Shown: positions 1-64,000 of the stretch, piece by piece | Layout of the letters: every line of letters starts with the position of its first letter | How positions within the stretch are numbered: the stretch's first letter is position 1 | The notes under the pieces: generated by a model | Database searches by the model: none | What the model was told of the DNA's origin: nothing | The model's input: only the letters and a program-made list of their open reading frames with translations | NCBI GenBank assembly: GCA_964569025.1 | Contig: CAZMSQ010000007.1 | Coordinates: 32,940 to 96,939, forward strand | Source of the DNA: an uncultured Saprospiraceae bacterium | GTDB lineage: Bacteria; Bacteroidota; Bacteroidia; Chitinophagales; Saprospiraceae | Length of the DNA stretch: 64,000 nt | Direction: 5' to 3' | Translations under genes and position numbers: made by a program

Positions 1-189
1 CTTGTTGCGGCAGGCTGTGCACTCCTGCTTCGTGCTGAATGGATAACCGGAAGTCTGCCAACGTACTACTTTGGAACGACACTACTCCTTGGTGGGGTCT
101 GGGTGAATGGAAACCTCCTTCCGCTGATTCGTCAATGGGTCATTCCGGGAGCATTTGATACCGAAACGCTGAGAAACGAAAATTCGTGA
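1..189 (+). CDS. 3' end of an upstream CDS (partial, hydrophobic C-terminus ...LLGGVWVNGNLLPLIRQWVIPGAFDTETLRNENS*); product unknown
   Basis: Frame-1 reading is open from base 1 to TGA at 187-189. The stop overlaps the downstream ATG (TGATG). No recognisable motif. Confidence 0.3.
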   Translation, partial: LVAAGCALLLRAEWITGSLPTYYFGTTLLLGGVWVNGNLLPLIRQWVIPGAFDTETLRNENS

Positions 190-461
190 TGCAAACTGTG
201 CATTTTACATCTGCCCTCAAGCGGTTTTTTCCTGATATTGAACCACAACACGTCGAAGGCCAGACCGTCGCAGAAGTGCTGGATAGGCTTGAAACCCAAT
301 ATCCCGGACTCAAATCATATCTCGTTACGGAAAATGGTGCGCTTCGTAAGCACATCAACATTTTTGTAGACGGCGACTTGATTTCAGACCGAGATACGCT
401 GACTGATCAGTTAGGCCAGAGTCAGGATATTCTCATTTTTCAAGCTCTCTCCGGAGGGTAA
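189..461 (+). CDS. MoaD/ThiS/CysO-family ubiquitin-like sulfur-carrier protein (ends ...ALSGG*)
   Basis: About 90 aa with a C-terminal Gly-Gly immediately before the stop, typical of MoaD/ThiS thiocarboxylate carriers. ATG at 189 (ORF track starts at GTG 186). Stop abuts the next gene. Confidence 0.65.
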   Translation: MQTVHFTSALKRFFPDIEPQHVEGQTVAEVLDRLETQYPGLKSYLVTENGALRKHINIFVDGDLISDRDTLTDQLGQSQDILIFQALSGG

Positions 462-1565
462 ATGCTATGTGCTGAAATGAACCGCAAACTTCTCGTGGCA
501 ACGTCAAAAGGTCTGGTTGTTTGGGACCGAAAAGGGCAAAAGGAATGGGTCGTCAGAGATGTCCACTTTCAGGGATTTCCAGTTTCGGTCATTTATGCAG
601 ACACCCGGCATCAAGTGTGGTGGGCTGGGGTCTCTCACCGGCACTGGGGTCAGAAATTGCATCGGTCGTTTGATGAGGGTAAGACATGGGATGAAATGCC
701 TGTGCCTGCATACCCTGACAAAGCCGAGTGGCGACCCGGAAAGGCTGCAGTCCTTAAGAAAGTGTGGACGATCAGCAGTGCAGGCCCGGATAAGCCTGAA
801 GGACTGTGGGTTGGCACAGAACCAGGAGGATTGTTTTACAGCAATGACTACGGACAATCATATACACTGGTTGAGAGTCTGTGGAATATGCCGGGCCGTA
901 TGGACCCAACCCAATGGTTTGGGGCAGGGCGCGATTTGCCGTTTATCCATTCCGTGGTAGTTGATCCGGCTGACAGCGATCATGTGTATATCGCGGTGAG
1001 CTGCGCTGGAATCTTCGAAACCACCGATGGCGGAGCAACGTGGGCAGCGAAGAATAAAGGACTCATCGCAGCCTATCTTCCGGACCCGCATGCTGAACAG
1101 GGCCATGACCCACATCTGCTGCTGGCTTGTACCTCCCACCCAAACGTGCTTTGGCAGCAAAACCACTGTGGGGTCTTCCGGACAGAAAATGGAGGGCAGC
1201 ACTGGTCGGATGTGTCAGATCCCAGAGGGTATGTGCATTATGGGTTTGCGCTCGCAGTAGATGAAAGTGATCCGCTCTCAGCCTGGGTGATTCCTGCAAT
1301 GAGCGATGATCAGCGCGTTCCGCCAAATCTGGCACTCCGGGTCTGCCGGACCAGAGATGGCGGAAAAACCTGGCAATCGCTTACCTCCGGATTGCCCGGA
1401 GAATGCTGTTTTGACATTGTCTTTCGACATGCTTTGGCTCGGCAGGGCTCATGCATGGCCTTCGGGTCAACCACCGGGAATCTGTTTTTCTCAGATAATG
1501 ACGGAGACTCATGGACGTGCCTGAGCCATGTGTTGGGCAGAGTCGAAACCGTTACTTTTGCTTGA
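462..1565 (+). CDS. BNR/Asp-box repeat beta-propeller protein (sialidase-like fold; function unknown)
   Basis: Six S-x-D-x-G-x-T-W-like Asp-box motifs: SFDEGKTW, SNDYGQSY, TTDGGATW, TENGGQHW, TRDGGKTW, SDNDGDSW. The ATG sits immediately after the MoaD-like stop, so the two are probably coupled. Confidence 0.65.
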   Translation: MLCAEMNRKLLVATSKGLVVWDRKGQKEWVVRDVHFQGFPVSVIYADTRHQVWWAGVSHRHWGQKLHRSFDEGKTWDEMPVPAYPDKAEWRPGKAAVLKKVWTISSAGPDKPEGLWVGTEPGGLFYSNDYGQSYTLVESLWNMPGRMDPTQWFGAGRDLPFIHSVVVDPADSDHVYIAVSCAGIFETTDGGATWAAKNKGLIAAYLPDPHAEQGHDPHLLLACTSHPNVLWQQNHCGVFRTENGGQHWSDVSDPRGYVHYGFALAVDESDPLSAWVIPAMSDDQRVPPNLALRVCRTRDGGKTWQSLTSGLPGECCFDIVFRHALARQGSCMAFGSTTGNLFFSDNDGDSWTCLSHVLGRVETVTFA

Positions 1566-1640
1566 AAAATTCTATTTTTAGAAAATAAATTCTAATTTCG
1601 AAATCTATTTTATTCATTTACCTTCTTAAATCTACACACC

Positions 1641-2510
1641 ATGATACCTGCTGCTTTTGACTACGCCGCCCCTGGGACGCTGGAGGAAGCCTTCGCGTTG
1701 CTGGAGGAGTACGGCGATGAAGCCAAGATTCTGGCAGGTGGCCACAGCCTGATTCCAATGATGAAGCTGCGATTTGCAGAGCCCGGGCGGTTGATTGACA
1801 TCAACAACATCCCGGGGCTTTCATACATCAAGGAAGAGGATGGTTACCTGAAAATCGGGGCAATGACCAGAGAATCCGACCTTGAAAGGTCCGATCTTAT
1901 CCCGGGGAAATATCAGATTTTCCTCGATGCCAGTAAGTTGATTGCTGACCCTCAGGTGCGGAATATGGGTACGATTGGGGGCAATATTGCACATGGAGAT
2001 GCGGCAAATGACCATCCTGCAGTTATGCTGGCAATGCGGGCAGAAGTGGTCATCAGCAGTTCGGAAGGATCGCGGGTTGTGCCGATCGATGAGTTTTTCT
2101 ATGGCTTCTACATGACAGCTGTGCAACCTCACGAAATTCTGACAGAAATCAGAATTCCAATACCGGGGCAGCATACCGGCAATGCATATCACAAACTTGA
2201 GCGCAAGGTCGGCGATTATGCAACAGCTGGCGTGGCAGCACAAATCGGTATGGATGCGCAAGGGGTTTGCACCTATGCCGGAATCGGGCTCACAAATGTC
2301 AATCCGGTGCCGATGGTTGCATCTCGTTCAGAGGAACTGTTGAAAGGCAATGTACTCACTGATGATCTCATCGCACAAGCTGCTCAGTATGCATCAGAAG
2401 ATTGCAATCCTTCATCAGACCTCCGTGGTGACGAAGATTTTAAGCGCGAAATGGTCAAAGTATTGACCAAGCGCATCATCAATAAAGCCATTGAAAGGGC
2501 GAAAGGGTAA
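1641..2510 (+). CDS. coxM: Carbon-monoxide dehydrogenase medium (FAD-binding) subunit, xanthine dehydrogenase family
   Basis: N-terminus [39 protein letters not shown] is the molybdopterin-dehydrogenase FAD-binding fold. Gene order M-S-L is typical of form I CODH. AT-rich promoter-like gap upstream (1566..1640). Confidence 0.9.
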
Positions 2511-2535
2511 TTATTTCAGACTAAAATCTCATCAG

Positions 2536-3039
2536 ATGACTCAACAGATTACACTCACCGTCAATGGTGAACAACACACCGTCGAGGTCGAACCACGGAC
2601 GCTTCTGGTTCACCTCATCCGCGAACAGCTTAGCATGACCGGTACTCATATCGGCTGCGACACCTCCAGCTGCGGAGCATGCACCATTCTGCTCGATGGT
2701 AAGTCCATCAAATCCTGCACCGTATTGGCCGTTCAGGCCAATGGGAAGGAAGTGATCACCGTCGAAGGACTGGCCACAACTGAAGGGTTGCACCCCATTC
2801 AGGAGGGCTTCAAGGAAAACCACGGACTCCACTGCGGATTCTGCACTCCCGGCATGATGCTGCGGGCTGTAGAGTTGCTCGAAGACAATCCCAATCCCAC
2901 CGAGGAGGAAATCCGCTGGGGAATTTCAGGGAATCTTTGCCGCTGTACCGGATACAATAATATCGTAAAGGCGATTCAATATGCCGGCGCGAAAATGCGC
3001 GGAGAGGAAACGCCATCTACTGAACCGGAATTCGTGTAA
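2536..3039 (+). CDS. coxS: Carbon-monoxide dehydrogenase small [2Fe-2S] subunit
   Basis: Two [2Fe-2S] cysteine motifs ([10 protein letters not shown]... and CGFCTPGM... NLCRCTGY). Start reassigned to ATG 2536 ([11 protein letters not shown]); the ORF-track start at 2491 would overlap coxM. Confidence 0.9.
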
Positions 3040-3090
3040 GTTCACGAATTGGTTCTCTTTCTTTTTTCACCATTCAAATACCTGCATACT

Positions 3091-5463
3091 ATGATACAGT
3101 GTAAAACCTCCAAGGAAATCAGCGGCATGGGGCACTCCATGAAGCGGAAGGAGGACGACCGCTTCATTCAGGGCAAGGGGAATTATGTCGATGACATAAA
3201 ATTGCCCGGCATGCTCTACATGGACATCGTCAGAAGCCCGTACGCCTACGCAAAAATTAAAAATATCAATGCTGAGCCTGCCCTTCAGATCCCCGGTGTT
3301 GTAGCTGTGGTAACCGGCAAAGATCTTGAAAAGTATAACCTGCACTGGATGCCGACGCTGATGTCGGATACACAGATGGTCCTGCCGACAGATACCGTCA
3401 TGTATCAGGCTCAAGAAGTAGCCGCCGTCATCGCTACCAGTAAATATGCGGCCCGGGACGGCCGCGAGGCAGTCCAGGTAGAATACGAAACCATGAAGCC
3501 GGTTGTCGACCCGTATAAGTCGCTCGATCCGGATGCCCCGGTGCTTCGTACTGACAAGGAAGGCAAAACCGATAATCACATCTGGCATTGGGAAGTGGGT
3601 GATAGAGACAAGACAGAGAAAGTCTTTTCGGATGCTGAAGTCGTCGTGAAAGAGCAGATGCACATTCCGCGAATTCATGTTTCTTCCATTGAAACCTGTG
3701 GTTGTGTGGCTGACTATGACAAAGTCAACAATCACCTGACGATGTACATGACTACGCAGGCACCGCACGCCATTCGTACCGTCATCGCACTGGTTGCCGG
3801 TCATGTAGGACTGACAGAAGAGAAAGTCAGAGTGATTTCTCCCGACATCGGGGGTGGATTCGGAGGGAAGGTGCCGGTGTATCCTGGGTATGTGATCGCT
3901 ATTGCCGTTTCATTCCTTGTTGGAAAGCCGGTGAAGTGGATTGAGGACCGGAGCGAAAACCTTCAGGCCGATTCATTCGCCAGAGATTATCACATCACTG
4001 CTGAGATGGCCGCCACCAAGGAAGGGAAAATTCTCGGGACGCGTTTCAAAATCTTAGCAGATCACGGCTATACCGATGCATCTGCCAACCCGTCAAAGTT
4101 CCCGACCGGACTGTTTTCCATCGGTACCGGCTCCTACGATTATGATACAGCCTTCATGGAGGCCGATGCGGTATATACCAACAAGCCACCCGGAGGAGTC
4201 GCCTATCGTTGTTCTTTCCGTGTGACTGAGGCTGTGCATGCTATTGAACGAATTACAGACCGCCTTGCCCTTGAAATCGGAAAAGATCCGGCTCAGCTGC
4301 GGATGGAAAACTTTATCAAAAAAGAGGATTTCCCTTGGAAATCACCCACCGGTTGGGAGTATGACAGCGGTGATTATCACGCGGGTCTGAAGAAGGCAAT
4401 GGATGCCATTGAGTACGACAACCTGCGTGTTGAGCAGGCGGAGAAGCGCAAAAAAGGTGAATTGATGGGCATTGGAATTTCCACGTTCACCGAAATTGTT
4501 GGTGCAGGACCTTCGCGTGATTTCGATATCCTTGGTATCAAGATGTTCGACTCTGCTGAAATCAGGGTCCACCCAACAGGCAAGGCCATCGCACGGTTTG
4601 GTACAAAGTCGCAGGGACAGGGTCACGAGACAACCTATGCACAGATTATTGCCGAAGAGCTCGGCATTCCGGCTGAGCATATTCAGATTGAAGAGGGTGA
4701 CACAGATACTGCGCCCTACGGTCTGGGTACTTACGCCAGCCGGAGTACGCCCACCGCCGGAGCGGCTGCAGCAATGGCAGCCCGCAAGTTGCGTGATAAG
4801 GCCAAAAAAATTGCAGCTTACCTGCTGGAGGTCTCTGAAGATGACCTCGAATGGGAGCCCGGCAAGTTTTTTGTCAAGGGGGCACCTGAAAAGGTGAAGA
4901 CCATTCAGGAAATTGTCTTCGCTGCGTACACCAACCACCCGCTGGGCATGGAGGCAGGATTTGAAGCGACCCACTACTATGATCCTCCAAACTTGACATT
5001 CCCCTCCGGAGCTTATATCTGCGTGGTTGATATCGACAAGGAGACCTACGAAATCAAGGTGCGCCGATTCGTAGCCATCGATGACTGCGGGAATATCATT
5101 AACCCGATGATCGTACAGGGTCAGGTGCACGGCGGTCTGACACAGGGCCTCGCTCCTGCCATGTACGAAGAGCTTATTTACGATGAAGACGGCAATATCC
5201 TGAACGGAACCCTGATGGACTATCTTGTGCCGACTGCGGTCGAGTCACCTAACTGGGAAACCGGCCACACCGTGACACCGTCGCCCCACCACCCGATTGG
5301 TGCCAAAGGTGTAGGAGAATCCCCGACAGTGGGAGCTCCGCCGGCTATTGCCAATGCCATCGTTGATGCCCTTTCTCCATACGGGATTACCCACCTGGAT
5401 ATCCCGATCACGCCCTACAAAATCTGGAAGGCGCTGAAGGAAAAGGGCGTGTCTCTCGCCTGA
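3091..5463 (+). CDS. coxL: Form I aerobic carbon-monoxide dehydrogenase large (Mo-Cu, molybdopterin cytosine dinucleotide) subunit
   Basis: Xanthine dehydrogenase family molybdopterin-binding large subunit. The form-I active-site signature VAYRCSFR is encoded at 4198..4221. Start is uncertain: ATG 3091, 3127 (MGHSMKRKEDDRFIQGKGNYVDD) or 3139. Confidence 0.9.
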   Translation: MIQCKTSKEISGMGHSMKRKEDDRFIQGKGNYVDDIKLPGMLYMDIVRSPYAYAKIKNINAEPALQIPGVVAVVTGKDLEKYNLHWMPTLMSDTQMVLPTDTVMYQAQEVAAVIATSKYAARDGREAVQVEYETMKPVVDPYKSLDPDAPVLRTDKEGKTDNHIWHWEVGDRDKTEKVFSDAEVVVKEQMHIPRIHVSSIETCGCVADYDKVNNHLTMYMTTQAPHAIRTVIALVAGHVGLTEEKVRVISPDIGGGFGGKVPVYPGYVIAIAVSFLVGKPVKWIEDRSENLQADSFARDYHITAEMAATKEGKILGTRFKILADHGYTDASANPSKFPTGLFSIGTGSYDYDTAFMEADAVYTNKPPGGVAYRCSFRVTEAVHAIERITDRLALEIGKDPAQLRMENFIKKEDFPWKSPTGWEYDSGDYHAGLKKAMDAIEYDNLRVEQAEKRKKGELMGIGISTFTEIVGAGPSRDFDILGIKMFDSAEIRVHPTGKAIARFGTKSQGQGHETTYAQIIAEELGIPAEHIQIEEGDTDTAPYGLGTYASRSTPTAGAAAAMAARKLRDKAKKIAAYLLEVSEDDLEWEPGKFFVKGAPEKVKTIQEIVFAAYTNHPLGMEAGFEATHYYDPPNLTFPSGAYICVVDIDKETYEIKVRRFVAIDDCGNIINPMIVQGQVHGGLTQGLAPAMYEELIYDEDGNILNGTLMDYLVPTAVESPNWETGHTVTPSPHHPIGAKGVGESPTVGAPPAIANAIVDALSPYGITHLDIPITPYKIWKALKEKGVSLA

Positions 5464-5480
5464 TCAAATTGCACAAAACC

Positions 5481-5526
5481 GGGAGGGAGCTGTTCGGTAT
5501 CGCCGAATCTCCCTCCCACATTTTCT
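5481..5526 (+). terminator. GC-rich hairpin (GGGAGGGAG...CTCCCTCCC) followed by a T-rich tract, between coxL and coxG; possible intrinsic terminator or attenuator
   Basis: Inverted repeat 5481-5489 / 5509-5517 with an inner TTCGG/CCGAA pairing, followed by ACATTTTCT. Confidence 0.4.
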
Positions 5527-5573
5527 GACCCATTCGAAATGGCCCGAGGGCCATTTAAAAATTCTCGTGCGTT

Positions 5574-6083
5574 ATGAAAGCTACGTTTAATAAAGTCTTT
5601 ACAGTCAACGAACCCGTTGAAAAGGTGTGGGATTACCTCAGCGATCCCAAGAAAGTCGTAACCTGCGTGCCTGGGGCAACGCTTGTTGATCAGATTGATG
5701 ACGATAATTACAAGGGGGAGGTAACCCTGAAGTTCGGCCCCATCAAAGCAAAATATGCCGGACAGATTACCTTTCTCGAACGTGATGGGAACGCCCATAA
5801 GATGGTGATGCAAGGCAAAGGACTCGATTCAAAAGGCAAGGGAAGTGCTGATATGCTGATGAACGGCCTGGTCGAGGAAAAGGACGGTGCCACTCAGGTG
5901 ACAGCCAGCATGGAAGTCTCTGTCACTGGTATGCTCGCCCAATTCGGATCCAGACTCATCAATGATGTCACGGATTCCGTATTCGACAAATTTATCCAAA
6001 ACTTTAAGGATAAGCTCGCCGGTAAAGAAGTTGACAATACAATGACTGCCGGATCCATGCTCAAAGGGATGTTTAAGAGATAA
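5574..6083 (+). CDS. coxG: CoxG-like carbon monoxide dehydrogenase subunit G (SRPBCC ligand-binding fold)
   Basis: N-terminus MKATFNKVFTVNEPVEKVWDYLSDPKKVVTCVPGA matches the CoxG family. Position in the cox cluster supports the call. Confidence 0.8.
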   Translation: MKATFNKVFTVNEPVEKVWDYLSDPKKVVTCVPGATLVDQIDDDNYKGEVTLKFGPIKAKYAGQITFLERDGNAHKMVMQGKGLDSKGKGSADMLMNGLVEEKDGATQVTASMEVSVTGMLAQFGSRLINDVTDSVFDKFIQNFKDKLAGKEVDNTMTAGSMLKGMFKR

Positions 6084-6199
6084 CTGATCTTCCGCCTGAC
6101 ACTTCTGCCGAAACTATCACAGCAAAACTTTCTTTGCAAATAAGTAAGCTCGTGGGGGTGTCTGGCGGAGATGTTTGCTCTTTAGAATTAAACAGTCAC

Positions 6200-7090
6200 A
6201 TGGATTATCTGAACGATACGTTACAACTGACAGAGGGTTTTGACCGCCAGAAATATCTGGTGGACGATGAGCTCGCAACCATTCTGTTTCTGATGATGAA
6301 GTTGCAGAAGCCCCTTCTGCTTGAGGGAAATCCTGGGGTTGGGAAAACAGAAGTTGCAAACGTTCTGGCTGGTTTTCTGGATACACCCCTGATCCGCCTC
6401 CAATGTTATGAGGGGCTTGATGTGCACTCTGCCGTGTATGAGTGGAATTACCAGAAGCAACTCCTTTCAATTAAAATTCAGGAGGGCATCGACCGGTCTG
6501 AAGCAGATAAGGAAGCGCATATTTTTGGAGAAGACTTCTTGCTGAAAAGGCCACTTCTGCAAGCAATAACCGCGGCCACCAAGGCACCGGTTCTGTTGAT
6601 TGATGAAGTAGATCGCGCCGACGAAGAGTTTGAGGCCTTTCTGCTTGAGCTGCTCTCTGCATTTCAAATCAGCATCCCAGAAATGGGTACCATCAAGGCC
6701 ATTCACAAACCATTTGTCGTACTCACCTCCAACCGGACCAGAGAGTTGAGTGACGCCCTGAAACGGAGGTGCCTGTATCATTGGGTGAATTATCCGGATC
6801 AGGAACGGGAAATCCGTATTGTGAGCAAGCACCTTCCGACAATTGATGCTCAGCTTGCAGAGACCTTGGTAAAAGTGGTAGGCGTGCTCCGCTCACGCAA
6901 GTTGAACAAGGCGCCGGGCATTGCTGAAACACTCGATTGGGCTTCGGGGCTGCTCGCCCTTGGATTTGAAAACCTTACAGAAGAAAGCATGTCCAAAACG
7001 CTCGGCTGCGTGCTCAAGTCAGCAGATGACCTAGAACGGATTAAAGCGGAAGGCCTTGGCGTTTTGCTCGCTGATATTCCAGTTTCCTGA
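6200..7090 (+). CDS. coxD: MoxR-like AAA+ ATPase CoxD (maturation of the CODH Mo-Cu centre)
   Basis: Walker A LLEGNPGVGKTEVA and a MoxR-type AAA core. Start placed at ATG 6200 (about 296 aa, the usual CoxD length); the ORF track begins at 6134. Confidence 0.8.
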   Translation: MDYLNDTLQLTEGFDRQKYLVDDELATILFLMMKLQKPLLLEGNPGVGKTEVANVLAGFLDTPLIRLQCYEGLDVHSAVYEWNYQKQLLSIKIQEGIDRSEADKEAHIFGEDFLLKRPLLQAITAATKAPVLLIDEVDRADEEFEAFLLELLSAFQISIPEMGTIKAIHKPFVVLTSNRTRELSDALKRRCLYHWVNYPDQEREIRIVSKHLPTIDAQLAETLVKVVGVLRSRKLNKAPGIAETLDWASGLLALGFENLTEESMSKTLGCVLKSADDLERIKAEGLGVLLADIPVS

Positions 7091-7095
7091 TTCCC

Positions 7096-8241
7096 ATGCC
7101 GGAGCACCACCATTTTACAAACTATGGATCACTGAAAGAGGCACTCATTGCCTTTGGTCAGTTGGCACGTGATAACGGCCTGAAGGTGGGCGTGCAGGAA
7201 ACTCTGGATGCCCTCATTGCTGCGCGGGAAGGGGTGATTATTGACCTGCGTGCCATGAAGTTTGCGCTTAAGGCCCTGTATTGTTGTAGCGAGGAAGACA
7301 GTGATGTCTTTGATGATCTCTTTGATTGGTTCTGGAATAAACCCAGAAATGCCGTGAAGAGCCACATTACCATGAAAAACCGGTCAAATCTGGTCAAGCG
7401 CTCAGCTGCATCGGTGGTCATGCTTGGCACAGGAAAGCAAAAAAACGGCCAGGAAGAGGAGTCAAAAAATACATCAGGCGCCAACGCAGTTGAACGCCTG
7501 CGAAAAACAGATTTCGCCAGTCTATCGGAAATCGACAGCCAATGGCTCGAGGAAATCGCCATGAAACTCTGGAAGCAGATGAGCCTGCGCCTCAAACGCA
7601 AACTGCGCTCGTCACCTGGCCGTGGGCAACTCGACCTGCGGCGTACAATCCGTCAGTGCATTGCTCACGGAGGTGACCCCATTGACTTATTCATAAAAAC
7701 CCGCAAGCCAAAACGCCAGAGGCTGATTGTCCTCCTTGATGTCAGTGGTTCAATGGACAAGTACAGTTTTTTTCTTCTGCGGTTCCTTTGCGCACTGAGC
7801 GCCCATTTTGAGCGCATCGAGGCCTTTTTATTCAGCACTCACCTCGTCCGTATCTCCCCCTGGCTAAATGCCCGCAATCTGGATGCGACGTTTCGCGAAC
7901 TTTCAGCCAGGGCTGACAATTGGTCAAGCGGTACCCGCATCGGAGAGTGCTTCCGCTCATTCAATGAAGAATATGCGAAGCGAATCCTAAACGGTCACTC
8001 GACAGTCATTATCTTGTCCGATGGTCTTGACACAGGATCGCCTGATTTGCTGGCCTCAGAGCTCAAGCGAATCAAGTTGCGCACCCGTCAGTTGCTGTGG
8101 CTCAACCCTCTGAAGGGGATGTCCGGATATCAGCCTGTGCAACAAGGTATGAGTGCAGCCTTGCCGCAGGTCGATGTGTTTGAGTCCGCACACAATCTTG
8201 ACAGCATTCTCGAACTGGAAAATTTCTTGCTGAATGTTTAA
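7096..8241 (+). CDS. coxE: CoxE, von Willebrand factor A domain protein
   Basis: VWA MIDAS motif LLDVSGSM. Lies directly after coxD with a 5-bp gap. Confidence 0.8.
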   Translation: MPEHHHFTNYGSLKEALIAFGQLARDNGLKVGVQETLDALIAAREGVIIDLRAMKFALKALYCCSEEDSDVFDDLFDWFWNKPRNAVKSHITMKNRSNLVKRSAASVVMLGTGKQKNGQEEESKNTSGANAVERLRKTDFASLSEIDSQWLEEIAMKLWKQMSLRLKRKLRSSPGRGQLDLRRTIRQCIAHGGDPIDLFIKTRKPKRQRLIVLLDVSGSMDKYSFFLLRFLCALSAHFERIEAFLFSTHLVRISPWLNARNLDATFRELSARADNWSSGTRIGECFRSFNEEYAKRILNGHSTVIILSDGLDTGSPDLLASELKRIKLRTRQLLWLNPLKGMSGYQPVQQGMSAALPQVDVFESAHNLDSILELENFLLNV

Positions 8242-9217
8242 TGAATTTCTCAAAAAAGTCCAGTCTCTTCACCAACAGCGTGTCCCCTTTGCCATGGCCT
8301 TCGTTGTGAACCGCCAGGTTCCATCATCCGGGAAGCCCGGAGATAAGGCAGTTATCGAGCAGGATGGCACAATCACCGGCTGGATTGGCGGAGGGTGCAC
8401 ACGGGGGATTGTCCTCAAAGAAGCTGCAGATGCCATCCGTGACGGAAAACCACGGATGCTCCGAATTAGCCCTGATCAGGATACCTCACCAAATCCAGGA
8501 GTGATGGATTATACAATGACCTGCCACTCTGGTGGCACCGTAGAACTCTACATTGATCCCGTCCTGCCAAGGCCGGAAATCCTCATTTTCGGCCGGTCGC
8601 ATGTTGCCCGTTCGCTCTCGAGGCTGGCCAAAGCGATGGACTACCACGTCACCGTGGCGTGCAAGGGAGCCGACTCAGTGCATTTTCCGGATGCCGACGA
8701 GTTGCGGGAAGCCCCCGTCGAGGCCCAATCTGCCCGGTCAAATACCTTTGCTGTGGTTTGTACCCAGGGTGAAGATGATGAAACTCATTTGATGCAGGCA
8801 ATCAGGAGTGGGGCAGGTTATGTTGCTTTTGTAGCCAGTCGCCGAAAGGCAAATGCTATTTTTCAGACGCTACGAAGTTTTGATGTCTCATTCGATGAGC
8901 TGCGTGAGATTCATACCCCGGCGGGTCTTGACATCAATGCAAAGCTTCCCGAAGAGGTCGCCGTCAGCATACTTGCACAGATTGTGTCCCATATCAGGAA
9001 TGAGAGTATTCAGGATTCTGCTGAGAAAAAGAGTGCCCATGAGCCAGCTGAAAACTCGGCATACTTCGTGAATCCAGTATGTCAGGTGCCTGTCGAGAAA
9101 AAGACTGCAAAATATGTTGTCCAATTTCAGGAAAGAGATTATTACTTTTGTTGTGACGGTTGCAAAGTTGCCTTTGAGGCTGATCCTGAAAAATATGCCT
9201 TGCCTGAGCCGGTATGA
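8234..9217 (+). CDS. coxF: XdhC/CoxF/CoxI-family maturation factor with a fused C-terminal YHS/TRASH metal-binding domain
   Basis: XdhC_CoxI N-terminal region (GWIGGGCTRGIVLKEAADAIRDGKPRMLRI). XdhC Rossmann-like C-domain. Extra C-terminal segment NPVCQVPVEKKTAKYVVQFQERDYYFCCDGCKVAFEADPEKYA matches the YHS consensus. Overlaps coxE by 8 nt. Confidence 0.8.
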   Translation: MFNEFLKKVQSLHQQRVPFAMAFVVNRQVPSSGKPGDKAVIEQDGTITGWIGGGCTRGIVLKEAADAIRDGKPRMLRISPDQDTSPNPGVMDYTMTCHSGGTVELYIDPVLPRPEILIFGRSHVARSLSRLAKAMDYHVTVACKGADSVHFPDADELREAPVEAQSARSNTFAVVCTQGEDDETHLMQAIRSGAGYVAFVASRRKANAIFQTLRSFDVSFDELREIHTPAGLDINAKLPEEVAVSILAQIVSHIRNESIQDSAEKKSAHEPAENSAYFVNPVCQVPVEKKTAKYVVQFQERDYYFCCDGCKVAFEADPEKYALPEPV

Positions 9218-9828
9218 TATGCGCCATTCTTCTCGCAGCAGGCACTTCTTCGCGGATGGGGTCATCCAACAAGCTTTTGCTTGATGTTGGCAACGGTCAG
9301 CCTCTGGTTCGGACAATGGCCGAGCAGTTGGCGGGAGCGCCATTTGACGAGGTGGTGGTAGTAACTGGCTTTGAGAGTGGGGATGTAAAATGTGCCTTGG
9401 AAGGGCTTCCGGTTCGGATTATCGAAAATCCCGCCTATGAATCCGGAATGACAACTTCCATTATTGCCGGTCTTAGAGCAATTGCACCGGACGCGCATTT
9501 TTTGGTGGGCCTGTCAGATATGCCATTGCTGACTGCCAAACATTACAAATTGCTGCTCGCAGAGTTTGAAGCGGCATTAATCGATACCGCCCACCCAATT
9601 GTAAAACCGTCACTGAACGGAGTCCCGGGTAATCCGGCAATCTTCCATGCAGTCTATCGAGAAGAGGTGCTCTCACTGACTGATCTCCATGCCGGATGTA
9701 AACCCGTTTTGCAGCATCATGCAGACAGTGTGATTCACCCAAAGGGACTTCCGGATGTGTTTTTTCTGGACATGGACCGTCCGGAAGAGTATCAGGAAAT
9801 GAGAATGCGGGTGAACCGCGAGGGATAA
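9214..9828 (+). CDS. mocA: MobA-like NTP transferase, probable molybdenum cofactor cytidylyltransferase (MocA-like)
   Basis: N-terminus ICAILLAAGTSSRMG is the nucleotidyltransferase P-loop of the MobA/MocA family. About 200 aa. Start overlaps the coxF stop (ATGA). Confidence 0.7.
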   Translation: MICAILLAAGTSSRMGSSNKLLLDVGNGQPLVRTMAEQLAGAPFDEVVVVTGFESGDVKCALEGLPVRIIENPAYESGMTTSIIAGLRAIAPDAHFLVGLSDMPLLTAKHYKLLLAEFEAALIDTAHPIVKPSLNGVPGNPAIFHAVYREEVLSLTDLHAGCKPVLQHHADSVIHPKGLPDVFFLDMDRPEEYQEMRMRVNREG

Positions 9829-9840
9829 TGCTTCGAAGAC

Positions 9841-10491
9841 ATGAAGCCAACAAAAAAACGGATACTTCTTGCTGCGAAGGACTGCTTCGCGACCAAAGGC
9901 GTTGCAGCAACAAGGCTTCAGGATATTGCCGAACTCGCAGGTATGAGTATCGGTAATATGGTTTACCACTTCCGTAATCAGGTTGAGATGCTGGAAGTAA
10001 TTTACACTAGCTTCCAACAGCGACAAGAAGAACTCCTACAGGATATTTGCCTAAGCCCGGTTTTTTCTAATATCGATGAGTATCTCCAGAATGCTTTTCA
10101 GCTCCATCAGGAATTTTTGTTTTTCCCCCTTCACACCCCGGAGGTGCTCAGTGCGTCGCCCCGAATTTCCTCTGAATGGCGTGAACATCTCCGGTGGAAG
10201 GACCTGCAGCTTGAGTTGATGTTGCGCTTCAATCAGGCCAGAGGCGCTTTAAGTTGGGATGAGGAAACATATCCTGTCGGTGATTTGGCAGTTTTATGGA
10301 GGCGGACAATCGACGGTTGGCCCATGCATCGGGTGGTTGAGCAAAAAAACCTCGATGATTTTTTGGCTTTTCGTAAGAGTGCATGGTCAGTGCTCCTCTC
10401 CCTGATCACACCTGAAGCCCGTCCTGAATACCTAAGGCTTCACTTTACTTCAGCGCCCCAAGTACAGAACACCGTAATTGATGAAGAATGA
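9841..10491 (+). CDS. TetR/AcrR family transcriptional regulator
   Basis: N-terminal HTH KKRILLAAKDCFATKGVAATRLQDIAELAGMSIGNMVYHFRNQ. Its stop overlaps the start of the next gene (ATGA). Confidence 0.85.
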   Translation: MKPTKKRILLAAKDCFATKGVAATRLQDIAELAGMSIGNMVYHFRNQVEMLEVIYTSFQQRQEELLQDICLSPVFSNIDEYLQNAFQLHQEFLFFPLHTPEVLSASPRISSEWREHLRWKDLQLELMLRFNQARGALSWDEETYPVGDLAVLWRRTIDGWPMHRVVEQKNLDDFLAFRKSAWSVLLSLITPEARPEYLRLHFTSAPQVQNTVIDEE

Positions 10492-11963
10492 GCGAGGCGC
10501 TGCTTGAAAATATCGTTGCGAAGCGCGTTGTGCTTGAAAAAGAGCTTGGGATCGACCTATACATTGACAGGAACGATATTGTACAGCGGGCATCTTGTTC
10601 TGTGACTCATCATCAAGGCGAAAGAGGAATTCTTGTCGGTAGAAATCCGCGTGAGATTCCGTACGTGGCTTCCCATTTGTTTGGATACTCCGGAGGTTCT
10701 CATCAGCAAGCCGCGACCATGGCTCTTGAGCATGCATGGGGTGCAAAGGTGCCCAAGAATGCGCGACTGCTCAGAGCCATCGGACAAGCTGCAGAAATTA
10801 TCCAGAGCTCTGTCAGGTGGATTTACACAGCATTTGGGCCGGGCTTGGCCCACCCTGCATTTTCAGGGCTTCAAGATTCAGAATATATCCGGGACCATTT
10901 TTTAGCGTTCAAAGGCACTTCTTTCCGCAGGGGAATCCTCGGCGCCACGTTCCCCATGTCGGTATATGCAGCAATTGCCGGACAATGGCCGCAGGCCCGG
11001 TTTGCCTGCCCCGGAGGCATCGGAACGATACCTGATGCAGCGGCCCTTGCCAGGGTTTCCGGCCTCCTGAGTCGGTTTCGTACCGAGTGGCTGGAAGGGG
11101 TTCTATTACATACCTCTGTAGATGAGTTTCTCGACATTCGTACGTCGGACCAACTCTTTAATTGGATAGATTCTGCCGGGACTCACCCCAAAAGCGATTT
11201 GGCTGCCATGCTGAGTGGTGCCTTGGAAAGAGGGTACCTCAACTTAGGAGACCACTCAGCGCCAACCCTGACGTATGGTGCATTTCATGTCAGTGATCAG
11301 GAAGAAGAATCGATTCCGGAGTTACTCTCATCCCATTCTTCCATTCCCGGGCTGTGTATCAACGGTAGTTCTGTTGATGTATTGAGCAGGGCATCCGTTC
11401 GAAGCTGTATCGAGTCGTTGGGGCAATCTCATCAAACCTGGTATCAGGGCCAACCGACAGAGGTTGGCCCGCTTGCACGCATGCTTTCCCTCCATGCTGT
11501 CCGCCCGGAAGGCAATCTGATTGGTCACATGGTATCTTGGTCAGGTAAAAATGCCTTTGCCAGAATTCTTGCGAGAATCCGCGAGATTATGGTTCTTGAA
11601 AACCGAATCAGATTCTGGCTGGCACAAATTGATCCAGATGAACCATGGAATCTGCCTGTAGAAGATAGAGATGGCTGGGGACTCGGTCTGACGGAAGCGC
11701 CGCGAGGAGCACTCGCCCATTTGGTTCGGATCAGAGATGGGAAAGTGGCGGATTATCAGATTCTGCCCCCAACTTTGCTGAACGTTTCCTCCGGATCCGG
11801 AGACTCTCCCATCGAGTCTGCCCTCAGCCAATTGGAAATCCCGAATAGAAATAGCCTCCATGAGGTTGGAATCATTGCTCGTTCTTTTGATGCCAGTGTG
11901 TCCTGTAAGGTCAGGCTGTTGAAACATCCCTCCGGAAAGGTGATCTTGACGTCAGATGAATAA
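10488..11963 (+). CDS. [NiFe]-hydrogenase large-subunit homologue with degenerate (cysteine-depleted) metal-binding motifs
   Basis: Read against E. coli HyaB by eye, the conserved blocks line up. [50 protein letters not shown] matches [56 protein letters not shown] and [23 protein letters not shown] also match. C-terminal [15 protein letters not shown] stands against LHSFDPCLACSTHVL. The L1 CxxC is replaced by FGYS and the L2 DPCxxC by DASVSC. Confidence 0.75.
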   Translation: [491 protein letters not shown]

Positions 11964-12143
11964 ACATGACAAATGGACGGCGAAAAGTGTATGAACCTTC
12001 GGTAAAATTGATTGTACTACAAATGATTGTTGTTCTATGAACGAGTATGTGATTATTTTAGAGTGCAGTGAGTCGTGCTGCTAAAGATTTAATTTCGAAG
12101 TTTTTTTCAAAAAGTCTACTTTCCCACACAGAATATCTGATTT

Positions 12144-12404
12144 ATGTGTCTTGCCATCCCCGGACGAATCAAAAGAATTGATCGATCAGATCCATTCTTG
12201 AAAAGAGCCCATGTGGCCTTCGGAACCCTTATGAAAGAGGTGTGCCTTGATATGACCCCTTTGGCTCGCGTAGGCGATTATGTCCTTGTGCATGCGGGCG
12301 TGGCAATTAACGTGGTGAATGAAGAAGAAGCGATGCGCACATTCTTATACCTTGAAGAATACGGGGGTCTTGAAGACCTCTTGCCGGAGAGAGACCAGAC
12401 CTGA
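12144..12404 (+). CDS. hypC: Hydrogenase maturation factor HypC/HupF
   Basis: Canonical N-terminus MCLAIPGRI and about 86 aa. Confidence 0.85.
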   Translation: MCLAIPGRIKRIDRSDPFLKRAHVAFGTLMKEVCLDMTPLARVGDYVLVHAGVAINVVNEEEAMRTFLYLEEYGGLEDLLPERDQT

Positions 12405-12407
12405 TTC

Positions 12408-13526
12408 ATGAAATTTCTCGAAGAATACAGGGACCCGCAATTGGCGGAGCAATACCTCAACCGTCTCCATTCAGTAACCACCGGAGAGTGGGTAATTATG
12501 GAATTCTGCGGGGGGCAAACCCACAGTCTTGTCAAAAACGGCCTCATTGATTTGCTTCCCGCCGGTGTAACAATGGTGCATGGTCCGGGGTGTCCAGTCT
12601 GTGTGACCCCACTCTCTATGATAGACGCAGCCATTCGCCTTGCTGAGGAAAAAGGGGTTATTTTGTGTTCATTCGGAGACATGCTGAGGGTGCCAGGCTC
12701 TTCTCAAAATTTATTGGAAGCCAAAGCAAAAGGTGCCGCAGTCCGTTTTTTTTACTCGCCTATGGAAGCTGTCGAATTGGCGCGTAAACATCCAGATCGG
12801 GAGGTCGTATTTTTTGCGGTTGGTTTTGAAACGACCGCACCTGCAAACGCCCTGTCAGTGCTTTATGCCAAACGGCTGGGTCTGAAAAACTATTCGCTCC
12901 TGACTTCTCATGTGTTGGTTCCTCCGGCTATTTCTGCGATAGTCGAAGATGAGGAGGCCTGTGTAGATGGTTTTCTCGGAGCAGGAAATGTCTGTTCGGT
13001 AATGGGACTCAAAGAGTACGAGCAATTAATCGACAGATACAATAAACCCTTGGTGGTGACAGGGTTTGAGCCCGTTGACCTCCTTCAGGGTATTCTCATG
13101 ACGGTGACACAACTTGAACGGGGGGAGTCGAAACTTGAAAACCAATACAGCCGGGTGGTGCCATATGAAGGGAACCCCGAAGCGCAGGCAGCGGTATATG
13201 AAGTCTTTGAGCGGTGTGACCGCGAGTGGAGAGGAATTGGCGTACTCCCGGGAAGTGGACTTCAGGTGACTGAAGAATATGCTGGATTTGATGCGATCAG
13301 AAAGTTTGGGCTCACGTTCAGATATGTGGCTGAGCCATCTGCCTGTATGGCAGGTGAAATTTTGAAAGGCACGAAGAAGCCAGTTGATTGCCCCCACTTC
13401 GGAACCACGTGCACGCCAGAAAACCCCCTTGGGGCTCCGATGGTTTCTTCAGAAGGGGCATGCGCCGCATACTATCACTTTCGCGCTATTTGCAGCGCTG
13501 ATTCACACCCAATACGTACCTTCTGA
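12408..13526 (+). CDS. hypD: Hydrogenase maturation factor HypD
   Basis: CGxH (EFCGGQTH), GPGCPVCV, FETT (VGFETTAPA), and a C-terminal Cys cluster plus SSEGACAAYY. Collinear with E. coli HypD along its full length. Confidence 0.9.
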   Translation: MKFLEEYRDPQLAEQYLNRLHSVTTGEWVIMEFCGGQTHSLVKNGLIDLLPAGVTMVHGPGCPVCVTPLSMIDAAIRLAEEKGVILCSFGDMLRVPGSSQNLLEAKAKGAAVRFFYSPMEAVELARKHPDREVVFFAVGFETTAPANALSVLYAKRLGLKNYSLLTSHVLVPPAISAIVEDEEACVDGFLGAGNVCSVMGLKEYEQLIDRYNKPLVVTGFEPVDLLQGILMTVTQLERGESKLENQYSRVVPYEGNPEAQAAVYEVFERCDREWRGIGVLPGSGLQVTEEYAGFDAIRKFGLTFRYVAEPSACMAGEILKGTKKPVDCPHFGTTCTPENPLGAPMVSSEGACAAYYHFRAICSADSHPIRTF

Positions 13527-14316
13527 CCACGTCAATGTGGTTTGCCGTTTCAGCTCCCGGGAATCCGGTGATGTGGCTGTTGTTCAATTCCCGTTCTGCG
13601 ATCCTTACGAACTCCGCAGAAAGAGGAAGATACGACCAGTGCCACTTTTCTTCCCGATATCCGCTTTCACGGCCGTCTCCATATGCTGTGTATGGCCTGC
13701 AGAATCCGTATTCGGAAGCGTGTGTTTCAAGCCATTGGAAGAGTTTTTGGCCCTGACCTGTTTCGAAATATGAATTGTCGAGCGCATTCAAGTCAATGTC
13801 AGTCCCCCAGTGATGGCGAGAGGTTCCTGGCATGGCACTGTATTCAAGGATGCGCAAAGCGCGTTCTTTTGGGTCAGCAATATCGAGTGCGGCATTGGTG
13901 CCGTCACTAAGTAGTCGAGCCCCCCCCCATTTGGCAGCCCAAATCGATTGCTGATATTCAAAATTCCTTGTGGCCGACAAAATACGTAGCTCATGGCCCG
14001 CCTGAGCTGCATCCCGGTGCATCCGAATGAAAGCTTCCAGCGCTTCTTTTCGTAAAAACATCCCATCGCGGGTGGCAAATTGACGGGGTATCGGGGCAAA
14101 TAAAGGGTGTTTCGCCGGTTCAAAATGGCCGCTCAGGTATGCAATGCTGGTCATCGTCGAGTCTTTTTGGCGAGTAATTGGTAGACACTCTTGCCCTTCT
14201 TTTCTCTCTTGCGTTGGCATCTGCCCTGGATCATCAACTTGCCTTTGCCCGCATGCTGCGAATGTGAAAGTTGCCATGGTAGCCGAAATTAGACAAAAGT
14301 ATCTGATATGCTTCAT
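13486..14316 (-). CDS. Peptidase M15 family (VanY-like D-Ala-D-Ala carboxypeptidase), lipoprotein
   Basis: Lipoprotein signal MKHIRYFCLISATMATFTFAAC. Zn-peptidase motif SRHHWGTDIDL. Start placed at ATG 14316. The 3' end overlaps hypD convergently by 41 nt. Confidence 0.7.
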   Translation of the reverse strand: MKHIRYFCLISATMATFTFAACGQRQVDDPGQMPTQERKEGQECLPITRQKDSTMTSIAYLSGHFEPAKHPLFAPIPRQFATRDGMFLRKEALEAFIRMHRDAAQAGHELRILSATRNFEYQQSIWAAKWGGARLLSDGTNAALDIADPKERALRILEYSAMPGTSRHHWGTDIDLNALDNSYFETGQGQKLFQWLETHASEYGFCRPYTAYGDGRESGYREEKWHWSYLPLSAEFVRIAERELNNSHITGFPGAETANHIDVVRRYVLGVNQRCK

Positions 14317-14479
14317 CAGGCCTGATGGTTTTGCTCTTGGTAAATTTCCATCCATTTTTATTCAAATTAAATGAAATGTATACTCACCTGATAAGATATG
14401 CTCAATATGCAGTTTTTCTTGCAATTCTTCACTTCGCACCGGTTGCAAGTGGTGGGCAGGGGCAATCAATGTTTAGATC

Positions 14480-14704
14480 ATGAATAGAAAAATATTACGG
14501 TTTATTGGACTTGCATCACTTGTCATAACGGCATGGATTCTTGGCAGAATTTCAGGCATCCATGGCGTACAGCAAAAAAACGCGACGGCCAACCCCATCA
14601 GAAAATCAGACTCAATTCGAGATTCCCTTGTGCTCCGGGATTTGCTCTACAAACAAAATGTGAATGACCAGGACCAGCACGTGGGGTTGGAAAACAAGGA
14701 GTAA
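14480..14704 (+). CDS. Small hypothetical protein with an N-terminal signal peptide or transmembrane segment
   Basis: ORF only. Hydrophobic N-terminus LRFIGLASLVITAWILG. No homology recognised. Confidence 0.2.
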   Translation: MNRKILRFIGLASLVITAWILGRISGIHGVQQKNATANPIRKSDSIRDSLVLRDLLYKQNVNDQDQHVGLENKE

Positions 14705-14811
14705 TGTCCAAAAAGTCCTGAGAAATGTGTATCTTTGCGTCCGCTTTTGTGGGGATGCTCCACTGAGTCATAGTCAATATCTTATTTTTTCACCTTTACG
14801 ATACTTCAATA

Positions 14812-15312
14812 ATGCGTCATTACGAAGTAACTTTCATCGTGGATCCAGTGCTGTCGGGCGATGAAATCAAGTCGGCAGCAACCACGTACGTCGATCACCT
14901 CAAAGGGGAGGGGAGCGAAATTGTACACATTAACGAATTGGGCCTCCGTGAACTTGCCTATCCAATCAACAAGCGCAATTCCGGGGTCTATTACTGTGTT
15001 GAGTTTACCTCAGAGACAGGCGATTTTATTCCAAAACTCGAGTTGGCATTCCGCCGGGACGAGCGCATCATGCGCTTCCTGACAGTGAAACTTGACAAGT
15101 ATGGTGTGAAATACAACGCTGACAAGCGCGCAGGCCTGATTAATGAGTTCAAACCGAAAAAGAAAAAATCGGAAGAACCTGAAAGAAAGGAGCGCGACAG
15201 GCGAGATCGCAAGAAAGAGGCCCCTGCGAAGGAGGCCCCTGCAAAGGAGGGAGCTTCTGTAAAAGAAGGCACTCCTGAAGCGAGCGCTACAGAGTCCGGA
15301 TCACCTGAATAA
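14812..15312 (+). CDS. rpsF: 30S ribosomal protein S6, with a charged low-complexity C-terminal tail
   Basis: MRHYEVTFIVDP... is the S6 N-terminus. The S6-S18-L9 gene order supports the call. Confidence 0.9.
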   Translation: MRHYEVTFIVDPVLSGDEIKSAATTYVDHLKGEGSEIVHINELGLRELAYPINKRNSGVYYCVEFTSETGDFIPKLELAFRRDERIMRFLTVKLDKYGVKYNADKRAGLINEFKPKKKKSEEPERKERDRRDRKKEAPAKEAPAKEGASVKEGTPEASATESGSPE

Positions 15313-15357
15313 ACCAGTTGCCGTTCTCCATTTTCTTCCACTTAAACATACACGATC

Positions 15358-15627
15358 ATGGCAAATAAAAAAGAAGATATTAAGTTTCTGAGCAATCCCA
15401 ATATCGGGCAGTCTCGCAAAAAATATTGCCGATTTAAAAAGTACGGCATCAAGTACATCGATTACAAGGATGCTGAGTTTCTGAAGCAATTTGTCAACGA
15501 ACAAGGGAAAATCCTGCCACGCCGTATTACGGGGAACTCTCTGAAATACCAGCGCAAGGTGTCAACGGCTGTCAAAAGAGCACGCCACCTTGGGATGCTG
15601 CCATTCGTGGCTGACTTGCTGAAGTAA
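15358..15627 (+). CDS. rpsR: 30S ribosomal protein S18
   Basis: Conserved S18 core [29 protein letters not shown]. Confidence 0.95.
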
Positions 15628-15661
15628 TCTTATTCTCTTACCACTCCACAATCCTACTCTC

Positions 15662-16108
15662 ATGGATGTCATTTTGTTAAAAGATATCGACAATCTGGGA
15701 TATAAGCACGAGATTGTGACCGTCAAAAACGGTTATGGTCGCAACTTTCTCATCCCACAAAAACTGGCAGTCATCGCCAATACGCAGAACCTTGGGATGC
15801 TCGATGATATTAAGGCGAAACAAGCCGCCAAGCGTGAAGCCAAGCTCGAAGAGTATCGGGAATTGGCGAAATCACTCGAAGGAAAGGTTCTGAAAATCGG
15901 CGCAAAAGCCGGAACCAGCGGAAAGATTTTCGGAAGTGTCACGACCATCCAATTGGTTGCTGCTCTCAAAGACCAACTCAGCCTTGAGGTTGAGCGAAGG
16001 GACATTGACCTGCCGGAAGAAATCAAAAATCTCGGAAGTTACACAGCAACTCTGAAGCTACACCCTGAAGTGACACCTGTCATCCACTTTGAAGTAGTCG
16101 CTGAGTAA
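15662..16108 (+). CDS. rplI: 50S ribosomal protein L9
   Basis: MDVILLKDIDNLGYKHEIVTVKNGYGRNFLIP is the L9 N-domain. Confidence 0.95.
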   Translation: MDVILLKDIDNLGYKHEIVTVKNGYGRNFLIPQKLAVIANTQNLGMLDDIKAKQAAKREAKLEEYRELAKSLEGKVLKIGAKAGTSGKIFGSVTTIQLVAALKDQLSLEVERRDIDLPEEIKNLGSYTATLKLHPEVTPVIHFEVVAE

Positions 16109-16351
16109 ACTGCTCAAATAAACAAGGCTCCCCCGTCTGGTCTGAGGGGATTTCCTTCACGATGAATGGACGCATCTCTGCTTTGAGTTGCGTCCATTTT
16201 GTATATCCGGCATAACCACCATTTCAAAATCTTCGCATCTCATCTCGTACAACCGGATCAGAGGAATCGGTATTTGGTTTTGTGATGGTGCAAAGTATCT
16301 TTGTTGGAAGAAGTCTCTCAGGAATTTTGCAATACTTTTATCTGTTATTCA

Positions 16352-17089
16352 ATGAAGAAGATGGTCGATGCAATTATTCAAACCAGTTTCGGAAAGATGC
16401 CAGCAAAGATTTGGTTTGAGCCAAGAAGAAACATCAGAGCGTCAATCGGTAAAACTGCTGCCATTCTCAGGATGCCTTATATGATAGGGAAAAAAGATTA
16501 CCAGGATAAGTACGCATGGTTCGAAAACTGGGTCGAAAAACAACTGCATGAGAATCAAGTATTGAAAAATCACTTTTTTCAGGAAGGCTATCAGGATGGA
16601 CAGGCTTTTGAGATTCTCGACCGGACATTCACCCTCAGTATTACCAAAGTTGAAAATCTAACTTCGAGGGCTCGCGTGCGGAACGGGGTCATTGAAATGA
16701 CGGTGTCTGATTCTTTACCGCTTGTCGAAGAGACGAAAGCAATGCGAGTGCTGCTGAGCAGAGTGATGGGGAAAATTTTTCTACCAGAAATTACTGCCAG
16801 GGTCAATGCGCTGAATAAGAAGCATTTCCAAAAACCTGTTCGGGGGGTACGGCTCAAATATACCCACTCCAGATGGGGAAGCTGCTCTTCAGCAGGCAAT
16901 ATCAATCTATCGACCCGGTTGCTGATGGCACCTCGGATTGTGATTGATTATGTCATTATTCATGAATTGGCGCATCTTGTTGAAGCCAATCATTCTCCGC
17001 GATTCTGGGAGGAAGTGACGCGAGTCATGCCCGCTTACAAGGAGCACGAGCAATGGCTGAAGGAAAACGGTCACCTGTGTGATTTCTGA
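16352..17089 (+). CDS. YgjP-like / M48-family metallohydrolase (DUF45, SprT-like)
   Basis: HExxH zinc motif IIHELAHLVEANHSPRFW near the C-terminus, preceded by WGSCSS. Start is uncertain: ATG 16352, with a TTG at 16301 in the ORF track. Confidence 0.7.
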   Translation: MKKMVDAIIQTSFGKMPAKIWFEPRRNIRASIGKTAAILRMPYMIGKKDYQDKYAWFENWVEKQLHENQVLKNHFFQEGYQDGQAFEILDRTFTLSITKVENLTSRARVRNGVIEMTVSDSLPLVEETKAMRVLLSRVMGKIFLPEITARVNALNKKHFQKPVRGVRLKYTHSRWGSCSSAGNINLSTRLLMAPRIVIDYVIIHELAHLVEANHSPRFWEEVTRVMPAYKEHEQWLKENGHLCDF

Positions 17090-17107
17090 CAGAACCGCCT
17101 TCAGGGG

Positions 17108-18541
17108 TCACTCTTCTTGTTGTGGCTCGTAGTCAAGTTGCCTGAGCAACCACTCCCGCTCTGTGAGAGGCTGGGCTTCGCTGATTTCATGCCCCAGTTT
17201 TTGTTTTGCTTCCCTGTCATAGGGGTTTACCCTGAGCAGCCTGCGCGTGTACCGGATGATGTTTCGATAGTTGGATTTGTGATATCCAATCACCTTTTTC
17301 CGCTGCACATAATTGCGCATACTCTCAAGGAGTGATTCAAGGACATCAAATTCTTCTTCCTCATAATACATCTTGAGAAGCATGGTCTTGGCATTCAGGG
17401 TCATCAGAATATCATCGAAGTCAAACTGCATCAAAAGCGGCCGTGCTTTAGCGTAGTCCCCTTTCTCAAAATACAACTTGGCAAGATTGAAATCCACCAT
17501 ACTTTCCCGGTGCCTCTTTTCAAGAAATCTCTGGTAATCCTGAATAAAAGCATAGACCCAGTCATACTTCTTGAGGTACAAACCTGCTGCAACCACATTG
17601 CGGAAGGTCCATCGGGAAAGGATGTTATTTTCAATCAAAATGCGTTCTTCCAACCCTTTCCGGTAGAGATCGAACGATTCCTTGATGTAGTCACGCCGTC
17701 CTGCATTCAGTTGCTGGATGCAGTAATTGATGGCGAGCAGATAGATGTCACGTATCTCTGCATTGGTAAACAGGTGCCCGTGCTCGAACATGGTTTGCTT
17801 CAGGGCTTTGAAATTTTTCTCCTGCCCGTCTTCCTGGCCGATTGTTTTGTAGGTGTGGTAGTAAATGGAAATGGCCGGTAAAGCCAGCAATTCGGACCTT
17901 CCCTCAATATAGGAAATGGCAAAATCCGTGAGTTCAAAATCGTAGTCAACATTGTATACCTGTTTGTGCGACAACATTATGCAACTTTGGCGAAGTTTGT
18001 CAACCAAATAAGCAATGTCAAGGGCATCAGTCATCTCCTGCAGATTAAGCTCTGCAAGCCGCTTCTGTTCACTGAGTGCCAGGTATTGTTCCTGTTGCAG
18101 CAAATAATTGGTGCGGTAATACAGTTCGTTTCGGTATGGCTGCTTTTCTTGTTCTTTGTGAGCTTGATTTAATGTGCGCAGGAATGTTTTATGGAGCTGA
18201 CGCTTTCGGAAGACTCGTGCGAGAGTGATGCGGACCTGAGTATCCTTCTCTGTATATTCTGCAAAAAGGAGATAGGCCTCTACCACTTTCATCAAAAAGT
18301 GCATACTCTGTCTCAAACGGTCATCGTCATATGGTGCATCCGGATAAGCAGCCTCAAATGCCACCCGGCGATCTCCTTCCGGCGCTTCCGACTCTAATAT
18401 TCCGCTCTGTAGTATCCAGTCAAGAAGGCGTACAACATCCTCTCGTTGGTTGTGGGCCGGACTTAAGACCCACTTCTGTAATTCGCGGAACTCCTTTTTT
18501 GAAAAAGTCTGTAAAACCCTGATCAGCTGACTGCTCTTCAT
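17108..18541 (-). CDS. Hypothetical all-alpha (TPR-like) protein; paralogue of the CDS at 58276..59856
   Basis: Long ORF. The N-terminal block YPDAPYDDDRLRQSMHFLMKVVEAYLLF resembles YGASPSDRRYRKLKSVLKYRLIDLLFL in the other protein. No known domain recognised. Confidence 0.55.
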   Translation of the reverse strand: MKSSQLIRVLQTFSKKEFRELQKWVLSPAHNQREDVVRLLDWILQSGILESEAPEGDRRVAFEAAYPDAPYDDDRLRQSMHFLMKVVEAYLLFAEYTEKDTQVRITLARVFRKRQLHKTFLRTLNQAHKEQEKQPYRNELYYRTNYLLQQEQYLALSEQKRLAELNLQEMTDALDIAYLVDKLRQSCIMLSHKQVYNVDYDFELTDFAISYIEGRSELLALPAISIYYHTYKTIGQEDGQEKNFKALKQTMFEHGHLFTNAEIRDIYLLAINYCIQQLNAGRRDYIKESFDLYRKGLEERILIENNILSRWTFRNVVAAGLYLKKYDWVYAFIQDYQRFLEKRHRESMVDFNLAKLYFEKGDYAKARPLLMQFDFDDILMTLNAKTMLLKMYYEEEEFDVLESLLESMRNYVQRKKVIGYHKSNYRNIIRYTRRLLRVNPYDREAKQKLGHEISEAQPLTEREWLLRQLDYEPQQEE

Positions 18542-18758
18542 CGTGCACTTTTTTGGTCAGCCCAAGAAATATTTTCCATCATGCAGAAAAAGAATTTTCA
18601 ACAAATATACTCAATTTAAGAGATTTTGTAAATAAGTAAAAAATTGGAAAAGAGGGTTTTATAATATTTTCTTTCATAGGCTTTCATCACTAAACGAATG
18701 TTTTCATTCAACAACAGGCGTTTTTTGTCATTGGTATGCCTCAGAAAACAGACGATGT

Positions 18759-21700
18759 TTGTATCGTCAAAGAAAAGTATTGACACAATCACAACTCTTG
18801 AAAAACGCTGGTCACATATTCTCTCTTTTTCTCACCTTCCTGCTGGTCCTTGCCATTCAGGTGGGATTCATGTCTTCTGCCCACGCTCAGGGTTGGGAAA
18901 GGAGTTATGGTCTGATCAACGACCTCAGTGATGAGGGATTCGATTTGGTTCCTTTGGCTGACGGAGGTGTGCTCGCAGTTGGGGTGTCTACGTTTTATTC
19001 GTCACAAGATGTGTTTCTGTTACGAGTGGATGTAGACGGAGATATCCTGTGGACAAGGAATATTGGTGGTACTTTTTCTCAGGAGTATGGCCGGGCAGTG
19101 GTGGTCGGGACGGATGGTTCTTTTTTCATAGGCGGCTACCGGTACAGCGGTAACATCGAGAAAAACAATCCATTTTTCCTGAAGGTCAGTCCCTCAGGTC
19201 AACCGCTTGCAACTCGTGAGCTCAAGCTTCCCAATGACGAAATCGTTACTGATATCATTTTGACCACGGAAGGCAAAATTGCTTTCATAGGAAGTGCTCA
19301 AAATCAAGATAGTCCCTCCGATCCATCGGATAATGTGCTGTTTGGCATCCTCGACCAGAACCTCAATGAGGAGGTAATGACGATTATTGCCGACACGCTG
19401 GCCAATGAAGCTACCGCCATGATTGAAACGGGAGATGGCAATCTGGTTTTCATTGGTGTGGCAGAGAATCCGGCAAGCAATAACTCACGGGACATTTATC
19501 TTCGCAAAATTCAGAAGTCCGGTACTCCGGTCTGGTCCTCCCCTGTGTATATCGGCGGTGAGGAAAATGATCAGGGAACTGACCTTGTAGAAGCCCCTAA
19601 TGGTGATTTGGTGATTTGTGGCTCAACTCGCAGCCAAGGCGCCGGGAGTTCAGATGTATTTGTTTCCCGCTTAAGCGCAGAAGGCCAAACACTTTGGTCA
19701 GAACCGCTGATCCTCGGCACCTCTCTTGTCGATGAGGCAACCCGTATCATCAGGACGATTGATGGCAATTACATCGTATCAGGCTATATTGAAACCTCAA
19801 GCCAGAATGTCGACCTGCTCATGGTCAAGATTGATGGTGATGGGAATATTCTGTGGGAGAAGACATTTGGCGATGAGGAAAAAATTGAGCAAGGTTTCGG
19901 AGTCGTGGAACAAGCTGACGGGTCACTCACGCTTGCGGGCGCAGTCATCCAGATTCCAAGTTTCGAAAGTGACTTGTATCTGGTTCGCACCAATGCTGAG
20001 GGTTCATTCCTGTCAAATTGGGTAAAAGGTCGTATTGCCGCTGATGCAAACCTCGACTGTTTTGCAGATACTGATGAAGAGGGTTTTCGTGATTGGATAG
20101 TTACGGCGACTCATGTATCAACTAACAAAGTGTTCATCGGTGATACCGACGCAGAGGGCAACTATCATATTCGCATTGATACTGGAACATATCAGGTACA
20201 ACTGACTCCATCAACAGATATCTGGTCGGCTTGTGTTCCATCTGTTGTGGTTTCGCAGACCTCGTTTTTTGATAGCTCAACGGTTGACTTCGCCGTACAA
20301 AGTACGGTAGATTGCCCGGTCATGCAGGTAGACATTAGTACACCGTTCCTGCGTCGATGCGTTGAAAACCGCTACTCTGTAAGATATTGCAATAACGGAT
20401 CTGTAACTGCTGAGGATGCCCGAATCGAGGTGGTTCTCGACCCGAATCTCACTGTCATTGAAGTTGTCAATGGCCCAGCTTATACCGGGACTGATACTCT
20501 GCTCTTTGATTTGGGGAATGTTCCTGCACAAGAGTGTGGTCGCTTTGAAATCCTGGTTCAGCATAACTGCACTGAGACAATCGAAGGACAAGCCCACTGT
20601 GTCTCAGCTCGTATTTTCCCGGATACGCTCTGTACGCTTCCCAACCCTGATTGGGACGGAAGCAGTCTCGCGGTAAGTGCACGCTGTGAAAACGGCCAGT
20701 TGCAGTTTTTACTCGAGAATAAGGGAGAGGAGGTTTTTGTACAGCCGCTTGATCAGTTGGTTCAGTACATTGTCATTGAAGATGACATCATGCTTCGTCA
20801 AGAGCCTGTGAAACCTCTGCAGCCTGGAGAGATTGATACCATTGATATTTCTAGCAATCAATTTTCAACATACAGAATGATGGTTGACCAGACTCCTGGT
20901 CATCCTGGAAAAAGTAATCCGACCATCGCAGTTGAGGGGTGTGTAGACAACACCGGAACACCTTTCGCCGTTGGCTACCTCACCATGTTTCCGGAAGATG
21001 ATGGCAATCCATCGGTTTCCATCAGCTGCGAAGAGTCAATCAATTCTCTTGTTTCTAATGTGAAAAGGGGCTATCCCAAAGGCTTCGGTGCGGGTAACTA
21101 CATCGAACGCCAAACCGATTTAACCTACACCGTCGTGTTCCATAACGTTGGAACCGACACCGCGTTCTATGTCGCAATCCGCGATACGCTTCCGGCCGAA
21201 GTACAACCCAACACACTCCGTTTTCTGAACAGCAGTCCTTCGGAGCCGACAAGCGTATCGTGGATTTCCGATGGCATTCTCAAGGTCGTCTTCGAATCAG
21301 CAGACCTCCTGCCAGACACTTCTCTGTATGAGTTCGGACACATTACTTTTGAAGTTTCCCAAAACCCTTCAAATGTTTCCGGCGACCAGATTATGAACAG
21401 CGCAGAGATTTATTTTGACTACAACGCACCCATTCAGACTGAGAAAACACTGCATACCGTTATTGACAGCCTCCAAGAGGTCATCATTGTCAGTGTGGAC
21501 CCTGCTCCGGGTTCCAACCAAAATCAACCTTTTCCCATAACCGTCTACCCAAACCCGTTTACACAAACTGCTACGTTTGAGTTGCACGCAGCTCAAACAA
21601 CAGAACCCAATTCCGTACATCTGTCCCAAAACCGTTTTTATCTGTTTGATGTAACTGGTAGACTAGTCAGGCACAATTATTTCGGCGGAACCAAATTTGA

Positions 21701-21794
21701 GTTCCGCCGGAATGGCCTGCATTCCGGGTTTTATGTGTGGCGCATTGAAGTTGGAGGAGAAAAATTTGCAACTGGCACGATAATTGCAAAATAA
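18759..21794 (+). CDS. Large secreted T9SS cargo protein: signal peptide, beta-propeller-like repeats, carboxypeptidase-regulatory-like and DUF11-like segments, and a C-terminal Por/T9SS sorting domain
   Basis: N-terminal signal (…LLVLAIQVGFMSSAHAQ). Repeated about 45-aa units (…DGNLVFIGV…, NGDLVICGS…, DGNYIVSGY…, DGSLTLAGA…). The C-terminus TVYPNPFTQTATFEL…GFYVWRIEVGGEKFATGTIIAK is a typical T9SS C-terminal domain. Confidence 0.85.
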   Translation: MYRQRKVLTQSQLLKNAGHIFSLFLTFLLVLAIQVGFMSSAHAQGWERSYGLINDLSDEGFDLVPLADGGVLAVGVSTFYSSQDVFLLRVDVDGDILWTRNIGGTFSQEYGRAVVVGTDGSFFIGGYRYSGNIEKNNPFFLKVSPSGQPLATRELKLPNDEIVTDIILTTEGKIAFIGSAQNQDSPSDPSDNVLFGILDQNLNEEVMTIIADTLANEATAMIETGDGNLVFIGVAENPASNNSRDIYLRKIQKSGTPVWSSPVYIGGEENDQGTDLVEAPNGDLVICGSTRSQGAGSSDVFVSRLSAEGQTLWSEPLILGTSLVDEATRIIRTIDGNYIVSGYIETSSQNVDLLMVKIDGDGNILWEKTFGDEEKIEQGFGVVEQADGSLTLAGAVIQIPSFESDLYLVRTNAEGSFLSNWVKGRIAADANLDCFADTDEEGFRDWIVTATHVSTNKVFIGDTDAEGNYHIRIDTGTYQVQLTPSTDIWSACVPSVVVSQTSFFDSSTVDFAVQSTVDCPVMQVDISTPFLRRCVENRYSVRYCNNGSVTAEDARIEVVLDPNLTVIEVVNGPAYTGTDTLLFDLGNVPAQECGRFEILVQHNCTETIEGQAHCVSARIFPDTLCTLPNPDWDGSSLAVSARCENGQLQFLLENKGEEVFVQPLDQLVQYIVIEDDIMLRQEPVKPLQPGEIDTIDISSNQFSTYRMMVDQTPGHPGKSNPTIAVEGCVDNTGTPFAVGYLTMFPEDDGNPSVSISCEESINSLVSNVKRGYPKGFGAGNYIERQTDLTYTVVFHNVGTDTAFYVAIRDTLPAEVQPNTLRFLNSSPSEPTSVSWISDGILKVVFESADLLPDTSLYEFGHITFEVSQNPSNVSGDQIMNSAEIYFDYNAPIQTEKTLHTVIDSLQEVIIVSVDPAPGSNQNQPFPITVYPNPFTQTATFELHAAQTTEPNSVHLSQNRFYLFDVTGRLVRHNYFGGTKFEFRRNGLHSGFYVWRIEVGGEKFATGTIIAK

Positions 21795-21940
21795 ATAATA
21801 GTGTAAATAATTAAAATACAGATAGTTGAAGCCGGAAAAGTTGTATTCTAAGTACCAGTTTCAGCCCAAAATAACACGATAAAAAAGCGTCAGCTTTCAA
21901 GATACGTTCGTATATTTTCATGGGATTATAATTATTGGAA

Positions 21941-21965
21941 TCGCCCCTCGGGGCGATTTTTTTTT
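21941..21965 (+). terminator. Rho-independent terminator (TCGCCCC-tcg-GGGCGA followed by T9)
   Basis: Perfect 6-7 bp GC stem with a 3-nt loop, then nine T residues. Lies downstream of the T9SS cargo gene. Confidence 0.6.
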
Positions 21966-22113
21966 ATGCTTGTTCCAACACCACTCTGTGATTTGCCATC
22001 GTGACAACTCAGTTGTGAATAGAATGGCCCGAGGTTTCAACACTCGAACGTCGGGCTGATCAGAACAGGTACATCTGGCGGAAGGAAGTAATGAGCGTAG
22101 ATCCGGTAGGCAT

Positions 22114-23544
22114 CTAAAACTCAGCGTTGCCTGGGAACCTTGGGAAAGGGATGACGTCGCGGATATTATTCATCCCGGCAACAAACTGGACGAGTCGTTC
22201 GAAGCCGAGACCAAAACCGGCGTGGGGGCAAGTACCGAATCGGCGGGTGTCGAGGTACCAGGAGAGGTTTTCTTCAGGGATGTGCATCTCTTGCATGCGC
22301 TGGGTCAGCACATTGAGACGCTCTTCGCGTTGTGAACCACCCACAATCTCACCGATGCCCGGGAAAAGGATATCCATGGCAGCAACCGTTTTGCCATCGT
22401 CATTGAGCCGCATGTAAAAGGCCTTGATATCTTTTGGATAGTCGGACAAGATGACGGGCTTTTTGAAATGCTTTTCAACCAGATAACGCTCATGCTCAGA
22501 TTGCAAATCAGCACCCCAGCCCTCTATCAGATAGTTGAATTTCTTTTTCTTATTGGGTTTTGATTGCCTGAGAATTTCAATAGCCTCAGTGTAGGTCAGT
22601 CGCTCAAATGTATGGTCAACGCAAAATTGCAGCCGTTCGAGCAGGGTCATTTCGGAGCGCTCGTGCTGAGGCTTTTGTTTCTCTTCGTCTGCAAGACGTT
22701 TCGAAAGAAATTCGAGATCATCTCCACAGCGTTCAAGGGTGTAGCTGATTACAGACTTGAGCATCTTTTCAGCAAGGTCCATGTTATCGGCAAGATTGGC
22801 AAATGCAATCTCGGGTTCTATCATCCAAAATTCAGCCAGGTGGCGTGACGTATTGGAGTTTTCTGCCCTGAATGTTGGCCCGAACGTGTACACTCTGCTG
22901 AGGGCAAGTGCCCCTAATTCTGCCTCCAACTGACCGGAAACGGTCAGATGAGTCGGGCGGTCAAAGAAATCCTGTCGATAATCAACTTCTCCGGTCTCTG
23001 TTTTCGGTACGCCATTCAAATCAAGGGCGGTCACCTGAAACATTTCCCCTGCACCTTCTGCATCTGAGGCTGTGATAATGGGGCTATGGAGATAGTAAAA
23101 ACCGTTATCGTTGAAAAACTGATGGATGCCAAAAGCGAGGGCATGTCGGACACGAAAAACGGCGCCAAATGTATTGGTCCGGAAGCGCAGATGGGCATTT
23201 TCCCTGAGGAATTCCAGACTGTGCTTCTTCGGTTGCAGAGGATAATCGCCCGGATCTGAGGTCCCGACAACTTCGATATCGGAGGCCTTAATTTCGATGT
23301 GTTGCCCTTTCCCCTGAGAGGGTACCACTTCGCCGGTGACACTGAGTGCAGCACCCGTTGTGATTTGCCGAAGAAGCTCAGAGTCAGCATTATCCAAGGC
23401 AAGAACTACCTGAATTGTCTGCAGACAGGAACCATCGTTGAGGGCGATAAACTGATTGTTGCGAAACGTTCTGACCCATCCGTTGATGGTCACCTCGTAG
23501 TTTGTCTTTTCGGAAGACAGCACATCAGCAATTCTGGACTTCAT
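22114..23544 (-). CDS. asnS: Asparagine--tRNA ligase
   Basis: Class II aaRS motifs. C-terminus [34 protein letters not shown] is characteristic of AsnRS. Start placed at ATG 23544 (MKSRIADVL). Confidence 0.9.
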
Positions 23545-23612
23545 AATCGTATCGGTAAGGCGTTTATGCCGCGAAAATACGGAAAATTGGTTCAGAAGGT
23601 GGCGCAGTATCT

Positions 23613-24425
23613 TTACCAATTATCACCGCTCAGAATATTTCCCAAGCCTCCGAGCACGCTCCCTTCTCCTTTACCGGACCCGAAACTGCTCCGTCGAGCA
23701 TTTGATAAGACACGGTCAGAGAGGCGAGCAAATGGAAGGGACTGAATCCAGACGGAACCCGGTCCGCGGAGACGCGCAAAAAACAGGCCTTCTCCGCCGA
23801 AGACGGCATTGCGGATTCCCTTGACCATTTCTATGTCATAATCGATATCCCGGGTAAACGCAACCAGGCACCCGGTATCCACCATCAGGGTTTCTCCCGG
23901 TTGGAGCTCCCGCTCGACAATCGTTCCTCCAGCATGCAGGAATGCCCATCCGTCTCCCTCAAGTCGTTGCATAATGAAACCCTCACCGCCAAACAGGCCG
24001 CGACCGAGGCGTTTCGAAAATTCAATGCCGACAGAAACACCCTTTGCGGCGCACAAGAAAGCATCTTTCTGGCAGATAATCCGCTCACCGCGAGAGCTCA
24101 GGTCCAGAGGGATAATTTTTCCCGGATACGGAGATGCGAATGAGACCCGCTTTTTTCCGGGCCCGCTGTGGGTAAAAGCAGTCATGAACAAACTCTCACC
24201 GGCCAACAGCCGCTTGCCGGCAGAAAATAATTGTCCCCAAACTCCGCCGGAGCCCGATGAGTTACTCCCATCTCCAAACAGTGTTGTCATTTCCATCCCT
24301 TCTTCCATCATCATGAATGCTCCAGACTCGGCAATGACGGTTTCCAACGGATCTAATTCAATTTCTACAAACTGCATCTCCTCTCCGTAAATAAAATAGT
24401 CGATTTCGTGTGCGTGCTTTTCCAT
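23613..24425 (-). CDS. AIM24/TIGR00266 family protein (DUF124)
   Basis: About 270 aa. Pattern …[14 protein letters not shown]…GESLFMTAF…[22 protein letters not shown]… is typical of the AIM24 family. Confidence 0.75.
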
Positions 24426-24442
24426 GAGATTTTAACATTTTA

Positions 24443-24775
24443 ATGAGCCACATTTCCGTGGGTGCAGACAATATAAACAGGTTCGCTCCTGTTAAAGAAA
24501 TGATTTTTCAAAATTTTTCACACAATATTTACACGCTTATGATGCGAGAACTTACACTGAATGCGCTTGTCAAGTCACTTTACAAGGAAGGTTCCCGTGC
24601 CGATCGGAGAATGTTCCAGGCAGCTGCTGCCGCAGATCCCGTTTTGCGTGATGAAATGCAGGATGTGCGTTTGGCGTGGCAACACCTCCCGAGAGTGAGG
24701 TTCAGGCCCCCACAAAGAAGTCTGCGCAATATTCTGAAATACAGCAGAGAAACTCCAGTGCAGGCACCCTGTTAA
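24443..24775 (+). CDS. Possible small hypothetical protein in the 570-bp recA upstream region
   Basis: ORF only. The middle segment MMRELTLNALVKSLYKEGSRADRRMFQAAAAADPVLRDEMQDVRLAWQHL looks helical and protein-like. No homology recognised. Confidence 0.2.
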   Translation: MSHISVGADNINRFAPVKEMIFQNFSHNIYTLMMRELTLNALVKSLYKEGSRADRRMFQAAAAADPVLRDEMQDVRLAWQHLPRVRFRPPQRSLRNILKYSRETPVQAPC

Positions 24776-24997
24776 ACAGGTGGCGTACCATACTGTATGG
24801 TGCTTGTGACTTGGCAGGCAATCCTGAAAGGGGAGTGGTTTCATGACCATTCCCCTTTTCTATGAAAATTAAATTGCAGATGTTTTTTGTTGGACAACTT
24901 GCGCGAGACAAACAAAATGTTTACTTTTGTAGTGCTCCTTTGCTGATTTCTTCACGGCAGCTGTCGTAAAGATTTTTTCACGACTAAATCCAACAAA

Positions 24998-26074
24998 ATG
25001 GCAAATTCTGACCAACAAGCAAAAATGAAAGCCCTTCAGCTGACCATGGACCGGCTCGACAAAACGTATGGCAAAGGGACCGTGATGCGACTCGGAGATC
25101 AGCAAATTGTTGATGTTGACATAATCCCGACTGGCTCTCTCGGCCTCGATATTGCACTTGGAATCAATGGCTTTCCGAAGGGGCGGATCATTGAAATCTA
25201 CGGACCAGAATCTTCAGGAAAAACCACATTGGCCATTCATGCCATCGCCGAAGTACACCGAAAAGGAGGGGTTGCCGCTTTTATTGATGCTGAGCACGCG
25301 TTTGACAGATTCTACGCTGAATCTCTCGGGGTAGATACTGAAAACCTGCTAATCGCACAACCTGATAACGGAGAGCAGGCCCTGGAAATCGCCGAAAACT
25401 TGATTCGTTCCGGTGCCATTGACTTGCTGGTGGTTGACTCAGTTGCAGCCCTTACCCCACGATCTGAAATCGAAGGAGAGATGGGTGACTCAAAAATGGG
25501 CTTGCAGGCCCGCCTGATGTCCCAGGCTATGCGAAAACTGACCTCCGCCATCGGACGCACCGGTTGCTCAAGTATTTTTATCAACCAGCTCCGTGAGAAA
25601 ATCGGCGTCATGTTCGGCAACCCCGAAACAACTACAGGAGGAAATGCCCTTAAATTCTACGCCTCCATCCGACTCGATATACGCCGGTCTGGTTCCGCTA
25701 TTAAGGACAAGGAAGGAAATGTCGTTGGAAATCACGTGAAGGTCAAAGTGGTCAAAAATAAACTGGCCCCCCCCTTCCGTGTGGCAGAATTTGATATCAT
25801 GTACGGTGAAGGCATTTCAAAGTCAGGAGAAATCGTTGATCTCGGGGTCGATCTCGATATTGTCCAGAAAAGTGGTTCATGGTATAGCTACAAAGATGCC
25901 AAGATCGCACAGGGAAGAGATGCCGCTAAACAGTTTTTTGAAGATAACCCCGAAGTTGCAGCTGAAGTGGAAAGTCTGATCAAAGATAAATTGTCTACCC
26001 GCCCAAGAAATGGCAAAGCCGCTGAAGCAGAAGAAGCCCCATCTGGCAAAAATAAGGCTGAAAAAGGTGAATAA
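24998..26074 (+). CDS. recA: Recombinase RecA
   Basis: Walker [12 protein letters not shown]. Full-length collinearity with RecA. Confidence 0.97.
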
Positions 26075-26381
26075 CAGCTGACAAAATCCCCCCCCCCCAC
26101 ATCCCGGTATCACCATATTCACGCAGACAGGTTCGGAAGAATAGATTCCTTTGAGTTATTCCTTCCGATCCTGCCTGTTACTGTCAGATGGTACGACCAA
26201 ATCCCATTCAGGTGTTTTGAAACAACTGTTTCATTGGTGGGCCATTTGAATCAAATTCACTGATCTCGTGTTATCGGATAATCAATAAGCGTTCATATGA
26301 GAACAAATCATGTGATGTGATTTTTTTTCATCAAATTGGGGCCGATATGAGAAATTCTCTGGGTACGAAACAGGCAAGTGT

Positions 26382-26972
26382 ATGGTGATTGATATCATTT
26401 TTCTGATGATTTCGGCCTGGGGCTTTTATGTTGGCTTCAACAGGGGAATTATCAAAACAGTTTTCTGGGTTCTTTCTATTTTGATTGGCCTTTTGACAGG
26501 TTTCAAACTGGCTCCGGCAACCACAGTATTTCTGGAGACAGCATTCAATACGACCAATCCTCTGATGTTTCTCGCTGGCTTTCTGCTTACGTTCATCCTG
26601 AGTATGGTTATCGTCCGTGTCATCGCCCGCCTGCTCGAAGGGCTTCTGAAGAAAGCAAATGTCAATTTCATCAATCAAATGGCGGGCGGTGCCCTGCTTG
26701 CCGGAGTTTTTGTCTTGTTGTATAGCTGGGTGCTCTGGTTTGCCAATGAATCAACCCTCTTATCAGAGCAGGAGCGAACAAACTCCAGAACGTATCCATA
26801 CCTTAAGGAGTTTCCGACTGAGATGTCAAGACTGGGAATCCACCTTCAGCCTGTATTTACTGACTTTTGGGAGCGTACAGTGGGAATGATGAATAAGCTC
26901 GAGGAAATGAGCAAGGAAAAAGTGGTGCCGGAGAATGGACCCAAAGACGAAGCCGGTTCGGAATCTCTTTAA
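26382..26972 (+). CDS. cvpA: CvpA family membrane protein (colicin V production protein-like)
   Basis: N-terminal multi-transmembrane region MVIDIIFLMISAWGFYVGFNRGIIKTVFWVLSILIGLL is typical of CvpA. Confidence 0.75.
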   Translation: MVIDIIFLMISAWGFYVGFNRGIIKTVFWVLSILIGLLTGFKLAPATTVFLETAFNTTNPLMFLAGFLLTFILSMVIVRVIARLLEGLLKKANVNFINQMAGGALLAGVFVLLYSWVLWFANESTLLSEQERTNSRTYPYLKEFPTEMSRLGIHLQPVFTDFWERTVGMMNKLEEMSKEKVVPENGPKDEAGSESL

Positions 26973-27085
26973 TGATTGAAAATCGCTTCAGTTGCTTACA
27001 ATAAAAGCGCACCCTTCATCTCAGGGGGTTTCTGGCCCTGAACTCTCTGCAGAAATGACCGTTTATCATTTGAAATGAAAACCTG

Positions 27086-27694
27086 ATGCGGTCAATTTGG
27101 CGAAAATTAAGGCAGTGGGGAAGGGAGGAACAAGCCAGTTCATCGTCTCATCCGTTTGTTCACGAAGTGATTACCCGTTCAGATGCAGAACAAGAAGCTT
27201 ACCGACGGTGGAGGCAGTCTCCGGTTTGTCGTCTTTTGATAGAATGGATCAACAGACAATATCAGCTGTTTCTGCTTCAGCCGGAACAAATTGACGATTC
27301 AATAGACTTTCTCCAAACCCCATCCTCCAATGGGTTTGTCATTCACTTTTCGACTTTGAATTACACAGCTGCTGAGGCGATGTATACATTTGACTTATTC
27401 AAAGAGCGCATTCTTGAATCCCTCCAATACAAGCCTTCACTCTCAGATGTCCGAAAGTTTCGTAAATCGGGTACAGTAGAGGAGGTGCAGCGACACTATC
27501 TCAAGCCTCGCATTCAGATTCAGGATGGGCAAAAAATAAACCAGCAATTTGGTAATGTGACCATTGAATATATTGCCAGAGATGATCGGCCTTATCAATT
27601 GAAAATCAGTGCAACCCGATATTCTGACCGGATGTATACTGAAGGGCGTGACTTCGGTGGCCTGTTCGAAGTATTGGTTGATCTGAGGGCTTGA
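27086..27694 (+). CDS. Hypothetical cytoplasmic protein
   Basis: ORF of 202 aa with no recognisable motif. Confidence 0.45.
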   Translation: MRSIWRKLRQWGREEQASSSSHPFVHEVITRSDAEQEAYRRWRQSPVCRLLIEWINRQYQLFLLQPEQIDDSIDFLQTPSSNGFVIHFSTLNYTAAEAMYTFDLFKERILESLQYKPSLSDVRKFRKSGTVEEVQRHYLKPRIQIQDGQKINQQFGNVTIEYIARDDRPYQLKISATRYSDRMYTEGRDFGGLFEVLVDLRA

Positions 27695-27756
27695 GATAGA
27701 GGGTGTGTATGGCTAATCCTGAGTGGTGAGTTGCCAGAGAAAGAATTCAAAGGGGG

Positions 27757-28779
27757 TTAGGGATGTTCCTCATGCTCACCGATTGGATCGGCGTTTAGCG
27801 CTTCCCAGAGTAAATCCTTAAGCTGGATAATTCCTTTGCCGGTGACGGCTGAGATAAACACATGGGGGATATGATTTGGGATTTCGGCTGAAAGCAACTC
27901 TTGAAGTTCTTCATCAATCAAGTCTGCCTTTGTGATGGCAAGCACCTGTGGTTTATCCAGCAATTCAGGGTTATACTCCTGAAGTTCATTCATCAATATG
28001 GCATATTCCTTTTTGATATTCTCTGTATCGCAGGGAATCATAAAGAGTAGGACCGCATTTCTCTCTATGTGTCGGAGGAATCTGTGCCCGAGTCCTTTTC
28101 CGAGGTGGGCATTTTCAATGATGCCTGGTATGTCTGCCATGACAAACGACCGGTGGTCGCGGTAGGCAACAATACCCAGATTCGGCGTCAGTGTGGTAAA
28201 GGGATAATTGGCAATCTTGGGTTTTGCGGCAGATACAACGGAGAGCAGGGTAGACTTTCCGGCATTCGGGAAACCAACCAAACCGACATCTGCGAGAGTT
28301 TTGAGCTCCAGAATCTTCCATTCCTCTTGACCCGGCTCTCCAGGTTGGGCATACCGAGGTGTTTGTCGTGTTGAAGATTTGAAGTGAGAATTTCCCAGTC
28401 CGCCACGCCCGCCATTGAGCAAGATGATGCGTTGCCCATGTTCAGTCACCTCGCATTCCACCTCGCCTGACTCTGCATTTTTGGCAACGGTGCCCAGTGG
28501 AACTTCCAGGATGACATCCTCCCCATCAGCACCAGACATATGGTTGCCTCCTCCGGGTTGACCGGCCTGGGCAATGACATGCTTTCGGTATTTCAGATGT
28601 AGGAGCGTCCACTTGTTGCGATTCCCTTCAAGGATGATATTTCCTCCCCTGCCACCATCTCCGCCATCAGGGCCACCTTTGGCGTTCGATTTTTCGCGAA
28701 GGAAATGGACAGACCCTGCACCCCCTGCTCCGGATCGGCAGCAGATTTTCACATAATCCACAAAATTGCGTTCCGACAT
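27757..28779 (-). CDS. obg: GTPase Obg/CgtA
   Basis: Obg fold with Gly-rich N-domain ([12 protein letters not shown]). G-motifs GFPNAGKST and DIPG. Confidence 0.95.
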
Positions 28780-28818
28780 TGTGCTTGATGCGTTTTGGCT
28801 TCAGGGGCGATTCCAGCC

Positions 28819-29394
28819 TTATTGAAAGGTGTCAATGCGGGCACAAAGCCGCGCAAAGATCTCGTCAATTGACCCCATTCCGTCTATTTTCCACGACTTT
28901 CCTGATTGGGCATAATAACCGAAAACCGGAGCAGTTTCCTGCTCGTATACGGCAATTCGGTTCCGAATAATTCCTTCGTCGTTATCGTCTAGACGACCAG
29001 AGGTTTTTCCGCGGTTCAGGATTCTGTTGACAATTTCCTGCTCTGAAACATCGAGTGCAATGAGGCCTGAAATGCTGGTTCCTTTTCCTGTCAGCAAAGT
29101 ATCGAGTGCTTCAGCCTGGGGGATTGTGCGGGGAAATCCGTCAAAAATGAATCCGTTCGCTTCCGGATGAGCCTCTACCTTATTCTTAAGCATACCTACG
29201 GTCACTTCGTCAGGAACAAGTTCTCCTTTGGAAATGTATGCCTTTGCCTGTTTGCCGAGCTCCGTATCTGCACCCATTTCACTCCGGAATAAATCTCCGG
29301 TTGAAATATGAACCAAGCCGTACTTTTCTGCCAATCCGACTGCTTGAGTGCCTTTTCCCGAGCCGGGAGGGCCGAATAATATCAGGTTAATCAT
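28819..29394 (-). CDS. adk: Adenylate kinase
   Basis: P-loop MINLILFGPPGSGKGTQA. Confidence 0.95.
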   Translation of the reverse strand: MINLILFGPPGSGKGTQAVGLAEKYGLVHISTGDLFRSEMGADTELGKQAKAYISKGELVPDEVTVGMLKNKVEAHPEANGFIFDGFPRTIPQAEALDTLLTGKGTSISGLIALDVSEQEIVNRILNRGKTSGRLDDNDEGIIRNRIAVYEQETAPVFGYYAQSGKSWKIDGMGSIDEIFARLCARIDTFQ

Positions 29395-29509
29395 GAATCC
29401 GATCGTTTATAGATGAGGGATTGCAAACTTGCGGAGTTAGCCAAGATACAAAATTTTCATGGCATCCTGACGCTCAGGAGCGCTGATCCTTGCCTTCAGG
29501 AGTGCTGCG

Positions 29510-30295
29510 TTAATCCTTTGGCCGATTGAGGCTGAAAGAATCTCGATCTTCGAGAAATGCAAATTTTTGGCGGTAGGCATGCAGCAATTCCCAATCCAGA
29601 CTGGTGGTTGCGACCTGTTCGGAATGGGCCATATGCGTCAGAATCCTTCCACTGTAGTCAATCACCATGGAATCTCCATCATAGGTATGCCCGTTAGCGT
29701 CCAGACCAACCCGATTTACTCCGATGGTATAGGCTTGATTTTCAATAGCCCGGGCGGTAAGCAGGCTGCGCCAATGGTGTCCTCTGGCAGAGGGCCAATT
29801 GGCAACGTACAGCAGTACATCATAGCCTGATGTGTTGCGGCTCCAGACAGGAAAGCGAAGATCGTAACAGATGAGTGGGAAAATTTTCCAGCCTTTATAC
29901 GTTATGAGCCTTTGACTTTCACCCGGACTGTAAAACTGATGTTCCCCAGCGTGGCTAAAGAGGTGATGCTTGTCGTAGGTGATGGAGCTCCCATCGGGAT
30001 TAACCCACAAGAGACGATTGAAGATTTGCCCGTCTTCCTTGACAATGATGCTGCCTGTAATGGCGGCCTGCAATTTGACTGCCTGGCTTTGCATCCATCC
30101 AAATGTGGGGCCTTTGGGAGGTTCCGCCAATTGCTCAGCAGACATGGAAAATCCTGTGGTAAACATCTCAGGAAGGACTACAAGATCTGTTTTTCCTCTA
30201 AGGTCCGAAATCTTTAGGCCAATAGCCTTGAGATTCTCTCTTGGAGATTCCCAGACTAAGTCGGTTTGCACCGTTGAAATATTCAGCGCGTACAT
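29510..30295 (-). CDS. Carbon-nitrogen hydrolase family amidohydrolase (omega-amidase/YafV-like)
   Basis: Nitrilase-superfamily catalytic Glu (LVVLPEMF), Lys, and Cys (ICYDLRFP). Confidence 0.85.
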   Translation of the reverse strand: MYALNISTVQTDLVWESPRENLKAIGLKISDLRGKTDLVVLPEMFTTGFSMSAEQLAEPPKGPTFGWMQSQAVKLQAAITGSIIVKEDGQIFNRLLWVNPDGSSITYDKHHLFSHAGEHQFYSPGESQRLITYKGWKIFPLICYDLRFPVWSRNTSGYDVLLYVANWPSARGHHWRSLLTARAIENQAYTIGVNRVGLDANGHTYDGDSMVIDYSGRILTHMAHSEQVATTSLDWELLHAYRQKFAFLEDRDSFSLNRPKD

Positions 30296-30328
30296 ACCTT
30301 CTTTCTCATTGTAAGGGATACCCTGAAA

Positions 30329-30931
30329 TTAGGCGTTTTCTCCTTTGGCGGTGGCCTTTTTCTCTGCAGTGGCTGCAGAACGCATCGAACGAGGAATATT
30401 TATGGTCGCGACCGGAATGGCCGGGGCGTTCATAATTTCGATTCCATCTCGTGCTTCAATGTCCCGAACCCGAATCGACTGACCCATTTCGAGTTTGGAA
30501 ATATCAACGAGTAATTGGTCGACTAAGTGCTCAGGTGTCGTCAGAACTTTTGCACGGCGCATTTTCTGGATGAGCTTTCCTCCAAGGCGAACGCCCGGGG
30601 AGTCACCCTTAAAGCGGACAGGAAGTTCTACTTTCACTTTTTTGCCCGGAGAGAGCTGAAGGAAATCAATATGTTGGACCTCATCTGTGACAGGATGATA
30701 TTGAACGTCTTTCAGGATGCAGCGAAGAGAGTCAGGACCGATTGTCAACTCAGCAATCTGAAAGTTTGGTGAATAGACCAGAGGTCTGACCGCCATGGGC
30801 TCCAAATAAATGTGGATAGGCTGATCACCACCATAAATGACAGCCGGAATATGTCCTTGTTCGCGAACCTTCCGGCTCGATGATTTGCCTGTGCTCTCCC
30901 TGTGCTGAGCGGAGATCGTGAGGGTGTTCAT
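30329..30931 (-). CDS. rplY: 50S ribosomal protein L25/general stress protein Ctc
   Basis: MNTLTISAQHRESTGKSSSRKVREQGHIPAVIYGG is the L25 N-domain. Start placed at ATG 30931. Confidence 0.85.
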   Translation of the reverse strand: MNTLTISAQHRESTGKSSSRKVREQGHIPAVIYGGDQPIHIYLEPMAVRPLVYSPNFQIAELTIGPDSLRCILKDVQYHPVTDEVQHIDFLQLSPGKKVKVELPVRFKGDSPGVRLGGKLIQKMRRAKVLTTPEHLVDQLLVDISKLEMGQSIRVRDIEARDGIEIMNAPAIPVATINIPRSMRSAATAEKKATAKGENA

Positions 30932-31012
30932 GATATCCTGTTTTTTAAGCGATCCAATGATTATCAATTGGGCACGCAAAGGTAAGAAAAAAAAGAATAG
31001 ATAACTCCCTTT

Positions 31013-31948
31013 TTATTCTCCCTCAACGAAAAGAGCTGAGATTGATCGGTGCTCATGGGTATTGCGAATGGCCCGCGCAAACAATTTGGCAGTAGACAGT
31101 TGCTTAATTTTTGAAGACTCTTGTTTCAAGGGGATTGTGTCGCAGACAATCAGCTCTTCAAGTCTGGATTGCTCAATGGTTTCGTAGGCTTTTCCTGAAA
31201 GAACCGGATGGGCGCAAATCGCTCTGACGCTTCTGGCTCCTTTTTCCATGATGATGTTTGCAGCTCTTGAAAGCGTGCCGGCTGTATCGATGATGTCATC
31301 AACAAGGACCACATCTGCATCAGTCACATCTCCGATAACGGTCATCCCTGCGACTTCATTTGCTTTTTTTCGGTATTTGTCACAGATGACGAGACCGCGT
31401 TCAAAGTGCTTGGCATAGGTACGGGCACGTTTTACGCCACCCACATCCGGGGAGGCAAACACGGTCTGGCTCAAATCAAGATTCTGCAGCCACGGAATAA
31501 AAATTGCCTCGCTCCGCAGATGGTCAACCGGGATGTCAAAGAAGCCCTGGATTTGGTCGGCATGAAGATCCATGGTCATTATCCGGTCAGCACCGGCAGC
31601 CTCGAGCAGGTTCGCGATCAGTTTGGAAGATATTGGCACTCTGGGTTTGTCTTTCCGGTCTTGTCTGGCGTACCCGAAATACGGAATAACCGCCGTTATA
31701 TACCCGGCGCTCGCCCTCTTGGCAGCATCTATCATGAGCAGAAGCTCAAGGATATTGTCTGCGGGCGCAAAGGAAGACTGAATTAAAAAGACGTAAGCTC
31801 CCCGAACAGACTCATTGATGACTGGGTGCATCTCTCCGTCACTGAATCGCTTCAACGAAATATCGCCAAGCTTGAGGCCATAATAATCTGAAATCTTCTC
31901 AGCCAGATACTTAGAACTGGTCCCTGAAAAGAGCTTTACGTCAACCAT
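31013..31948 (-). CDS. prs: Ribose-phosphate pyrophosphokinase
   Basis: PRPP synthetase motifs, including the PRPP-binding loop DDIIDTAGT. Confidence 0.95.
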   Translation of the reverse strand: MVDVKLFSGTSSKYLAEKISDYYGLKLGDISLKRFSDGEMHPVINESVRGAYVFLIQSSFAPADNILELLLMIDAAKRASAGYITAVIPYFGYARQDRKDKPRVPISSKLIANLLEAAGADRIMTMDLHADQIQGFFDIPVDHLRSEAIFIPWLQNLDLSQTVFASPDVGGVKRARTYAKHFERGLVICDKYRKKANEVAGMTVIGDVTDADVVLVDDIIDTAGTLSRAANIIMEKGARSVRAICAHPVLSGKAYETIEQSRLEELIVCDTIPLKQESSKIKQLSTAKLFARAIRNTHEHRSISALFVEGE

Positions 31949-32164
31949 GGTGAAAGGGGAATTGTGCTTCTACAAGTTAAGTGCCTTGACAAAGGTATGA
32001 ATCCAAATGGAGGAATGAAACTTTTCATCCGACACATTTTACCGAAGAATCTGTGAAGTTAGTCGATGAGGGTGGGAGAATTCCAGAAATAATGCTCAAT
32101 TTAGGACATGTGTTGAGTGCTCAAAGGAAGAAAGCACCCAAATTGACGCATCAGGTAATCAAAT

Positions 32165-32791
32165 GTGACTATGCTCCAGATTCAATTGAGTGAATGGTGG
32201 GATCTCCTTTCCGAAACGCAGAAAGTTTTCTGGGGGGTCTCCATTATTTTTTCCGTCCTCTTTCTGATCCAGTTTGTGGTCAGCCTGTTCGGTGTTGACT
32301 TTGATGGGGACGCGGATGTAGATTTCGAAACCGATGGTCATGCGGTGCCGCAAGGGACGACCATGGACGGGGATTTTGCCTTGTTTTCCGTGCGGAGTGT
32401 CATTGCGTTTTTCACTTTCTTCGGGTGGACAGGTGTACTTGCTCTTCATGGGGGGGCGAGTGTCTTGGTGACAGTTATTTTGTCGAGTCTTTCCGGCATG
32501 GCTGCCATGCTCCTGGTTGCTTTTATGATGTTTTGGTTTTCGCGTCTGACACAGTCTGGTACGCTTGATATCCAGGAGGCCGTCCACAAACGCGGAGAGG
32601 TATACCTGCCCGTACCTGCACACAAACTTGGGGTCGGGAAAGTTCACGTTCAACTCAAAGGCTCCTTACGGGAGATGGATGCCGTCACGGACGGTGACGC
32701 ACTCTCCACCGGGACTCCGGTTCGCATTCTCGAAGTCATCGACGGAGAGGTTTTACTGGTCGAGAAAGGAGAGCCCCTCCTTCACCAATAA
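32165..32791 (+). CDS. NfeD/YqiJ-like membrane protein (OB-fold C-domain), partner of flotillin
   Basis: N-terminal transmembrane helices, a C-terminal soluble beta-domain, and position directly upstream of a flotillin gene. Confidence 0.65.
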   Translation: MTMLQIQLSEWWDLLSETQKVFWGVSIIFSVLFLIQFVVSLFGVDFDGDADVDFETDGHAVPQGTTMDGDFALFSVRSVIAFFTFFGWTGVLALHGGASVLVTVILSSLSGMAAMLLVAFMMFWFSRLTQSGTLDIQEAVHKRGEVYLPVPAHKLGVGKVHVQLKGSLREMDAVTDGDALSTGTPVRILEVIDGEVLLVEKGEPLLHQ

Positions 32792-32821
32792 TATTCTCAC
32801 ATATTCAAAACATTCAAAGCT

Positions 32822-34264
32822 ATGGGTGCAGGTTCTTTTATCATCATTCTCGCAGGATTCATCGGACTCCTATTCCTGATGCTTTTGTTTTTCATCGCTC
32901 GGTACAAGAGGTGTCCGTCAGACCAGATTCTGGTCATATACGGTCGGACCGGCTCGGGATCTGCGCGTTGCCTCGCCGGGGGTGCAGCATTTGTGTGGCC
33001 TGTGATTCAGGCCTATGAATACCTTGATCTTTCCCCCATCTCGATAGATGTGGATTTGCAGGGAGCCTTAAGCAAGCAAAATATTCGGGTCGGAGTCCCG
33101 AGTCGCTTCACAGTGGCGGTCTCCAACCAGGAAGGCGTCATGCTCAACGCTGCGGAGCGTCTTCTCGGAAAAAGTATTACGGAAATCAGAGACATTGCCA
33201 AAGATATCATCTTCGGTCAGCTCCGTCTTGTAGTGGCTACCATGGATATCGAAGAAATCAACTCCGACAGAGATAAGTTTTTAACGAATGTCAGCAACAA
33301 TGTCGGGAGTGAGCTTCGCAAAATTGGGCTTCAACTGATCAATGTCAATGTAACGGATATCCATGACGAGTCTGGGTATATTGAAGCCTTGGGTAAGGAG
33401 GCTGCAGCCAAGGCCATCAATGAGGCCAAGAAGATTGTAGCTGAGAAAAATCGAGACGGTTCGGTCGGTGAGGCCGAGGCACAGCGTGACCAGCGCATCA
33501 AGGTAGCTGCAGCGGATGCGGAGGCCAAGATTGGGGAGGCCAATGCAGATGCGAATTCCACCCACGGGAAAAACGAGGCAGCAGTCCGCATCGCCCAGTC
33601 GAATGCAGAGCGGCGGGTCAGAGAAGCCGATGCTCAGCGTCTCGCGACAGCCGCCGAGAAGATACAGGCCGCCAAGGCTATGGAGGAATCCTATCAGGCC
33701 CAGCGAGAAGCAGAGCAAGCCAGAGCCCTGCTCGAGAAGGCAACCAAAGAAGCTGATGCCATCGTTCAGGCAGAAATCGCAAAACGAGAAGTAGAAATTC
33801 AGGCCGATGCCGAGGCCGAACGGCTGCGCCGCCTCGCAAAAGGTGAGGCCGATGCAATCTATGCCAAGCGAGAGGCTGAAGCGCGCGGTATCCTTGAAAT
33901 TCTGAACCGACAGGCAGAAGGATTCGACCGCATCGTGAAAGCCGCAAATGGCAACACCCGCGATGCTGTACTCATGGTGATTGCTGATAAACTTGAAGAA
34001 CTCGTCAAAACCCAGGTCGAAGCCATCAAAAATATCAAAATCGATAAGGTAACTGTCTGGGAAAATGGTCAACAACAGGAAGGAAACGGGAATTCGACAT
34101 CACGCTTTGTATCAGGCCTCTACAAAAGTGTGCCTCCGCTGAGTGATTTGTTTAATATGGCAGGTATGGACCTTCCGGCCTATCTTGGAGCTAAAGGAGA
34201 CGAATCTGATGGAAATCCGACCGAGGAAGAAAATCGCACTTCCAATCCCGGACATGATGCGTGA
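32822..34264 (+). CDS. Flotillin/SPFH-domain protein (YqiK-like)
   Basis: N-terminal transmembrane segment, SPFH domain, then Ala/Glu-rich coiled-coil (AEAQRDQRIKVAAADAEAKIGEA…). Confidence 0.85.
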   Translation: MGAGSFIIILAGFIGLLFLMLLFFIARYKRCPSDQILVIYGRTGSGSARCLAGGAAFVWPVIQAYEYLDLSPISIDVDLQGALSKQNIRVGVPSRFTVAVSNQEGVMLNAAERLLGKSITEIRDIAKDIIFGQLRLVVATMDIEEINSDRDKFLTNVSNNVGSELRKIGLQLINVNVTDIHDESGYIEALGKEAAAKAINEAKKIVAEKNRDGSVGEAEAQRDQRIKVAAADAEAKIGEANADANSTHGKNEAAVRIAQSNAERRVREADAQRLATAAEKIQAAKAMEESYQAQREAEQARALLEKATKEADAIVQAEIAKREVEIQADAEAERLRRLAKGEADAIYAKREAEARGILEILNRQAEGFDRIVKAANGNTRDAVLMVIADKLEELVKTQVEAIKNIKIDKVTVWENGQQQEGNGNSTSRFVSGLYKSVPPLSDLFNMAGMDLPAYLGAKGDESDGNPTEEENRTSNPGHDA

Positions 34265-34268
34265 TGAA

Positions 34269-35996
34269 CTATTCAGCTGAAACTGCTGCGGAATAGCGAT
34301 ACTGTCCGCCGACAATGGTGTGAAGGACCCGGGCCTGAAGCAGTTGTTCCTCTGGACAATTGAACAGATCTGTATCAAGGATGACAAGATCGGCAAGCTT
34401 GCCAGGGGTCAGCGATCCCTTCTTTTCGGATTCAAAGGCAGCCCGGGCATTACCCATCGTGTACGAGTACAGGGCTTCTTGGCGGGTCATGCACTGTTCC
34501 GGAAAAAATGCTTCGCTGCCGTCTTCGCGTTTTCTGGTGACCGAGGCATACAGGCACTTCAGCGGGTCTACGTCTTCGACCGGGGCGTCTGTTCCATTTG
34601 CGACGTGCACGCCCGCATCCAAAAGGCTGCGCCATGGATAAGCCCCTTGCCGGGCCCGAGCTTCTCCGAGTCGTCTGACGACAAAAGGTGCATCTGATGT
34701 GCAGTGGATGCCCTGCATTGAGGCAATGACATCCAGTTTGCGAAATCGCGGAATATCAGTAGTGTCGAGGTGCTGGGCATGTTCTACTCTCCAACGCAAA
34801 TCCCGGGCTTCTGGATTGGCATCGAATACCCGGCTGTAAAGATCGAGCAATTCCCGATTGGCACGATCACCGATTGCATGCACGCACAGCTGCATTCCGG
34901 CGGACATAGCCAGGCTCGCTATTTCTTCAAGCTCACTGATCTGCGTCACGTTCTGACCGGTGAATCCGGGCTTGTCGCGGTATGGTTGTAACAGCCATGC
35001 ACCAAAGGAGCCCAGGGCTCCATCCAGGTAAGCTTTGATGGCCCGGCAGGTGAGAAAATCTCTGCCGGCACCGATTACCGGAAAACCTTTAAGCCCGGCT
35101 TCAAGACGCTCAGGTGATTCATTCAGCATGACCCACAGCCGCAGGTTCAGAGCGTCACTTACAGCCAGCGAGCGATAGCGCTCAACTTCCTCAAATGAGG
35201 AGCCTGCGTCCTGAAATGATGTAATGCCCTTGGAGAGACATTCCTGCTCAGCGACTTCCACGGCCTTGTGCCAATCTCCCAGCTTCGCTGATTCAGGCAA
35301 TAAATCGCGCCATCTCTCATAGACTCCTGTAATCAGGCGCTCCGCATTTTCTTCAAAGACCCCTGTTGCATGTCCTGCCTCATCTCTGACGATTACACCA
35401 CCTCTCGGTGATCTGGTCTCCGGATTGATACCTGCCAGCGACATTGCCGCCGCATTGGCAAAAATGGCATGACCGCTCGCATGGTGAAGCATCACAGGGT
35501 GGTCAGGGGAGATGGCACTGAGCTTTTCATGAAAAGGATATCCTCCGACGGCACCTGCCGGCACAGAGTCCCACTTCTCCTGATGCCAGCCCCGGCCCAC
35601 AATCCACTGGCCTGCTGGTGTTTCCGCCACGCGGTCGGCCACACGGTTAATAACTTCCTCCCAACTCTTGGTATCATTGAGATTCAGCCTGACCAGACTT
35701 TCCCCAAGCGCATGAAAATGACCATGCCCTTCAATAAACCCGGGCATCACAAACTGACCACCTAAATCCTGAACCCGGGTGTCAGATCCTGCATATGTCA
35801 TGACCTTTGACTCACTGCCCACCACAAGAATCCTGTCGCCTTGTATGGCCAATGCCTGAGCTACAGGCTGGCCTTCATCCATAGTATATATGGTCCCGTT
35901 TTTTAGGATAAGGTCTGCCTCTTCTCTGGGTGAACACCCAGTGACAAAGTACAAGACCACACATGCAAAAATCCAGAAGCGGAGGTCTCTTTTCAT
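34269..35996 (-). CDS. Amidohydrolase-3 family metal-dependent hydrolase, lipoprotein
   Basis: Lipobox …VTGCSPRE. Metal-binding motif HGHFHALGESL and an amidohydrolase TIM-barrel pattern. Confidence 0.8.
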   Translation of the reverse strand: MKRDLRFWIFACVVLYFVTGCSPREEADLILKNGTIYTMDEGQPVAQALAIQGDRILVVGSESKVMTYAGSDTRVQDLGGQFVMPGFIEGHGHFHALGESLVRLNLNDTKSWEEVINRVADRVAETPAGQWIVGRGWHQEKWDSVPAGAVGGYPFHEKLSAISPDHPVMLHHASGHAIFANAAAMSLAGINPETRSPRGGVIVRDEAGHATGVFEENAERLITGVYERWRDLLPESAKLGDWHKAVEVAEQECLSKGITSFQDAGSSFEEVERYRSLAVSDALNLRLWVMLNESPERLEAGLKGFPVIGAGRDFLTCRAIKAYLDGALGSFGAWLLQPYRDKPGFTGQNVTQISELEEIASLAMSAGMQLCVHAIGDRANRELLDLYSRVFDANPEARDLRWRVEHAQHLDTTDIPRFRKLDVIASMQGIHCTSDAPFVVRRLGEARARQGAYPWRSLLDAGVHVANGTDAPVEDVDPLKCLYASVTRKREDGSEAFFPEQCMTRQEALYSYTMGNARAAFESEKKGSLTPGKLADLVILDTDLFNCPEEQLLQARVLHTIVGGQYRYSAAVSAE

Positions 35997-36091
35997 CTTG
36001 TGGCTAATTATCTCTTTCAGTGATTTTCAGAACATCAGACGTATCTTCGCGTTTTCCTACTCCCTTTTCATTTCTCCAAACACTACATGAC

Positions 36092-38944
36092 ATGCCTGCT
36101 GTCACTTCTCATACCACTGCCCCAGACTCCGGGCAGTTGCCCAAAAATACAATCTTTATTAAGGGCGCAAAGGGCAATAACCTGAAAAATATCGATGTCT
36201 TCATTCCAAAAGGAAAGTTGGTGGTGGTCACGGGAGTTTCAGGCTCCGGAAAGTCCTCCCTCACTATGGACACTCTTTTTGCAGAAGGTCAGCGTCGTTA
36301 TGTCGAAAGTCTCTCCTCCTATGCCCGCCAGTTTTTGATGCGGATGAAAAAGCCCGAGGTGGATTTCATCAAGGGAATCTGCCCAGCCATCGCCATCGAG
36401 CAAAAAGTCAGTACCACCAACGCTCGCTCGACTGTCGGTACGCTCACAGAAATTTATGATTATCTCCGCCTTTTGTACGCGAGAGCAGGAGTTACCATAT
36501 CTCCTGTTTCCGGGCATCCAGTCAAAAAGCACGAAGTTTCAGATGTCATCGATTACATCGAAGGAGCCCGGGAGGGCGACAAAGTGCTTCTGCTCTCGCC
36601 TATAACAACCCGCTATGCAGACCGCACGCTTGAGCAAGAACTCAACCTGCTCCTGCAAAAAGGTTATACCCGGATTATGGCACATGGGGAAATGATTTAC
36701 GCTGAGGATATGCTCGGAAACCAGAAATGGGATGTCTCTAAAACTCTGAATCATTATACAGACAGCCAGTTGAGTATTCTCATTGACAGGTTTGTTATTG
36801 CCCATGATGATGCTGAAAACTGGAAACGGATTGCAGACTCTGTTCAGACCGCATTTTATGAGAGTGAAGGAGAATGCGTGGTGCAAATAGCTGGGGAAAA
36901 GGAGGCATCGTTTAATAACAGGTTTGAGCTGGATGGCATAGAATTTCCCGAGCCCACTCCTCAGCTATTCAATTTCAACAATCCCTACGGTGCCTGCCCC
37001 CGGTGCGAGGGGTTCAGCAAGGTCATGGGAATTGATGAAGACAAGGTCATCCCTGACCCGTCTCTCTCAGTCTACGAGGGTGCCATAGCGTGTTGGAGAG
37101 GTGAAAAGCTCGGGCAGTGGCTTGAAAATTTTCTCCGAGTAGCCCACCACCATGATTTTCCCGTTCACAGGGCTTATCAGGACCTGAATCAAGCCGAGCG
37201 GCAGCTGCTTTGGAAAGGGGGGAAAGGGTTTGGGGGAATCTATGATTTTTTCGCTGAGCTGGAGGAAAAGACCTACAAAATCCAAAACAGGGTCATGTTG
37301 GCTCGCTACCGTGGACGGACAATCTGCCCGGAATGCCGTGGAGGGCGCCTGCGCAAAGAGGCGACCTACGTGAAAGTAGGAGGGAAAAGTCTGCCAGAAT
37401 TGATGGAGTTACCGATCGATCAGCTGTCTGCATTTTTTGAGACTTTGACCTTCGATCAGTCAATGGAAGCAATCGCCAATCGGCTCCTTCCGGAAGTGAA
37501 CAACCGTCTGCAGTTCATGCTTAACGTCGGCCTCAGCTACCTTACACTCGGACGACTGTCGAACTCCCTGAGCGGGGGTGAAACTCAACGCATCAATTTG
37601 ACACGTACCCTTGGCTCCAACCTGACATCCTCTATGTACATACTCGATGAGCCAAGCATCGGACTGCACCCACGCGATACGAGCCGGTTGGTCGGAGTGC
37701 TTAAAACCCTCAGGGATCTCGGCAACACGGTCGTGGTAGTCGAACACGAGGAAGACATCATCGCCAATGCCGACTATCTCATTGATATCGGCCCGGAGGC
37801 CGGAGTGCACGGCGGAGAGGTGGTTTTTGCCGGCCCCTATCATCACATCTACAACGAGGCTCCAGCCAGCCTGACTGCCGGTTACATGAGTGGCACCATG
37901 CAAATCCCACTACCTGCCAATCGGCGGACGGCACGCCATCACCTCCATGTCATTGGCGCGAGACAGCACAATCTCAAGCAAATTGATGTGACCTTTCCTC
38001 TCAATACCCTGACCGTGGTAAGCGGTGTATCCGGTTCTGGGAAGACAACTTTGGTCAAATCCATTCTCTATCCCGCCCTCATGCGTGCAGCCGGGGGTGG
38101 TTACTCCGGGACCCCCGGAAAATTCTCAGAGCTCAGTGGAGATGTCAGAAGGCTGACAGCGATCGAAATGATATCTCAAAGCCCGATCGGGCGCTCCAGC
38201 CGCTCGAATCCGGTGACGTATGTCAAGGCATACGACGCCATCAGAGCGATGATGGCCGGACAACAACTCTCCATCATCCGAGGATTTCAGCCCAGACATT
38301 TTTCCTTCAATGTGGAAGGGGGAAGGTGCGAAGAATGCAAAGGGGAGGGTGAGCAGGTCGTCGAAATGCAGTTTCTTGCCGATGTGCGTCTGGAGTGTGA
38401 GGCCTGCCGTGGCAAGAGATTCAAAAATGAGGTGCTTGATGTGGAGTACAAAGGGAAAAATATCTTCGATATCCTCAATATGAGTGTCGAGGAGGCACTT
38501 ACATTTTTTGAAACAGAAAAAGATATTTCTGCCAAACTGCAGCCACTCGCAGATGTGGGGTTGGGGTATGTCAAGCTGGGACAATCCTCGAGCACATTAT
38601 CCGGCGGAGAGGCCCAGCGGGTTAAGCTGGCAGCTTTTCTCGGGCGCGGCAAAACCAGTGAACACATCTTTTTTATCTTCGATGAACCCACCACCGGACT
38701 CCATTTCCATGATATTCGAAAACTACTGACCGCCTTGAACGCGCTGGTTGAAAACGGCCATACGGTCGTCGTGGTCGAACACAATCTCGAAGTGATTAAA
38801 TCAGCCGACTGGCTGATTGACCTGGGTCCCGAGGGGGGTATACACGGAGGTCATCTTGTGGGGCAAGGGACTCCTGAGGAGCTTGCAGCCAACCCTGATT
38901 CACTGACCGGATTTTATCTGCGTGAAAAGCTGAATGTCATTTGA
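36092..38944 (+). CDS. uvrA: Excinuclease ABC subunit A
   Basis: Two ABC modules: GVSGSGKSSL twice, LSGGE signatures, and Zn-finger Cys pairs. Start placed at ATG 36092. Confidence 0.95.
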   Translation: MPAVTSHTTAPDSGQLPKNTIFIKGAKGNNLKNIDVFIPKGKLVVVTGVSGSGKSSLTMDTLFAEGQRRYVESLSSYARQFLMRMKKPEVDFIKGICPAIAIEQKVSTTNARSTVGTLTEIYDYLRLLYARAGVTISPVSGHPVKKHEVSDVIDYIEGAREGDKVLLLSPITTRYADRTLEQELNLLLQKGYTRIMAHGEMIYAEDMLGNQKWDVSKTLNHYTDSQLSILIDRFVIAHDDAENWKRIADSVQTAFYESEGECVVQIAGEKEASFNNRFELDGIEFPEPTPQLFNFNNPYGACPRCEGFSKVMGIDEDKVIPDPSLSVYEGAIACWRGEKLGQWLENFLRVAHHHDFPVHRAYQDLNQAERQLLWKGGKGFGGIYDFFAELEEKTYKIQNRVMLARYRGRTICPECRGGRLRKEATYVKVGGKSLPELMELPIDQLSAFFETLTFDQSMEAIANRLLPEVNNRLQFMLNVGLSYLTLGRLSNSLSGGETQRINLTRTLGSNLTSSMYILDEPSIGLHPRDTSRLVGVLKTLRDLGNTVVVVEHEEDIIANADYLIDIGPEAGVHGGEVVFAGPYHHIYNEAPASLTAGYMSGTMQIPLPANRRTARHHLHVIGARQHNLKQIDVTFPLNTLTVVSGVSGSGKTTLVKSILYPALMRAAGGGYSGTPGKFSELSGDVRRLTAIEMISQSPIGRSSRSNPVTYVKAYDAIRAMMAGQQLSIIRGFQPRHFSFNVEGGRCEECKGEGEQVVEMQFLADVRLECEACRGKRFKNEVLDVEYKGKNIFDILNMSVEEALTFFETEKDISAKLQPLADVGLGYVKLGQSSSTLSGGEAQRVKLAAFLGRGKTSEHIFFIFDEPTTGLHFHDIRKLLTALNALVENGHTVVVVEHNLEVIKSADWLIDLGPEGGIHGGHLVGQGTPEELAANPDSLTGFYLREKLNVI

Positions 38945-39680
38945 CTGTATGCGCGGGCACATAAAGGCGCATAGCCCCCGGTGACCAGTGTGCCTTCTCC
39001 AGATGACCCATTCCCTCCCGGTTCTTTGTTAATACATGAACGTGGATGTAGGTGTCATGGTGGGTGAAGATGCCCTGATGCTTTCTTGAAAAAAAGCCAA
39101 GTAAATCAACCTCATACCTGCCATTCACATACGTGACTTGCCCGGTATGGGCGTCCTCCGGAGATCGAATCACCGTGCCAGCAGGTAAATTCTGAATGTG
39201 AAAAGCGGCACTGTCAACAAACCCCTCCAGCCAAAAGACGAATGGATCCGAATATCCGTTGGCATATGCGTCAAGAAAATGTTCCAGCGAAGGTACATTG
39301 AGCACACTGTCAGGAATGGGTATTTGTTTCCATTCCCTGACTTCAGCATATACAAAGAAAGGAGCTGAGCGTTCGTGGGCATAATCTACCAGCATAAAGG
39401 AGTCATGACCAACAAAAGAATAATACGGCATACCATCAAACAACATCAATTCACCAGCCAGGCTCTCCAGCGGGCCAATTCCATACATCCCGGGTCTAGC
39501 CAGACTGTCCATTTTTATGATGCCCTCAATTTCCCCTTTCCACATCACATTTTTCATGGCACCGGCAACCCTGACCACGCCGTCGACTTTATTCTGAGCG
39601 CAGGCAGGCAAAACAAAACCTGTGGTGTAAAGGAGAATGAAAAGGCTGAAAATTCGGATGAATGATGGCGTGAATTTCAT
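38937..39680 (-). CDS. Alpha-acetolactate decarboxylase family protein, secreted
   Basis: Signal peptide. C-terminal region FFSRKHQGIFTHHDTYIHVHVL with the ALDC His cluster. Confidence 0.75.
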   Translation of the reverse strand: MKFTPSFIRIFSLFILLYTTGFVLPACAQNKVDGVVRVAGAMKNVMWKGEIEGIIKMDSLARPGMYGIGPLESLAGELMLFDGMPYYSFVGHDSFMLVDYAHERSAPFFVYAEVREWKQIPIPDSVLNVPSLEHFLDAYANGYSDPFVFWLEGFVDSAAFHIQNLPAGTVIRSPEDAHTGQVTYVNGRYEVDLLGFFSRKHQGIFTHHDTYIHVHVLTKNREGMGHLEKAHWSPGAMRLYVPAHTVK

Positions 39681-40042
39681 AAGTGCTGGAGGTATCTATG
39701 GTTTGTGATGTAAGGATAGTCAAATGTAAATAATTCATGGAACCATGTACGCAGGTTTGTGTGTTTTCCACGCTGAATAATACAAGCCTCGGTACATTTA
39801 ATCGTGAAGGTTCAGTTCCTACTAAAATGGAACATAGGAGGGGTTCCTGCCCGGAATCCCGCTCTGGCCATCTGTCAGATTGACGCTGATTTGGTTGATT
39901 CGGGACATAATTCCTAATGATTTCGTACAATTGTGTAGAAAAAAAACGTTTCATGTGTAGGCATTAGTCAATGCTTAGCCTTGTTTGAGATTGATTTTAT
40001 CTGCCATGAACTACCCTGCCAAAGAACACAAAAAAGCACACC

Positions 40043-40435
40043 ATGCATACATTTGCCATCATCGCATTTCTTCTCATTACTGCCCCTATGTTGGGACAGG
40101 ATACTGAGATTGCCGCTATCTCTGATGCGCTCAGTCAAGGAAATGCCAGCAGACTGTCGGCCTTTTTTGACCGCTCTGTCGACTTGATGATAGAGGGGGA
40201 GGGAGAGGTGCTTTCCAGAGATCAGGCGCGCATGCGCCTTGATCGGTTCTTTGCGAATCATGAAGTCACCTCGTTTGCGGTCGTCCACAAGGGGGCTGCT
40301 AAGGGCAACGCTTCAAATTATTGCATTGGGGATTTAAAAACCAGCAAGAAGACCTATCGCGTCTACCTTTACCTCAAGCCAACTCCGTCTTCTGAAGGAG
40401 CATTTCGGATAGTCGAACTGAGGTTTGACTCCTGA
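40043..40435 (+). CDS. DUF4783 domain protein, secreted
   Basis: Signal peptide and the pattern typical of Bacteroidetes DUF4783. Confidence 0.65.
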   Translation: MHTFAIIAFLLITAPMLGQDTEIAAISDALSQGNASRLSAFFDRSVDLMIEGEGEVLSRDQARMRLDRFFANHEVTSFAVVHKGAAKGNASNYCIGDLKTSKKTYRVYLYLKPTPSSEGAFRIVELRFDS

Positions 40436-41217
40436 TTTTCGAGGACGCCGCTGCCGAACAATGCAAAATCATAGCGGACCGGGTCTTCCTTATCGAGGAT
40501 TCGCACAGCTTCAGTCAATTCCAGAACTGCCTTCCAGTCAGAAGCCTTTCTGTTGAGCAACCCAAGTCGACGGGCTACGCGCCCCACGTGTACGTCCAGA
40601 GGCATCAGTAATTGGCGCGGGTGGATTTCTTTCCACACGCCGAGATCGACCCCGGATTTGTCATTTCTTACCATCCATCGCAGGAACATATTCAACCGCT
40701 TACACGAAGACCCTCGCTCTGGCGTGGCTACATGTTTTTTGGTACGCTCGGGTGCCCACGGAAGTGAAAAAAACGTTTTGTGAAACCGGATGAGTGCCGG
40801 GCCAACATCAACGCTTTGAAGGGTGCCCCCCCCAGTGAAGGCAGATTCAAGACTTTTATTGTTTTGGTAATGGTGTTGGAGAAAGGCCAGAAAATAGAGG
40901 GCGTCTGTCGGTTGAAAGGTGCGGTGTTTGAAATTGAGGAAGGCTTTCCGATCTTCTTCTGAATGCTCCATGACAAATCGATAAGGCTCTCCCTCCATGA
41001 GTTCAATAAATTCAGAGGCCTTGGAGATGATGGTCTGGCGTCTTCCCCAGGCGAGCATGGCCACTATGAAACCGGCAATTTCTACGTCTTGCTGTTTGGA
41101 AAACCGATGGGGAATGCAAATCGGATCATCAGTGATGAACGGGGGTCGGTTATAATGGTCGGCCATCGCATCCAGCCATTCTTTGAGTTGGGCCGCATCT
41201 TTGGGAAGAGAATCCAA
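40369..41217 (-). CDS. TIGR02757 family protein (DUF2400)
   Basis: Conserved …FITDDPICIPHRF… and …GFIVAMLAWGRR… blocks. The ORF track (TTG at 41331) would overlap radA by 65 nt, so start is proposed at in-frame TTG 41217 (MDSLPKDAAQLKEWL…). The 3' end overlaps the DUF4783 gene by 67 nt. Confidence 0.6.
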   Translation of the reverse strand: MDSLPKDAAQLKEWLDAMADHYNRPPFITDDPICIPHRFSKQQDVEIAGFIVAMLAWGRRQTIISKASEFIELMEGEPYRFVMEHSEEDRKAFLNFKHRTFQPTDALYFLAFLQHHYQNNKSLESAFTGGGTLQSVDVGPALIRFHKTFFSLPWAPERTKKHVATPERGSSCKRLNMFLRWMVRNDKSGVDLGVWKEIHPRQLLMPLDVHVGRVARRLGLLNRKASDWKAVLELTEAVRILDKEDPVRYDFALFGSGVLENQESNLSSTIRNAPSEDGVGLR

Positions 41218-41266
41218 TAGGGTGAATGTTGGGATTTGAAAAAGAAGGAGTGAGGAGAATGGTTGA

Positions 41267-42634
41267 TTAGTGCGAAAACAGCTGGTCGTAAAGATCGCTG
41301 ACACGGCCGGTTTCTGCAATCTCGATGTCAAATTGGGCTCTGTTCAGTCCTTTAGTATTGTATTTGGAAATATATATTCGCTTGAATCCGAGCCTTGCTG
41401 CTTCCTGTATACGCTGCTCAATTTTACTGACAGCCCTCACTTCCCCAGACAGTCCAACCTCGCCTGTGAAACAATAATCTGGAGGTAAACTGAGGTCTTC
41501 CAAAGAAGAAATAAGTGCGGCCACAACCCCGAGGTCCATTGCTGGATCAGAGACCTTCAGCCCACCGGCAAGATTCAGAAAGACATCCTGAGTGCCGAAC
41601 GGAAAGCCTCCACGCTTTTCCAGCACGGCGAGCAGCATGTTGAGCCTTCGCAGGTCAAATCCTGTAGCTGAGCGCTGCGGATTGCCGTACACGGCTTTTG
41701 TGACCAGTCCCTGGGTTTCGATGAGCATTGGCCGGAGCCCTTCCATGGTCACAGCGACGGCACTGCCGCTGAGGGATTCCTCATGCTGGGAGAGCAATAA
41801 CTCCGAGGGGTTGCTCACTTCGCGAAGCCCGTCAGTACGCATTTCATAAATGCCCATCTCATCTGTACTCCCAAAGCGGTTTTTGATGGTTCGCAAAATC
41901 CGATAGCTGTAGTGCCTGTCTCCTTCAAATTGCAGAACACAATCGACAATGTGCTCCAGCAATTTAGGCCCGGCAATCGCACCCTCCTTGTTGATATGGC
42001 CGATGAGAACGACTGGAATTCCCGTTTCTTTGGCAAATCGCTGAAGCTCAGCGGCGCATTCCCGCACCTGGGAGACACTTCCGGGAGGCGAGTCCAGATA
42101 CGGAGCTGAAAGGGTTTGAATTGAATCGACAACCAGGAGGTCGGGCCCCAGCTTTTTTGCCTGGCTCAGTATGGCGGGCATTTGTGTTTCTGTCAGCAAA
42201 TAACAGCCTGAGTCAGCCTGACTGATTCGGCTGGCCCTCATTTTGATCTGCTCTTCACTTTCCTCACCAGACACGTATAAAACCGTTCTTCCACTTTGCA
42301 GGGCTACTTGCAGCAGGAGGGTTGATTTTCCAATGCCTGGCTGGCCGCCAATCAGGATGATTGAGCCGCTGACCAGCCCTCCGCCAAGCACTCTGTTGAA
42401 CTCTGAATCAGGGAGAACCAACCGCACATTTCCCACCTCTTTGACATCCTGAATCCGAACAACCCGCGGACCAGAGTCCTCTCTCCAGCTCTGTCGTTCA
42501 GTACCAGCAGCCGGTTTGTGGAGCACTTCTTCGACATACGTATTCCATTCTCCGCAGGAGTGGCACTTTCCCTCCCATTTCGGAGATGTGACACCACAGT
42601 TTGAGCAGGCAAATACTTTTTTGACTTTCCCCAA
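41267..42634 (-). CDS. radA: DNA repair protein RadA/Sms
   Basis: N-terminal Zn-ribbon CSNCGVTSPKWEGKCHSCGEWNT. Walker A GGQPGIGKSTL. KNRFG motif. Lon-like C-domain. Confidence 0.92.
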   Translation of the reverse strand: MGKVKKVFACSNCGVTSPKWEGKCHSCGEWNTYVEEVLHKPAAGTERQSWREDSGPRVVRIQDVKEVGNVRLVLPDSEFNRVLGGGLVSGSIILIGGQPGIGKSTLLLQVALQSGRTVLYVSGEESEEQIKMRASRISQADSGCYLLTETQMPAILSQAKKLGPDLLVVDSIQTLSAPYLDSPPGSVSQVRECAAELQRFAKETGIPVVLIGHINKEGAIAGPKLLEHIVDCVLQFEGDRHYSYRILRTIKNRFGSTDEMGIYEMRTDGLREVSNPSELLLSQHEESLSGSAVAVTMEGLRPMLIETQGLVTKAVYGNPQRSATGFDLRRLNMLLAVLEKRGGFPFGTQDVFLNLAGGLKVSDPAMDLGVVAALISSLEDLSLPPDYCFTGEVGLSGEVRAVSKIEQRIQEAARLGFKRIYISKYNTKGLNRAQFDIEIAETGRVSDLYDQLFSH

Positions 42635-42743
42635 AGGATTCGTGTTTGATGGGCAACAAATATAAAGAAAATGTGTTAAAATTGAACTTGGAAAATACCT
42701 GATTACAGGAAATCTAAAAGACCGTCATATCTTCACAACGAAC

Positions 42744-43748
42744 TTGAGGCTCGCTATGGAATCACTTCAACCTGACAGAAACCTTGCGCTTGAGTTGGTG
42801 CGCGTCACAGAGGCTGCCGCTATTTCTGCCGCCCGGCTGATGGGGAGGGGCGATAAAAACGCCGGTGATGGTGCCGCAGTTGACGCCATGCGGAGTTTTT
42901 TGAAAACTGTCCAAATGGATGGACGGGTAGTAATCGGGGAGGGGGAGAAAGACGAGGCACCAATGTTGTATAACGGAGAGTGGGTCGGGAGTGGAAAAGG
43001 GCCCGCTGTGGATGTGGCCGTTGATCCGGTTGAAGGCACCAATCTGCTCGCATATGGACGCGACCATGCTATAGCCGTCATTGCCGTATCCGAACGCGGA
43101 ACGATGTGGGACCCGGCACCTTCTTTGTATATGAAGAAGTTGGTGGTTCCTCCGGCAGCACGTCACGTGATTGACATCCGGCAATCTGCAGGTGAAAATC
43201 TGGAGCAAATTGCCGGGGCGCTCCAGCGACCTGTAACCGATCTGACAGTGTTTGTTCTCGATAAGCCCAGGCATGCAGGTTTGATTGAGGAAATCAGGAA
43301 GACGGGAGCCCGGATTACCCTGCACACCGACGGGGATGTCATGGGTGCCTTGCTGGCGGCAATTCCGGGGACCGGGGTTGACGTCATGATGGGGACTGGC
43401 GGCACGCCGGAGGGGGTTATTACGGCCGCAGCAGTTAAAGCGCTGGGCGCAGGCATGCAGGGCATGCGCGATCCTCAACTTGAATCGGAAAAACAGGAAT
43501 TGGTCAGGCTCGGTGCAGATCTTTCAGCGGTAATAGGCCTGGATGATCTCATTCGGTCGGACAATACATTTTTCGCCGCAACGGGCATTACCGGAGGTTC
43601 GTTTCTCGAAGGGGTCCATTTTGACCGGTCCGGCGGGGTCACGACGCACAGTCTTGTGATTCGCTCGAAAACTGGTTCTTTGCGCTATATCAAAGGGGTC
43701 CATCAACTTGGGAAGAAAGGACTGGAATCACTTTCCGGACATCATTAA
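42744..43748 (+). CDS. glpX: Fructose-1,6-bisphosphatase class II
   Basis: Collinear with GlpX (…RVTEAAAISAARLMGRGDKNAGDGAAVDAMR…). Confidence 0.9.
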   Translation: MRLAMESLQPDRNLALELVRVTEAAAISAARLMGRGDKNAGDGAAVDAMRSFLKTVQMDGRVVIGEGEKDEAPMLYNGEWVGSGKGPAVDVAVDPVEGTNLLAYGRDHAIAVIAVSERGTMWDPAPSLYMKKLVVPPAARHVIDIRQSAGENLEQIAGALQRPVTDLTVFVLDKPRHAGLIEEIRKTGARITLHTDGDVMGALLAAIPGTGVDVMMGTGGTPEGVITAAAVKALGAGMQGMRDPQLESEKQELVRLGADLSAVIGLDDLIRSDNTFFAATGITGGSFLEGVHFDRSGGVTTHSLVIRSKTGSLRYIKGVHQLGKKGLESLSGHH

Positions 43749-43766
43749 TGCGGTAATTGCAGAACA

Positions 43767-44954
43767 ATGATATATCTGGATTACAATGCGACCACTCCCA
43801 CAGATCCGTTGGTTGTCGAGGCCATGTTGCCTTGGTTTTACGAGCATCCCGGAAACCCTTCAAGTCGGGCTCACCGTTTCGGGTGGGAAGCTCAAGAGGC
43901 CATCGATCAGGCACAGTACCAGATTGCAGGACTCATTGGTGCAGATCCCCGCGAAATTATCTTCACCTCCGGGGCGACTGAGTCAGATAACCTCGGCCTT
44001 CTGGGAGTCTTCAAAAAGTACAGGCACAAGGGGCAGCATTTCATCACCCTCGGCACGGAGCATCAGGCCGTACGAGACGCCTGTAGCGAAATTGAACGCC
44101 GGGGAGGTCAGGTGACCGTTCTTCCTGTCGGGCAGGACGGATTGGTGAATCCGGAAACCATCGACCGGGCTATTCGAGATGACACGGTGCTGGTCAGTGT
44201 CATGTGGGCAAATAATGAAACTGGGGTCATTCAGCCAATGGCAGAAATCGGGGAAGTATGCAAAAGGCGAGGTGTTCTGTTTTTATCCGATGGTGCCCAG
44301 GCAGTTGGGAAAATACCAGTGAATGTGAAAGATGCCGGTGTTCACCTAATGGCGCTTTCTGCACATAAAATGTATGGCCCGAAAGGAGTTGGTGCGCTGT
44401 ATGTGAGCAGTCGGAGCCCCCGGGTTGGAATTGCGCCCCAAATGTTTGGCGGCGGTCAGCAAGGCGGGATAAGGCCTGGTACGCTGAATGTGCCGGGCAT
44501 TGTCGGATTCGGCAAAGCTGCAGAAATTGCTTTGGACTCCATGCATCAGGAAATGGAACGACTTTCGGGGTTTCGTGATGCCCTCGAACAGGCGCTGACT
44601 GTTTCGCTTCCCGCTGTATTTGTGAATGGCTCTCGTTCCAATCGGCTCCCCCATGTTTCAAACCTCTCTTTCACCGGCCTCGAAGGTGATGCCATTCTCA
44701 TGGCTTGTGCCCGTGAGCTCGCGCTCTCTACCGGCTCCGCCTGTTCCTCTGCCACTCCAGATCCTTCCCACGTACTCACTGCCATGGGACTTGGCCGGCA
44801 CCGCTCAAAAGCGGCACTTCGATTCAGCGCTGGGCGGTTTACAACCGAAACTGAAATAAGCCGGTCCATTGAGCTGATCACAACCACCGTTAAAAGTCTG
44901 CGAGCCACCAGTCCCCTCTGGGACCTCTATCAGGATGGTGTCGAATTACCCTGA
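43767..44954 (+). CDS. iscS: Cysteine desulfurase (IscS/NifS family)
   Basis: PLP-dependent class V aminotransferase. Starts with IYLDYNATTP and has the active-site SxHK (SAHKMYGPKG). Confidence 0.9.
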   Translation: MIYLDYNATTPTDPLVVEAMLPWFYEHPGNPSSRAHRFGWEAQEAIDQAQYQIAGLIGADPREIIFTSGATESDNLGLLGVFKKYRHKGQHFITLGTEHQAVRDACSEIERRGGQVTVLPVGQDGLVNPETIDRAIRDDTVLVSVMWANNETGVIQPMAEIGEVCKRRGVLFLSDGAQAVGKIPVNVKDAGVHLMALSAHKMYGPKGVGALYVSSRSPRVGIAPQMFGGGQQGGIRPGTLNVPGIVGFGKAAEIALDSMHQEMERLSGFRDALEQALTVSLPAVFVNGSRSNRLPHVSNLSFTGLEGDAILMACARELALSTGSACSSATPDPSHVLTAMGLGRHRSKAALRFSAGRFTTETEISRSIELITTTVKSLRATSPLWDLYQDGVELP

Positions 44955-45065
44955 AAGATCTTGAGGGAAACCTTTTTTCCCATTATATTTGTTTGAGTCA
45001 TGATTGGAGAATGATCTGAATTTTTCTGCCAGTCGCTCCACCTGAACCTTCAAACTTTTCGTGCA

Positions 45066-45392
45066 ATGATCAGTGTCGCAGAAAGTGCAAAAACGAGAAT
45101 TGAGCGCATACGTGAAGACCAGAATATGTCAGAAGAGCATTTTCTGAGGGTCTCTGTCGTGAGCGGAGGGTGCTCAGGCTTATCCTACAAAATAGAATTC
45201 GATGACCAGCCGAAGCCAGACGATCAAATTTTTGAAGATAAGGGGATAAAAATTGTGACTGATTTGAGATCCTTTCTTTATCTCTGTAACTCAACGCTCG
45301 AGTTTTCCGGAGGCCTAAACGGGCAAGGGTTTTACTTTCATAATCCAAATGCAAGTCGAACTTGCAGTTGTGGAGAGAGTTTTGCTGTCTGA
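45066..45392 (+). CDS. Fe-S cluster insertion A-type carrier (IscA/ErpA/HesB family)
   Basis: Motif GGCSGLSY and C-terminal CSCGESF. Confidence 0.85.
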   Translation: MISVAESAKTRIERIREDQNMSEEHFLRVSVVSGGCSGLSYKIEFDDQPKPDDQIFEDKGIKIVTDLRSFLYLCNSTLEFSGGLNGQGFYFHNPNASRTCSCGESFAV

Positions 45393-45486
45393 TTCTTTTT
45401 CGGACGAATTATTTTGAATATCAAGAGGTGGTGTTCCGAGAATCCCTGAGCATTATTGTATCTTTGCGCGCAAACTCCGCCCACCC

Positions 45487-48303
45487 ATGCCCAAGGATAA
45501 TTCCATTAAGTCCGTACTGATTATCGGAAGCGGCCCTATTGTTATTGGACAGGCCTGCGAATTTGATTACTCCGGATCCCAAGCTTCACGATCGCTGCGC
45601 GAGGAAGGAATTGAGGTCACCCTCATTAATTCCAATCCAGCCACCATCATGACTGACCCTCTTACTGCAGACCATATCTATCTGCTGCCGCTTACGGTAG
45701 AGAGTCTGGAGCACATTCTCAACGAACAACAAATTGATGCTGTCCTGCCGACTATGGGAGGACAAACAGCATTGAATCTTGCCATTGAAGCCGGTGAGCA
45801 GGGACTGTGGGAACGATACAATGTACGGCTGATTGGCGTTGATCTCGAGGCCATTGAACTGGCTGAAAACAGGGAGGCATTCAGAAAGCATATGATTGAT
45901 ATCGGGCTGGCCGTTGCACCGTCCTTCATTGCCAACTCGTTTCTCGAAGGCATGGAGGCGGCACAGAAAATTGGCTTCCCGCTGGTTATCAGACCTTCCT
46001 ACACGCTTGGCGGTACGGGAGGAAGCTTTGTGCATGAAGCTGACCAGTTTGAGGCCGCTTTGAGGAGAGGCCTCCAGATGTCACCAACTCATGAGGTGCT
46101 GGTTGAAAAAGCCGTTCTGGGTTGGAAAGAATTTGAATTGGAGTTGCTCCGCGATGCTGCGGATAATGTGGTCATCATTTGTACGGTCGAGAATCTCGAC
46201 CCGATGGGAATTCATACAGGAGACAGCATTACCATCGCACCGGCCATGACCCTCAGTGATCGCACCTATCAGGAAATGCGTGATCAGGCCATAAAGGCAA
46301 TGCGCTCCCTTGGGAATTTCGCGGGTGGCTGCAATATCCAGTTTTCCGTCAACCCGGAAACAGAAGAGCTCATTGTCATTGAAATCAATCCACGCGTCTC
46401 CCGATCATCAGCTCTGGCCAGTAAGGCCACCGGATACCCTATCGCGAAGATTGCTGCAAAGCTGGCCATCGGCTACCGGCTGGATGAGCTCAACAACCAG
46501 ATTACCGGTAATACATCTGCTTATTTTGAGCCTACCCTGGACTATGTCATCGTCAAAATGCCAAGGTGGAATTTCTCAAAGTTCCCGGGAGCAGACCACA
46601 CGCTCGGCCTGCAGATGAAGTCTGTCGGAGAGGTGATGGCCATCGGGCGCACTTTCCAGGAGGCGCTGCAGAAAGCCTGCCAGAGTCAGGAAAATAACCG
46701 GATGGGACTCGGGGCAGACCGGAAAGAGTGGATTCGGACCTCTGATATTCTCGAGCGTCTTCAAACTGCCAGCGATGATCGGATTTATCGCGTCAAGGAT
46801 GCCCTCAGATTGGGTGTGCCGGAAAAGACGGTCTTCAAACTTACGCACATAGACCCCTGGTTTCTCGACCAGATCAAGTCGTTGGTAAAAATGGAGGACC
46901 GTTTGTCGAGATACAATGTGCCGGAAGACATCCCGGAAGCGTTTCTGCGAGAGTTGAAAATGGCTGGATATTCCGATGGGCAGATTGCCTGGATTATGCG
47001 TGTACGGGAGGAGGAGGTGAGCCGCTACCGCAAAAGACTTGGTATCAGAAGGGTATTCAAAACCGTTGACTCCTGCGCTGCTGAATTTGATGCCCGTACC
47101 CCCTATTTCTATTCCACCTTCGAAACTGAAAACGAAAGCATCCCATCAGATAAGAAAAAAGTTGTGGTTCTCGGCTCCGGGCCCAACCGCATCGGGCAGG
47201 GAATTGAGTTCGATTACTGCTGCGTGCATGGCCTCCATGCAATTAAAGAGGCAGGGTATGAGGCAATCATGATCAACTGCAACCCCGAAACGGTATCGAC
47301 TGATTTCGACATTGCCGACAAACTCTACTTTGAGCCTGTTTTCTGGGAACATATCGAGGAGATCCTCGATTTGGAAAAGCCGGATGGCGTGGTTGTTCAG
47401 CTCGGAGGTCAGACAGCCCTCAAACTGGCGAAGGAGTTTTACAACAGAGGAATTCACATCTTCGGTACGACCTATGAATTTATGGACCTTGCTGAAGACA
47501 GGGGCAGGTTTTCGGATTTGTTGAAGGATCTGGATATTCCCTACCCACGGTACGGCGTAGCTGATGATGCCGACCAGGCCCTGTCTATCGCCAACAAGGT
47601 GACCTATCCGGTACTTGTTCGGCCTTCGTATGTGCTTGGCGGGCAGAGCATGCGTATTGTTATCAATGACCAGGAGCTTGAGCGGCATGTGCTGAGTATT
47701 TTCAAACACCTCCCGGACAACCGCGTACTGATTGACCAGTTTCTCGACAGAGCCAAAGAGGCTGAGATTGATGCAATTTGTGATGGGGAGGATGTCCACA
47801 TCATGGGAATCATGGAGCACATCGAACCCGCAGGGATTCATTCAGGCGACAGCTCAGCCGTGCTTCCTACCTATAGCCTTTCCGAGCAAGTACTGGAGAC
47901 CATGCAACACTACACCCGCAAGCTGTGCCTCGCCCTGAAGGTCAGAGGCTTGATTAATATTCAGTTTGCGATTAAGGACGAAAAAGTTTTCGTTATCGAG
48001 GCCAACCCAAGGGCTTCGCGCACTACTCCATTTATCGCCAAAGCATATGGGGTGCCCTATCTCAATATTGCGACCAAGGTCATGTTGGGGACTCACAAGC
48101 TCAAGGATTTCGACATTCGAAAGCACCTCGACGGCTACGCTATCAAAGTGCCGGTCTTCTCTTTTGAGAAATTTCCGAACGTGGATAAAAACCTTGGTCC
48201 TGAGATGAAATCGACCGGCGAGGCCATCCGCTTTATCAAAGATTTGAAAGACCCGTTTTTCCGCGATCTGGATCTCAATCGTTCAATGTATCTGACGCGG
48301 TAG
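45487..48303 (+). CDS. carB: Carbamoyl-phosphate synthase large subunit
   Basis: Two ATP-grasp halves, an oligomerisation domain and an MGS-like domain. Full-length collinearity. Confidence 0.95.
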
Positions 48304-48697
48304 TTGAACTTTGAGCATTTACAGAAAACCAGACAGCCTCCTGCTGGAGGCCCTCGTGGTAATTCAGTGTGATTTCCTCTCCTTCCTGAATATCCCGGAT
48401 GGATGTGATGAGCATGGTTTCATCCTGATAGTCAAATGAAAAGGTAGCATTTGGATGTGGAGAATGGTTATATAGGGACCCATATCCAAGTGCAATGGCC
48501 GGCTGGTCTTGGCCCTCACCCCAGAGAAAATAATAATCATGCAACTCTGAATGGTGTATCCGTTCGAGCTGGGAGGTAGACAGTACAAGCATCGGACAGA
48601 TTTCGATGACCGAGCCCGCGCCGATGGCTCCCGCCGTCATGACTCCCCGCCGATGCAGGGAGCTGGGTCCGAAATAAATCAGCGGGTGCCTTTGCAT
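48275..48697 (-). CDS. SET-domain protein (putative protein-lysine methyltransferase)
   Basis: SET motifs …[16 protein letters not shown]… and …EEITLNY. Start placed at ATG 48697. Confidence 0.65.
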
Positions 48698-48716
48698 GAT
48701 TTTTAGGTGATTGGCG

Positions 48717-50183
48717 TCAATACGCTTTGGCAAATAACACCCTTTGGGAAGACGGCTTGCCGGTGAGGATGCAAGCGCCTTGCTCCTCCGGCGCGTCCAT
48801 CGGGATGCACCGTATGGTGGCTTTCGTCAGTTCTTTTATTTTGAGTTCAGTTTCAGTGGTCCCGTCCCAATGCGCTGATAAAAAGCCGCCTTTGCTGTCG
48901 AGCAGCAATTTGAAGGTCTCAAAGTCATCGACTGGTGTGATGTGTTCGTCGCGGTAGGTTCGTGCTTTTTGATACAGATTTTGCTGGATGTCTTCCAGCA
49001 GGTCTGCCACGAAACGCTCGATTCCTTCGATGCCTTGGGATGATTTCTCTCCGGTGTCTCGCCTGGCTACCTCCACTTGCTGTTTCTCAAGGTCGCGCTT
49101 GCCAATTCCCAATCTGACAGGAACTCCTTTCATTTCGTGTTCGGCAAACTTAAAACCGGGGCGTTTTCTGTCATCACGGTCATACTGAACCGAGATTCCT
49201 TTGCTGCGCAGCGCTGTCATGATGCGCTGAGCTGCCTCATCAATTTCCGGCCCTGGCTTGGGGATGGGCACGATCACCACTTGGATGGGTGCGATGCGAG
49301 GTGGCACGATGAGGCCGTTATCATCGGAGTGAGTCATAATCAGGGCTCCCATCAGGCGGGTCGACACGCCCCATGAAGTGGCCCAGACATATTCCTGAGT
49401 TTGCTTTTCGTTCAGGAAGGTTACGTCAAATGCCTTTGCAAAATTCTGACCCAGAAAATGTGATGTCCCTGCTTGCAAGGCCTTGCCGTCTTGCATCAAA
49501 GCCTCGATACAATATGTGTCTTCAGCTCCAGCAAACCGCTCATTGACAGTTTTCAGCCCTTTGATGACTGGCATGGCCATGTATTCTTCAGCAAATTGGG
49601 CATATATATCAAGGATTTTCAGCGTTTCTTCAACTGCCTCTTGTTTGGTGGCGTGAGCTGTATGGCCCTCCTGCCAGAGAAATTCGGCAGTGCGCAGAAA
49701 CAGGCGTGTCCGCATTTCCCACCGTACCACATTGGCCCACTGGTTGATGAGCAGTGGCAAATCCCGATAGGAACTGATCCAATCCTTGTATGTGTGCCAG
49801 ATAATCGTCTCTGATGTGGGTCGTACAATCAATTCTTCCTCAAGTCGGGCTTCTGGATCTACAATCACCCCTGAGCCATTAGGGTCATTCATCAGTCTGT
49901 GGTGTGTCACCACAGCACATTCCTTGGCAAACCCCTCAACGTGCTCTGCTTCGCGGCTCAGAAAACTTTTGGGGATGAACAGCGGAAAGTATGCATTGAC
50001 ATGGCCTGTTTCCTTAAACATCCGGTCGAGCTGGTCACGCATGTGCTCCCAAATGCCAAAGCCGTTTGGCTTGATAACCATGCAACCACGAACGGCTGAA
50101 TGGTCGGCAAGGCCTGCCTTGCGGACAATATCATTGTACCATTGGGAGTAATCTTCAGCCCGGCTGGTGATTTCTTTGGACAT
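48717..50183 (-). CDS. proS: Proline--tRNA ligase (archaeal/eukaryotic type)
   Basis: Class II motifs. An N-terminus like [29 protein letters not shown] and a C-terminal Zn-binding-like domain. Confidence 0.9.
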
Positions 50184-50324
50184 GAGCGCTTGAGTTTTGT
50201 ACTTTAGTGGAAGAAACGGGTTGACCTTAATACATCCTTAACAGAATCGAAGGCACAAAATTACGGAATTTCGTGTTTGAAAAGACGGATGCCATATTCA
50301 GGACTTGCCCATAATACTTACGAG

Positions 50325-51701
50325 ATGATGAACTACCAGTCGATTTTCCGTTCTTTTTGGATGCTTTTTGCCATTCTCATACCTTCCATTCTTCCGGCAC
50401 AGTACGATGATATCTACTATAACCCCGACGACGATGCTGATTACTTCAGCTGGCATAACGGGGGGACCCGTCATGACCCAGACCAGTATTATGAAGAATC
50501 ATGGCGTGACAATTCCGGACAGATTTCGGATAGAGGGATTGATGATGCTGGAGATTTCCGAACATTTAACGACCGGGATTATACTTACTTTGACGATTAC
50601 GCCTACCACTACTCATCGCGGATTCGGCGTTTTCACAGACCGGTATACGGGGCTGGTTTCTTCGATCCTTTCTATACCAACATGGGGTTTTATGATCCTT
50701 TTCTCATGAACCCATTCGGACCAAACCTGAGCATTTATGTCGGGTTTAATCAATTTGGAGGAGGCATGTTTTCTCCATGGAATCGCATGAACAGATGGAA
50801 CCGCTGGAATTCATGGAACCAGTGGGATCCGTTTTTTGGCGGAGGGTGGAATGCGATGAATCCGTGGGGATGGAATACTATGGGTGGTGGTTTTGGAAAT
50901 ACCTTTTTCGTAAATAATTATTTTGGCAACCCCTGGTTTGGCAACCCGTATTTCTCCAATGCCATGTGTCCGCCAACGCATTGGGTCAATACAGGCGGGT
51001 TTAGCGGGGATGTCGATACGCGTGAGGTGTATTATGGCCCGAGGAGTTCCAGAACGGGAGTGGCACCGCATTCAGGGGTCGTCTCACGAAGTGGAGATGG
51101 GAATACCCGGGATGACCTCAGGGAAGCTCGTCTGAGAGAAGGGCGCAGCGCCTCACAGTCGGAGTCAGGGGGAGATGAGCCGGGCAGGACACTGAATTGG
51201 GGTGATGAAAGGCCTGAGTCACGTCGTGCTGACCGGATTGCCGATGAAACCGGTCGTTCATCCGGGTCTATCCGCATGAGCGAGGTGCCTCGTACTGGAA
51301 ATAATGTCCGTCAACAGCCGGCGACCCGGCAGAACCCCGGAACAACGACCCGTCCTGATTCTCGCTATACACGCCCGTCAACAAGGCAGTCTTCTGCTAC
51401 TGAGCCCCGCGCTACAGAAAGACCAACACGTAGCAGGTCTGTTGAGCGTCCGGCGCGCCGGTCTCAGCCTTCATGGGAAAGTCCCACTCGATCTGGGAGT
51501 CGCTCTTCGGGCTCTTCGGGCAGCTATCAACGGTCCCAATCACCGAGTCGGTCATCAGGAGCAACTCCCAGCCGCTCGTCCGGGTCATCACGGTCTTCCG
51601 GTGCTTCTTCGACCGGTAAGTCCTCAGGTGGGTCGTCTTCAGTTCCTTCATCAGGAGGAAGCCGGAGTTCTTCGCCGAGGAGAGGTGGAGGTGGTGAATA
51701 A
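50325..51701 (+). CDS. Secreted low-complexity protein with a Trp/Asn/Gly/Phe-rich central region and an Arg/Ser-rich C-terminal tail
   Basis: Signal peptide MMNYQSIFRSFWMLFAILIPSILPAQ. Repeats such as NRMNRWNRWNSWNQW, GWNAMNPWGWNTMGGGFGNTFFVNNYFGNPWFGNPYF, then …RSRSVERPARRSQ…SGSRSSGSSGSY…. Start is uncertain: TTG at 50277, ATG at 50289 or 50325. Confidence 0.5.
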   Translation: MMNYQSIFRSFWMLFAILIPSILPAQYDDIYYNPDDDADYFSWHNGGTRHDPDQYYEESWRDNSGQISDRGIDDAGDFRTFNDRDYTYFDDYAYHYSSRIRRFHRPVYGAGFFDPFYTNMGFYDPFLMNPFGPNLSIYVGFNQFGGGMFSPWNRMNRWNRWNSWNQWDPFFGGGWNAMNPWGWNTMGGGFGNTFFVNNYFGNPWFGNPYFSNAMCPPTHWVNTGGFSGDVDTREVYYGPRSSRTGVAPHSGVVSRSGDGNTRDDLREARLREGRSASQSESGGDEPGRTLNWGDERPESRRADRIADETGRSSGSIRMSEVPRTGNNVRQQPATRQNPGTTTRPDSRYTRPSTRQSSATEPRATERPTRSRSVERPARRSQPSWESPTRSGSRSSGSSGSYQRSQSPSRSSGATPSRSSGSSRSSGASSTGKSSGGSSSVPSSGGSRSSSPRRGGGGE

Positions 51702-51769
51702 ACCGGTGGTGTTTTTCTCCTCGCTTTTCGATTCACGCACCCGCATCCCACTGATAAAATATAATCGCC

Positions 51770-53251
51770 ATGAAGATTCGCTTTTTCATAGCTCTGATGC
51801 TCCTATGTGTAGCTGCAAGCTTGCAGGCACAATCTGTTCGTGATGCTCTGAGATACAGCAAAACTTCACCCGGATTCACAGCGCGCTCATTGGGAGTGGG
51901 GGGGAGTCTTGGATCCTTGGGGGCTGATCTCTCTGTATTGACTACCAATCCGGCTGGTCTTGCATGGTACAGGAGTTCAGAAATTTCAATCACGCCCGGC
52001 GTTGCTGGCCTCTCTGCGAAGTCACGCTTGACAACAGGACTTGCAAACCCTGAGGAGTCAGAGTCTGTAACCAGTTTCATTCTTGGGAATGCAGGCCTGG
52101 TGATACACTCCCGACCGAAACAACCCAGCAAGTGGAGGACTTTTAATTTTGCTGCTTCTCTCAGCCGAACAGCCTCATTCAGGCGTGAACTCTACTACAC
52201 AGGTGAGTCGCCCGGGTCAATGACTGACCGGTTTGTGGAGCTGGCCAATGGCTATCTGCCTGAGGAATTAGAGCAAATCGATCCTTTTGAGGCCTATCCG
52301 GCCTGGCAGGTTTTTGCGATTGATAATCCAGACCCTGATGCACCACGCACCTATGTCAATGATTTTGCCGCTCAACCCTCAGTTATGCGGAGCCAAAGCC
52401 TGGTGGAGCGGGGATCAATCATGGAGTTGGCTTTGTCATTTGCCACCAATTATGACGAGAAGCTCATGCTCGGAGCAACCATTGGTTTCCCGCTGTTGAA
52501 TTATGAGTATCGGTCTGCCTACAACGAAACTGATATAGATTCTATTGATGTATTCGAGGCACTTGATTTCAATGAGCAACTTGATACGAGGGGCATCGGA
52601 GTCAATCTGCGACTGGGTTTTATTTACCGGGCCTCCCAGCTTGTCAGGGTCGGTCTTGCATTTCATACACCCTCGTGGATCAGCATGGATGATACATGGT
52701 CGACCACGATTGCCTTTTTGAATGATGTGAACTTTGAACGATTGGAGGCTGAGTCTCCCATCGGAGAGTTCAGCTATAATCTCGCTACACCTTGGAGAGT
52801 CATCGGGAGCGCCGGAATGGTGTTTGGAGCATCTGGATTTCTCACAGCAGAGGTTGAATACCTTGACTATGGCTCAGCTAATTTCAATTTTACCAAGAAT
52901 GACCCCTCCTTTCAAGGTGAAGAGTCATCTGTGAACCGCCAGATTGATGATCAGCTTGGATCTGCCATTGCAGTCCGGGTAGGCGGTGAAATGGCATGGG
53001 AAGTATTTCGGTTTCGCGCTGGTCTGGGTCTGCAGCAATCGCCTTTCCAGGATGATCGTTCCCTCAATGAGTCTATTCACTTTGGTTTGGGAATTCGCGA
53101 AAACGGATTTTTTCTGGATTTAGGCTACCGGTACTTCAACATGAAGGAGGGCTATGTTCCATACACCCTTGTCAGTCCCTCCCGCCAGCAGCAGGTCGAT
53201 CTGACCACAAACCGGTCAGATTTTTTGCTGACCCTCGGTTTCCGCTTTTGA
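51770..53251 (+). CDS. Outer-membrane beta-barrel protein (FadL/OmpP1-like or related porin family)
   Basis: Signal peptide. FadL-like N-terminal segment …ARSLGVGGSLGSLGADLSVLTTNPAGLAW…. Alternating amphipathic beta-strands. Ends in the C-terminal Phe typical of outer-membrane proteins (…LTLGFRF). Confidence 0.55.
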   Translation: MKIRFFIALMLLCVAASLQAQSVRDALRYSKTSPGFTARSLGVGGSLGSLGADLSVLTTNPAGLAWYRSSEISITPGVAGLSAKSRLTTGLANPEESESVTSFILGNAGLVIHSRPKQPSKWRTFNFAASLSRTASFRRELYYTGESPGSMTDRFVELANGYLPEELEQIDPFEAYPAWQVFAIDNPDPDAPRTYVNDFAAQPSVMRSQSLVERGSIMELALSFATNYDEKLMLGATIGFPLLNYEYRSAYNETDIDSIDVFEALDFNEQLDTRGIGVNLRLGFIYRASQLVRVGLAFHTPSWISMDDTWSTTIAFLNDVNFERLEAESPIGEFSYNLATPWRVIGSAGMVFGASGFLTAEVEYLDYGSANFNFTKNDPSFQGEESSVNRQIDDQLGSAIAVRVGGEMAWEVFRFRAGLGLQQSPFQDDRSLNESIHFGLGIRENGFFLDLGYRYFNMKEGYVPYTLVSPSRQQQVDLTTNRSDFLLTLGFRF

Positions 53252-53364
53252 TTCCTCCTGGCATAAACTCTTTCTCCCAACCATACTGATTTTTGGCAAC
53301 GAGCTTTGCGAATAGGGAATGCTTCATTATCTTGCAAATAATTCGCATAACAAATAATTGAGGG

Positions 53365-53808
53365 ATGGTACAGCGTGGAAAGGAAGACAGGCTTGAAATA
53401 TCCGGGTTCATACTTGAGCGTACGGCGAGGAAGATGAAGCAGGCATTTCAGCGCTTGTTGAAAGACATTTCTGCGGGAATTACGGCTGACCAGTGGGTTG
53501 TTTTGGATACCTTGCGGAAGGGCGATGGGCTCAGTCAGTTTGAGATTTCGGAGTTGGTATTCAAGGATCCGCCTACGCTTACGCGCATCATTGATTTGCT
53601 GTGTCAGAAAGGGCTTGTCAAGCGGAAAGCCCACGCTGAAGACCGCCGACGGATGCAGGTATTTCTCACTGAGTCGGGCAACCGGTTGATCCAGGACCTT
53701 TTACCGGTGGTTCGGGAATTCCGGAGCCGGGGATGGAACAATTTGAGTGAGGAGGAATTACATCACTTACAGCGCCTTCTTGATCGCGTATTTTCCAATT
53801 TCGAATAA
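53365..53808 (+). CDS. MarR family transcriptional regulator
   Basis: Winged-HTH …LSQFEISELVFKDPPTLTRIIDLLCQKGLVKRKAHAEDRR…. Confidence 0.8.
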   Translation: MVQRGKEDRLEISGFILERTARKMKQAFQRLLKDISAGITADQWVVLDTLRKGDGLSQFEISELVFKDPPTLTRIIDLLCQKGLVKRKAHAEDRRRMQVFLTESGNRLIQDLLPVVREFRSRGWNNLSEEELHHLQRLLDRVFSNFE

Positions 53809-53828
53809 AATATTTAATCCAAAGGATC

Positions 53829-54986
53829 ATGCATTATTACAGTTTGGGATCAGTGCCAGGCAAGCGGCACACGCAATTTCGAAAACCTGATGGTACGTTG
53901 TATCACGAGGAGCTCTTTTCAACAGAGGGTTTCAGTAATATGTATTCGACCTTGTATCATGCCAACGCCCCAACACAGATTGTTCAGGTGGGCGAGCCTC
54001 GCTCGATAGAGCCGAAGGTGGTGCACGACAAGCAGTTAAAGCACCGTTGCTTGCAGGGTTTTGAGGTGGAGCCGACCGACGATTATCTGGAGAGTCGGCA
54101 GCCAGTGTTGGTCAATGATGATTGTAAGATTATTCTGGCCGCCCCGCGGAAGAGTATGACCGATTATTTTTTCAAAAATGCGGATGCTGACGAGGTCATT
54201 TTTGTACATCGGGGCACTGGAGTGATGAAGAGCATGTATGGAAAGTTGCCTTTTGAGTACGGAGATTATCTTGTAGTGCCGCGTGGCACAGTCTATCAAC
54301 TCGAGTTTGATGGGTCTGACAATCGATTGCTCATTATCGAATCGACTGGTCCTGTGACAACACCCAAGCGTTATCGGAATGGTTTCGGGCAGCTGTTGGA
54401 GCATTCACCATTCTGTGAGCGCGATATTCGGAAACCATCTTCTCTGGAGACCTATGACGAGCAGGGAGAATTTCTATTCTACATCAAAAAACAGGATAAC
54501 CTCTATCCCTATCGATATCTGAGCCATCCATTTGACGTAATCGGGTGGGACGGATATGTTTATCCATATGCTTTCTCCATTCATAATTTTGAACCTATCA
54601 CAGGCCGTGTGCACCAGCCACCGCCTGTCCATCAGACTTTTGACGGGCATAATTTTGTGATCTGCTCGTTTGTGCCTCGCCTTTACGACTACCATCCGCT
54701 TGCCATCCCTGCGCCTTATAATCACTCCAATATCGACAGCGATGAGGTATTGTATTATGTGGATGGTGATTTCATGAGCCGGAAGCACGTTGATAAGGGT
54801 ATGATTACCCTTCATCCGGGGGGAATTCCTCATGGGCCACACCCGGGAACAGTTGAAAAAAGCATTGGGAAGAAAGGCACTGAGGAGTTGGCGGTGATGA
54901 TTGATACATTCCGGCCTCTGAAGCTCACAGAACAGGCAGCCGGAATTGAGATTCCGGATTATTACCGGAGTTGGTTGACTGAATGA
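53829..54986 (+). CDS. hmgA: Homogentisate 1,2-dioxygenase
   Basis: Full-length collinearity with the HGD family (cupin core …YVDGDFMSRKHVDKGMITLHPGGIPHGPHPG…). Confidence 0.9.
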   Translation: MHYYSLGSVPGKRHTQFRKPDGTLYHEELFSTEGFSNMYSTLYHANAPTQIVQVGEPRSIEPKVVHDKQLKHRCLQGFEVEPTDDYLESRQPVLVNDDCKIILAAPRKSMTDYFFKNADADEVIFVHRGTGVMKSMYGKLPFEYGDYLVVPRGTVYQLEFDGSDNRLLIIESTGPVTTPKRYRNGFGQLLEHSPFCERDIRKPSSLETYDEQGEFLFYIKKQDNLYPYRYLSHPFDVIGWDGYVYPYAFSIHNFEPITGRVHQPPPVHQTFDGHNFVICSFVPRLYDYHPLAIPAPYNHSNIDSDEVLYYVDGDFMSRKHVDKGMITLHPGGIPHGPHPGTVEKSIGKKGTEELAVMIDTFRPLKLTEQAAGIEIPDYYRSWLTE

Positions 54987-55007
54987 TTTTCTTACTCGAC
55001 TCAAAAA

Positions 55008-56147
55008 ATGATTGTAATGAATACTATGATCCAAACAACAGCTGACCCCCGTTCTGTGACGGATGCTTTTCCCATCAAAGGGACTGATCATATCGAGTTT
55101 TATGTCGGTAATGCCAAACAGGCCAGTTTGTATTATCAGGCTGCCTTTGGCTTTCGGCAGGTGGCCTATCGCGGTCCGGAGACCGGGGTTCGCGATCGGT
55201 GTACTTATGTACTGGAGCAGGGGAAGATTCGATTTCTGCTGACCTCGGCCTTTGATCCGGACCACGAGGTTTCCAGACATGTGGCCTTGCATGGGGATGG
55301 AGTGAAGGTGCTGGCTCTTTGGGTGGATGATGCCAAACAAGCCTATGAGTTGGCCTTAGAACGCGGTGCTCAGTCGGCTGCAGTCCCGGAAGTCCATTCA
55401 GACGACAACGGACAGGTCGTGACGGCATCCATCCATACTTATGGAGAGACCATTCATACTTTCGTAGAACGCTCAGATTATTCCGGTGCTTTTATGCCTG
55501 GTTTTATGGCTCGCACGAGTGAGCGGGTTGTTGACCCAGTTGGACTTGAGTATGTGGATCACTGTGTCGGGAATGTCGAATTGGGAGGCATGAATAAGTG
55601 GGTCAAATTTTACCAGGAAGTCCTTGGATTTCAGCTCCTCATCACTTTTGATGACAAGGATATTTCGACCAAGTATACTGCTCTGATGAGCAAGGTTGTA
55701 TCCAATGGGAATGGCTATATCAAGTTTCCGATTAACGAGCCGGCACAAGGATTGAAGAAGTCCCAGATTGAGGAATATCTCGATTTTTACAAGGGTGCCG
55801 GCGTGCAGCACATTGCCGTTGCTACGGATGATATACTCACCACGGTTGATAAGCTCCGGAAAAACGGAGTTGATTTTCTGTATGTGCCGGAGACTTACTA
55901 CGAAACCGTCACAGATCGGGTGGGTGACATTGAGGAAAATCTCGAGGAGTTGAAACGCCTGAATATTCTCATAGACAGGGATGAGGAGGGGTATCTTCTT
56001 CAAATCTTCACGAAGCCTGTTCAGGACCGGCCCACAGTGTTCTATGAAATCATTCAGCGTAAAGGTGCCAAATCATTTGGGAAGGGGAATTTTCAGGCGC
56101 TTTTTGAAGCAATCGAGCGGGAGCAGGAGCTTCGCGGCACACTTTGA
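55008..56147 (+). CDS. hppD: 4-hydroxyphenylpyruvate dioxygenase
   Basis: Two VOC/glyoxalase-like modules. Motifs …DHIEFYVGNAKQ… and …GVQHIAVATDDI… with the C-terminal …FQALFEAIEREQ…. Confidence 0.9.
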   Translation: MIVMNTMIQTTADPRSVTDAFPIKGTDHIEFYVGNAKQASLYYQAAFGFRQVAYRGPETGVRDRCTYVLEQGKIRFLLTSAFDPDHEVSRHVALHGDGVKVLALWVDDAKQAYELALERGAQSAAVPEVHSDDNGQVVTASIHTYGETIHTFVERSDYSGAFMPGFMARTSERVVDPVGLEYVDHCVGNVELGGMNKWVKFYQEVLGFQLLITFDDKDISTKYTALMSKVVSNGNGYIKFPINEPAQGLKKSQIEEYLDFYKGAGVQHIAVATDDILTTVDKLRKNGVDFLYVPETYYETVTDRVGDIEENLEELKRLNILIDRDEEGYLLQIFTKPVQDRPTVFYEIIQRKGAKSFGKGNFQALFEAIEREQELRGTL

Positions 56148-56154
56148 GAGCCAG

Positions 56155-57336
56155 TCAGCGCTCATGGTGGGAAGGTGGTGAGTCATACCCATAGAGCAGG
56201 TCCTTCAGTTTGGAACCTCTCAGTGCAGAGATGTTGTACGCCTCGTTAAATTTTGAAATGGATTGGAGAATGTCCTGTTTGAGTTGTGTGAATTCAGCCG
56301 GGAGCTCATTCTGACAGTCGTGTTGGTTGGGATAGGTTTCTGCAATCACGAGGAATTTCTGGTAGTACTTTTCTCCTTGGTTGATAAACGAGTTATAGCG
56401 GTCAATGAAGTTAATGAGCCGGTCGACTGAGAATTCCAGGTCAGTGACCTGCCGGTACAGGCCGGACCGCTCTTCCGACAGGCTTGACTCCATTGCCCGG
56501 CCCAGTGTCTGGAACAATTGTTCTATAGCATCATAGACCTCCTCCCAGTCATCATTCCTGCGGCACTCTTCAAGGGGAGTATTGTAGCCGATGACTTTCA
56601 TGTATTCCGTAAACAAGGAGGCGCAAGTATTTCGCAGGTCAGTATTACTCTGCTTCAGGAATTCTGTTTCATAGTAGATGGTAGACAATTCAGAGTGCAT
56701 TCTGGCGGTAAAGTCCAGGATGCAGGAAATTTCGTCAAGTTGTTCTTCCCTTTTCTGCGGATGGTCAGAGCCCAGGACAGACGTAATTAAGGAGAATGTT
56801 GTTGAGAGGTAGGGATTGCTTTGCAGAATGGCTGGCAGGGAAATGGCATGATCTTTCTTTTGGGCTTTTGAAAGATGCTGCTCAGCTTCTCTGAATGCGG
56901 CATAGTGGTGCGGATTGGAGACAGCAGCAATCTGTTGTTGCACTTGGATTGAGGAGAAGTGATGGTCAAGGGCCAGGATTTTTTCATAGAGTAATCGGAT
57001 GATCTCCAGTCCTTTTGTGTACCGAAGCCTGGTGAGTTCGAGTTGGAATTTCTGATCGATGAGTCGGAGTTCGCGCAAGAGTTTCTCGCGTTTGTATTGG
57101 ATGCGAAGGTGCGCCCGCAGATTGGGGATATTCGCTTTCACGCTCTTTCTGAGAAGGTCATCTGCGCGGTTTACATCTTCCAGAATTTCTGAAGATGCTC
57201 TCGCAAACTTCTCAGCAACAGAGATTTCAGCAATTTCCAAATCAATGAGAAAGGTGGTAAGTGTGTCGGTGGCTTTGACAGGCATTGCGAGGGTGATCAG
57301 AGCGGCCACCGCACAAAGGAAGGAGGTCGGGTTCAT
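56155..57336 (-). CDS. Hypothetical secreted helical protein
   Basis: Signal peptide MNPTSFLCAVAALITLAMPVKA. The remainder is predicted coiled-coil or helical. No known domain. Confidence 0.5.
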   Translation of the reverse strand: MNPTSFLCAVAALITLAMPVKATDTLTTFLIDLEIAEISVAEKFARASSEILEDVNRADDLLRKSVKANIPNLRAHLRIQYKREKLLRELRLIDQKFQLELTRLRYTKGLEIIRLLYEKILALDHHFSSIQVQQQIAAVSNPHHYAAFREAEQHLSKAQKKDHAISLPAILQSNPYLSTTFSLITSVLGSDHPQKREEQLDEISCILDFTARMHSELSTIYYETEFLKQSNTDLRNTCASLFTEYMKVIGYNTPLEECRRNDDWEEVYDAIEQLFQTLGRAMESSLSEERSGLYRQVTDLEFSVDRLINFIDRYNSFINQGEKYYQKFLVIAETYPNQHDCQNELPAEFTQLKQDILQSISKFNEAYNISALRGSKLKDLLYGYDSPPSHHER

Positions 57337-57341
57337 GGGAG

Positions 57342-57375
57342 CACATTAAAAAGCGGGGGGGAGGAAATACTCCCC
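57342..57375 (-). terminator. Rho-independent terminator on the minus strand (GAGCGGGGGGAG-loop-CTCCCCCCGCT followed by TTTTTAAT)
   Basis: Perfect 10-11 bp G/C stem followed by a T5 run when read on the minus strand. Lies between the two minus-strand genes. Confidence 0.6.
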
Positions 57376-57412
57376 CCGCTCAAAGTTTCAATGGTTGTTT
57401 CAGGGTCTTCTT

Positions 57413-57868
57413 TTAGAAGAAGATATACAGGGTGTCAGAAGTACGGGTGGTTCGGTATCGGCCCGGGCTCAGACTCGCAGATTTTGAGCCTCGCAGGGCA
57501 CTGGCAATTTGTTGTGGAAGCGGAATCGTCTCCTCGATCTGGAGATAGCCGTCTTTTGAGGGCAGTGTCCACAGGTCGGAATTACAGTGATCAGCCGGTA
57601 TTTTGAGCAAAAGGTGCCCGCGTTGGTCAAGACAGAGAATTCCCGCGGCTTCTGCCCCGTTCGGGCCGGCTGTTGCCGGGGTCAGTTTGCACAGTCCACG
57701 GCCAGTGCACCATGGAGGCCTGCCGATATGGATGTCAACAGGCACTGTTGCAGAGCGGAGGGCGGTTGTGCTTGGTGTAAGCGCTGTCATGCCGGCCCCT
57801 GCAGCAATGGCCATCAGGATGAGTGAGATGGATTTCCCAGCTCTGCGGCGTTTCCTCTGGCCACTCAT
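57413..57868 (-). CDS. Hypothetical small secreted protein
   Basis: ORF with a basic N-terminus plus hydrophobic segment (signal-like). A terminator follows directly downstream on the same strand. Confidence 0.4.
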   Translation of the reverse strand: MSGQRKRRRAGKSISLILMAIAAGAGMTALTPSTTALRSATVPVDIHIGRPPWCTGRGLCKLTPATAGPNGAEAAGILCLDQRGHLLLKIPADHCNSDLWTLPSKDGYLQIEETIPLPQQIASALRGSKSASLSPGRYRTTRTSDTLYIFF

Positions 57869-58275
57869 AGGCAGCCATCGTGGTCAATGATAATTCGGTT
57901 CCGATCTGGCGAATAAGAAGGTGGAAGTGTGTTGAATTGCTTCATGGTAGGGGGATTTAGTGAGTGAAGAAAAGCAAGCAACGCGTCTTTGAGTGCACTG
58001 TAACAAAGATAGGGTAGCAGTGCGGGCCGCACACGGACAAGCAGACTGCAAACGTTACCGAGAAATTTATGCGCCTTTTCGGACTCGATTCCACAAAACT
58101 TACCGATTTTGACCAGAATCGATATGATTTGGCGATTGCCGTCTTGATAGAAATAAAATTATGCAGAATATTAATTTAAGGCATAAATAGTATAAAAATG
58201 GGGTAAATGACAACAATTTAGGAAGGCAATTGTCATTTTAATGTTGTTTTCATAATTTCACCAAAGCCAAATGCC

Positions 58276-59856
58276 ATGGATTTGATTCGTGACCTTCTCT
58301 CGATCATTACCAGAAACAAATTAAAGCACCTGCACATTTTGGGGCAGTCGGCGGGTGGTGAAAGCAGCAATCTTCTGGATGATTTGTACACTTTGCTTTC
58401 CAATGGCGGTGACCATGGCGATGAAGAGGCTGCACGCAAATTGTATGGAGCGTCGCCATCGGACAGGCGCTATCGAAAGTTAAAGAGTGTCTTGAAGTAC
58501 CGACTGATTGACTTGCTGTTTCTTGTTGACGGGAATCAGGCAAAGTATCAGGAACACCGGGTGGCGTTTCAGCAGGCTGTCAAATATCTTGCTGCATCGA
58601 GAATTATGGTGGCAAGAGGAGCGGCAAAAAGTCCGGCTGAATTATTGAATAAAGCCCTGGATATTTCTCTCCGCAATGAATTTACTGACATTACGGTACA
58701 GTGCCTCAAGCATTTGAGGAATCACTTTGGGCTCATTCAGCCTGACTGGAAAAAGTACAGGGAATACGACGAACGACTCAAGGCCATGCTGTCGGTTCAG
58801 GAAGCTGAAACGTGTGCTGAAGAATATTTCATCCTGCTTGCCAGAAAGCATCTTGGGCGAAGTGCATCTCAGCCAGTTCTGGATGCACCTATTGAAGAAA
58901 TTCTTTCATTGCTGGAGAACCAGATGGCACAGTATGATTCTTTCAGGCTGCATTTTCATGGGAGAATGGTGCAGATGGTCTCCTTTATGAACAAGCATGA
59001 CTACCAGTCAGCTGCATCTGTCTGCCGGGATGCCATCGCATTTTTTGAAGCAAAACCATTTACCTACCGAATCGGGTTATCTTCATTTGCCAATAACCTG
59101 ATCATCTGCTGCACTCAGCTAAAGCGATATGATGAGGGGTGGAAGGTGCTCGCCCGATTCAGTACGTTGTATAAAAAGGGGCATTATAACTGGTTTAATC
59201 AGAAGTTGCTGCATGTGACATTATGCTTGCACACAGCCCGATATGATGAGGGCTGGATGGTATACCGAGAAGTCATAAAACAGGGGAGTGCCAGTGCGTT
59301 GCCTCCAGAAGAAGGGGAAAAGTGGACCATCATTGGGGCATATTTGCATTATCTTGATGCTGTCGGAAAAGTCAACGTACCGGAGAATGAAAAGCGAAGT
59401 CGGAAATTTCGGATTTCCAAATTTTTGAACGAAGTACCGGTCTATTCGGCGGATAAGCGCGGCTATAATGTGGCAATTCTCATCATTCAGATATTGCTGT
59501 TAATTGCCCAGCGCTCTTACCAGACCGCGCTGGATCGGGTAGAGGCACTCGGAAAGTATCGAGTCAGGTATTTGAGAAAAGATGCCCAGTTTCGGAGCAA
59601 CTGCTTCATCCAGTTGGTGTTGCTCATCCCCATTTCAGGGTTCCATCGGAAATCCGTTGAGCGGCGAGCCGACAAATATCTCAAGAAACTAGAATCAATG
59701 CCGCTGGAGCTTGCGAGACAACCGTATGAGGCTGAGTTGATTCCCTTTGAGAAGCTTTGGCAAATTGCACTTGATTCGCTTGGCACGCAGTTTGTTCGCA
59801 ACCGTATTTACCAAAAATACAGGACGGGAGTCAATCCGTATGAAAGGCAGGATTGA
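58276..59856 (+). CDS. Hypothetical all-alpha (TPR-like) protein; paralogue of 17108..18541
   Basis: Long ORF. N-terminal block resembles the other family member. No recognised catalytic motif. Confidence 0.55.
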   Translation: MDLIRDLLSIITRNKLKHLHILGQSAGGESSNLLDDLYTLLSNGGDHGDEEAARKLYGASPSDRRYRKLKSVLKYRLIDLLFLVDGNQAKYQEHRVAFQQAVKYLAASRIMVARGAAKSPAELLNKALDISLRNEFTDITVQCLKHLRNHFGLIQPDWKKYREYDERLKAMLSVQEAETCAEEYFILLARKHLGRSASQPVLDAPIEEILSLLENQMAQYDSFRLHFHGRMVQMVSFMNKHDYQSAASVCRDAIAFFEAKPFTYRIGLSSFANNLIICCTQLKRYDEGWKVLARFSTLYKKGHYNWFNQKLLHVTLCLHTARYDEGWMVYREVIKQGSASALPPEEGEKWTIIGAYLHYLDAVGKVNVPENEKRSRKFRISKFLNEVPVYSADKRGYNVAILIIQILLLIAQRSYQTALDRVEALGKYRVRYLRKDAQFRSNCFIQLVLLIPISGFHRKSVERRADKYLKKLESMPLELARQPYEAELIPFEKLWQIALDSLGTQFVRNRIYQKYRTGVNPYERQD

Positions 59857-61455
59857 TCAGATAATTGTATGTTGAATAATAGGCAGTTTCTCCGGGTAAT
59901 CTGTGGTAAAGTGCAACCCCCTGCTTTCGCGTCTCATGGCGGCAGATCTTGTAATCAGATACCCCATCGTGATGAGGTTGCGAAGTTCGCAGAGTTGTGG
60001 AGAGAGAATGGAATTCTGGTACAAAGCTTCTGTTTCGCGGTGCAGGAGGTACAGCCTGTCGAGGGCTCTTTTGAGACGTACATCTGAGCGGACTATTCCG
60101 ACATAGCTGCTCATTATTTCCCGAACTTCTTTCAAGCTTTGAGTAATAAGAACCATTTCTTGCGGGTGGGTCGTTCCTTCGGCATGCCAGTCGGGCAATC
60201 CGGATTGCCATGTCAGGGTATCGATGGTTGGAAGCAGATGAGCCTGACTGCGATGAGCAAACACCAGAGCCTCCAGCAGTGAGTTGGAAGCCAGTCTGTT
60301 GGCGCCGTGAAGTCCGGTGCTTGTGCATTCGCCACAAGCGTAGAGTTGACTGATATTTGTCTGCCCCCACTCGTTTGTACTGATGCCCCCACACAAGTAG
60401 TGGCAGGCTGGAACCACTGGAATCATATCAGTGGCAGGGTTAATGCCTTCCTCAAGGCATTTCTCAAGGATGGTCGGAAAATGGGCTTTGAATCCATCTG
60501 GGTCGATGTGGCGGCAATCCAGAAACACATGATCAGCGCCTGCCTTTTTCATTTCACTGTCTATGGCTCGCGCAACAATATCCCGAGGAGCGAGAGACCC
60601 CCGGCGGTCGTAGGCATACATAAATGCTTCGCCCTCTCTGGTTTTCAATTCCCCCCCAAATCCACGGACAGCCTCAGAAATCAGAAAAGACGGGGAAGCT
60701 CCCGAATGCAGGTACAGGGCCGTGGGATGAAACTGAACGAATTCCATGTCTTCGATATGGCCTTTGGCCCTGTAAAACATGGCGATACCATCACCGGTGG
60801 CAATGGTGGGATTGGTGGTATTGCGGTAGACCTGGCCCCCGCCACCTGTTGCAATGATGGTAGTGCGTGCCAGAATGGTTTCGATATGACCGGTTTCCTT
60901 GTTCAGGGCGTAAGCGCCGAAGCAGGTGATGTCGGGGGTGAGCCGGGTCACGGTATACCCGAGGTGATGCTGTGTGAGCAAATCAATGGCAAAAAACTCT
61001 TCGCGGATTTCGATGGAAGGGTGACGGGCGGCCTCTGCGAGCAGGGTGCGTTGTATTTCCCATCCAGTCAAATCTTTATAGTGCAGGATTCTGTTGGCAG
61101 AGTGCCCCCCTTCCCGCCCGAGGTCATACTCATTAGTTGATGCCCGGTCAAAACGCGCACCCCATTCTATGATCTCCCGCACTCGCTCCGGGCCTTCATT
61201 GACAACCAACTGTACAATCTCCTCCCGGCACAATCCGTCGCCAGCATCAAGCGTATCTGAAATGTGGTCTTCGTAAGAATCTTTTTCGAGATTCCACACT
61301 GCGGCAACACCCCCCTGGGCATAGCGCGTATTGCTTTCATCCCTGCTGGTCTTGGTCAGTACGAGAATGCGCAGATCCGGCCGCAGACGAGCTACCTTAA
61401 TCGAGAATGACAGTCCGGCAATACCGGCTCCGATGACGAGGATGTCTGTTTTCAT
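59857..61455 (-). CDS. nadB: L-aspartate oxidase
   Basis: FAD-binding GxGxxG (ILVIGAGIAGLS). Succinate dehydrogenase/fumarate reductase flavoprotein-like fold. Start placed at ATG 61455. Confidence 0.9.
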   Translation of the reverse strand: MKTDILVIGAGIAGLSFSIKVARLRPDLRILVLTKTSRDESNTRYAQGGVAAVWNLEKDSYEDHISDTLDAGDGLCREEIVQLVVNEGPERVREIIEWGARFDRASTNEYDLGREGGHSANRILHYKDLTGWEIQRTLLAEAARHPSIEIREEFFAIDLLTQHHLGYTVTRLTPDITCFGAYALNKETGHIETILARTTIIATGGGGQVYRNTTNPTIATGDGIAMFYRAKGHIEDMEFVQFHPTALYLHSGASPSFLISEAVRGFGGELKTREGEAFMYAYDRRGSLAPRDIVARAIDSEMKKAGADHVFLDCRHIDPDGFKAHFPTILEKCLEEGINPATDMIPVVPACHYLCGGISTNEWGQTNISQLYACGECTSTGLHGANRLASNSLLEALVFAHRSQAHLLPTIDTLTWQSGLPDWHAEGTTHPQEMVLITQSLKEVREIMSSYVGIVRSDVRLKRALDRLYLLHRETEALYQNSILSPQLCELRNLITMGYLITRSAAMRRESRGLHFTTDYPEKLPIIQHTII

Positions 61456-61609
61456 CCGGACAGCGTGCGATTTTTGTTGATTGCACAGGGCTGTAAGGTA
61501 TGCATTTCGACGCTTTTTCATGAGATTGAGGGGTCCGGAAGGATGGTTTGCAGGATTTTCCGCATCTTGTCAGGTGGTGACTGTATATGCCCGGAAGAAA
61601 GAGAATAGT

Positions 61610-62734
61610 ATGCGGATTGGTGTCAATGCCAGGTTGTTGATTGATGGCCGTATGGAGGGGGTTGGCTGGTATGCTCATGAGGTAATCAGTCGGTTGGTTG
61701 CAATGTTTCCTGATATCGAGTTTGTCTTATTTTTTGACCGACAGCCGGACCCGCGCTTTGTGTATGCCTCCAATGTAAGAGCAGTGGTGTTGAGCCCTCA
61801 GGCCAGACATCCGCTCTTGTATCTGGCGTGGTTTGAGGGCGCGCTGCCAGCGGCGATGCGGGCTCATGAGGTAGACCTGTTTTTTTCGCCAGAGCCATTT
61901 ATGAGCCTCCGGTCTGATGTGCCGGCAGTCATCACGGTACATGATATTGCCTACGTTCATTTTCCGCAATACATATCAGCACTGACCGGTTTGTTTTACC
62001 GGGTGTTTTTTCACAGGTATATGCGGAAGGCGCGTCAGATTGTCTCGGTATCTGGTTATACTACGGAAGATGTGGTGGAGCATTACAGCATCAGTCGGGA
62101 TAAATTTGTGCAAGCTGGCAATGGATGTCGGAGTAGCTTTGCGCCACTCGGAGAGTCTGAACGACAGGCTCTCCGGGATAGGTGGGCTGAGGGGAATCCC
62201 TATTTTTGCTATCTGGGATCTATTCATCCAAGGAAAAATACCCTTCACCTCATCAAGGCTTTTGAAAAGATGAAAGTTGACACGGGGTGTCCGCACCATT
62301 TAATTCTTGCTGGTCGGTGGGGATGGAAGCAAAAGGCGGTGGCTCGGGCTCTTCGGCAAAGTCCGTTTCGCGATGCGATTACCCTAACCGGGTACCTGCC
62401 CGAACCCGAACCGGCTCGCATTCTCGCTGCGAGTGATGGGTTGGTGTACCCCTCTCTTTTTGAGGGGTTCGGCCTGCCAGTCTTGGAGGCCATGCATGCA
62501 GAGGTGCCCATATTGACGAGCAGTGTGTCTTCCATGACCGAGGTGGCCGGAGAGGCAGCTTTATTGGTCGATCCACATTCGGTTGATTCTATTGCAGCCG
62601 GAATGAAACAGTTGGTGACTGACCCGGAATTGCGACACAGGCTTGTTGCGGCCGGATGCCGGGAGCGCAAGCGCTACAGCTGGGATTTGACGGCCAAAGT
62701 GACGGCCCGGGCTCTGGGACTTATCCCTCAGTGA
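61610..62734 (+). CDS. Glycosyltransferase family 4 (GT-B fold)
   Basis: C-terminal GT1/GT4 motif …VYPSLFEGFGLPVLEAMHAEVPILTS…. Start placed at ATG 61610 (MRIGVNARLL). Confidence 0.85.
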   Translation: MRIGVNARLLIDGRMEGVGWYAHEVISRLVAMFPDIEFVLFFDRQPDPRFVYASNVRAVVLSPQARHPLLYLAWFEGALPAAMRAHEVDLFFSPEPFMSLRSDVPAVITVHDIAYVHFPQYISALTGLFYRVFFHRYMRKARQIVSVSGYTTEDVVEHYSISRDKFVQAGNGCRSSFAPLGESERQALRDRWAEGNPYFCYLGSIHPRKNTLHLIKAFEKMKVDTGCPHHLILAGRWGWKQKAVARALRQSPFRDAITLTGYLPEPEPARILAASDGLVYPSLFEGFGLPVLEAMHAEVPILTSSVSSMTEVAGEAALLVDPHSVDSIAAGMKQLVTDPELRHRLVAAGCRERKRYSWDLTAKVTARALGLIPQ

Positions 62735-63551
62735 TGAGATTGTGAATTACAACCCTCAGTCGAGGTTCTGCGTGTTCTACAGCCCGAATGACATCTTCAA
62801 GGGTTGTTTCGCCCAGCTGGTCGATCGGATAGCATTGATTTGAGACGATAGAGGCGACGAACACCGGGATTTCCATGTGGCGTGCTACCAAAACCTCTGG
62901 AACGGTCGACATGCCGACAAGGTCGGCTCCGATGGTATGCAGGTAGTGATACTCTGCCGGGGTTTCGAGGTTTGGTCCGGGAAGTGCAGCGTAAACCCCT
63001 TCGTGAGCCCTGTATCCAAGGTCGTGAGCCATTCGCAAGGCACGTGCTACCATTTTTTTGTCATAGGTATGGAGCAAATCCGGAAATCTTGGCCCGAACC
63101 GCTCATCGTTTGGTCCGCGCAAGGGGTTGTCGGGCATCAGATTGATGTGGTCGGTCAGGAAAACCAAGTCTCCTACATGCATGCGCTCATTGACGCTGCC
63201 TGCGGCATTCGACAAGAACAGACGTTTAACTCCCAGCGCTTTCATAACCCTGATGGGGAATGTCACCTGCTGCATGGTATAGCCCTCGTAGTAGTGAAAC
63301 CTTCCTGCCATTGCGACGACCTTGCGATCTCCAATCTGTCCGATGAGCAGCTCACCGGCGTGGCTCTTTACGGTCGAAACCGGAAAGTGAGGGATGTCTC
63401 TGTATGGGATTACTGCCTCTACATCGATGTCTTCACGGAGGTTACCCATGCCCGTACCGAGCACAATCCCAATTTCTGCCCCTCTTCCCGAAGCTTTCGT
63501 AATGAATGCAGCAGCCTCCTGCGTGTGGTCGTATAGCATTTTTTCCACCAA
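62721..63551 (-). CDS. Purine nucleoside phosphorylase (PNP/MTAP family I)
   Basis: …GIVLGTGMG…, …GRFHYYEGY…, …LSNAAGS…, and the C-terminal …GMSTVPEV… motif. Confidence 0.9.
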   Translation of the reverse strand: MVEKMLYDHTQEAAAFITKASGRGAEIGIVLGTGMGNLREDIDVEAVIPYRDIPHFPVSTVKSHAGELLIGQIGDRKVVAMAGRFHYYEGYTMQQVTFPIRVMKALGVKRLFLSNAAGSVNERMHVGDLVFLTDHINLMPDNPLRGPNDERFGPRFPDLLHTYDKKMVARALRMAHDLGYRAHEGVYAALPGPNLETPAEYHYLHTIGADLVGMSTVPEVLVARHMEIPVFVASIVSNQCYPIDQLGETTLEDVIRAVEHAEPRLRVVIHNLITEG

Positions 63552-63629
63552 AAATAGCCGTTCTGTAGAAAACTCTTTACCTTCAGACGGCGTTCAGATT
63601 TTATTTACCCAAAAAGACATTCATCAACT

Positions 63630-64000
63630 ATGAGCAGGCTCAAACGGTTTACCGAATCTACGAATCCATTTATGACTGAAAAAGCCTACGAAAAGGCTCG
63701 TCAGGAGGTCACCCTCAGTGAGGGTGCAATGCCACGGACTATGACCGTGCAGGGCGCCATCAATAAATCATTCATTCTTTTTGGCATTTTATTCATTGGC
63801 GCAGCCGCAGGGTTTGCCTACCCAAATCCGTTATTTCTAATTGGAGGGGCCATTGGTGGGCTCATTGTCGTTCTCCTTACTGTATTTAAGGTGCACCTGT
63901 CACCCATTACGGCGCCGATCTATGCAGCCCTTGAAGGATTATTTATTGGTTCTGCCTCTGCAGTTTTTGCCTCTGCATACGACGGCATCATTTTTCAGGC
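63630..64000 (+). CDS. Bax inhibitor-1/YccA family membrane protein (5' part; continues beyond the window)
   Basis: N-terminal cytoplasmic segment followed by transmembrane helices typical of the BI-1/YccA family. ORF is open to the window end. Confidence 0.65.
   Translation, partial: MSRLKRFTESTNPFMTEKAYEKARQEVTLSEGAMPRTMTVQGAINKSFILFGILFIGAAAGFAYPNPLFLIGGAIGGLIVVLLTVFKVHLSPITAPIYAALEGLFIGSASAVFASAYDGIIFQ

Follow-up and report, generated by a model that had tools for sequence, protein, structure and literature searches.

A Huc-related hydrogenase large-subunit derivative with lost nickel-iron ligands, encoded with TetR, HypC and HypD at the end of the CO dehydrogenase gene cluster of Saprospirales

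The DNA that was analysed (the window) is a stretch of 64,000 nt from an uncultured Saprospiraceae bacterium (GTDB lineage Bacteria; Bacteroidota; Bacteroidia; Chitinophagales; Saprospiraceae) and corresponds to positions 32,940–96,939 of the forward strand of contig CAZMSQ010000007.1 (assembly GCA_964569025.1). It contains a cox cluster for a Mo-Cu CO dehydrogenase (CODH), which ends in genes for a TetR-family regulator, a 491-aa derivative of a hydrogenase large subunit, HypC and HypD (Table 1). The family of the 491-aa protein is called LSU* here, a name coined for this study. The AYRCSFR loop of CoxL identifies the CODH as form I, in agreement with the coxMSL order and with coxD, coxE, coxF and coxG, recognized by their Pfam domains; the true start of coxL probably lies ∼14–27 codons after the listed one. 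The same order, loop and accessory proteins (CoxG, the AAA+ protein CoxD, the VWA protein CoxE and the XdhC-like CoxF) are found in the form I clusters of Afipia/Oligotropha and Mycobacterium, whereas the window cluster has, in addition, the upstream ThiS and BNR genes, a YHS fusion on CoxF and the terminal TetR-LSU*-HypC-HypD module. The MocA-like insertion is confined to this lineage.

Table 1. Genes and candidate regulatory site of the cox cluster and the adjoining module (window coordinates)
Feature	Position	Strand	Remarks
ThiS-like gene	186-461	+	precedes coxM in every relative whose contig reaches there
BNR/Ycf48-like beta-propeller gene	462-1565	+	before coxM in every relative whose contig reaches there
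Candidate TetR operator, TTAGAAAATAAATTCTAA	1578..1595	+	45 nt upstream of coxM
coxM	1641-2510	+	within coxMSL span 1641..5463
coxS	ORF listed from 2491	+	form I Mo-Cu CO dehydrogenase
coxL	ORF listed from 3049; coxMSL ends 5463	+	AYRCSFR at residue 385
coxG	5574-6083	+	Pfam
coxD, AAA+	6134-7090	+	Pfam
coxE, VWA	7096-8241	+	Pfam
coxF, XdhC-like with C-terminal YHS domain	8234-9217	+	Pfam
MocA-like molybdenum cofactor cytidylyltransferase	9214..9828	+	between coxF and TetR gene
TetR-family regulator	9841..10491	+	TetR_N (PF00440) and sub-threshold PF13972 C-terminal match
LSU*	10488..11963	+	491 aa, hydrogenase large-subunit derivative, very probable Huc/group 2a ancestry, uncleavable C-terminal tail kept
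HypC	12144..12404	+	N-terminal Met-Cys (Cys2), His in VLVHAGVAI
HypD	12408..13526	+	486.8 bits against PF01924

The window carries no small-subunit gene, as the original prediction had stated: the ORF scan, which covered almost every non-overlapping ORF of 150 aa or more in the 64 kb, revealed neither a PF01058 small subunit nor hyp genes other than hypC and hypD, and tblastn of the window with the small subunit, HycI, HypA, HypB and HypE of a related true hydrogenase locus returned only E values above 0.05. Within ±10 kb in the related loci that were searched, tblastn likewise detected no small subunit, and with HypA, HypB, HypE and HycI as queries it gave no match within ±10 kb in those that were fetched. 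Only hypC and hypD of the hypABCDEF and endopeptidase set are seen at the LSU* locus. The neighbors of LSU* are all soluble cox or hyp proteins, with no membrane subunits among them, and no kinase was found in the window cluster. A sigma-70 promoter and terminator scan of positions 9000–14800 gave nothing above shuffled sequences; this promoter type is the wrong one for Bacteroidota.

The sole Pfam match of the window LSU* is PF00374 (NiFeSe_Hases; 94.9 bits, E 7e-27), the profile search giving no match to PF00346 (NuoD) at E≤0.01, and its scores against the NCBIfam hydrogenase equivalogs are far under every cut-off. Among solved structures, the closest by sequence is the large subunit of Mycobacterium smegmatis Huc (7UTD/7UUS, E 2.8e-50), with the next-best hydrogenase at E 2e-24. 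This was in agreement with the AF2 model of the protein (pLDDT 89.9, pTM 0.91), for which the top Foldseek match is 7utd_A (TM 0.85); hydrogenase large subunits make up all of the best 50 matches, and none of these is a NuoD-type chain. The profile match and the model indicate a large-subunit fold, and the protein is very probably a descendant of a Huc-type (group 2a) [NiFe]-hydrogenase large subunit. With the group 2a enzymes, which include the 530-aa proteins of Bacteroidota (e.g. P0034 of Haliscomenobacter), it shares the GGSH, AGQWP, EVGPLAR and ARSFD blocks and a homologous C-terminal tail. This relationship denotes ancestry and not membership, however, as the protein does not satisfy the catalytic motifs. 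The two comparisons that had been proposed for this protein, PF00374 against PF00346 and structure prediction, have thus both been made, and they uphold the original assignment to [NiFe] large subunits; the protein is a genuine homologue of the soluble group 1/2 type.

In the alignment, the L1 motif of the window protein (residues 63–72; canonical R63-x-C65-G-x-C68-x-x-x-H72) has C65 replaced by Phe and C68 by Ser. The L2 motif (residues 468–476; canonical D468-P-C470-x-x-C473-x-x-H476) reads DASVSCKVR, with C470 changed to Ser, H476 to Arg and C473 kept, so C473 is the only one of the four cysteines that remains. The claimed loss of ligands is borne out, and the cysteines are unshifted; the idea that all four might be present but displaced was ruled out by the alignment. 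Catalysis requires both cysteines of RxCGxCxxxH in L1, and both cysteines together with the cleavage-site His of DPCxxCxxH in L2, and in the window protein neither set is complete. Judged from these residues, it cannot build a canonical NiFe(CN)2CO site. The N-terminal RxEGH reads V-L-E-K-E, with Glu17 kept; also kept are E403, P405, R406, H411, S466, D468 and a tail of ∼18 aa after L2. In two strain variants of the window species L2 is DASVSFKV, i.e. the last cysteine is polymorphic.

The loss is less far advanced in the relatives. LSU* proteins form a monophyletic family that was seen only in Saprospirales MAGs and that is, in an NJ tree, sister to Bacteroidota enzymes which keep RICGICGGSH/DSCLVCTVH. 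Most members have three of the cysteines, and every lineage but the window species has at least two, so the description given in the original prediction holds for the window protein but not for its relatives. The first L1 Cys is replaced in every LSU* examined, by Phe in nearly all and by Tyr in one row of the alignment. The clade L1 is [RHN]xF[GS]FCGG[SA]H, with this Tyr and the FGYC of the distant representative P0266 as rare variants; the clade L2 is DxCxxCx[VIT][NEK], without the His, which only P0266 retains; and RxEGH has become QxEK[ED]. Fixed or nearly fixed throughout are R15Q, G18K, C65F/Y, I/V67F, L73Q and the loss of H476, and E17, R406, H411, S466 and D468 are retained, a combination that we count in favor of redesign rather than random decay. 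We define the family by Phe, or rarely Tyr, in place of the first L1 Cys, by the N-terminal QxEK and by the missing cleavage-site His, in a locus that is linked to form I cox and in which a TetR gene lies upstream and HypC-HypD downstream. With F65, K18 and R476, and with all of the synteny, the window protein belongs to it, although Val stands for Q15, Tyr for F67 and Ser for both C68 and C470; by its residues it is the extreme, most degenerate member. Compared with Huc, then, LSU* has an aromatic residue for the first L1 Cys, nearly always no cleavage-site His and, at its locus inside a cox cluster, no small subunit, protease or hypA/B/E, and the window protein is also devoid of the second L1 and first L2 Cys.

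In Phaeodactylibacter/Lewinellaceae-type pairs the dN/dS of LSU* is 0.08–0.16, similar to TetR and CoxE, and the ORF is intact in more than 20 species. These values (dN/dS ∼0.1) indicate that purifying selection acts on the family, for which a recent pseudogene, considered in the original prediction, can be rejected. For the window species that reading is only weakened. Its LSU* cluster comprises 22 variants, and 15 of the 15 listed are 491 aa long, but within-species pN/pS is ∼0.37 as opposed to 0.04–0.09 for TetR, HypD and CoxF, and constraint appears to be relaxed. An apparent frameshift in the closest relative (L003) is a scaffold run of N and not a mutation.

HypC and HypD retain the features of an Fe(CN)2CO scaffold, namely Cys2 and the conserved His of HypC and the motifs, C-terminal cysteines and docking Asp of HypD. 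The HypC His in the VLVHAGVAI stretch occupies the position of the functional H51 of Escherichia coli HypC. HypD keeps CGGQTH, GPGCPVC and GFETT, its C-terminal cysteines align with those of Thermococcus kodakarensis HypD, and the Asp of its FGDM falls at D100 in the alignment with that protein; the HypE-docking Asp is D98 in E. coli numbering (PMC12130793). The first His of CGGHTH is Gln in the window HypD, which shares 65–80% identity with the HypD proteins of relatives and of a true hydrogenase locus. Across the clade HypD is 62–71% identical, with 80% to the closest relative, at a dN/dS of 0.05–0.10, and HypCD is strongly constrained in the window species despite the decay of LSU*.

The synteny set consisted of 17 GTDB species loci, metagenome loci L001–L006 and L031–L034, and the same-species contigs L029/L030. 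TetR-LSU*-HypC-HypD adjoins the form I cox cluster wherever the contig extends far enough. In the window, the LSU* start codon overlaps the TGA of the TetR gene (ATGA), and in several genera the two genes overlap or are 4–5 nt apart. The gene order that had been noted for the window, with LSU* coupled to TetR and linked to cox and hypCD, is thereby confirmed, also in the relatives, where LSU* likewise sits beside cox. In line with the original view that no system of this kind had been described, we could not find a published description of the module in any cox cluster. Literature searches on cox together with HypCD or hydrogenase-like proteins, on CODH in Saprospiraceae, Phaeodactylibacter or Lewinella, and on orphan hypCD brought up nothing relevant, and no mention of such a module was seen in the published Oligotropha and Mycobacterium CODH work that was consulted.

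The origin of the module is suggested by its regulator. The window TetR has a homologue (27% identity, E 1e-23) that is encoded at the start of the Huc-like operon of a genuine hydrogenase in Haliscomenobacter (L007). Upstream of coxM, in the window and in relatives, lies a palindrome with the consensus TTAGAAA-N4-TTTCTAA; when up to two mismatches are allowed, the 433 kb of loci contain 19 copies and shuffled sequences 2.1. Among the loci that were fetched first, 14 include the BNR-coxM gap, and 13 of these 14 have one copy 33–79 nt upstream of coxM. The later loci L031 and L032 also have it upstream of coxM; in L022 it precedes the TetR gene. Of the four copies in the Haliscomenobacter locus, two precede the small-subunit gene and one each the orf118-TetR pair and hypB. 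The right half of the palindrome overlaps a −7 box that resembles TAnnTTTG, the Bacteroidetes promoter consensus. Palindromes in the LSU*-HypC, coxF-TetR and TetR-LSU* gaps yielded no motif common to the loci. As TetR has its HTH (PF00440) and the palindrome co-occurs with homologous TetR proteins at both cox and hydrogenase promoters, TTAGAAA-N4-TTTCTAA is a candidate TetR operator. Since a homologous TetR and the same palindrome head a Huc-like operon, the module would be a cut-down hydrogenase operon grafted onto cox, and we infer that it was remodeled and recruited into the CO-oxidation regulon. Comparison of the loci suggests an ancestral operon, TetR-small subunit-large subunit-protease...hypA...hypB-C-D-E, from which the genes for the small subunit, the protease and HypA/B/E disappeared; the remaining genes would then have become the fixed terminal part of the form I cox cluster, whose promoter carries the palindrome of hydrogenase promoters. 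The coupling to a cox-cluster TetR that had originally been proposed holds as regards the gene overlap, but the regulator was apparently not a cox regulator to begin with; and because its adjacency to LSU* was inherited from the hydrogenase operon, adjacency alone does not imply signaling between the two.

We suggest that LSU* is a probably nickel-free, HypCD-served protein that acts in regulation or as a CODH accessory; to the full explanation, mechanism included, we assign a probability of roughly 35%. LSU* would no longer bind nickel, because all members examined have Phe or Tyr in place of the first L1 Cys, which in canonical enzymes is a terminal ligand of Ni, the cleavage-site His is nearly always absent, and the fetched flanks contain no Ni-insertion or protease genes; the absence of nickel is likely across the family. 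In most species it may still receive an iron-based group from the adjacent HypCD scaffold, hold it by its two or three remaining cysteines and stay uncleaved and precursor-like. A point against this is that cyanide ligands need HypE/HypF, which were not seen within ±10 kb in the fetched loci. In canonical maturation, HypCD load the apo-large subunit with Fe(CN)2CO, and the insertion of Ni and the C-terminal cleavage come afterwards (PMC11565642, PMC12134894). Like LSU*, the resulting Fe-only precursor keeps the C-terminal extension, has HypC and HypD as partners and is without Ni or small subunit; however, it is transient and has four cysteines, whereas in LSU* this condition would be the end state. 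As a protein partner of TetR, LSU* could then render the repression of the cox promoter gas- or redox-responsive, with CO as the obvious candidate. The control of TetR-type regulators by other proteins has precedents (AmtR-GlnK, DhaS-DhaQ). A regulatory or sensor role, taken by itself, is nevertheless rather doubtful. The most specific version, a new gas sensor in which a Ni-free, small-subunit-free LSU* with a HypCD-built iron carbonyl/cyanide centre and an open coordination site binds CO (or H2/O2), controls TetR by protein contact and switches on aerobic CO oxidation, is improbable. Group 2b sensors (HoxBC/HupUV), likewise group 2 large subunits that serve signaling rather than energy, are a precedent for a hydrogenase-derived sensor, but they have four cysteines with a Ni-Fe site, a small subunit, no C-terminal extension and a histidine kinase; the window LSU* has lost cysteines, keeps its tail and has neither a small subunit nor a kinase in its cluster. 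In the window species, one or no cysteine together with the pN/pS of ∼0.37 makes a metal-based mechanism doubtful, and its LSU* probably contains no metal and is either a partner with a purely structural role or on the way to loss.

LSU* might instead, once loaded by HypCD, work with CoxD/E/F as a CODH accessory or maturation factor (assembly, stabilization, protection) or dock as an extra subunit, with no regulatory role. This would suit the position of the module after the coxD-E-F maturation genes, in the same orientation and with tight spacing, the purifying selection on LSU*, which resembles that on CoxE/CoxF, and locus L022, in which the module has moved upstream of coxMSL and the cox linkage is still kept. 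However, no chemistry is known to us by which an Fe carbonyl/cyanide group of the HypCD type would be connected with the CuSMoO2 site, and in the Oligotropha and Mycobacterium work that was consulted no such component was seen. Moreover, strain variant L025 has an intact module but lacks coxMSLGDE through an apparent 7.8-kb deletion, so the module can persist, at least briefly, without CODH. We regard a purely accessory function as unlikely.

HypCD could also have been kept for a canonical [NiFe]-hydrogenase elsewhere in the genome, with LSU* and TetR as co-regulated leftovers of minor or fading role and the window LSU* effectively decaying. HypD has every canonical motif for Fe(CN)2CO assembly, and the docking Asp is a hint of a HypE encoded elsewhere, in keeping with such service to another hydrogenase. 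HypC and HypD are 56–65% identical to those of the true hydrogenase locus, and HypD is about as similar to its hydrogenase-linked counterpart in Haliscomenobacter as to cox-linked ones. The window LSU* itself, minus three or four cysteines, the last of them polymorphic, and with raised pN/pS, looks the part. The family does not: the dN/dS of the three-Cys lineages, the fixed substitutions and the intact ORFs are not the signature of a leftover, and the loss was specific to the flanking hypB and hypE, with hypC and hypD retained. Among the best 120 large-subunit homologues, none but LSU* was placed on the 4.12-Mb or 1.87-Mb LSU*-bearing contigs, which tells weakly and indirectly against a second hydrogenase. 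In the case of HypE, the 120 best homologues reach down only to 72% identity, and within that range no hit falls on an LSU*-bearing contig. This reading, too, is unlikely.

It is very improbable that LSU* has remained a hydrogenase, or serves as an H2 sensor, through an unusual catalytic site (three-thiolate Ni-Fe or Fe-only). The second-sphere residues Glu17, Arg406, His411, Ser466 and Asp468 and the adjacent HypCD would be expected of such an enzyme, but each of the four cysteines is required in canonical enzymes, as known from mutagenesis, and the window protein has one, the clade is without the first L1 Cys and the cleavage-site His, and no small subunit, HypA/B or protease is found within 10 kb of any member. 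A complex-I-type (NuoD/Ehr/Mbx-like) identity, which shares only the loss of the metal-binding cysteines in a large-subunit descendant with a new role, has a negligible chance and was ruled out, in agreement with the original distinction from NuoD/Ehr, by the missing PF00346 match, the best match to Huc in sequence and structure and the soluble neighbors: NuoD-type proteins derive from group 4, match PF00346, are subunits of membrane complexes and occur without HypCD, whereas LSU* descends from group 2a, is apparently soluble and always lies beside HypCD.

New here is the previously unnamed LSU* family, on present sequences restricted to Saprospirales. Annotation pipelines currently label its members 'nickel-dependent hydrogenase large subunit', so genomes that encode them would be wrongly scored as H2 oxidizers. 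The only task of HypC and HypD known to us is the assembly of the Fe(CN)2CO part of the [NiFe] cofactor, and a conserved HypCD client without nickel or an electron-transfer subunit, in an aerobic CODH operon, would widen the known scope of the Hyp machinery. The gas-sensor reading, if true, would provide the first non-hydrogenase Hyp client and the first Fe(CN)x(CO) protein with a signaling role. LSU* would also add a second, independent route, beside NuoD/Ehr, by which hydrogenase large subunits have been repurposed, and its natural series of three, two, one and no cysteines may serve for asking which ligands the iron fragment needs. Finally, the shared TetR and palindrome would link the regulation of the Huc-type hydrogenase and the Mo-Cu CODH, the two main trace-gas enzymes, in Saprospirales, an abundant aquatic and wastewater group.

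The window member of LSU*, a family of hydrogenase large-subunit derivatives without a nickel site, has PF00374 (nickel-dependent hydrogenase large subunit) as its sole Pfam match (94.9 bits); NuoD gave no match in the Pfam scan, and all NCBIfam hydrogenase equivalogs scored far under their cut-offs. Among proteins of solved structure it lies closest to the Huc large subunit (E 2.8e-50, against about 1e-24 for the next hydrogenase); Huc is the group 2a hydrogenase for atmospheric H2 in Mycobacterium smegmatis. The confident AlphaFold2 model (pLDDT 89.9, pTM 0.91) also superimposes best on Huc, with a TM score of 0.85. This is in agreement with the original prediction of a real open reading frame encoding a hydrogenase large-subunit homologue distinct from NuoD, and establishes its ancestry. 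In multiple alignments, the N-terminal metal-ligand motif L1 (R-x-C-G-x-C-x-x-x-H) reads H63-L-F65-G-Y-S68-G-G-S-H72, and the C-terminal motif L2 (D-P-C-x-x-C-x-x-H) reads D468-A-S470-V-S-C473-K-V-R476. The metal-binding cysteines are thus substituted in place and unshifted, so the predicted loss of ligands holds, and the second-sphere residues Glu17, Pro405, Arg406, His411, Ser466 and Asp468 are kept in the alignment.

The gene order in the window is ThiS-like, BNR-propeller, coxM, coxS, coxL, coxG, coxD, coxE, coxF, mocA, TetR, LSU*, HypC and HypD, and the remaining genes of the 64 kb are housekeeping. The CO dehydrogenase (CODH) is of form I, since CoxL contains AYRCSFR. No small subunit or further hyp gene was present among nearly all non-overlapping open reading frames of at least 150 aa, and tblastn of the 64 kb with the small subunit, HycI, HypA, HypB and HypE of L007, a related Haliscomenobacter locus with a genuine Huc-like hydrogenase, gave no match; the neighbourhood, including the missing small subunit, is therefore as originally described. 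The 3′ ends of hypD and of a VanY-type D-Ala-D-Ala carboxypeptidase gene, which is convergent with it, share 41 nt (13486–13526), and a VanY-type neighbour is also found in the closest relative, L003.

Features of the cox–LSU* region (window positions)
Feature	Position	Strand	Remarks
ThiS/MoaD-like gene and BNR/Ycf48-like beta-propeller gene	186–1565		Precede coxM; pair found ahead of coxM in every relative with a long enough contig
Palindrome TTAGAAA-N4-TTTCTAA (18 bp)	1578–1595		45 nt upstream of coxM; single occurrence in the window
CoxF (XdhC-like) with C-terminal YHS/TRASH-type metal-binding domain	8234–9217		Fusion present in the clade
MocA-type molybdenum cofactor cytidylyltransferase	9214–9828		Separates coxF from TetR only in the window species; absent there from other loci covering the junction
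LSU*	10488–11963	+	491 aa; ATG overlaps TGA of the TetR gene directly upstream

The ThiS/BNR pair is not known from classical cox clusters. The YHS/TRASH domain of CoxF could have a bearing on how copper reaches the Mo-Cu site.

The protein is not a singleton but belongs to a wider family, which makes the finding broader than originally described. A search of 5.8 billion proteins returned a 99%-identical cluster of 22 variants (the 15 listed are 491 aa each, one annotated as a Saprospiraceae MAG) and about 25 more clusters at 36–50% identity. When 1.84 billion representatives were searched with a profile, only about six of LSU* type came up before canonical enzymes dominated; interspersed among them were a single canonical group 2a enzyme and two degenerate large-subunit homologues of other kinds. 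Scanning one genome per GTDB species gave 17 loci, all in MAGs (Phaeodactylibacter, Lewinella/Lewinellaceae, Saprospiraceae or unclassified Bacteroidota), and JGI metagenomes gave four more. In a neighbour-joining tree LSU* is monophyletic, with the window protein on a long branch and 530-aa Bacteroidota enzymes with canonical RICGICGGSH and DSCLVCTVH motifs as sister group. Public annotation of LSU* proteins as ‘nickel-dependent hydrogenase large subunit’ or ‘F420-reducing hydrogenase alpha subunit’ is misleading. Group 2a large subunits also have other degenerate relatives, distinct from LSU*. P0047 (locus L028), P0048 and P0267 have an intact L1 with the second L2 cysteine changed to Tyr or Ser, and the neighbour of P0047 is a FadL/Toluene_X outer-membrane gene, a small subunit being absent there. 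In P0268, L2 is degenerate and the Arg of the APRG block is replaced by Cys; P0269 comes from a GC-rich organism and combines an L1 without cysteines with a truncated C-terminus.

The first L1 cysteine, a terminal nickel ligand in canonical enzymes (D. gigas and E. coli structures), is Phe in nearly all LSU* members examined and Tyr in one. The majority patterns are [RH]xF[GS]FCGG[SA]H for L1 and S-x-D-x-C-x-x-C-x-[VIT] for L2, and the His marking the cut site of the maturation protease is gone from nearly all members. In P0263 and P0265 (loci L033 and L034; L1 NIFGFCGG, L2 D-A-S-x-x-C, APRG-block Arg→Lys), the first L2 cysteine, the other terminal nickel ligand, is Ser, leaving just the cysteine pair that, in canonical enzymes, forms the bridge to iron; both genes lie in a TetR-LSU*-HypC(-HypD) context, with coxF also seen upstream in L033. 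The motifs of L003 are HLFGFSGG and DACLSC. Read lineage by lineage, the motifs retain at least two cysteines everywhere save in the window species, where the pattern at the cysteine pairs is FS/SC, or FS/SF in two strain variants (P0123 and P0132). Because C473, the last metal-ligand cysteine, is Phe in these two among the 15 listed variants, it is not essential in this lineage. The substitutions R15Q, G18K, I/V67F and L73Q are fixed or almost fixed throughout the clade, and judged from the alignments the pocket looks redesigned on its nickel side, not randomly decayed.

Every LSU* locus contains TetR-LSU*-HypC-HypD to the limit of its contig. Where the contig extends upstream, the block comes right after ThiS-BNR-coxMSL-coxG-D-E-F. 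The exception is L022, from a Saprospiraceae MAG, in which the block lies upstream of coxMSL, ∼1 kb off, and not behind coxF; the cox linkage has therefore outlived a rearrangement. In the LSU* loci tested with tblastn, small subunit, protease, hypA, hypB and hypE are absent within 10 kb. A same-species contig (L025, 99% nucleotide identity) carries an apparent clean 7.8-kb deletion of window positions 678–8459 (junction L025:2459/2460), which takes coxMSL and coxG/D/E together with the greater part of the BNR gene and the 5′ end of coxF and leaves TetR-LSU*-HypCD intact.

In species pairs of Phaeodactylibacter/Lewinellaceae type (dS 0.6–1.4), dN/dS was 0.08–0.16 for LSU*, 0.05–0.15 for TetR, 0.06–0.12 for CoxE, 0.05–0.10 for HypD, 0.01–0.08 for HypC and 0.02–0.03 for CoxL. 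LSU* is under purifying selection, and the family is functional. Among three contigs of the window species (∼99% nucleotide identity), small and non-independent pooled counts gave LSU* 20 synonymous and 23 non-synonymous differences (pN/pS ∼0.37), and pN/pS was 0.04 for TetR, 0.07 for HypD and 0.09 for CoxF. Constraint on LSU* thus looks relaxed in this species, while HypCD is still under tight constraint. Window HypC retains Cys2 and the conserved His, and HypD retains the Fe-binding Cys (CGGQTH), GPGCPVC, GFETT and the four cluster cysteines. In the alignment to T. kodakarensis HypD, its FGDM Asp falls on D100, which corresponds to E. coli D98, required for HypE docking (PMC12130793). With all these motifs kept, the scaffold looks fully competent at the sequence level.

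In L007 the order is TetR, small subunit, large subunit, HycI protease, further genes and HypA, with HypB-HypC-HypD-HypE on the opposite strand. Its TetR, HypC and HypD are homologous to those of the window (TetR with two Pfam domains in common, 27% identity over the full length and E 1e-23; HypD 65% and HypC 56–59% identical) and the palindrome is common to both. The small subunit, HycI, HypA, HypB and HypE have no counterparts within 10 kb in the LSU* loci tested. The palindrome, a predicted operator, occurs once in the window against 0.02 predicted from shuffles. With at most two mismatches allowed, 13 of the 14 loci containing the intergenic region ahead of coxM have one copy there, at a distance of 33–79 nt from the gene. 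Two further metagenome loci (L031 and L032) also carry it upstream of coxM, and in L022 it precedes the TetR gene. L007 has four (7798, 8884, 8907 and 20311): one ahead of the orf118-TetR pair, a tandem pair ahead of the small-subunit gene, and one ahead of hypB. Overall, 19 were observed in 433 kb versus 2.1 in shuffles. A further copy is present in L025 upstream of the ThiS/BNR pair, outside the window. The right half overlaps TAATTT[CT]G, which resembles the Bacteroidetes −7 box. On the simplest reading, this TetR lineage would bind and repress hydrogenase promoters in some members of the Saprospirales and, where LSU* is present, the cox promoter, and TetR-LSU*-HypC-HypD would be a cut-down hydrogenase operon joined to the cox cluster. 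The palindrome at both kinds of promoter suggests that in Saprospirales a single TetR regulon covers trace-gas enzymes.

LSU* is probably nickel-free, as the nickel-only ligands were lost first, the cleavage-site His is missing, and hypA/B and protease genes are absent from the loci tested. In most species, HypCD would hand an iron group to the remaining cysteines of LSU*, which would then stay uncleaved and precursor-like. LSU* might modulate TetR in response to CO, to a different gas or to a redox signal, a tentative reading with a probability of roughly 0.3. It is favoured only slightly over the alternative that LSU* serves CODH as an accessory factor, which is a little less likely; the adjacency to TetR was inherited from the hydrogenase operon. 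In the window species a metal-based role is doubtful, and the protein may be structural or decaying. In full-text literature searches, no description was found of hydrogenase-like or hypCD genes in Mo-CODH clusters, and no detailed account of Saprospirales CODH clusters. LSU* adds to the hydrogenase large-subunit superfamily a new branch that is linked to HypCD and lacks the nickel site, embedded in the aerobic CO-oxidation operon and in a predicted hydrogenase-type TetR regulon.

Follow-up and report, generated by a model that had tools for sequence, protein, structure and literature searches.

Gene content of the hypC–hypD locus

The hypC and hypD genes are the last two genes of a four-gene module, tetR–LSU*–hypC–hypD (LSU*, large-subunit-like gene), within a 64 kb stretch of Saprospiraceae DNA that was analysed as a whole and is referred to here as the window. 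The module encodes a repressor, a hydrogenase-like protein without a nickel site, HypC and HypD. Both reading frames of the hypC–hypD pair are intact and lie exactly where the original prediction had placed them. The product of hypC (12144..12404, + strand; 86 aa) matches PF01455 and TIGR00074, scoring 61.1 against the NCBIfam cut-off of 48 for the latter, and thus belongs to the HypC/HybG/HupF chaperones. It begins with MCLAIP, so that the essential N-terminal Cys is present as claimed, and keeps the conserved His in VLVHAGVAI; Cys2 and this His are invariant across 17 loci.

The product of hypD (12408..13526, + strand; 372 aa), a member of a cox-linked HypD clade, aligns with PF01924 along its entire length (E 5e-146), and its score of 468.7 lies above the TIGR00075 equivalog cut-off of 192.8, which identifies it as HypD. 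Cys41, GPGCPVC, GFETT and the C-terminal ([4Fe-4S]) cysteine cluster are kept, while the motif previously read as CGxH is really CGGQTH. The latter is not a degenerate motif, since canonical Bacteroidota HypDs carry CGGQTH too, i.e. it is the Bacteroidota-wide form. The histidine of the PxHVS motif is replaced by Asn in the window HypD and in many cox-linked relatives (AGNVCS), whereas canonical Bacteroidota HypDs show AGHVC. As had been proposed, the operon ends at hypD, because this gene overlaps a convergent VanY peptidase gene (13486..14355, − strand). The reported lack of hypA, hypB, hypE, hypF, a small subunit and an endopeptidase also held for the entire 64 kb, in which none was found by Pfam searches of essentially all long ORFs or by tblastn with the complete Huc/Hyp protein set.

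The 180 bp gap preceding hypC, to which attention had been drawn as a possible promoter region, contains neither a promoter-like nor a terminator-like site on the + strand. A conserved regulatory function of this gap was rejected, as it varies from 12 to 325 bp among relatives and has no shared sequence. A weak operator-like dyad, TTCGAAGTTTTTTTCAAA (12094..12111, unstranded; 2 mismatches), lies 50 bp upstream of hypC, and comparable sites with 1–2 mismatches are found 49–59 bp upstream of hypC in four related loci (L012, L014, L015 and L025), although sites of such quality also arise by chance.

The cox operon, TetR and its putative operator

Upstream of the module, the + strand carries the structural genes of a form I Mo-Cu CO dehydrogenase, as judged from Pfam matches, i.e. 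coxM (1641..2510; FAD_binding_5/CO_deh_flav_C), coxS (2491..3039; Fer2_2) and coxL (ORF 3049..5463; MoCoBD). The active-site loop of CoxL, GGVAYRCSFR, conforms to the AYXCSFR signature of form I enzymes, and the protein scores 1235.7 against the equivalog cut-off of 991 for TIGR02416. They are followed, also on the + strand and with Pfam matches, by the accessory genes coxG (5574..6083), coxD encoding an AAA+ protein (6134..7090), coxE encoding a VWA protein (7096..8241), coxF/XdhC fused to a YHS domain (8234..9217) and a gene for a MobA-like nucleotidyltransferase (9214..9828), the order of the accessory genes being syntenic among related loci.

The first gene of the module (9841..10491, + strand; PF00440 and PF13972) encodes a TetR-family repressor and overlaps the start of LSU* by 4 bp. 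This gene had gone unmentioned in the earlier description of the locus; it is found in every related locus. A palindrome, TTAGAAAATAAATTCTAA (TTAGAA-N6-TTCTAA; 1578..1595, unstranded), lies upstream of coxM as the putative TetR operator and is the sole match in the 64 kb at ≤1 mismatch (0.11 expected). A putative Bacteroidetes-type −7 promoter box of the cox operon, TACTTTTG (1553..1560, + strand), proposed from its match to the TAnnTTTG consensus only, precedes the operator by 18 bp and the coxM ATG by 81 bp. The same dyad is present 51–63 bp upstream of coxM in L005, L007, L009 and L010, the L001 subclade carries the symmetric variant TTAGTA-N6-TACTAA, and in L012, L014 and L016 the dyad is located upstream of tetR. 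True Huc clusters, i.e. those of group 2a [NiFe]-hydrogenases, also carry it, ahead of hucS and hypB, and their TetR proteins have the recognition helix SVGN[ML]AYH[FY] in common with the TetR of the module, while the C-terminal domain has diverged. With an N-terminal HTH domain in the protein (PF00440) and the dyad conserved at the cox, tetR, hucS and hypB promoters, binding of TetR to this site is predicted.

The large-subunit homologue

LSU* (10488..11963, + strand; 491 aa) matches PF00374, and its closest solved sequence is the Huc large subunit 7UTD (phmmer, E 2.8e-50), from the atmospheric-H2-oxidizing group 2a enzyme of M. smegmatis. The AF2 model of LSU* (pLDDT 90.3) matches 7utd_A at a TM-score of 0.86, i.e. 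the two proteins share the fold as well as clear homology. Yet LSU* passes no NCBIfam hydrogenase model, the best being NF033181 with 139 bits against a cut-off of 600. The four-Cys Bacteroidota relatives of LSU* sit in complete Huc clusters with their own TetR gene and hypABCDE, and these clusters share TetR, the operator and the HypC/HypD types with the module. Judging by these sequence relationships, LSU* is a descendant of a Huc-type (group 2a) large subunit.

The homologue had been described as cysteine-less, which does not hold: the fourth of the four metal cysteines remains in the window LSU*, where HLFGYSGGSH replaces RxCGxCxxxH and DASVSCKVR replaces DPCxxCxxH. This last cysteine is polymorphic (C/F) within the window species, and the two variants with Phe at this position carry none of the metal cysteines. 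Across the whole family at most three are present: the first (C1) is always lost and C3 was lost three times, while the Fe-bridging pair, C2 and C4, is kept in nearly all relatives, the exception being the window lineage. A typical family member has three cysteines or, failing that, both Fe-bridging ones, and only the window lineage has become nearly free of them. Compared with Huc, LSU* has thus lost the first Cys family-wide and two further cysteines in the window; the terminal His and the cleavage context are lost as well, and an insert of ~33 aa is deleted. Neither the 64 kb nor the flanking DNA of 15 related loci yielded a small subunit, endopeptidase, hypA or hypB, whereas all of them are present in true Huc clusters. 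The requirements for nickel and catalysis, i.e. the first Cys, the terminal His with the cleavage site, the small subunit, the endopeptidase and HypA/B, are all gone.

Linkage to form I cox in related lineages

In about 20 loci, synteny with form I cox is seen for the trio of LSU*, hypC and hypD together with tetR, and the linkage has been kept through rearrangement, as two gene orders occur. The module follows coxMSL-G-D-E-F in the window and in L001, L002, L005, L007–L011, L013, L018, L025–27, L035 and L060, and it precedes coxMSL in L014–L016. Co-occurrence of the trio, proposed as a check on the locus, thus extends to every related locus with enough flank, each having form I cox beside it; no module locus free of cox was seen among the loci with adequate flank. 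All module loci belong to MAGs or metagenome assemblies of Saprospiraceae or Lewinellaceae. A scan of genome contigs for LSU* relatives yielded MAGs only, and a scan of metagenomes added three relevant loci, two of them from the window species, the remainder of its matches being distant hydrogenases. L029 is a strain variant in which the cox structural genes are deleted. An apparent frameshift in the sister lineage L032 was traced to a scaffold N run and does not mark a pseudogene.

Given that the module descends from the cluster of an atmospheric-hydrogen hydrogenase and always accompanies genes for an aerobic CO dehydrogenase, hypC–hypD is probably not a stray maturation pair. Strict linkage to cox and the predicted co-transcription with the cox maturation genes coxD, coxE and coxF (small gaps, no intervening terminator) would also fit a non-regulatory helper function of LSU*–HypCD in the assembly, repair or protection of the Mo-Cu enzyme, e.g. 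by means of the [4Fe-4S]/thiol-disulfide chemistry of HypD or of an iron-carbonyl centre that buffers CO. We regard such a function as improbable, since no known maturation step of Mo-Cu CODH needs this chemistry, the genes are absent from most form I cox operons of other phyla, and the tight pairing with TetR would be left unexplained.

Phylogeny of HypD

The phylogeny of HypD, likewise proposed as a check, separates the cox-linked HypDs as a clade from the hydrogenase-linked HypDs of the same families, with moderate bootstrap support (70/100). Clade membership correctly predicted the genomic context of two further proteins, and the substitutions specific to the cox-linked clade adjoin Cys41 and fall in the PxHVS motif. 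HypD and HypC match the canonical Bacteroidota HypDs in their degree of conservation, at 65–70 % identity in either comparison.

This conservation on the canonical level is one of several observations that would be expected if HypC and HypD, with LSU* as an oxygen-protective Fe(CN)2CO scaffold resembling HoxV/HupK, mature a genuine Huc-type hydrogenase encoded elsewhere. Under such a scenario, co-regulation of H2 and CO oxidation by the same TetR and operator would account for the placement of hypCD in a cox operon, and indeed hucS, hypB and coxM are all preceded by the same operator. Furthermore, HypCD is strongly constrained in the window lineage though the ligands of LSU* are gone, hypF–hypE sit immediately upstream of the module in L012, and HoxV and HupK provide a precedent for nickel-free large-subunit-like scaffolds acting with HypC and HypD (PMC12134894; PMC3534401). 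Nevertheless, every genuine Huc cluster examined from the same families has its own hypC and hypD and no LSU*-like gene, the cox-linked HypDs are paralogous to those of the Huc clusters and not nested among them, and hydrogenase genes never occur beside the module while cox always does. As a weak negative, no accession of the window MAG series (MGA158...) is present among the members of ten Bacteroidota HucL clusters. A search for HypE found Bacteroidota HypEs to be at least 72 % identical, and the 120 matches listed were not assignable to the relevant MAGs. Taken together, we consider maturation of a hydrogenase encoded elsewhere somewhat unlikely, though it is the main rival of the reading favoured here.

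Selection on the module

Purifying selection acts on all four genes of the module. Between relatives, dN/dS is 0.03–0.14 for LSU*, 0.01–0.10 for hypD, 0–0.06 for hypC and 0.03–0.10 for tetR. No gene of the cluster evolves faster than LSU*, which has a pN/pS of ~0.3 within the window species and 73 invariant columns. Evolution of TetR and LSU* has sped up together in the window lineage, as seen from the singleton changes at otherwise invariant columns (12 in TetR, 13 in LSU*, four in HypD and none in HypC). The rates of TetR and LSU* are correlated in a mirror-tree comparison as well (r 0.58–0.81), to which we give little weight because the pairs are not independent.

The rapid evolution of LSU*, with the ligand loss in the window lineage, the pN/pS value and the C/F polymorphism at the last cysteine, might be taken for signs of a hydrogenase cluster remnant that came to lie beside cox by chance and is being lost, as might the L029 variant without cox structural genes. 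Such decay is highly improbable and largely refuted by the selection data, however, given that about 24 lineages carry full-length copies of the four genes, with dN/dS ≤0.14 at saturated dS, that seven nonsynonymous changes are observed within the window species versus ~25 expected under neutrality, that the module stayed linked to cox through rearrangement, and that so many LSU* columns do not vary.

A possible role in CO oxidation

The original prediction had left two readings side by side, i.e. that the pair was merely parked at this site or that it had been repurposed with the degenerate large subunit. The comparative evidence, namely the synteny with cox, the separate HypD clade and the operator at the cox promoter, favours repurposing, while the details concerning the cysteines of LSU* and a cyanide-free chemistry had to be revised. 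We tentatively propose that the module was carved from a Huc-type (group 2a) [NiFe]-hydrogenase cluster and then became fixed in the form I cox operon of Saprospiraceae/Lewinellaceae, where LSU*–HypCD would serve CO oxidation via TetR. LSU* may accordingly be seen, with similar reservation, as a nickel-free, HypCD-loaded Huc derivative that works with the cox-controlling TetR repressor, CO possibly being sensed.

In the proposed mechanism, TetR would repress the cox operon through the palindrome at the cox promoter and, therefore, would presumably repress its own gene. HypC and HypD would build an iron-carbonyl centre, which could be Fe(CN)2CO where HypE/F are available, and would either pass it to LSU* or keep it in a complex with LSU*; the two Fe-bridging cysteines are exactly those kept by LSU* in most lineages. 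The resulting nickel-free iron protein would be unable to oxidize H2 and would serve the CO-oxidation system, most plausibly as a signal input, i.e. CO or the cofactor-loading state, that lifts repression by TetR. The link of LSU*/HypCD to TetR or to CO is one that we purely infer. HypCD in isolation contains Fe-CO but no CN, and external CO binds to it (PMC4161419); exogenous CO enters the cofactor, and Fe(CN)2CO is carried by HoxV, a large-subunit-like protein free of nickel (PMC12134894). Fe-CO chemistry without cyanide is not implied, because hypF–hypE adjoin the module in L012.

Since two more ligands of LSU* are lost in the window lineage, the iron site would have to remain on HypCD there, or the mechanism has changed in this branch. 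The window LSU* has a single, polymorphic canonical ligand, and yet HypC and HypD are under very strong constraint, which means that HypCD has a value independent of cysteine ligation by LSU*; the same tight conservation keeps alive the reading in which HypCD serves another client. Moreover, the ancestral Huc cluster was already under the control of TetR, and finding this regulator in the module does not necessarily point to a newly formed sensory partnership. It is tempting to speculate that the nickel-free LSU* and its own HypC–HypD iron-carbonyl scaffold were converted into a CO sensor that steers TetR and hence the cox operon, although we consider this specific role rather doubtful.

Comparison with known systems

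Searches of the literature found nothing relevant on hydrogenase-like proteins linked to cox or on orphan HypCD. The best functional analogue of the trio would be HoxV of Cupriavidus necator and HupK of Rhizobium leguminosarum, which are large-subunit-like, have no enzyme activity and no nickel, carry Fe(CN)2CO and work with HypC-type chaperones and HypD (PMC12134894; PMC3534401). These are proteins of ~37 kDa from Proteobacteria that supply a real large subunit; their genes lie between hupF and hypC in operons of group 1 hydrogenases (for the features of HupK, see PMC3534401). In contrast, LSU* is 491 aa long and has an independent origin from group 2a Huc; its gene shares a cox operon with tetR, and hydrogenase structural genes are missing from the neighbourhood. 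It thus differs from HoxV/HupK in both size and location.

A precedent for a hydrogenase turned gas sensor is given by the group 2b regulatory hydrogenases HoxBC/HupUV, H2 sensors that control transcription and do not need C-terminal processing. While HoxBC/HupUV keep the four cysteines, nickel and the small subunit and signal to a histidine kinase, the module has a destroyed nickel site, no small subunit and TetR as its proposed partner. CooA and RcoM would share the proposed role, i.e. the CO-triggered switch-on of CO-oxidation genes, but are haem-based single proteins without kinship in sequence or cofactor to the proposed HypCD-matured iron-carbonyl protein acting on TetR.

Implications

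In databases, LSU* is labelled ‘nickel-dependent hydrogenase large subunit’ or ‘F420-reducing hydrogenase alpha’, so that surveys of metagenomes can wrongly count these Saprospiraceae among the H2 oxidizers. The natural series of LSU* proteins, from three Cys through the two Fe-bridging Cys and one Cys to none, offers ready-made mutants for studying the ligand needs of an Fe-only large subunit. If the module serves CO oxidation, Hyp maturation chemistry, i.e. the HypCD iron-carbonyl scaffold, would be used outside hydrogenase biogenesis, and a candidate signal input would be named for the regulation of aerobic cox genes. Were the CO-sensor reading true, it would establish a previously unknown class of CO sensors and add a second, independent example of a hydrogenase becoming a signalling device. 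The regulon formed by TetR and the TTAGAA-N6-TTCTAA operator would tie the H2- and CO-scavenging genes together in Bacteroidota.

Gene content of the cox-linked block

A single block of plus-strand genes spans positions 186–13526 of the window, whose source organism is an uncultured Saprospiraceae bacterium of probably marine habitat. A ThiS/MoaD-like gene and a BNR-repeat gene precede coxM (1641–2510), followed by coxS (2491–3039), coxL (ORF 3049–5463), coxG, coxD (AAA+), coxE (VWA), coxF/XdhC (8234–9217), a MobA-like nucleotidyltransferase gene, a TetR-family gene (9841–10491), a homologue of the [NiFe]-hydrogenase large subunit without the nickel site (LSU*, 10488–11963), hypC (12144–12404), which is separated from LSU* by 180 bp, and hypD (12408–13526), whose 3′ end is overlapped by a convergent VanY peptidase gene. 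By its AYRCSFR motif CoxL is of form I, and it scores above the cut-off of the NCBIfam equivalog model for aerobic CO dehydrogenase. The other 50 kb hold housekeeping genes, and Pfam scans and tblastn with the full protein set of Hyp and Huc, the group 2a atmospheric-H2-oxidizing [NiFe]-hydrogenase, revealed no further hyp or hydrogenase genes in the window, in line with the original prediction that HypE and HypF are absent from it. A metal-binding YHS domain is fused to the C-terminus of the CoxF/XdhC-type maturation protein, also in its orthologues in all related loci.

Linkage of the module to cox genes

LSU* homologues split into two groups, i.e. clade A (~490 aa), to which the window LSU* belongs and which comprises only about seven representatives at 50 % clustering, and clade B. 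Clade A genes are strictly cox-linked: wherever the flank suffices, the four-gene module tetR–LSU*–hypC–hypD lies beside form I cox genes, either downstream of coxMSL-G-D-E-F (the window and loci L001, L002, L005, L007–L011, L013, L018, L025–L027, L035 and L060) or upstream of coxMSL (L014–L016), the other clade A loci being cut by contig ends. The proposed co-occurrence of the large-subunit-like gene with hypC and hypD was borne out and extends to tetR, and in no locus was the module separated from cox or adjacent to structural genes of a hydrogenase. All module loci are MAGs or metagenome contigs of Saprospiraceae, Lewinellaceae or Phaeodactylibacter, with no cultured genome among those recovered. 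Identity to the window across these relatives is about 91 % for CoxL, 34–41 % for TetR and 36–43 % for LSU*.

In L012 (1–1892), the putative operator and the module are immediately preceded by hypF, of which the contig end leaves only the 3′ part, and a complete hypE (C-terminus PRIC); the full set of genes for Fe(CN)2CO formation can thus belong to the module. This HypE is 64 % identical to Haliscomenobacter HypE, versus at least 72 % for the 120 best Bacteroidota HypE matches, which hints at a module-specific lineage. The genes hypA/B and those for a small subunit and protease were never part of the module in the loci examined.

After hypD, L012 (5872–6084) holds the first codons of a Cys-rich 148 aa ORF that lies between hypD and coxM in L014 (6682–7128); its product, which matches no Pfam family, is predicted to be a membrane protein and contains CGC and CPYC motifs. 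The gene also occurs in L015 and L016, i.e. in loci with the module before cox, with a copy of the putative operator upstream. In L002 and L025, convergent genes for MbnP and a MauG-like peroxidase (copper acquisition) lie downstream of hypD. L029 (JGI contig Ga0452205_030027), a variant strain of the window species (99.1 % nucleotide identity), shows a clean 7782 bp deletion corresponding to 678–8459 of the window: coxMSL, coxG, coxD and coxE are missing along with most of the BNR gene and the 5′ portion of coxF, and mobA-tetR-LSU*-hypC-hypD is intact. The deletion may be genuine in the population or the product of chimeric assembly.

Descent from Huc and loss of the nickel site

The module derives from a Huc cluster, and every nickel- and catalysis-specific element has been lost from it. 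Clade B proteins (~530 aa) match the Mycobacterium Huc large subunit (E 1e-202), retain all four cysteines (RICGICGGSH and SFDSCLVCTVH) and are encoded in complete hydrogenase clusters (TetR, small subunit, large subunit, HycI-type endopeptidase and HypA, plus HypB-C-D-E). Huc is also the closest solved relative of the window LSU* (E 2.8e-50), whose confident AlphaFold model (pLDDT 90.3) matches the Mycobacterium structure 7utd_A with a TM score of 0.86.

In canonical enzymes, cysteines 2 and 4 bridge Ni and Fe, while 1 and 3 ligate Ni alone. Cysteine 1 is Phe throughout clade A, Ser has taken the place of cysteine 3 in three lineages (P0470, P0473 and that of the window), and a segment of ~33 residues is deleted. 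Nearly all members have lost the terminal His of DPCxxCxxH, which one representative (P0472) keeps. Cysteines 2 and 4 are retained except in the window lineage and its sister L032, both with Ser for cysteine 2. This is the pattern expected of a protein that would still bind the iron moiety without nickel, with the window lineage the degenerate exception. The window motifs are HLFGYSGGSH and DASVSCKVR; the description of its large subunit as cysteine-less was right for most ligand cysteines, but one of the four remains, and this last cysteine is polymorphic within the species (Phe in 2 of 15 variants).

Public annotations call LSU* (10488–11963; P0122–P0125) a ‘nickel-dependent hydrogenase large subunit’ or ‘coenzyme F420-reducing hydrogenase alpha subunit’; since it lacks the metal ligands, it may be miscounted in hydrogenase surveys. 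Other degenerate Huc-like large subunits keep the N-terminal CxxC and have lost cysteine 4 (SFDTCLLYNIRV, SFDTCLVSIVQV; P0047 and P0048, at 1649–3106 of L004, as well as P0474 and P0476). The L004 gene adjoins a FadL/Toluene_X outer-membrane gene, and hyp genes are absent from that 5 kb contig.

Selection on the module

The module genes are under purifying selection. Among closer relatives, pairwise dN/dS, with dS partly saturated, was 0.03–0.14 for LSU*, 0.01–0.10 for hypD, 0–0.06 for hypC and 0.03–0.10 for tetR. Among variants of the window species (99 % nucleotide identity), LSU* differs by 6–8 synonymous and 7 nonsynonymous changes (pN/pS ~0.3), against ~25 nonsynonymous ones expected under neutrality; pN/pS is 0–0.07 for hypD, hypC and tetR. 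Given these values, LSU* is not a pseudogene, and we regard a decaying remnant as very improbable. LSU* evolves faster than any other gene in the cluster, and the window lineage carries singleton changes at otherwise invariant columns in LSU* (13), TetR (12) and HypD (4), with none in HypC.

The HypCD pair as a long-standing paralogue

HypC and HypD are indeed intact, passing NCBIfam cut-offs and keeping the residues named in the original prediction, except that the presumed CGxH motif of HypD reads CGGQTH, the normal Bacteroidota form and no sign of degeneration. Bacteroidota HypDs are very conserved: cox-linked relatives are 65–71 % identical to the window HypD (60–69 % for HypC), the same as the canonical HypDs of Haliscomenobacter, Arundinibacter and Arcicella (65–69 %). 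In the neighbour-joining tree (outgroup Escherichia coli), all HypDs of known cox context form one clade (bootstrap 70/100), separate from those encoded in verified Huc clusters, some of which come from Lewinellaceae and Phaeodactylibacter MAGs; two HypDs of this clade whose context was looked up only afterwards were both cox-linked. Five substitutions are clade-specific, i.e. V40F beside the essential Cys41, one at position 121, and three in the PxHVS motif (198, 204 and 205), where His is replaced by Asn in many members, including the window HypD. The phylogeny, a check proposed at the outset, thus marks the cox-linked pair as a long-standing paralogue rather than a recently displaced copy.

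The main rival to a role in CO oxidation holds that HypCD serves to mature a real Huc encoded elsewhere, with LSU* as a scaffold like HoxV/HupK, and is merely co-regulated with cox. HypCD conservation is undiminished in the window lineage despite the ligand loss of LSU*, as this would predict; genuine Huc clusters in the same families, however, lack LSU* and carry hypC and hypD copies of their own, and the cox-linked and Huc-linked HypD types are paralogous. We give this rival a probability somewhat lower than that of the proposed role.

TetR and a putative operator

A conserved putative operator is located at the cox promoter. The perfect palindrome TTAGAAAATAAATTCTAA (1578–1595) lies between a Bacteroidetes-type −7 box, 18 bp upstream of it, and the coxM start codon, which follows after 46 bp; it is the only match in 64 kb (0.11 expected). 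The dyad TTAGAA-N6-TTCTAA recurs at about the same distance from coxM in L005, L007, L009 and L010, and the L001 subclade has a variant that is likewise symmetric (TTAGTA-N6-TACTAA); in loci with the module ahead of cox, the dyad is found upstream of tetR (L012, L014 and L016), with a further copy between hypD and coxM in L014 and L015. In genuine Huc clusters (L003, L020 and L022–L024), it precedes both hypB and the gene for the small subunit. Bacteroidota Huc clusters have one to three copies (in L003 at 7798–7815, 8884–8924 and 20311–20328) and an adjoining TetR gene, making TetR a candidate regulator of Huc hydrogenases in Bacteroidota. The recognition helix SVGN[ML]AYH[FY] is common to the Huc and cox types; their C-terminal domains differ. 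We infer that TetR probably represses the cox operon through this putative operator, and that it arrived from a Huc cluster together with LSU* and hypCD. That the module instead assists CO dehydrogenase without a regulatory role appears improbable.

The gap before hypC is not conserved (12–325 bp across relatives). In the window, where a check for a separate hypC promoter had been proposed, its 180 bp contain no terminator, and their sole element is a two-mismatch dyad 50 bp upstream of hypC. Short imperfect CAATCAAACAATATAGCAATCC-type tandem repeats, differing in length among genomes, occupy this gap in a Lewinellaceae/Phaeodactylibacter subclade (L005 and L007–L009).

A possible role in the control of CO oxidation

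Isolated HypCD can carry Fe-CO without cyanide and takes up external CO (PMC4161419), exogenous CO is incorporated into the cofactor (PMC12134894), and HoxV is an inactive, nickel-free large-subunit homologue holding Fe(CN)2CO (PMC12134894; PMC3534401). These findings make the chemistry of the proposed mechanism plausible: HypCD would load an iron-carbonyl centre onto LSU*, or retain it together with LSU*, and the nickel-free LSU*, possibly reporting CO, would act with TetR to control CO oxidation. We put this mechanism as a whole forward tentatively, at somewhat short of even confidence. None of the literature searched, including surveys of marine CO dehydrogenases (2026) and marine hydrogenases (2023), describes HypCD or a hydrogenase-like protein in an aerobic cox operon. 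Large-subunit homologues without nickel and sensors derived from hydrogenases are already known; what is new is their being joined to a Mo-Cu CO-dehydrogenase operon under TetR.
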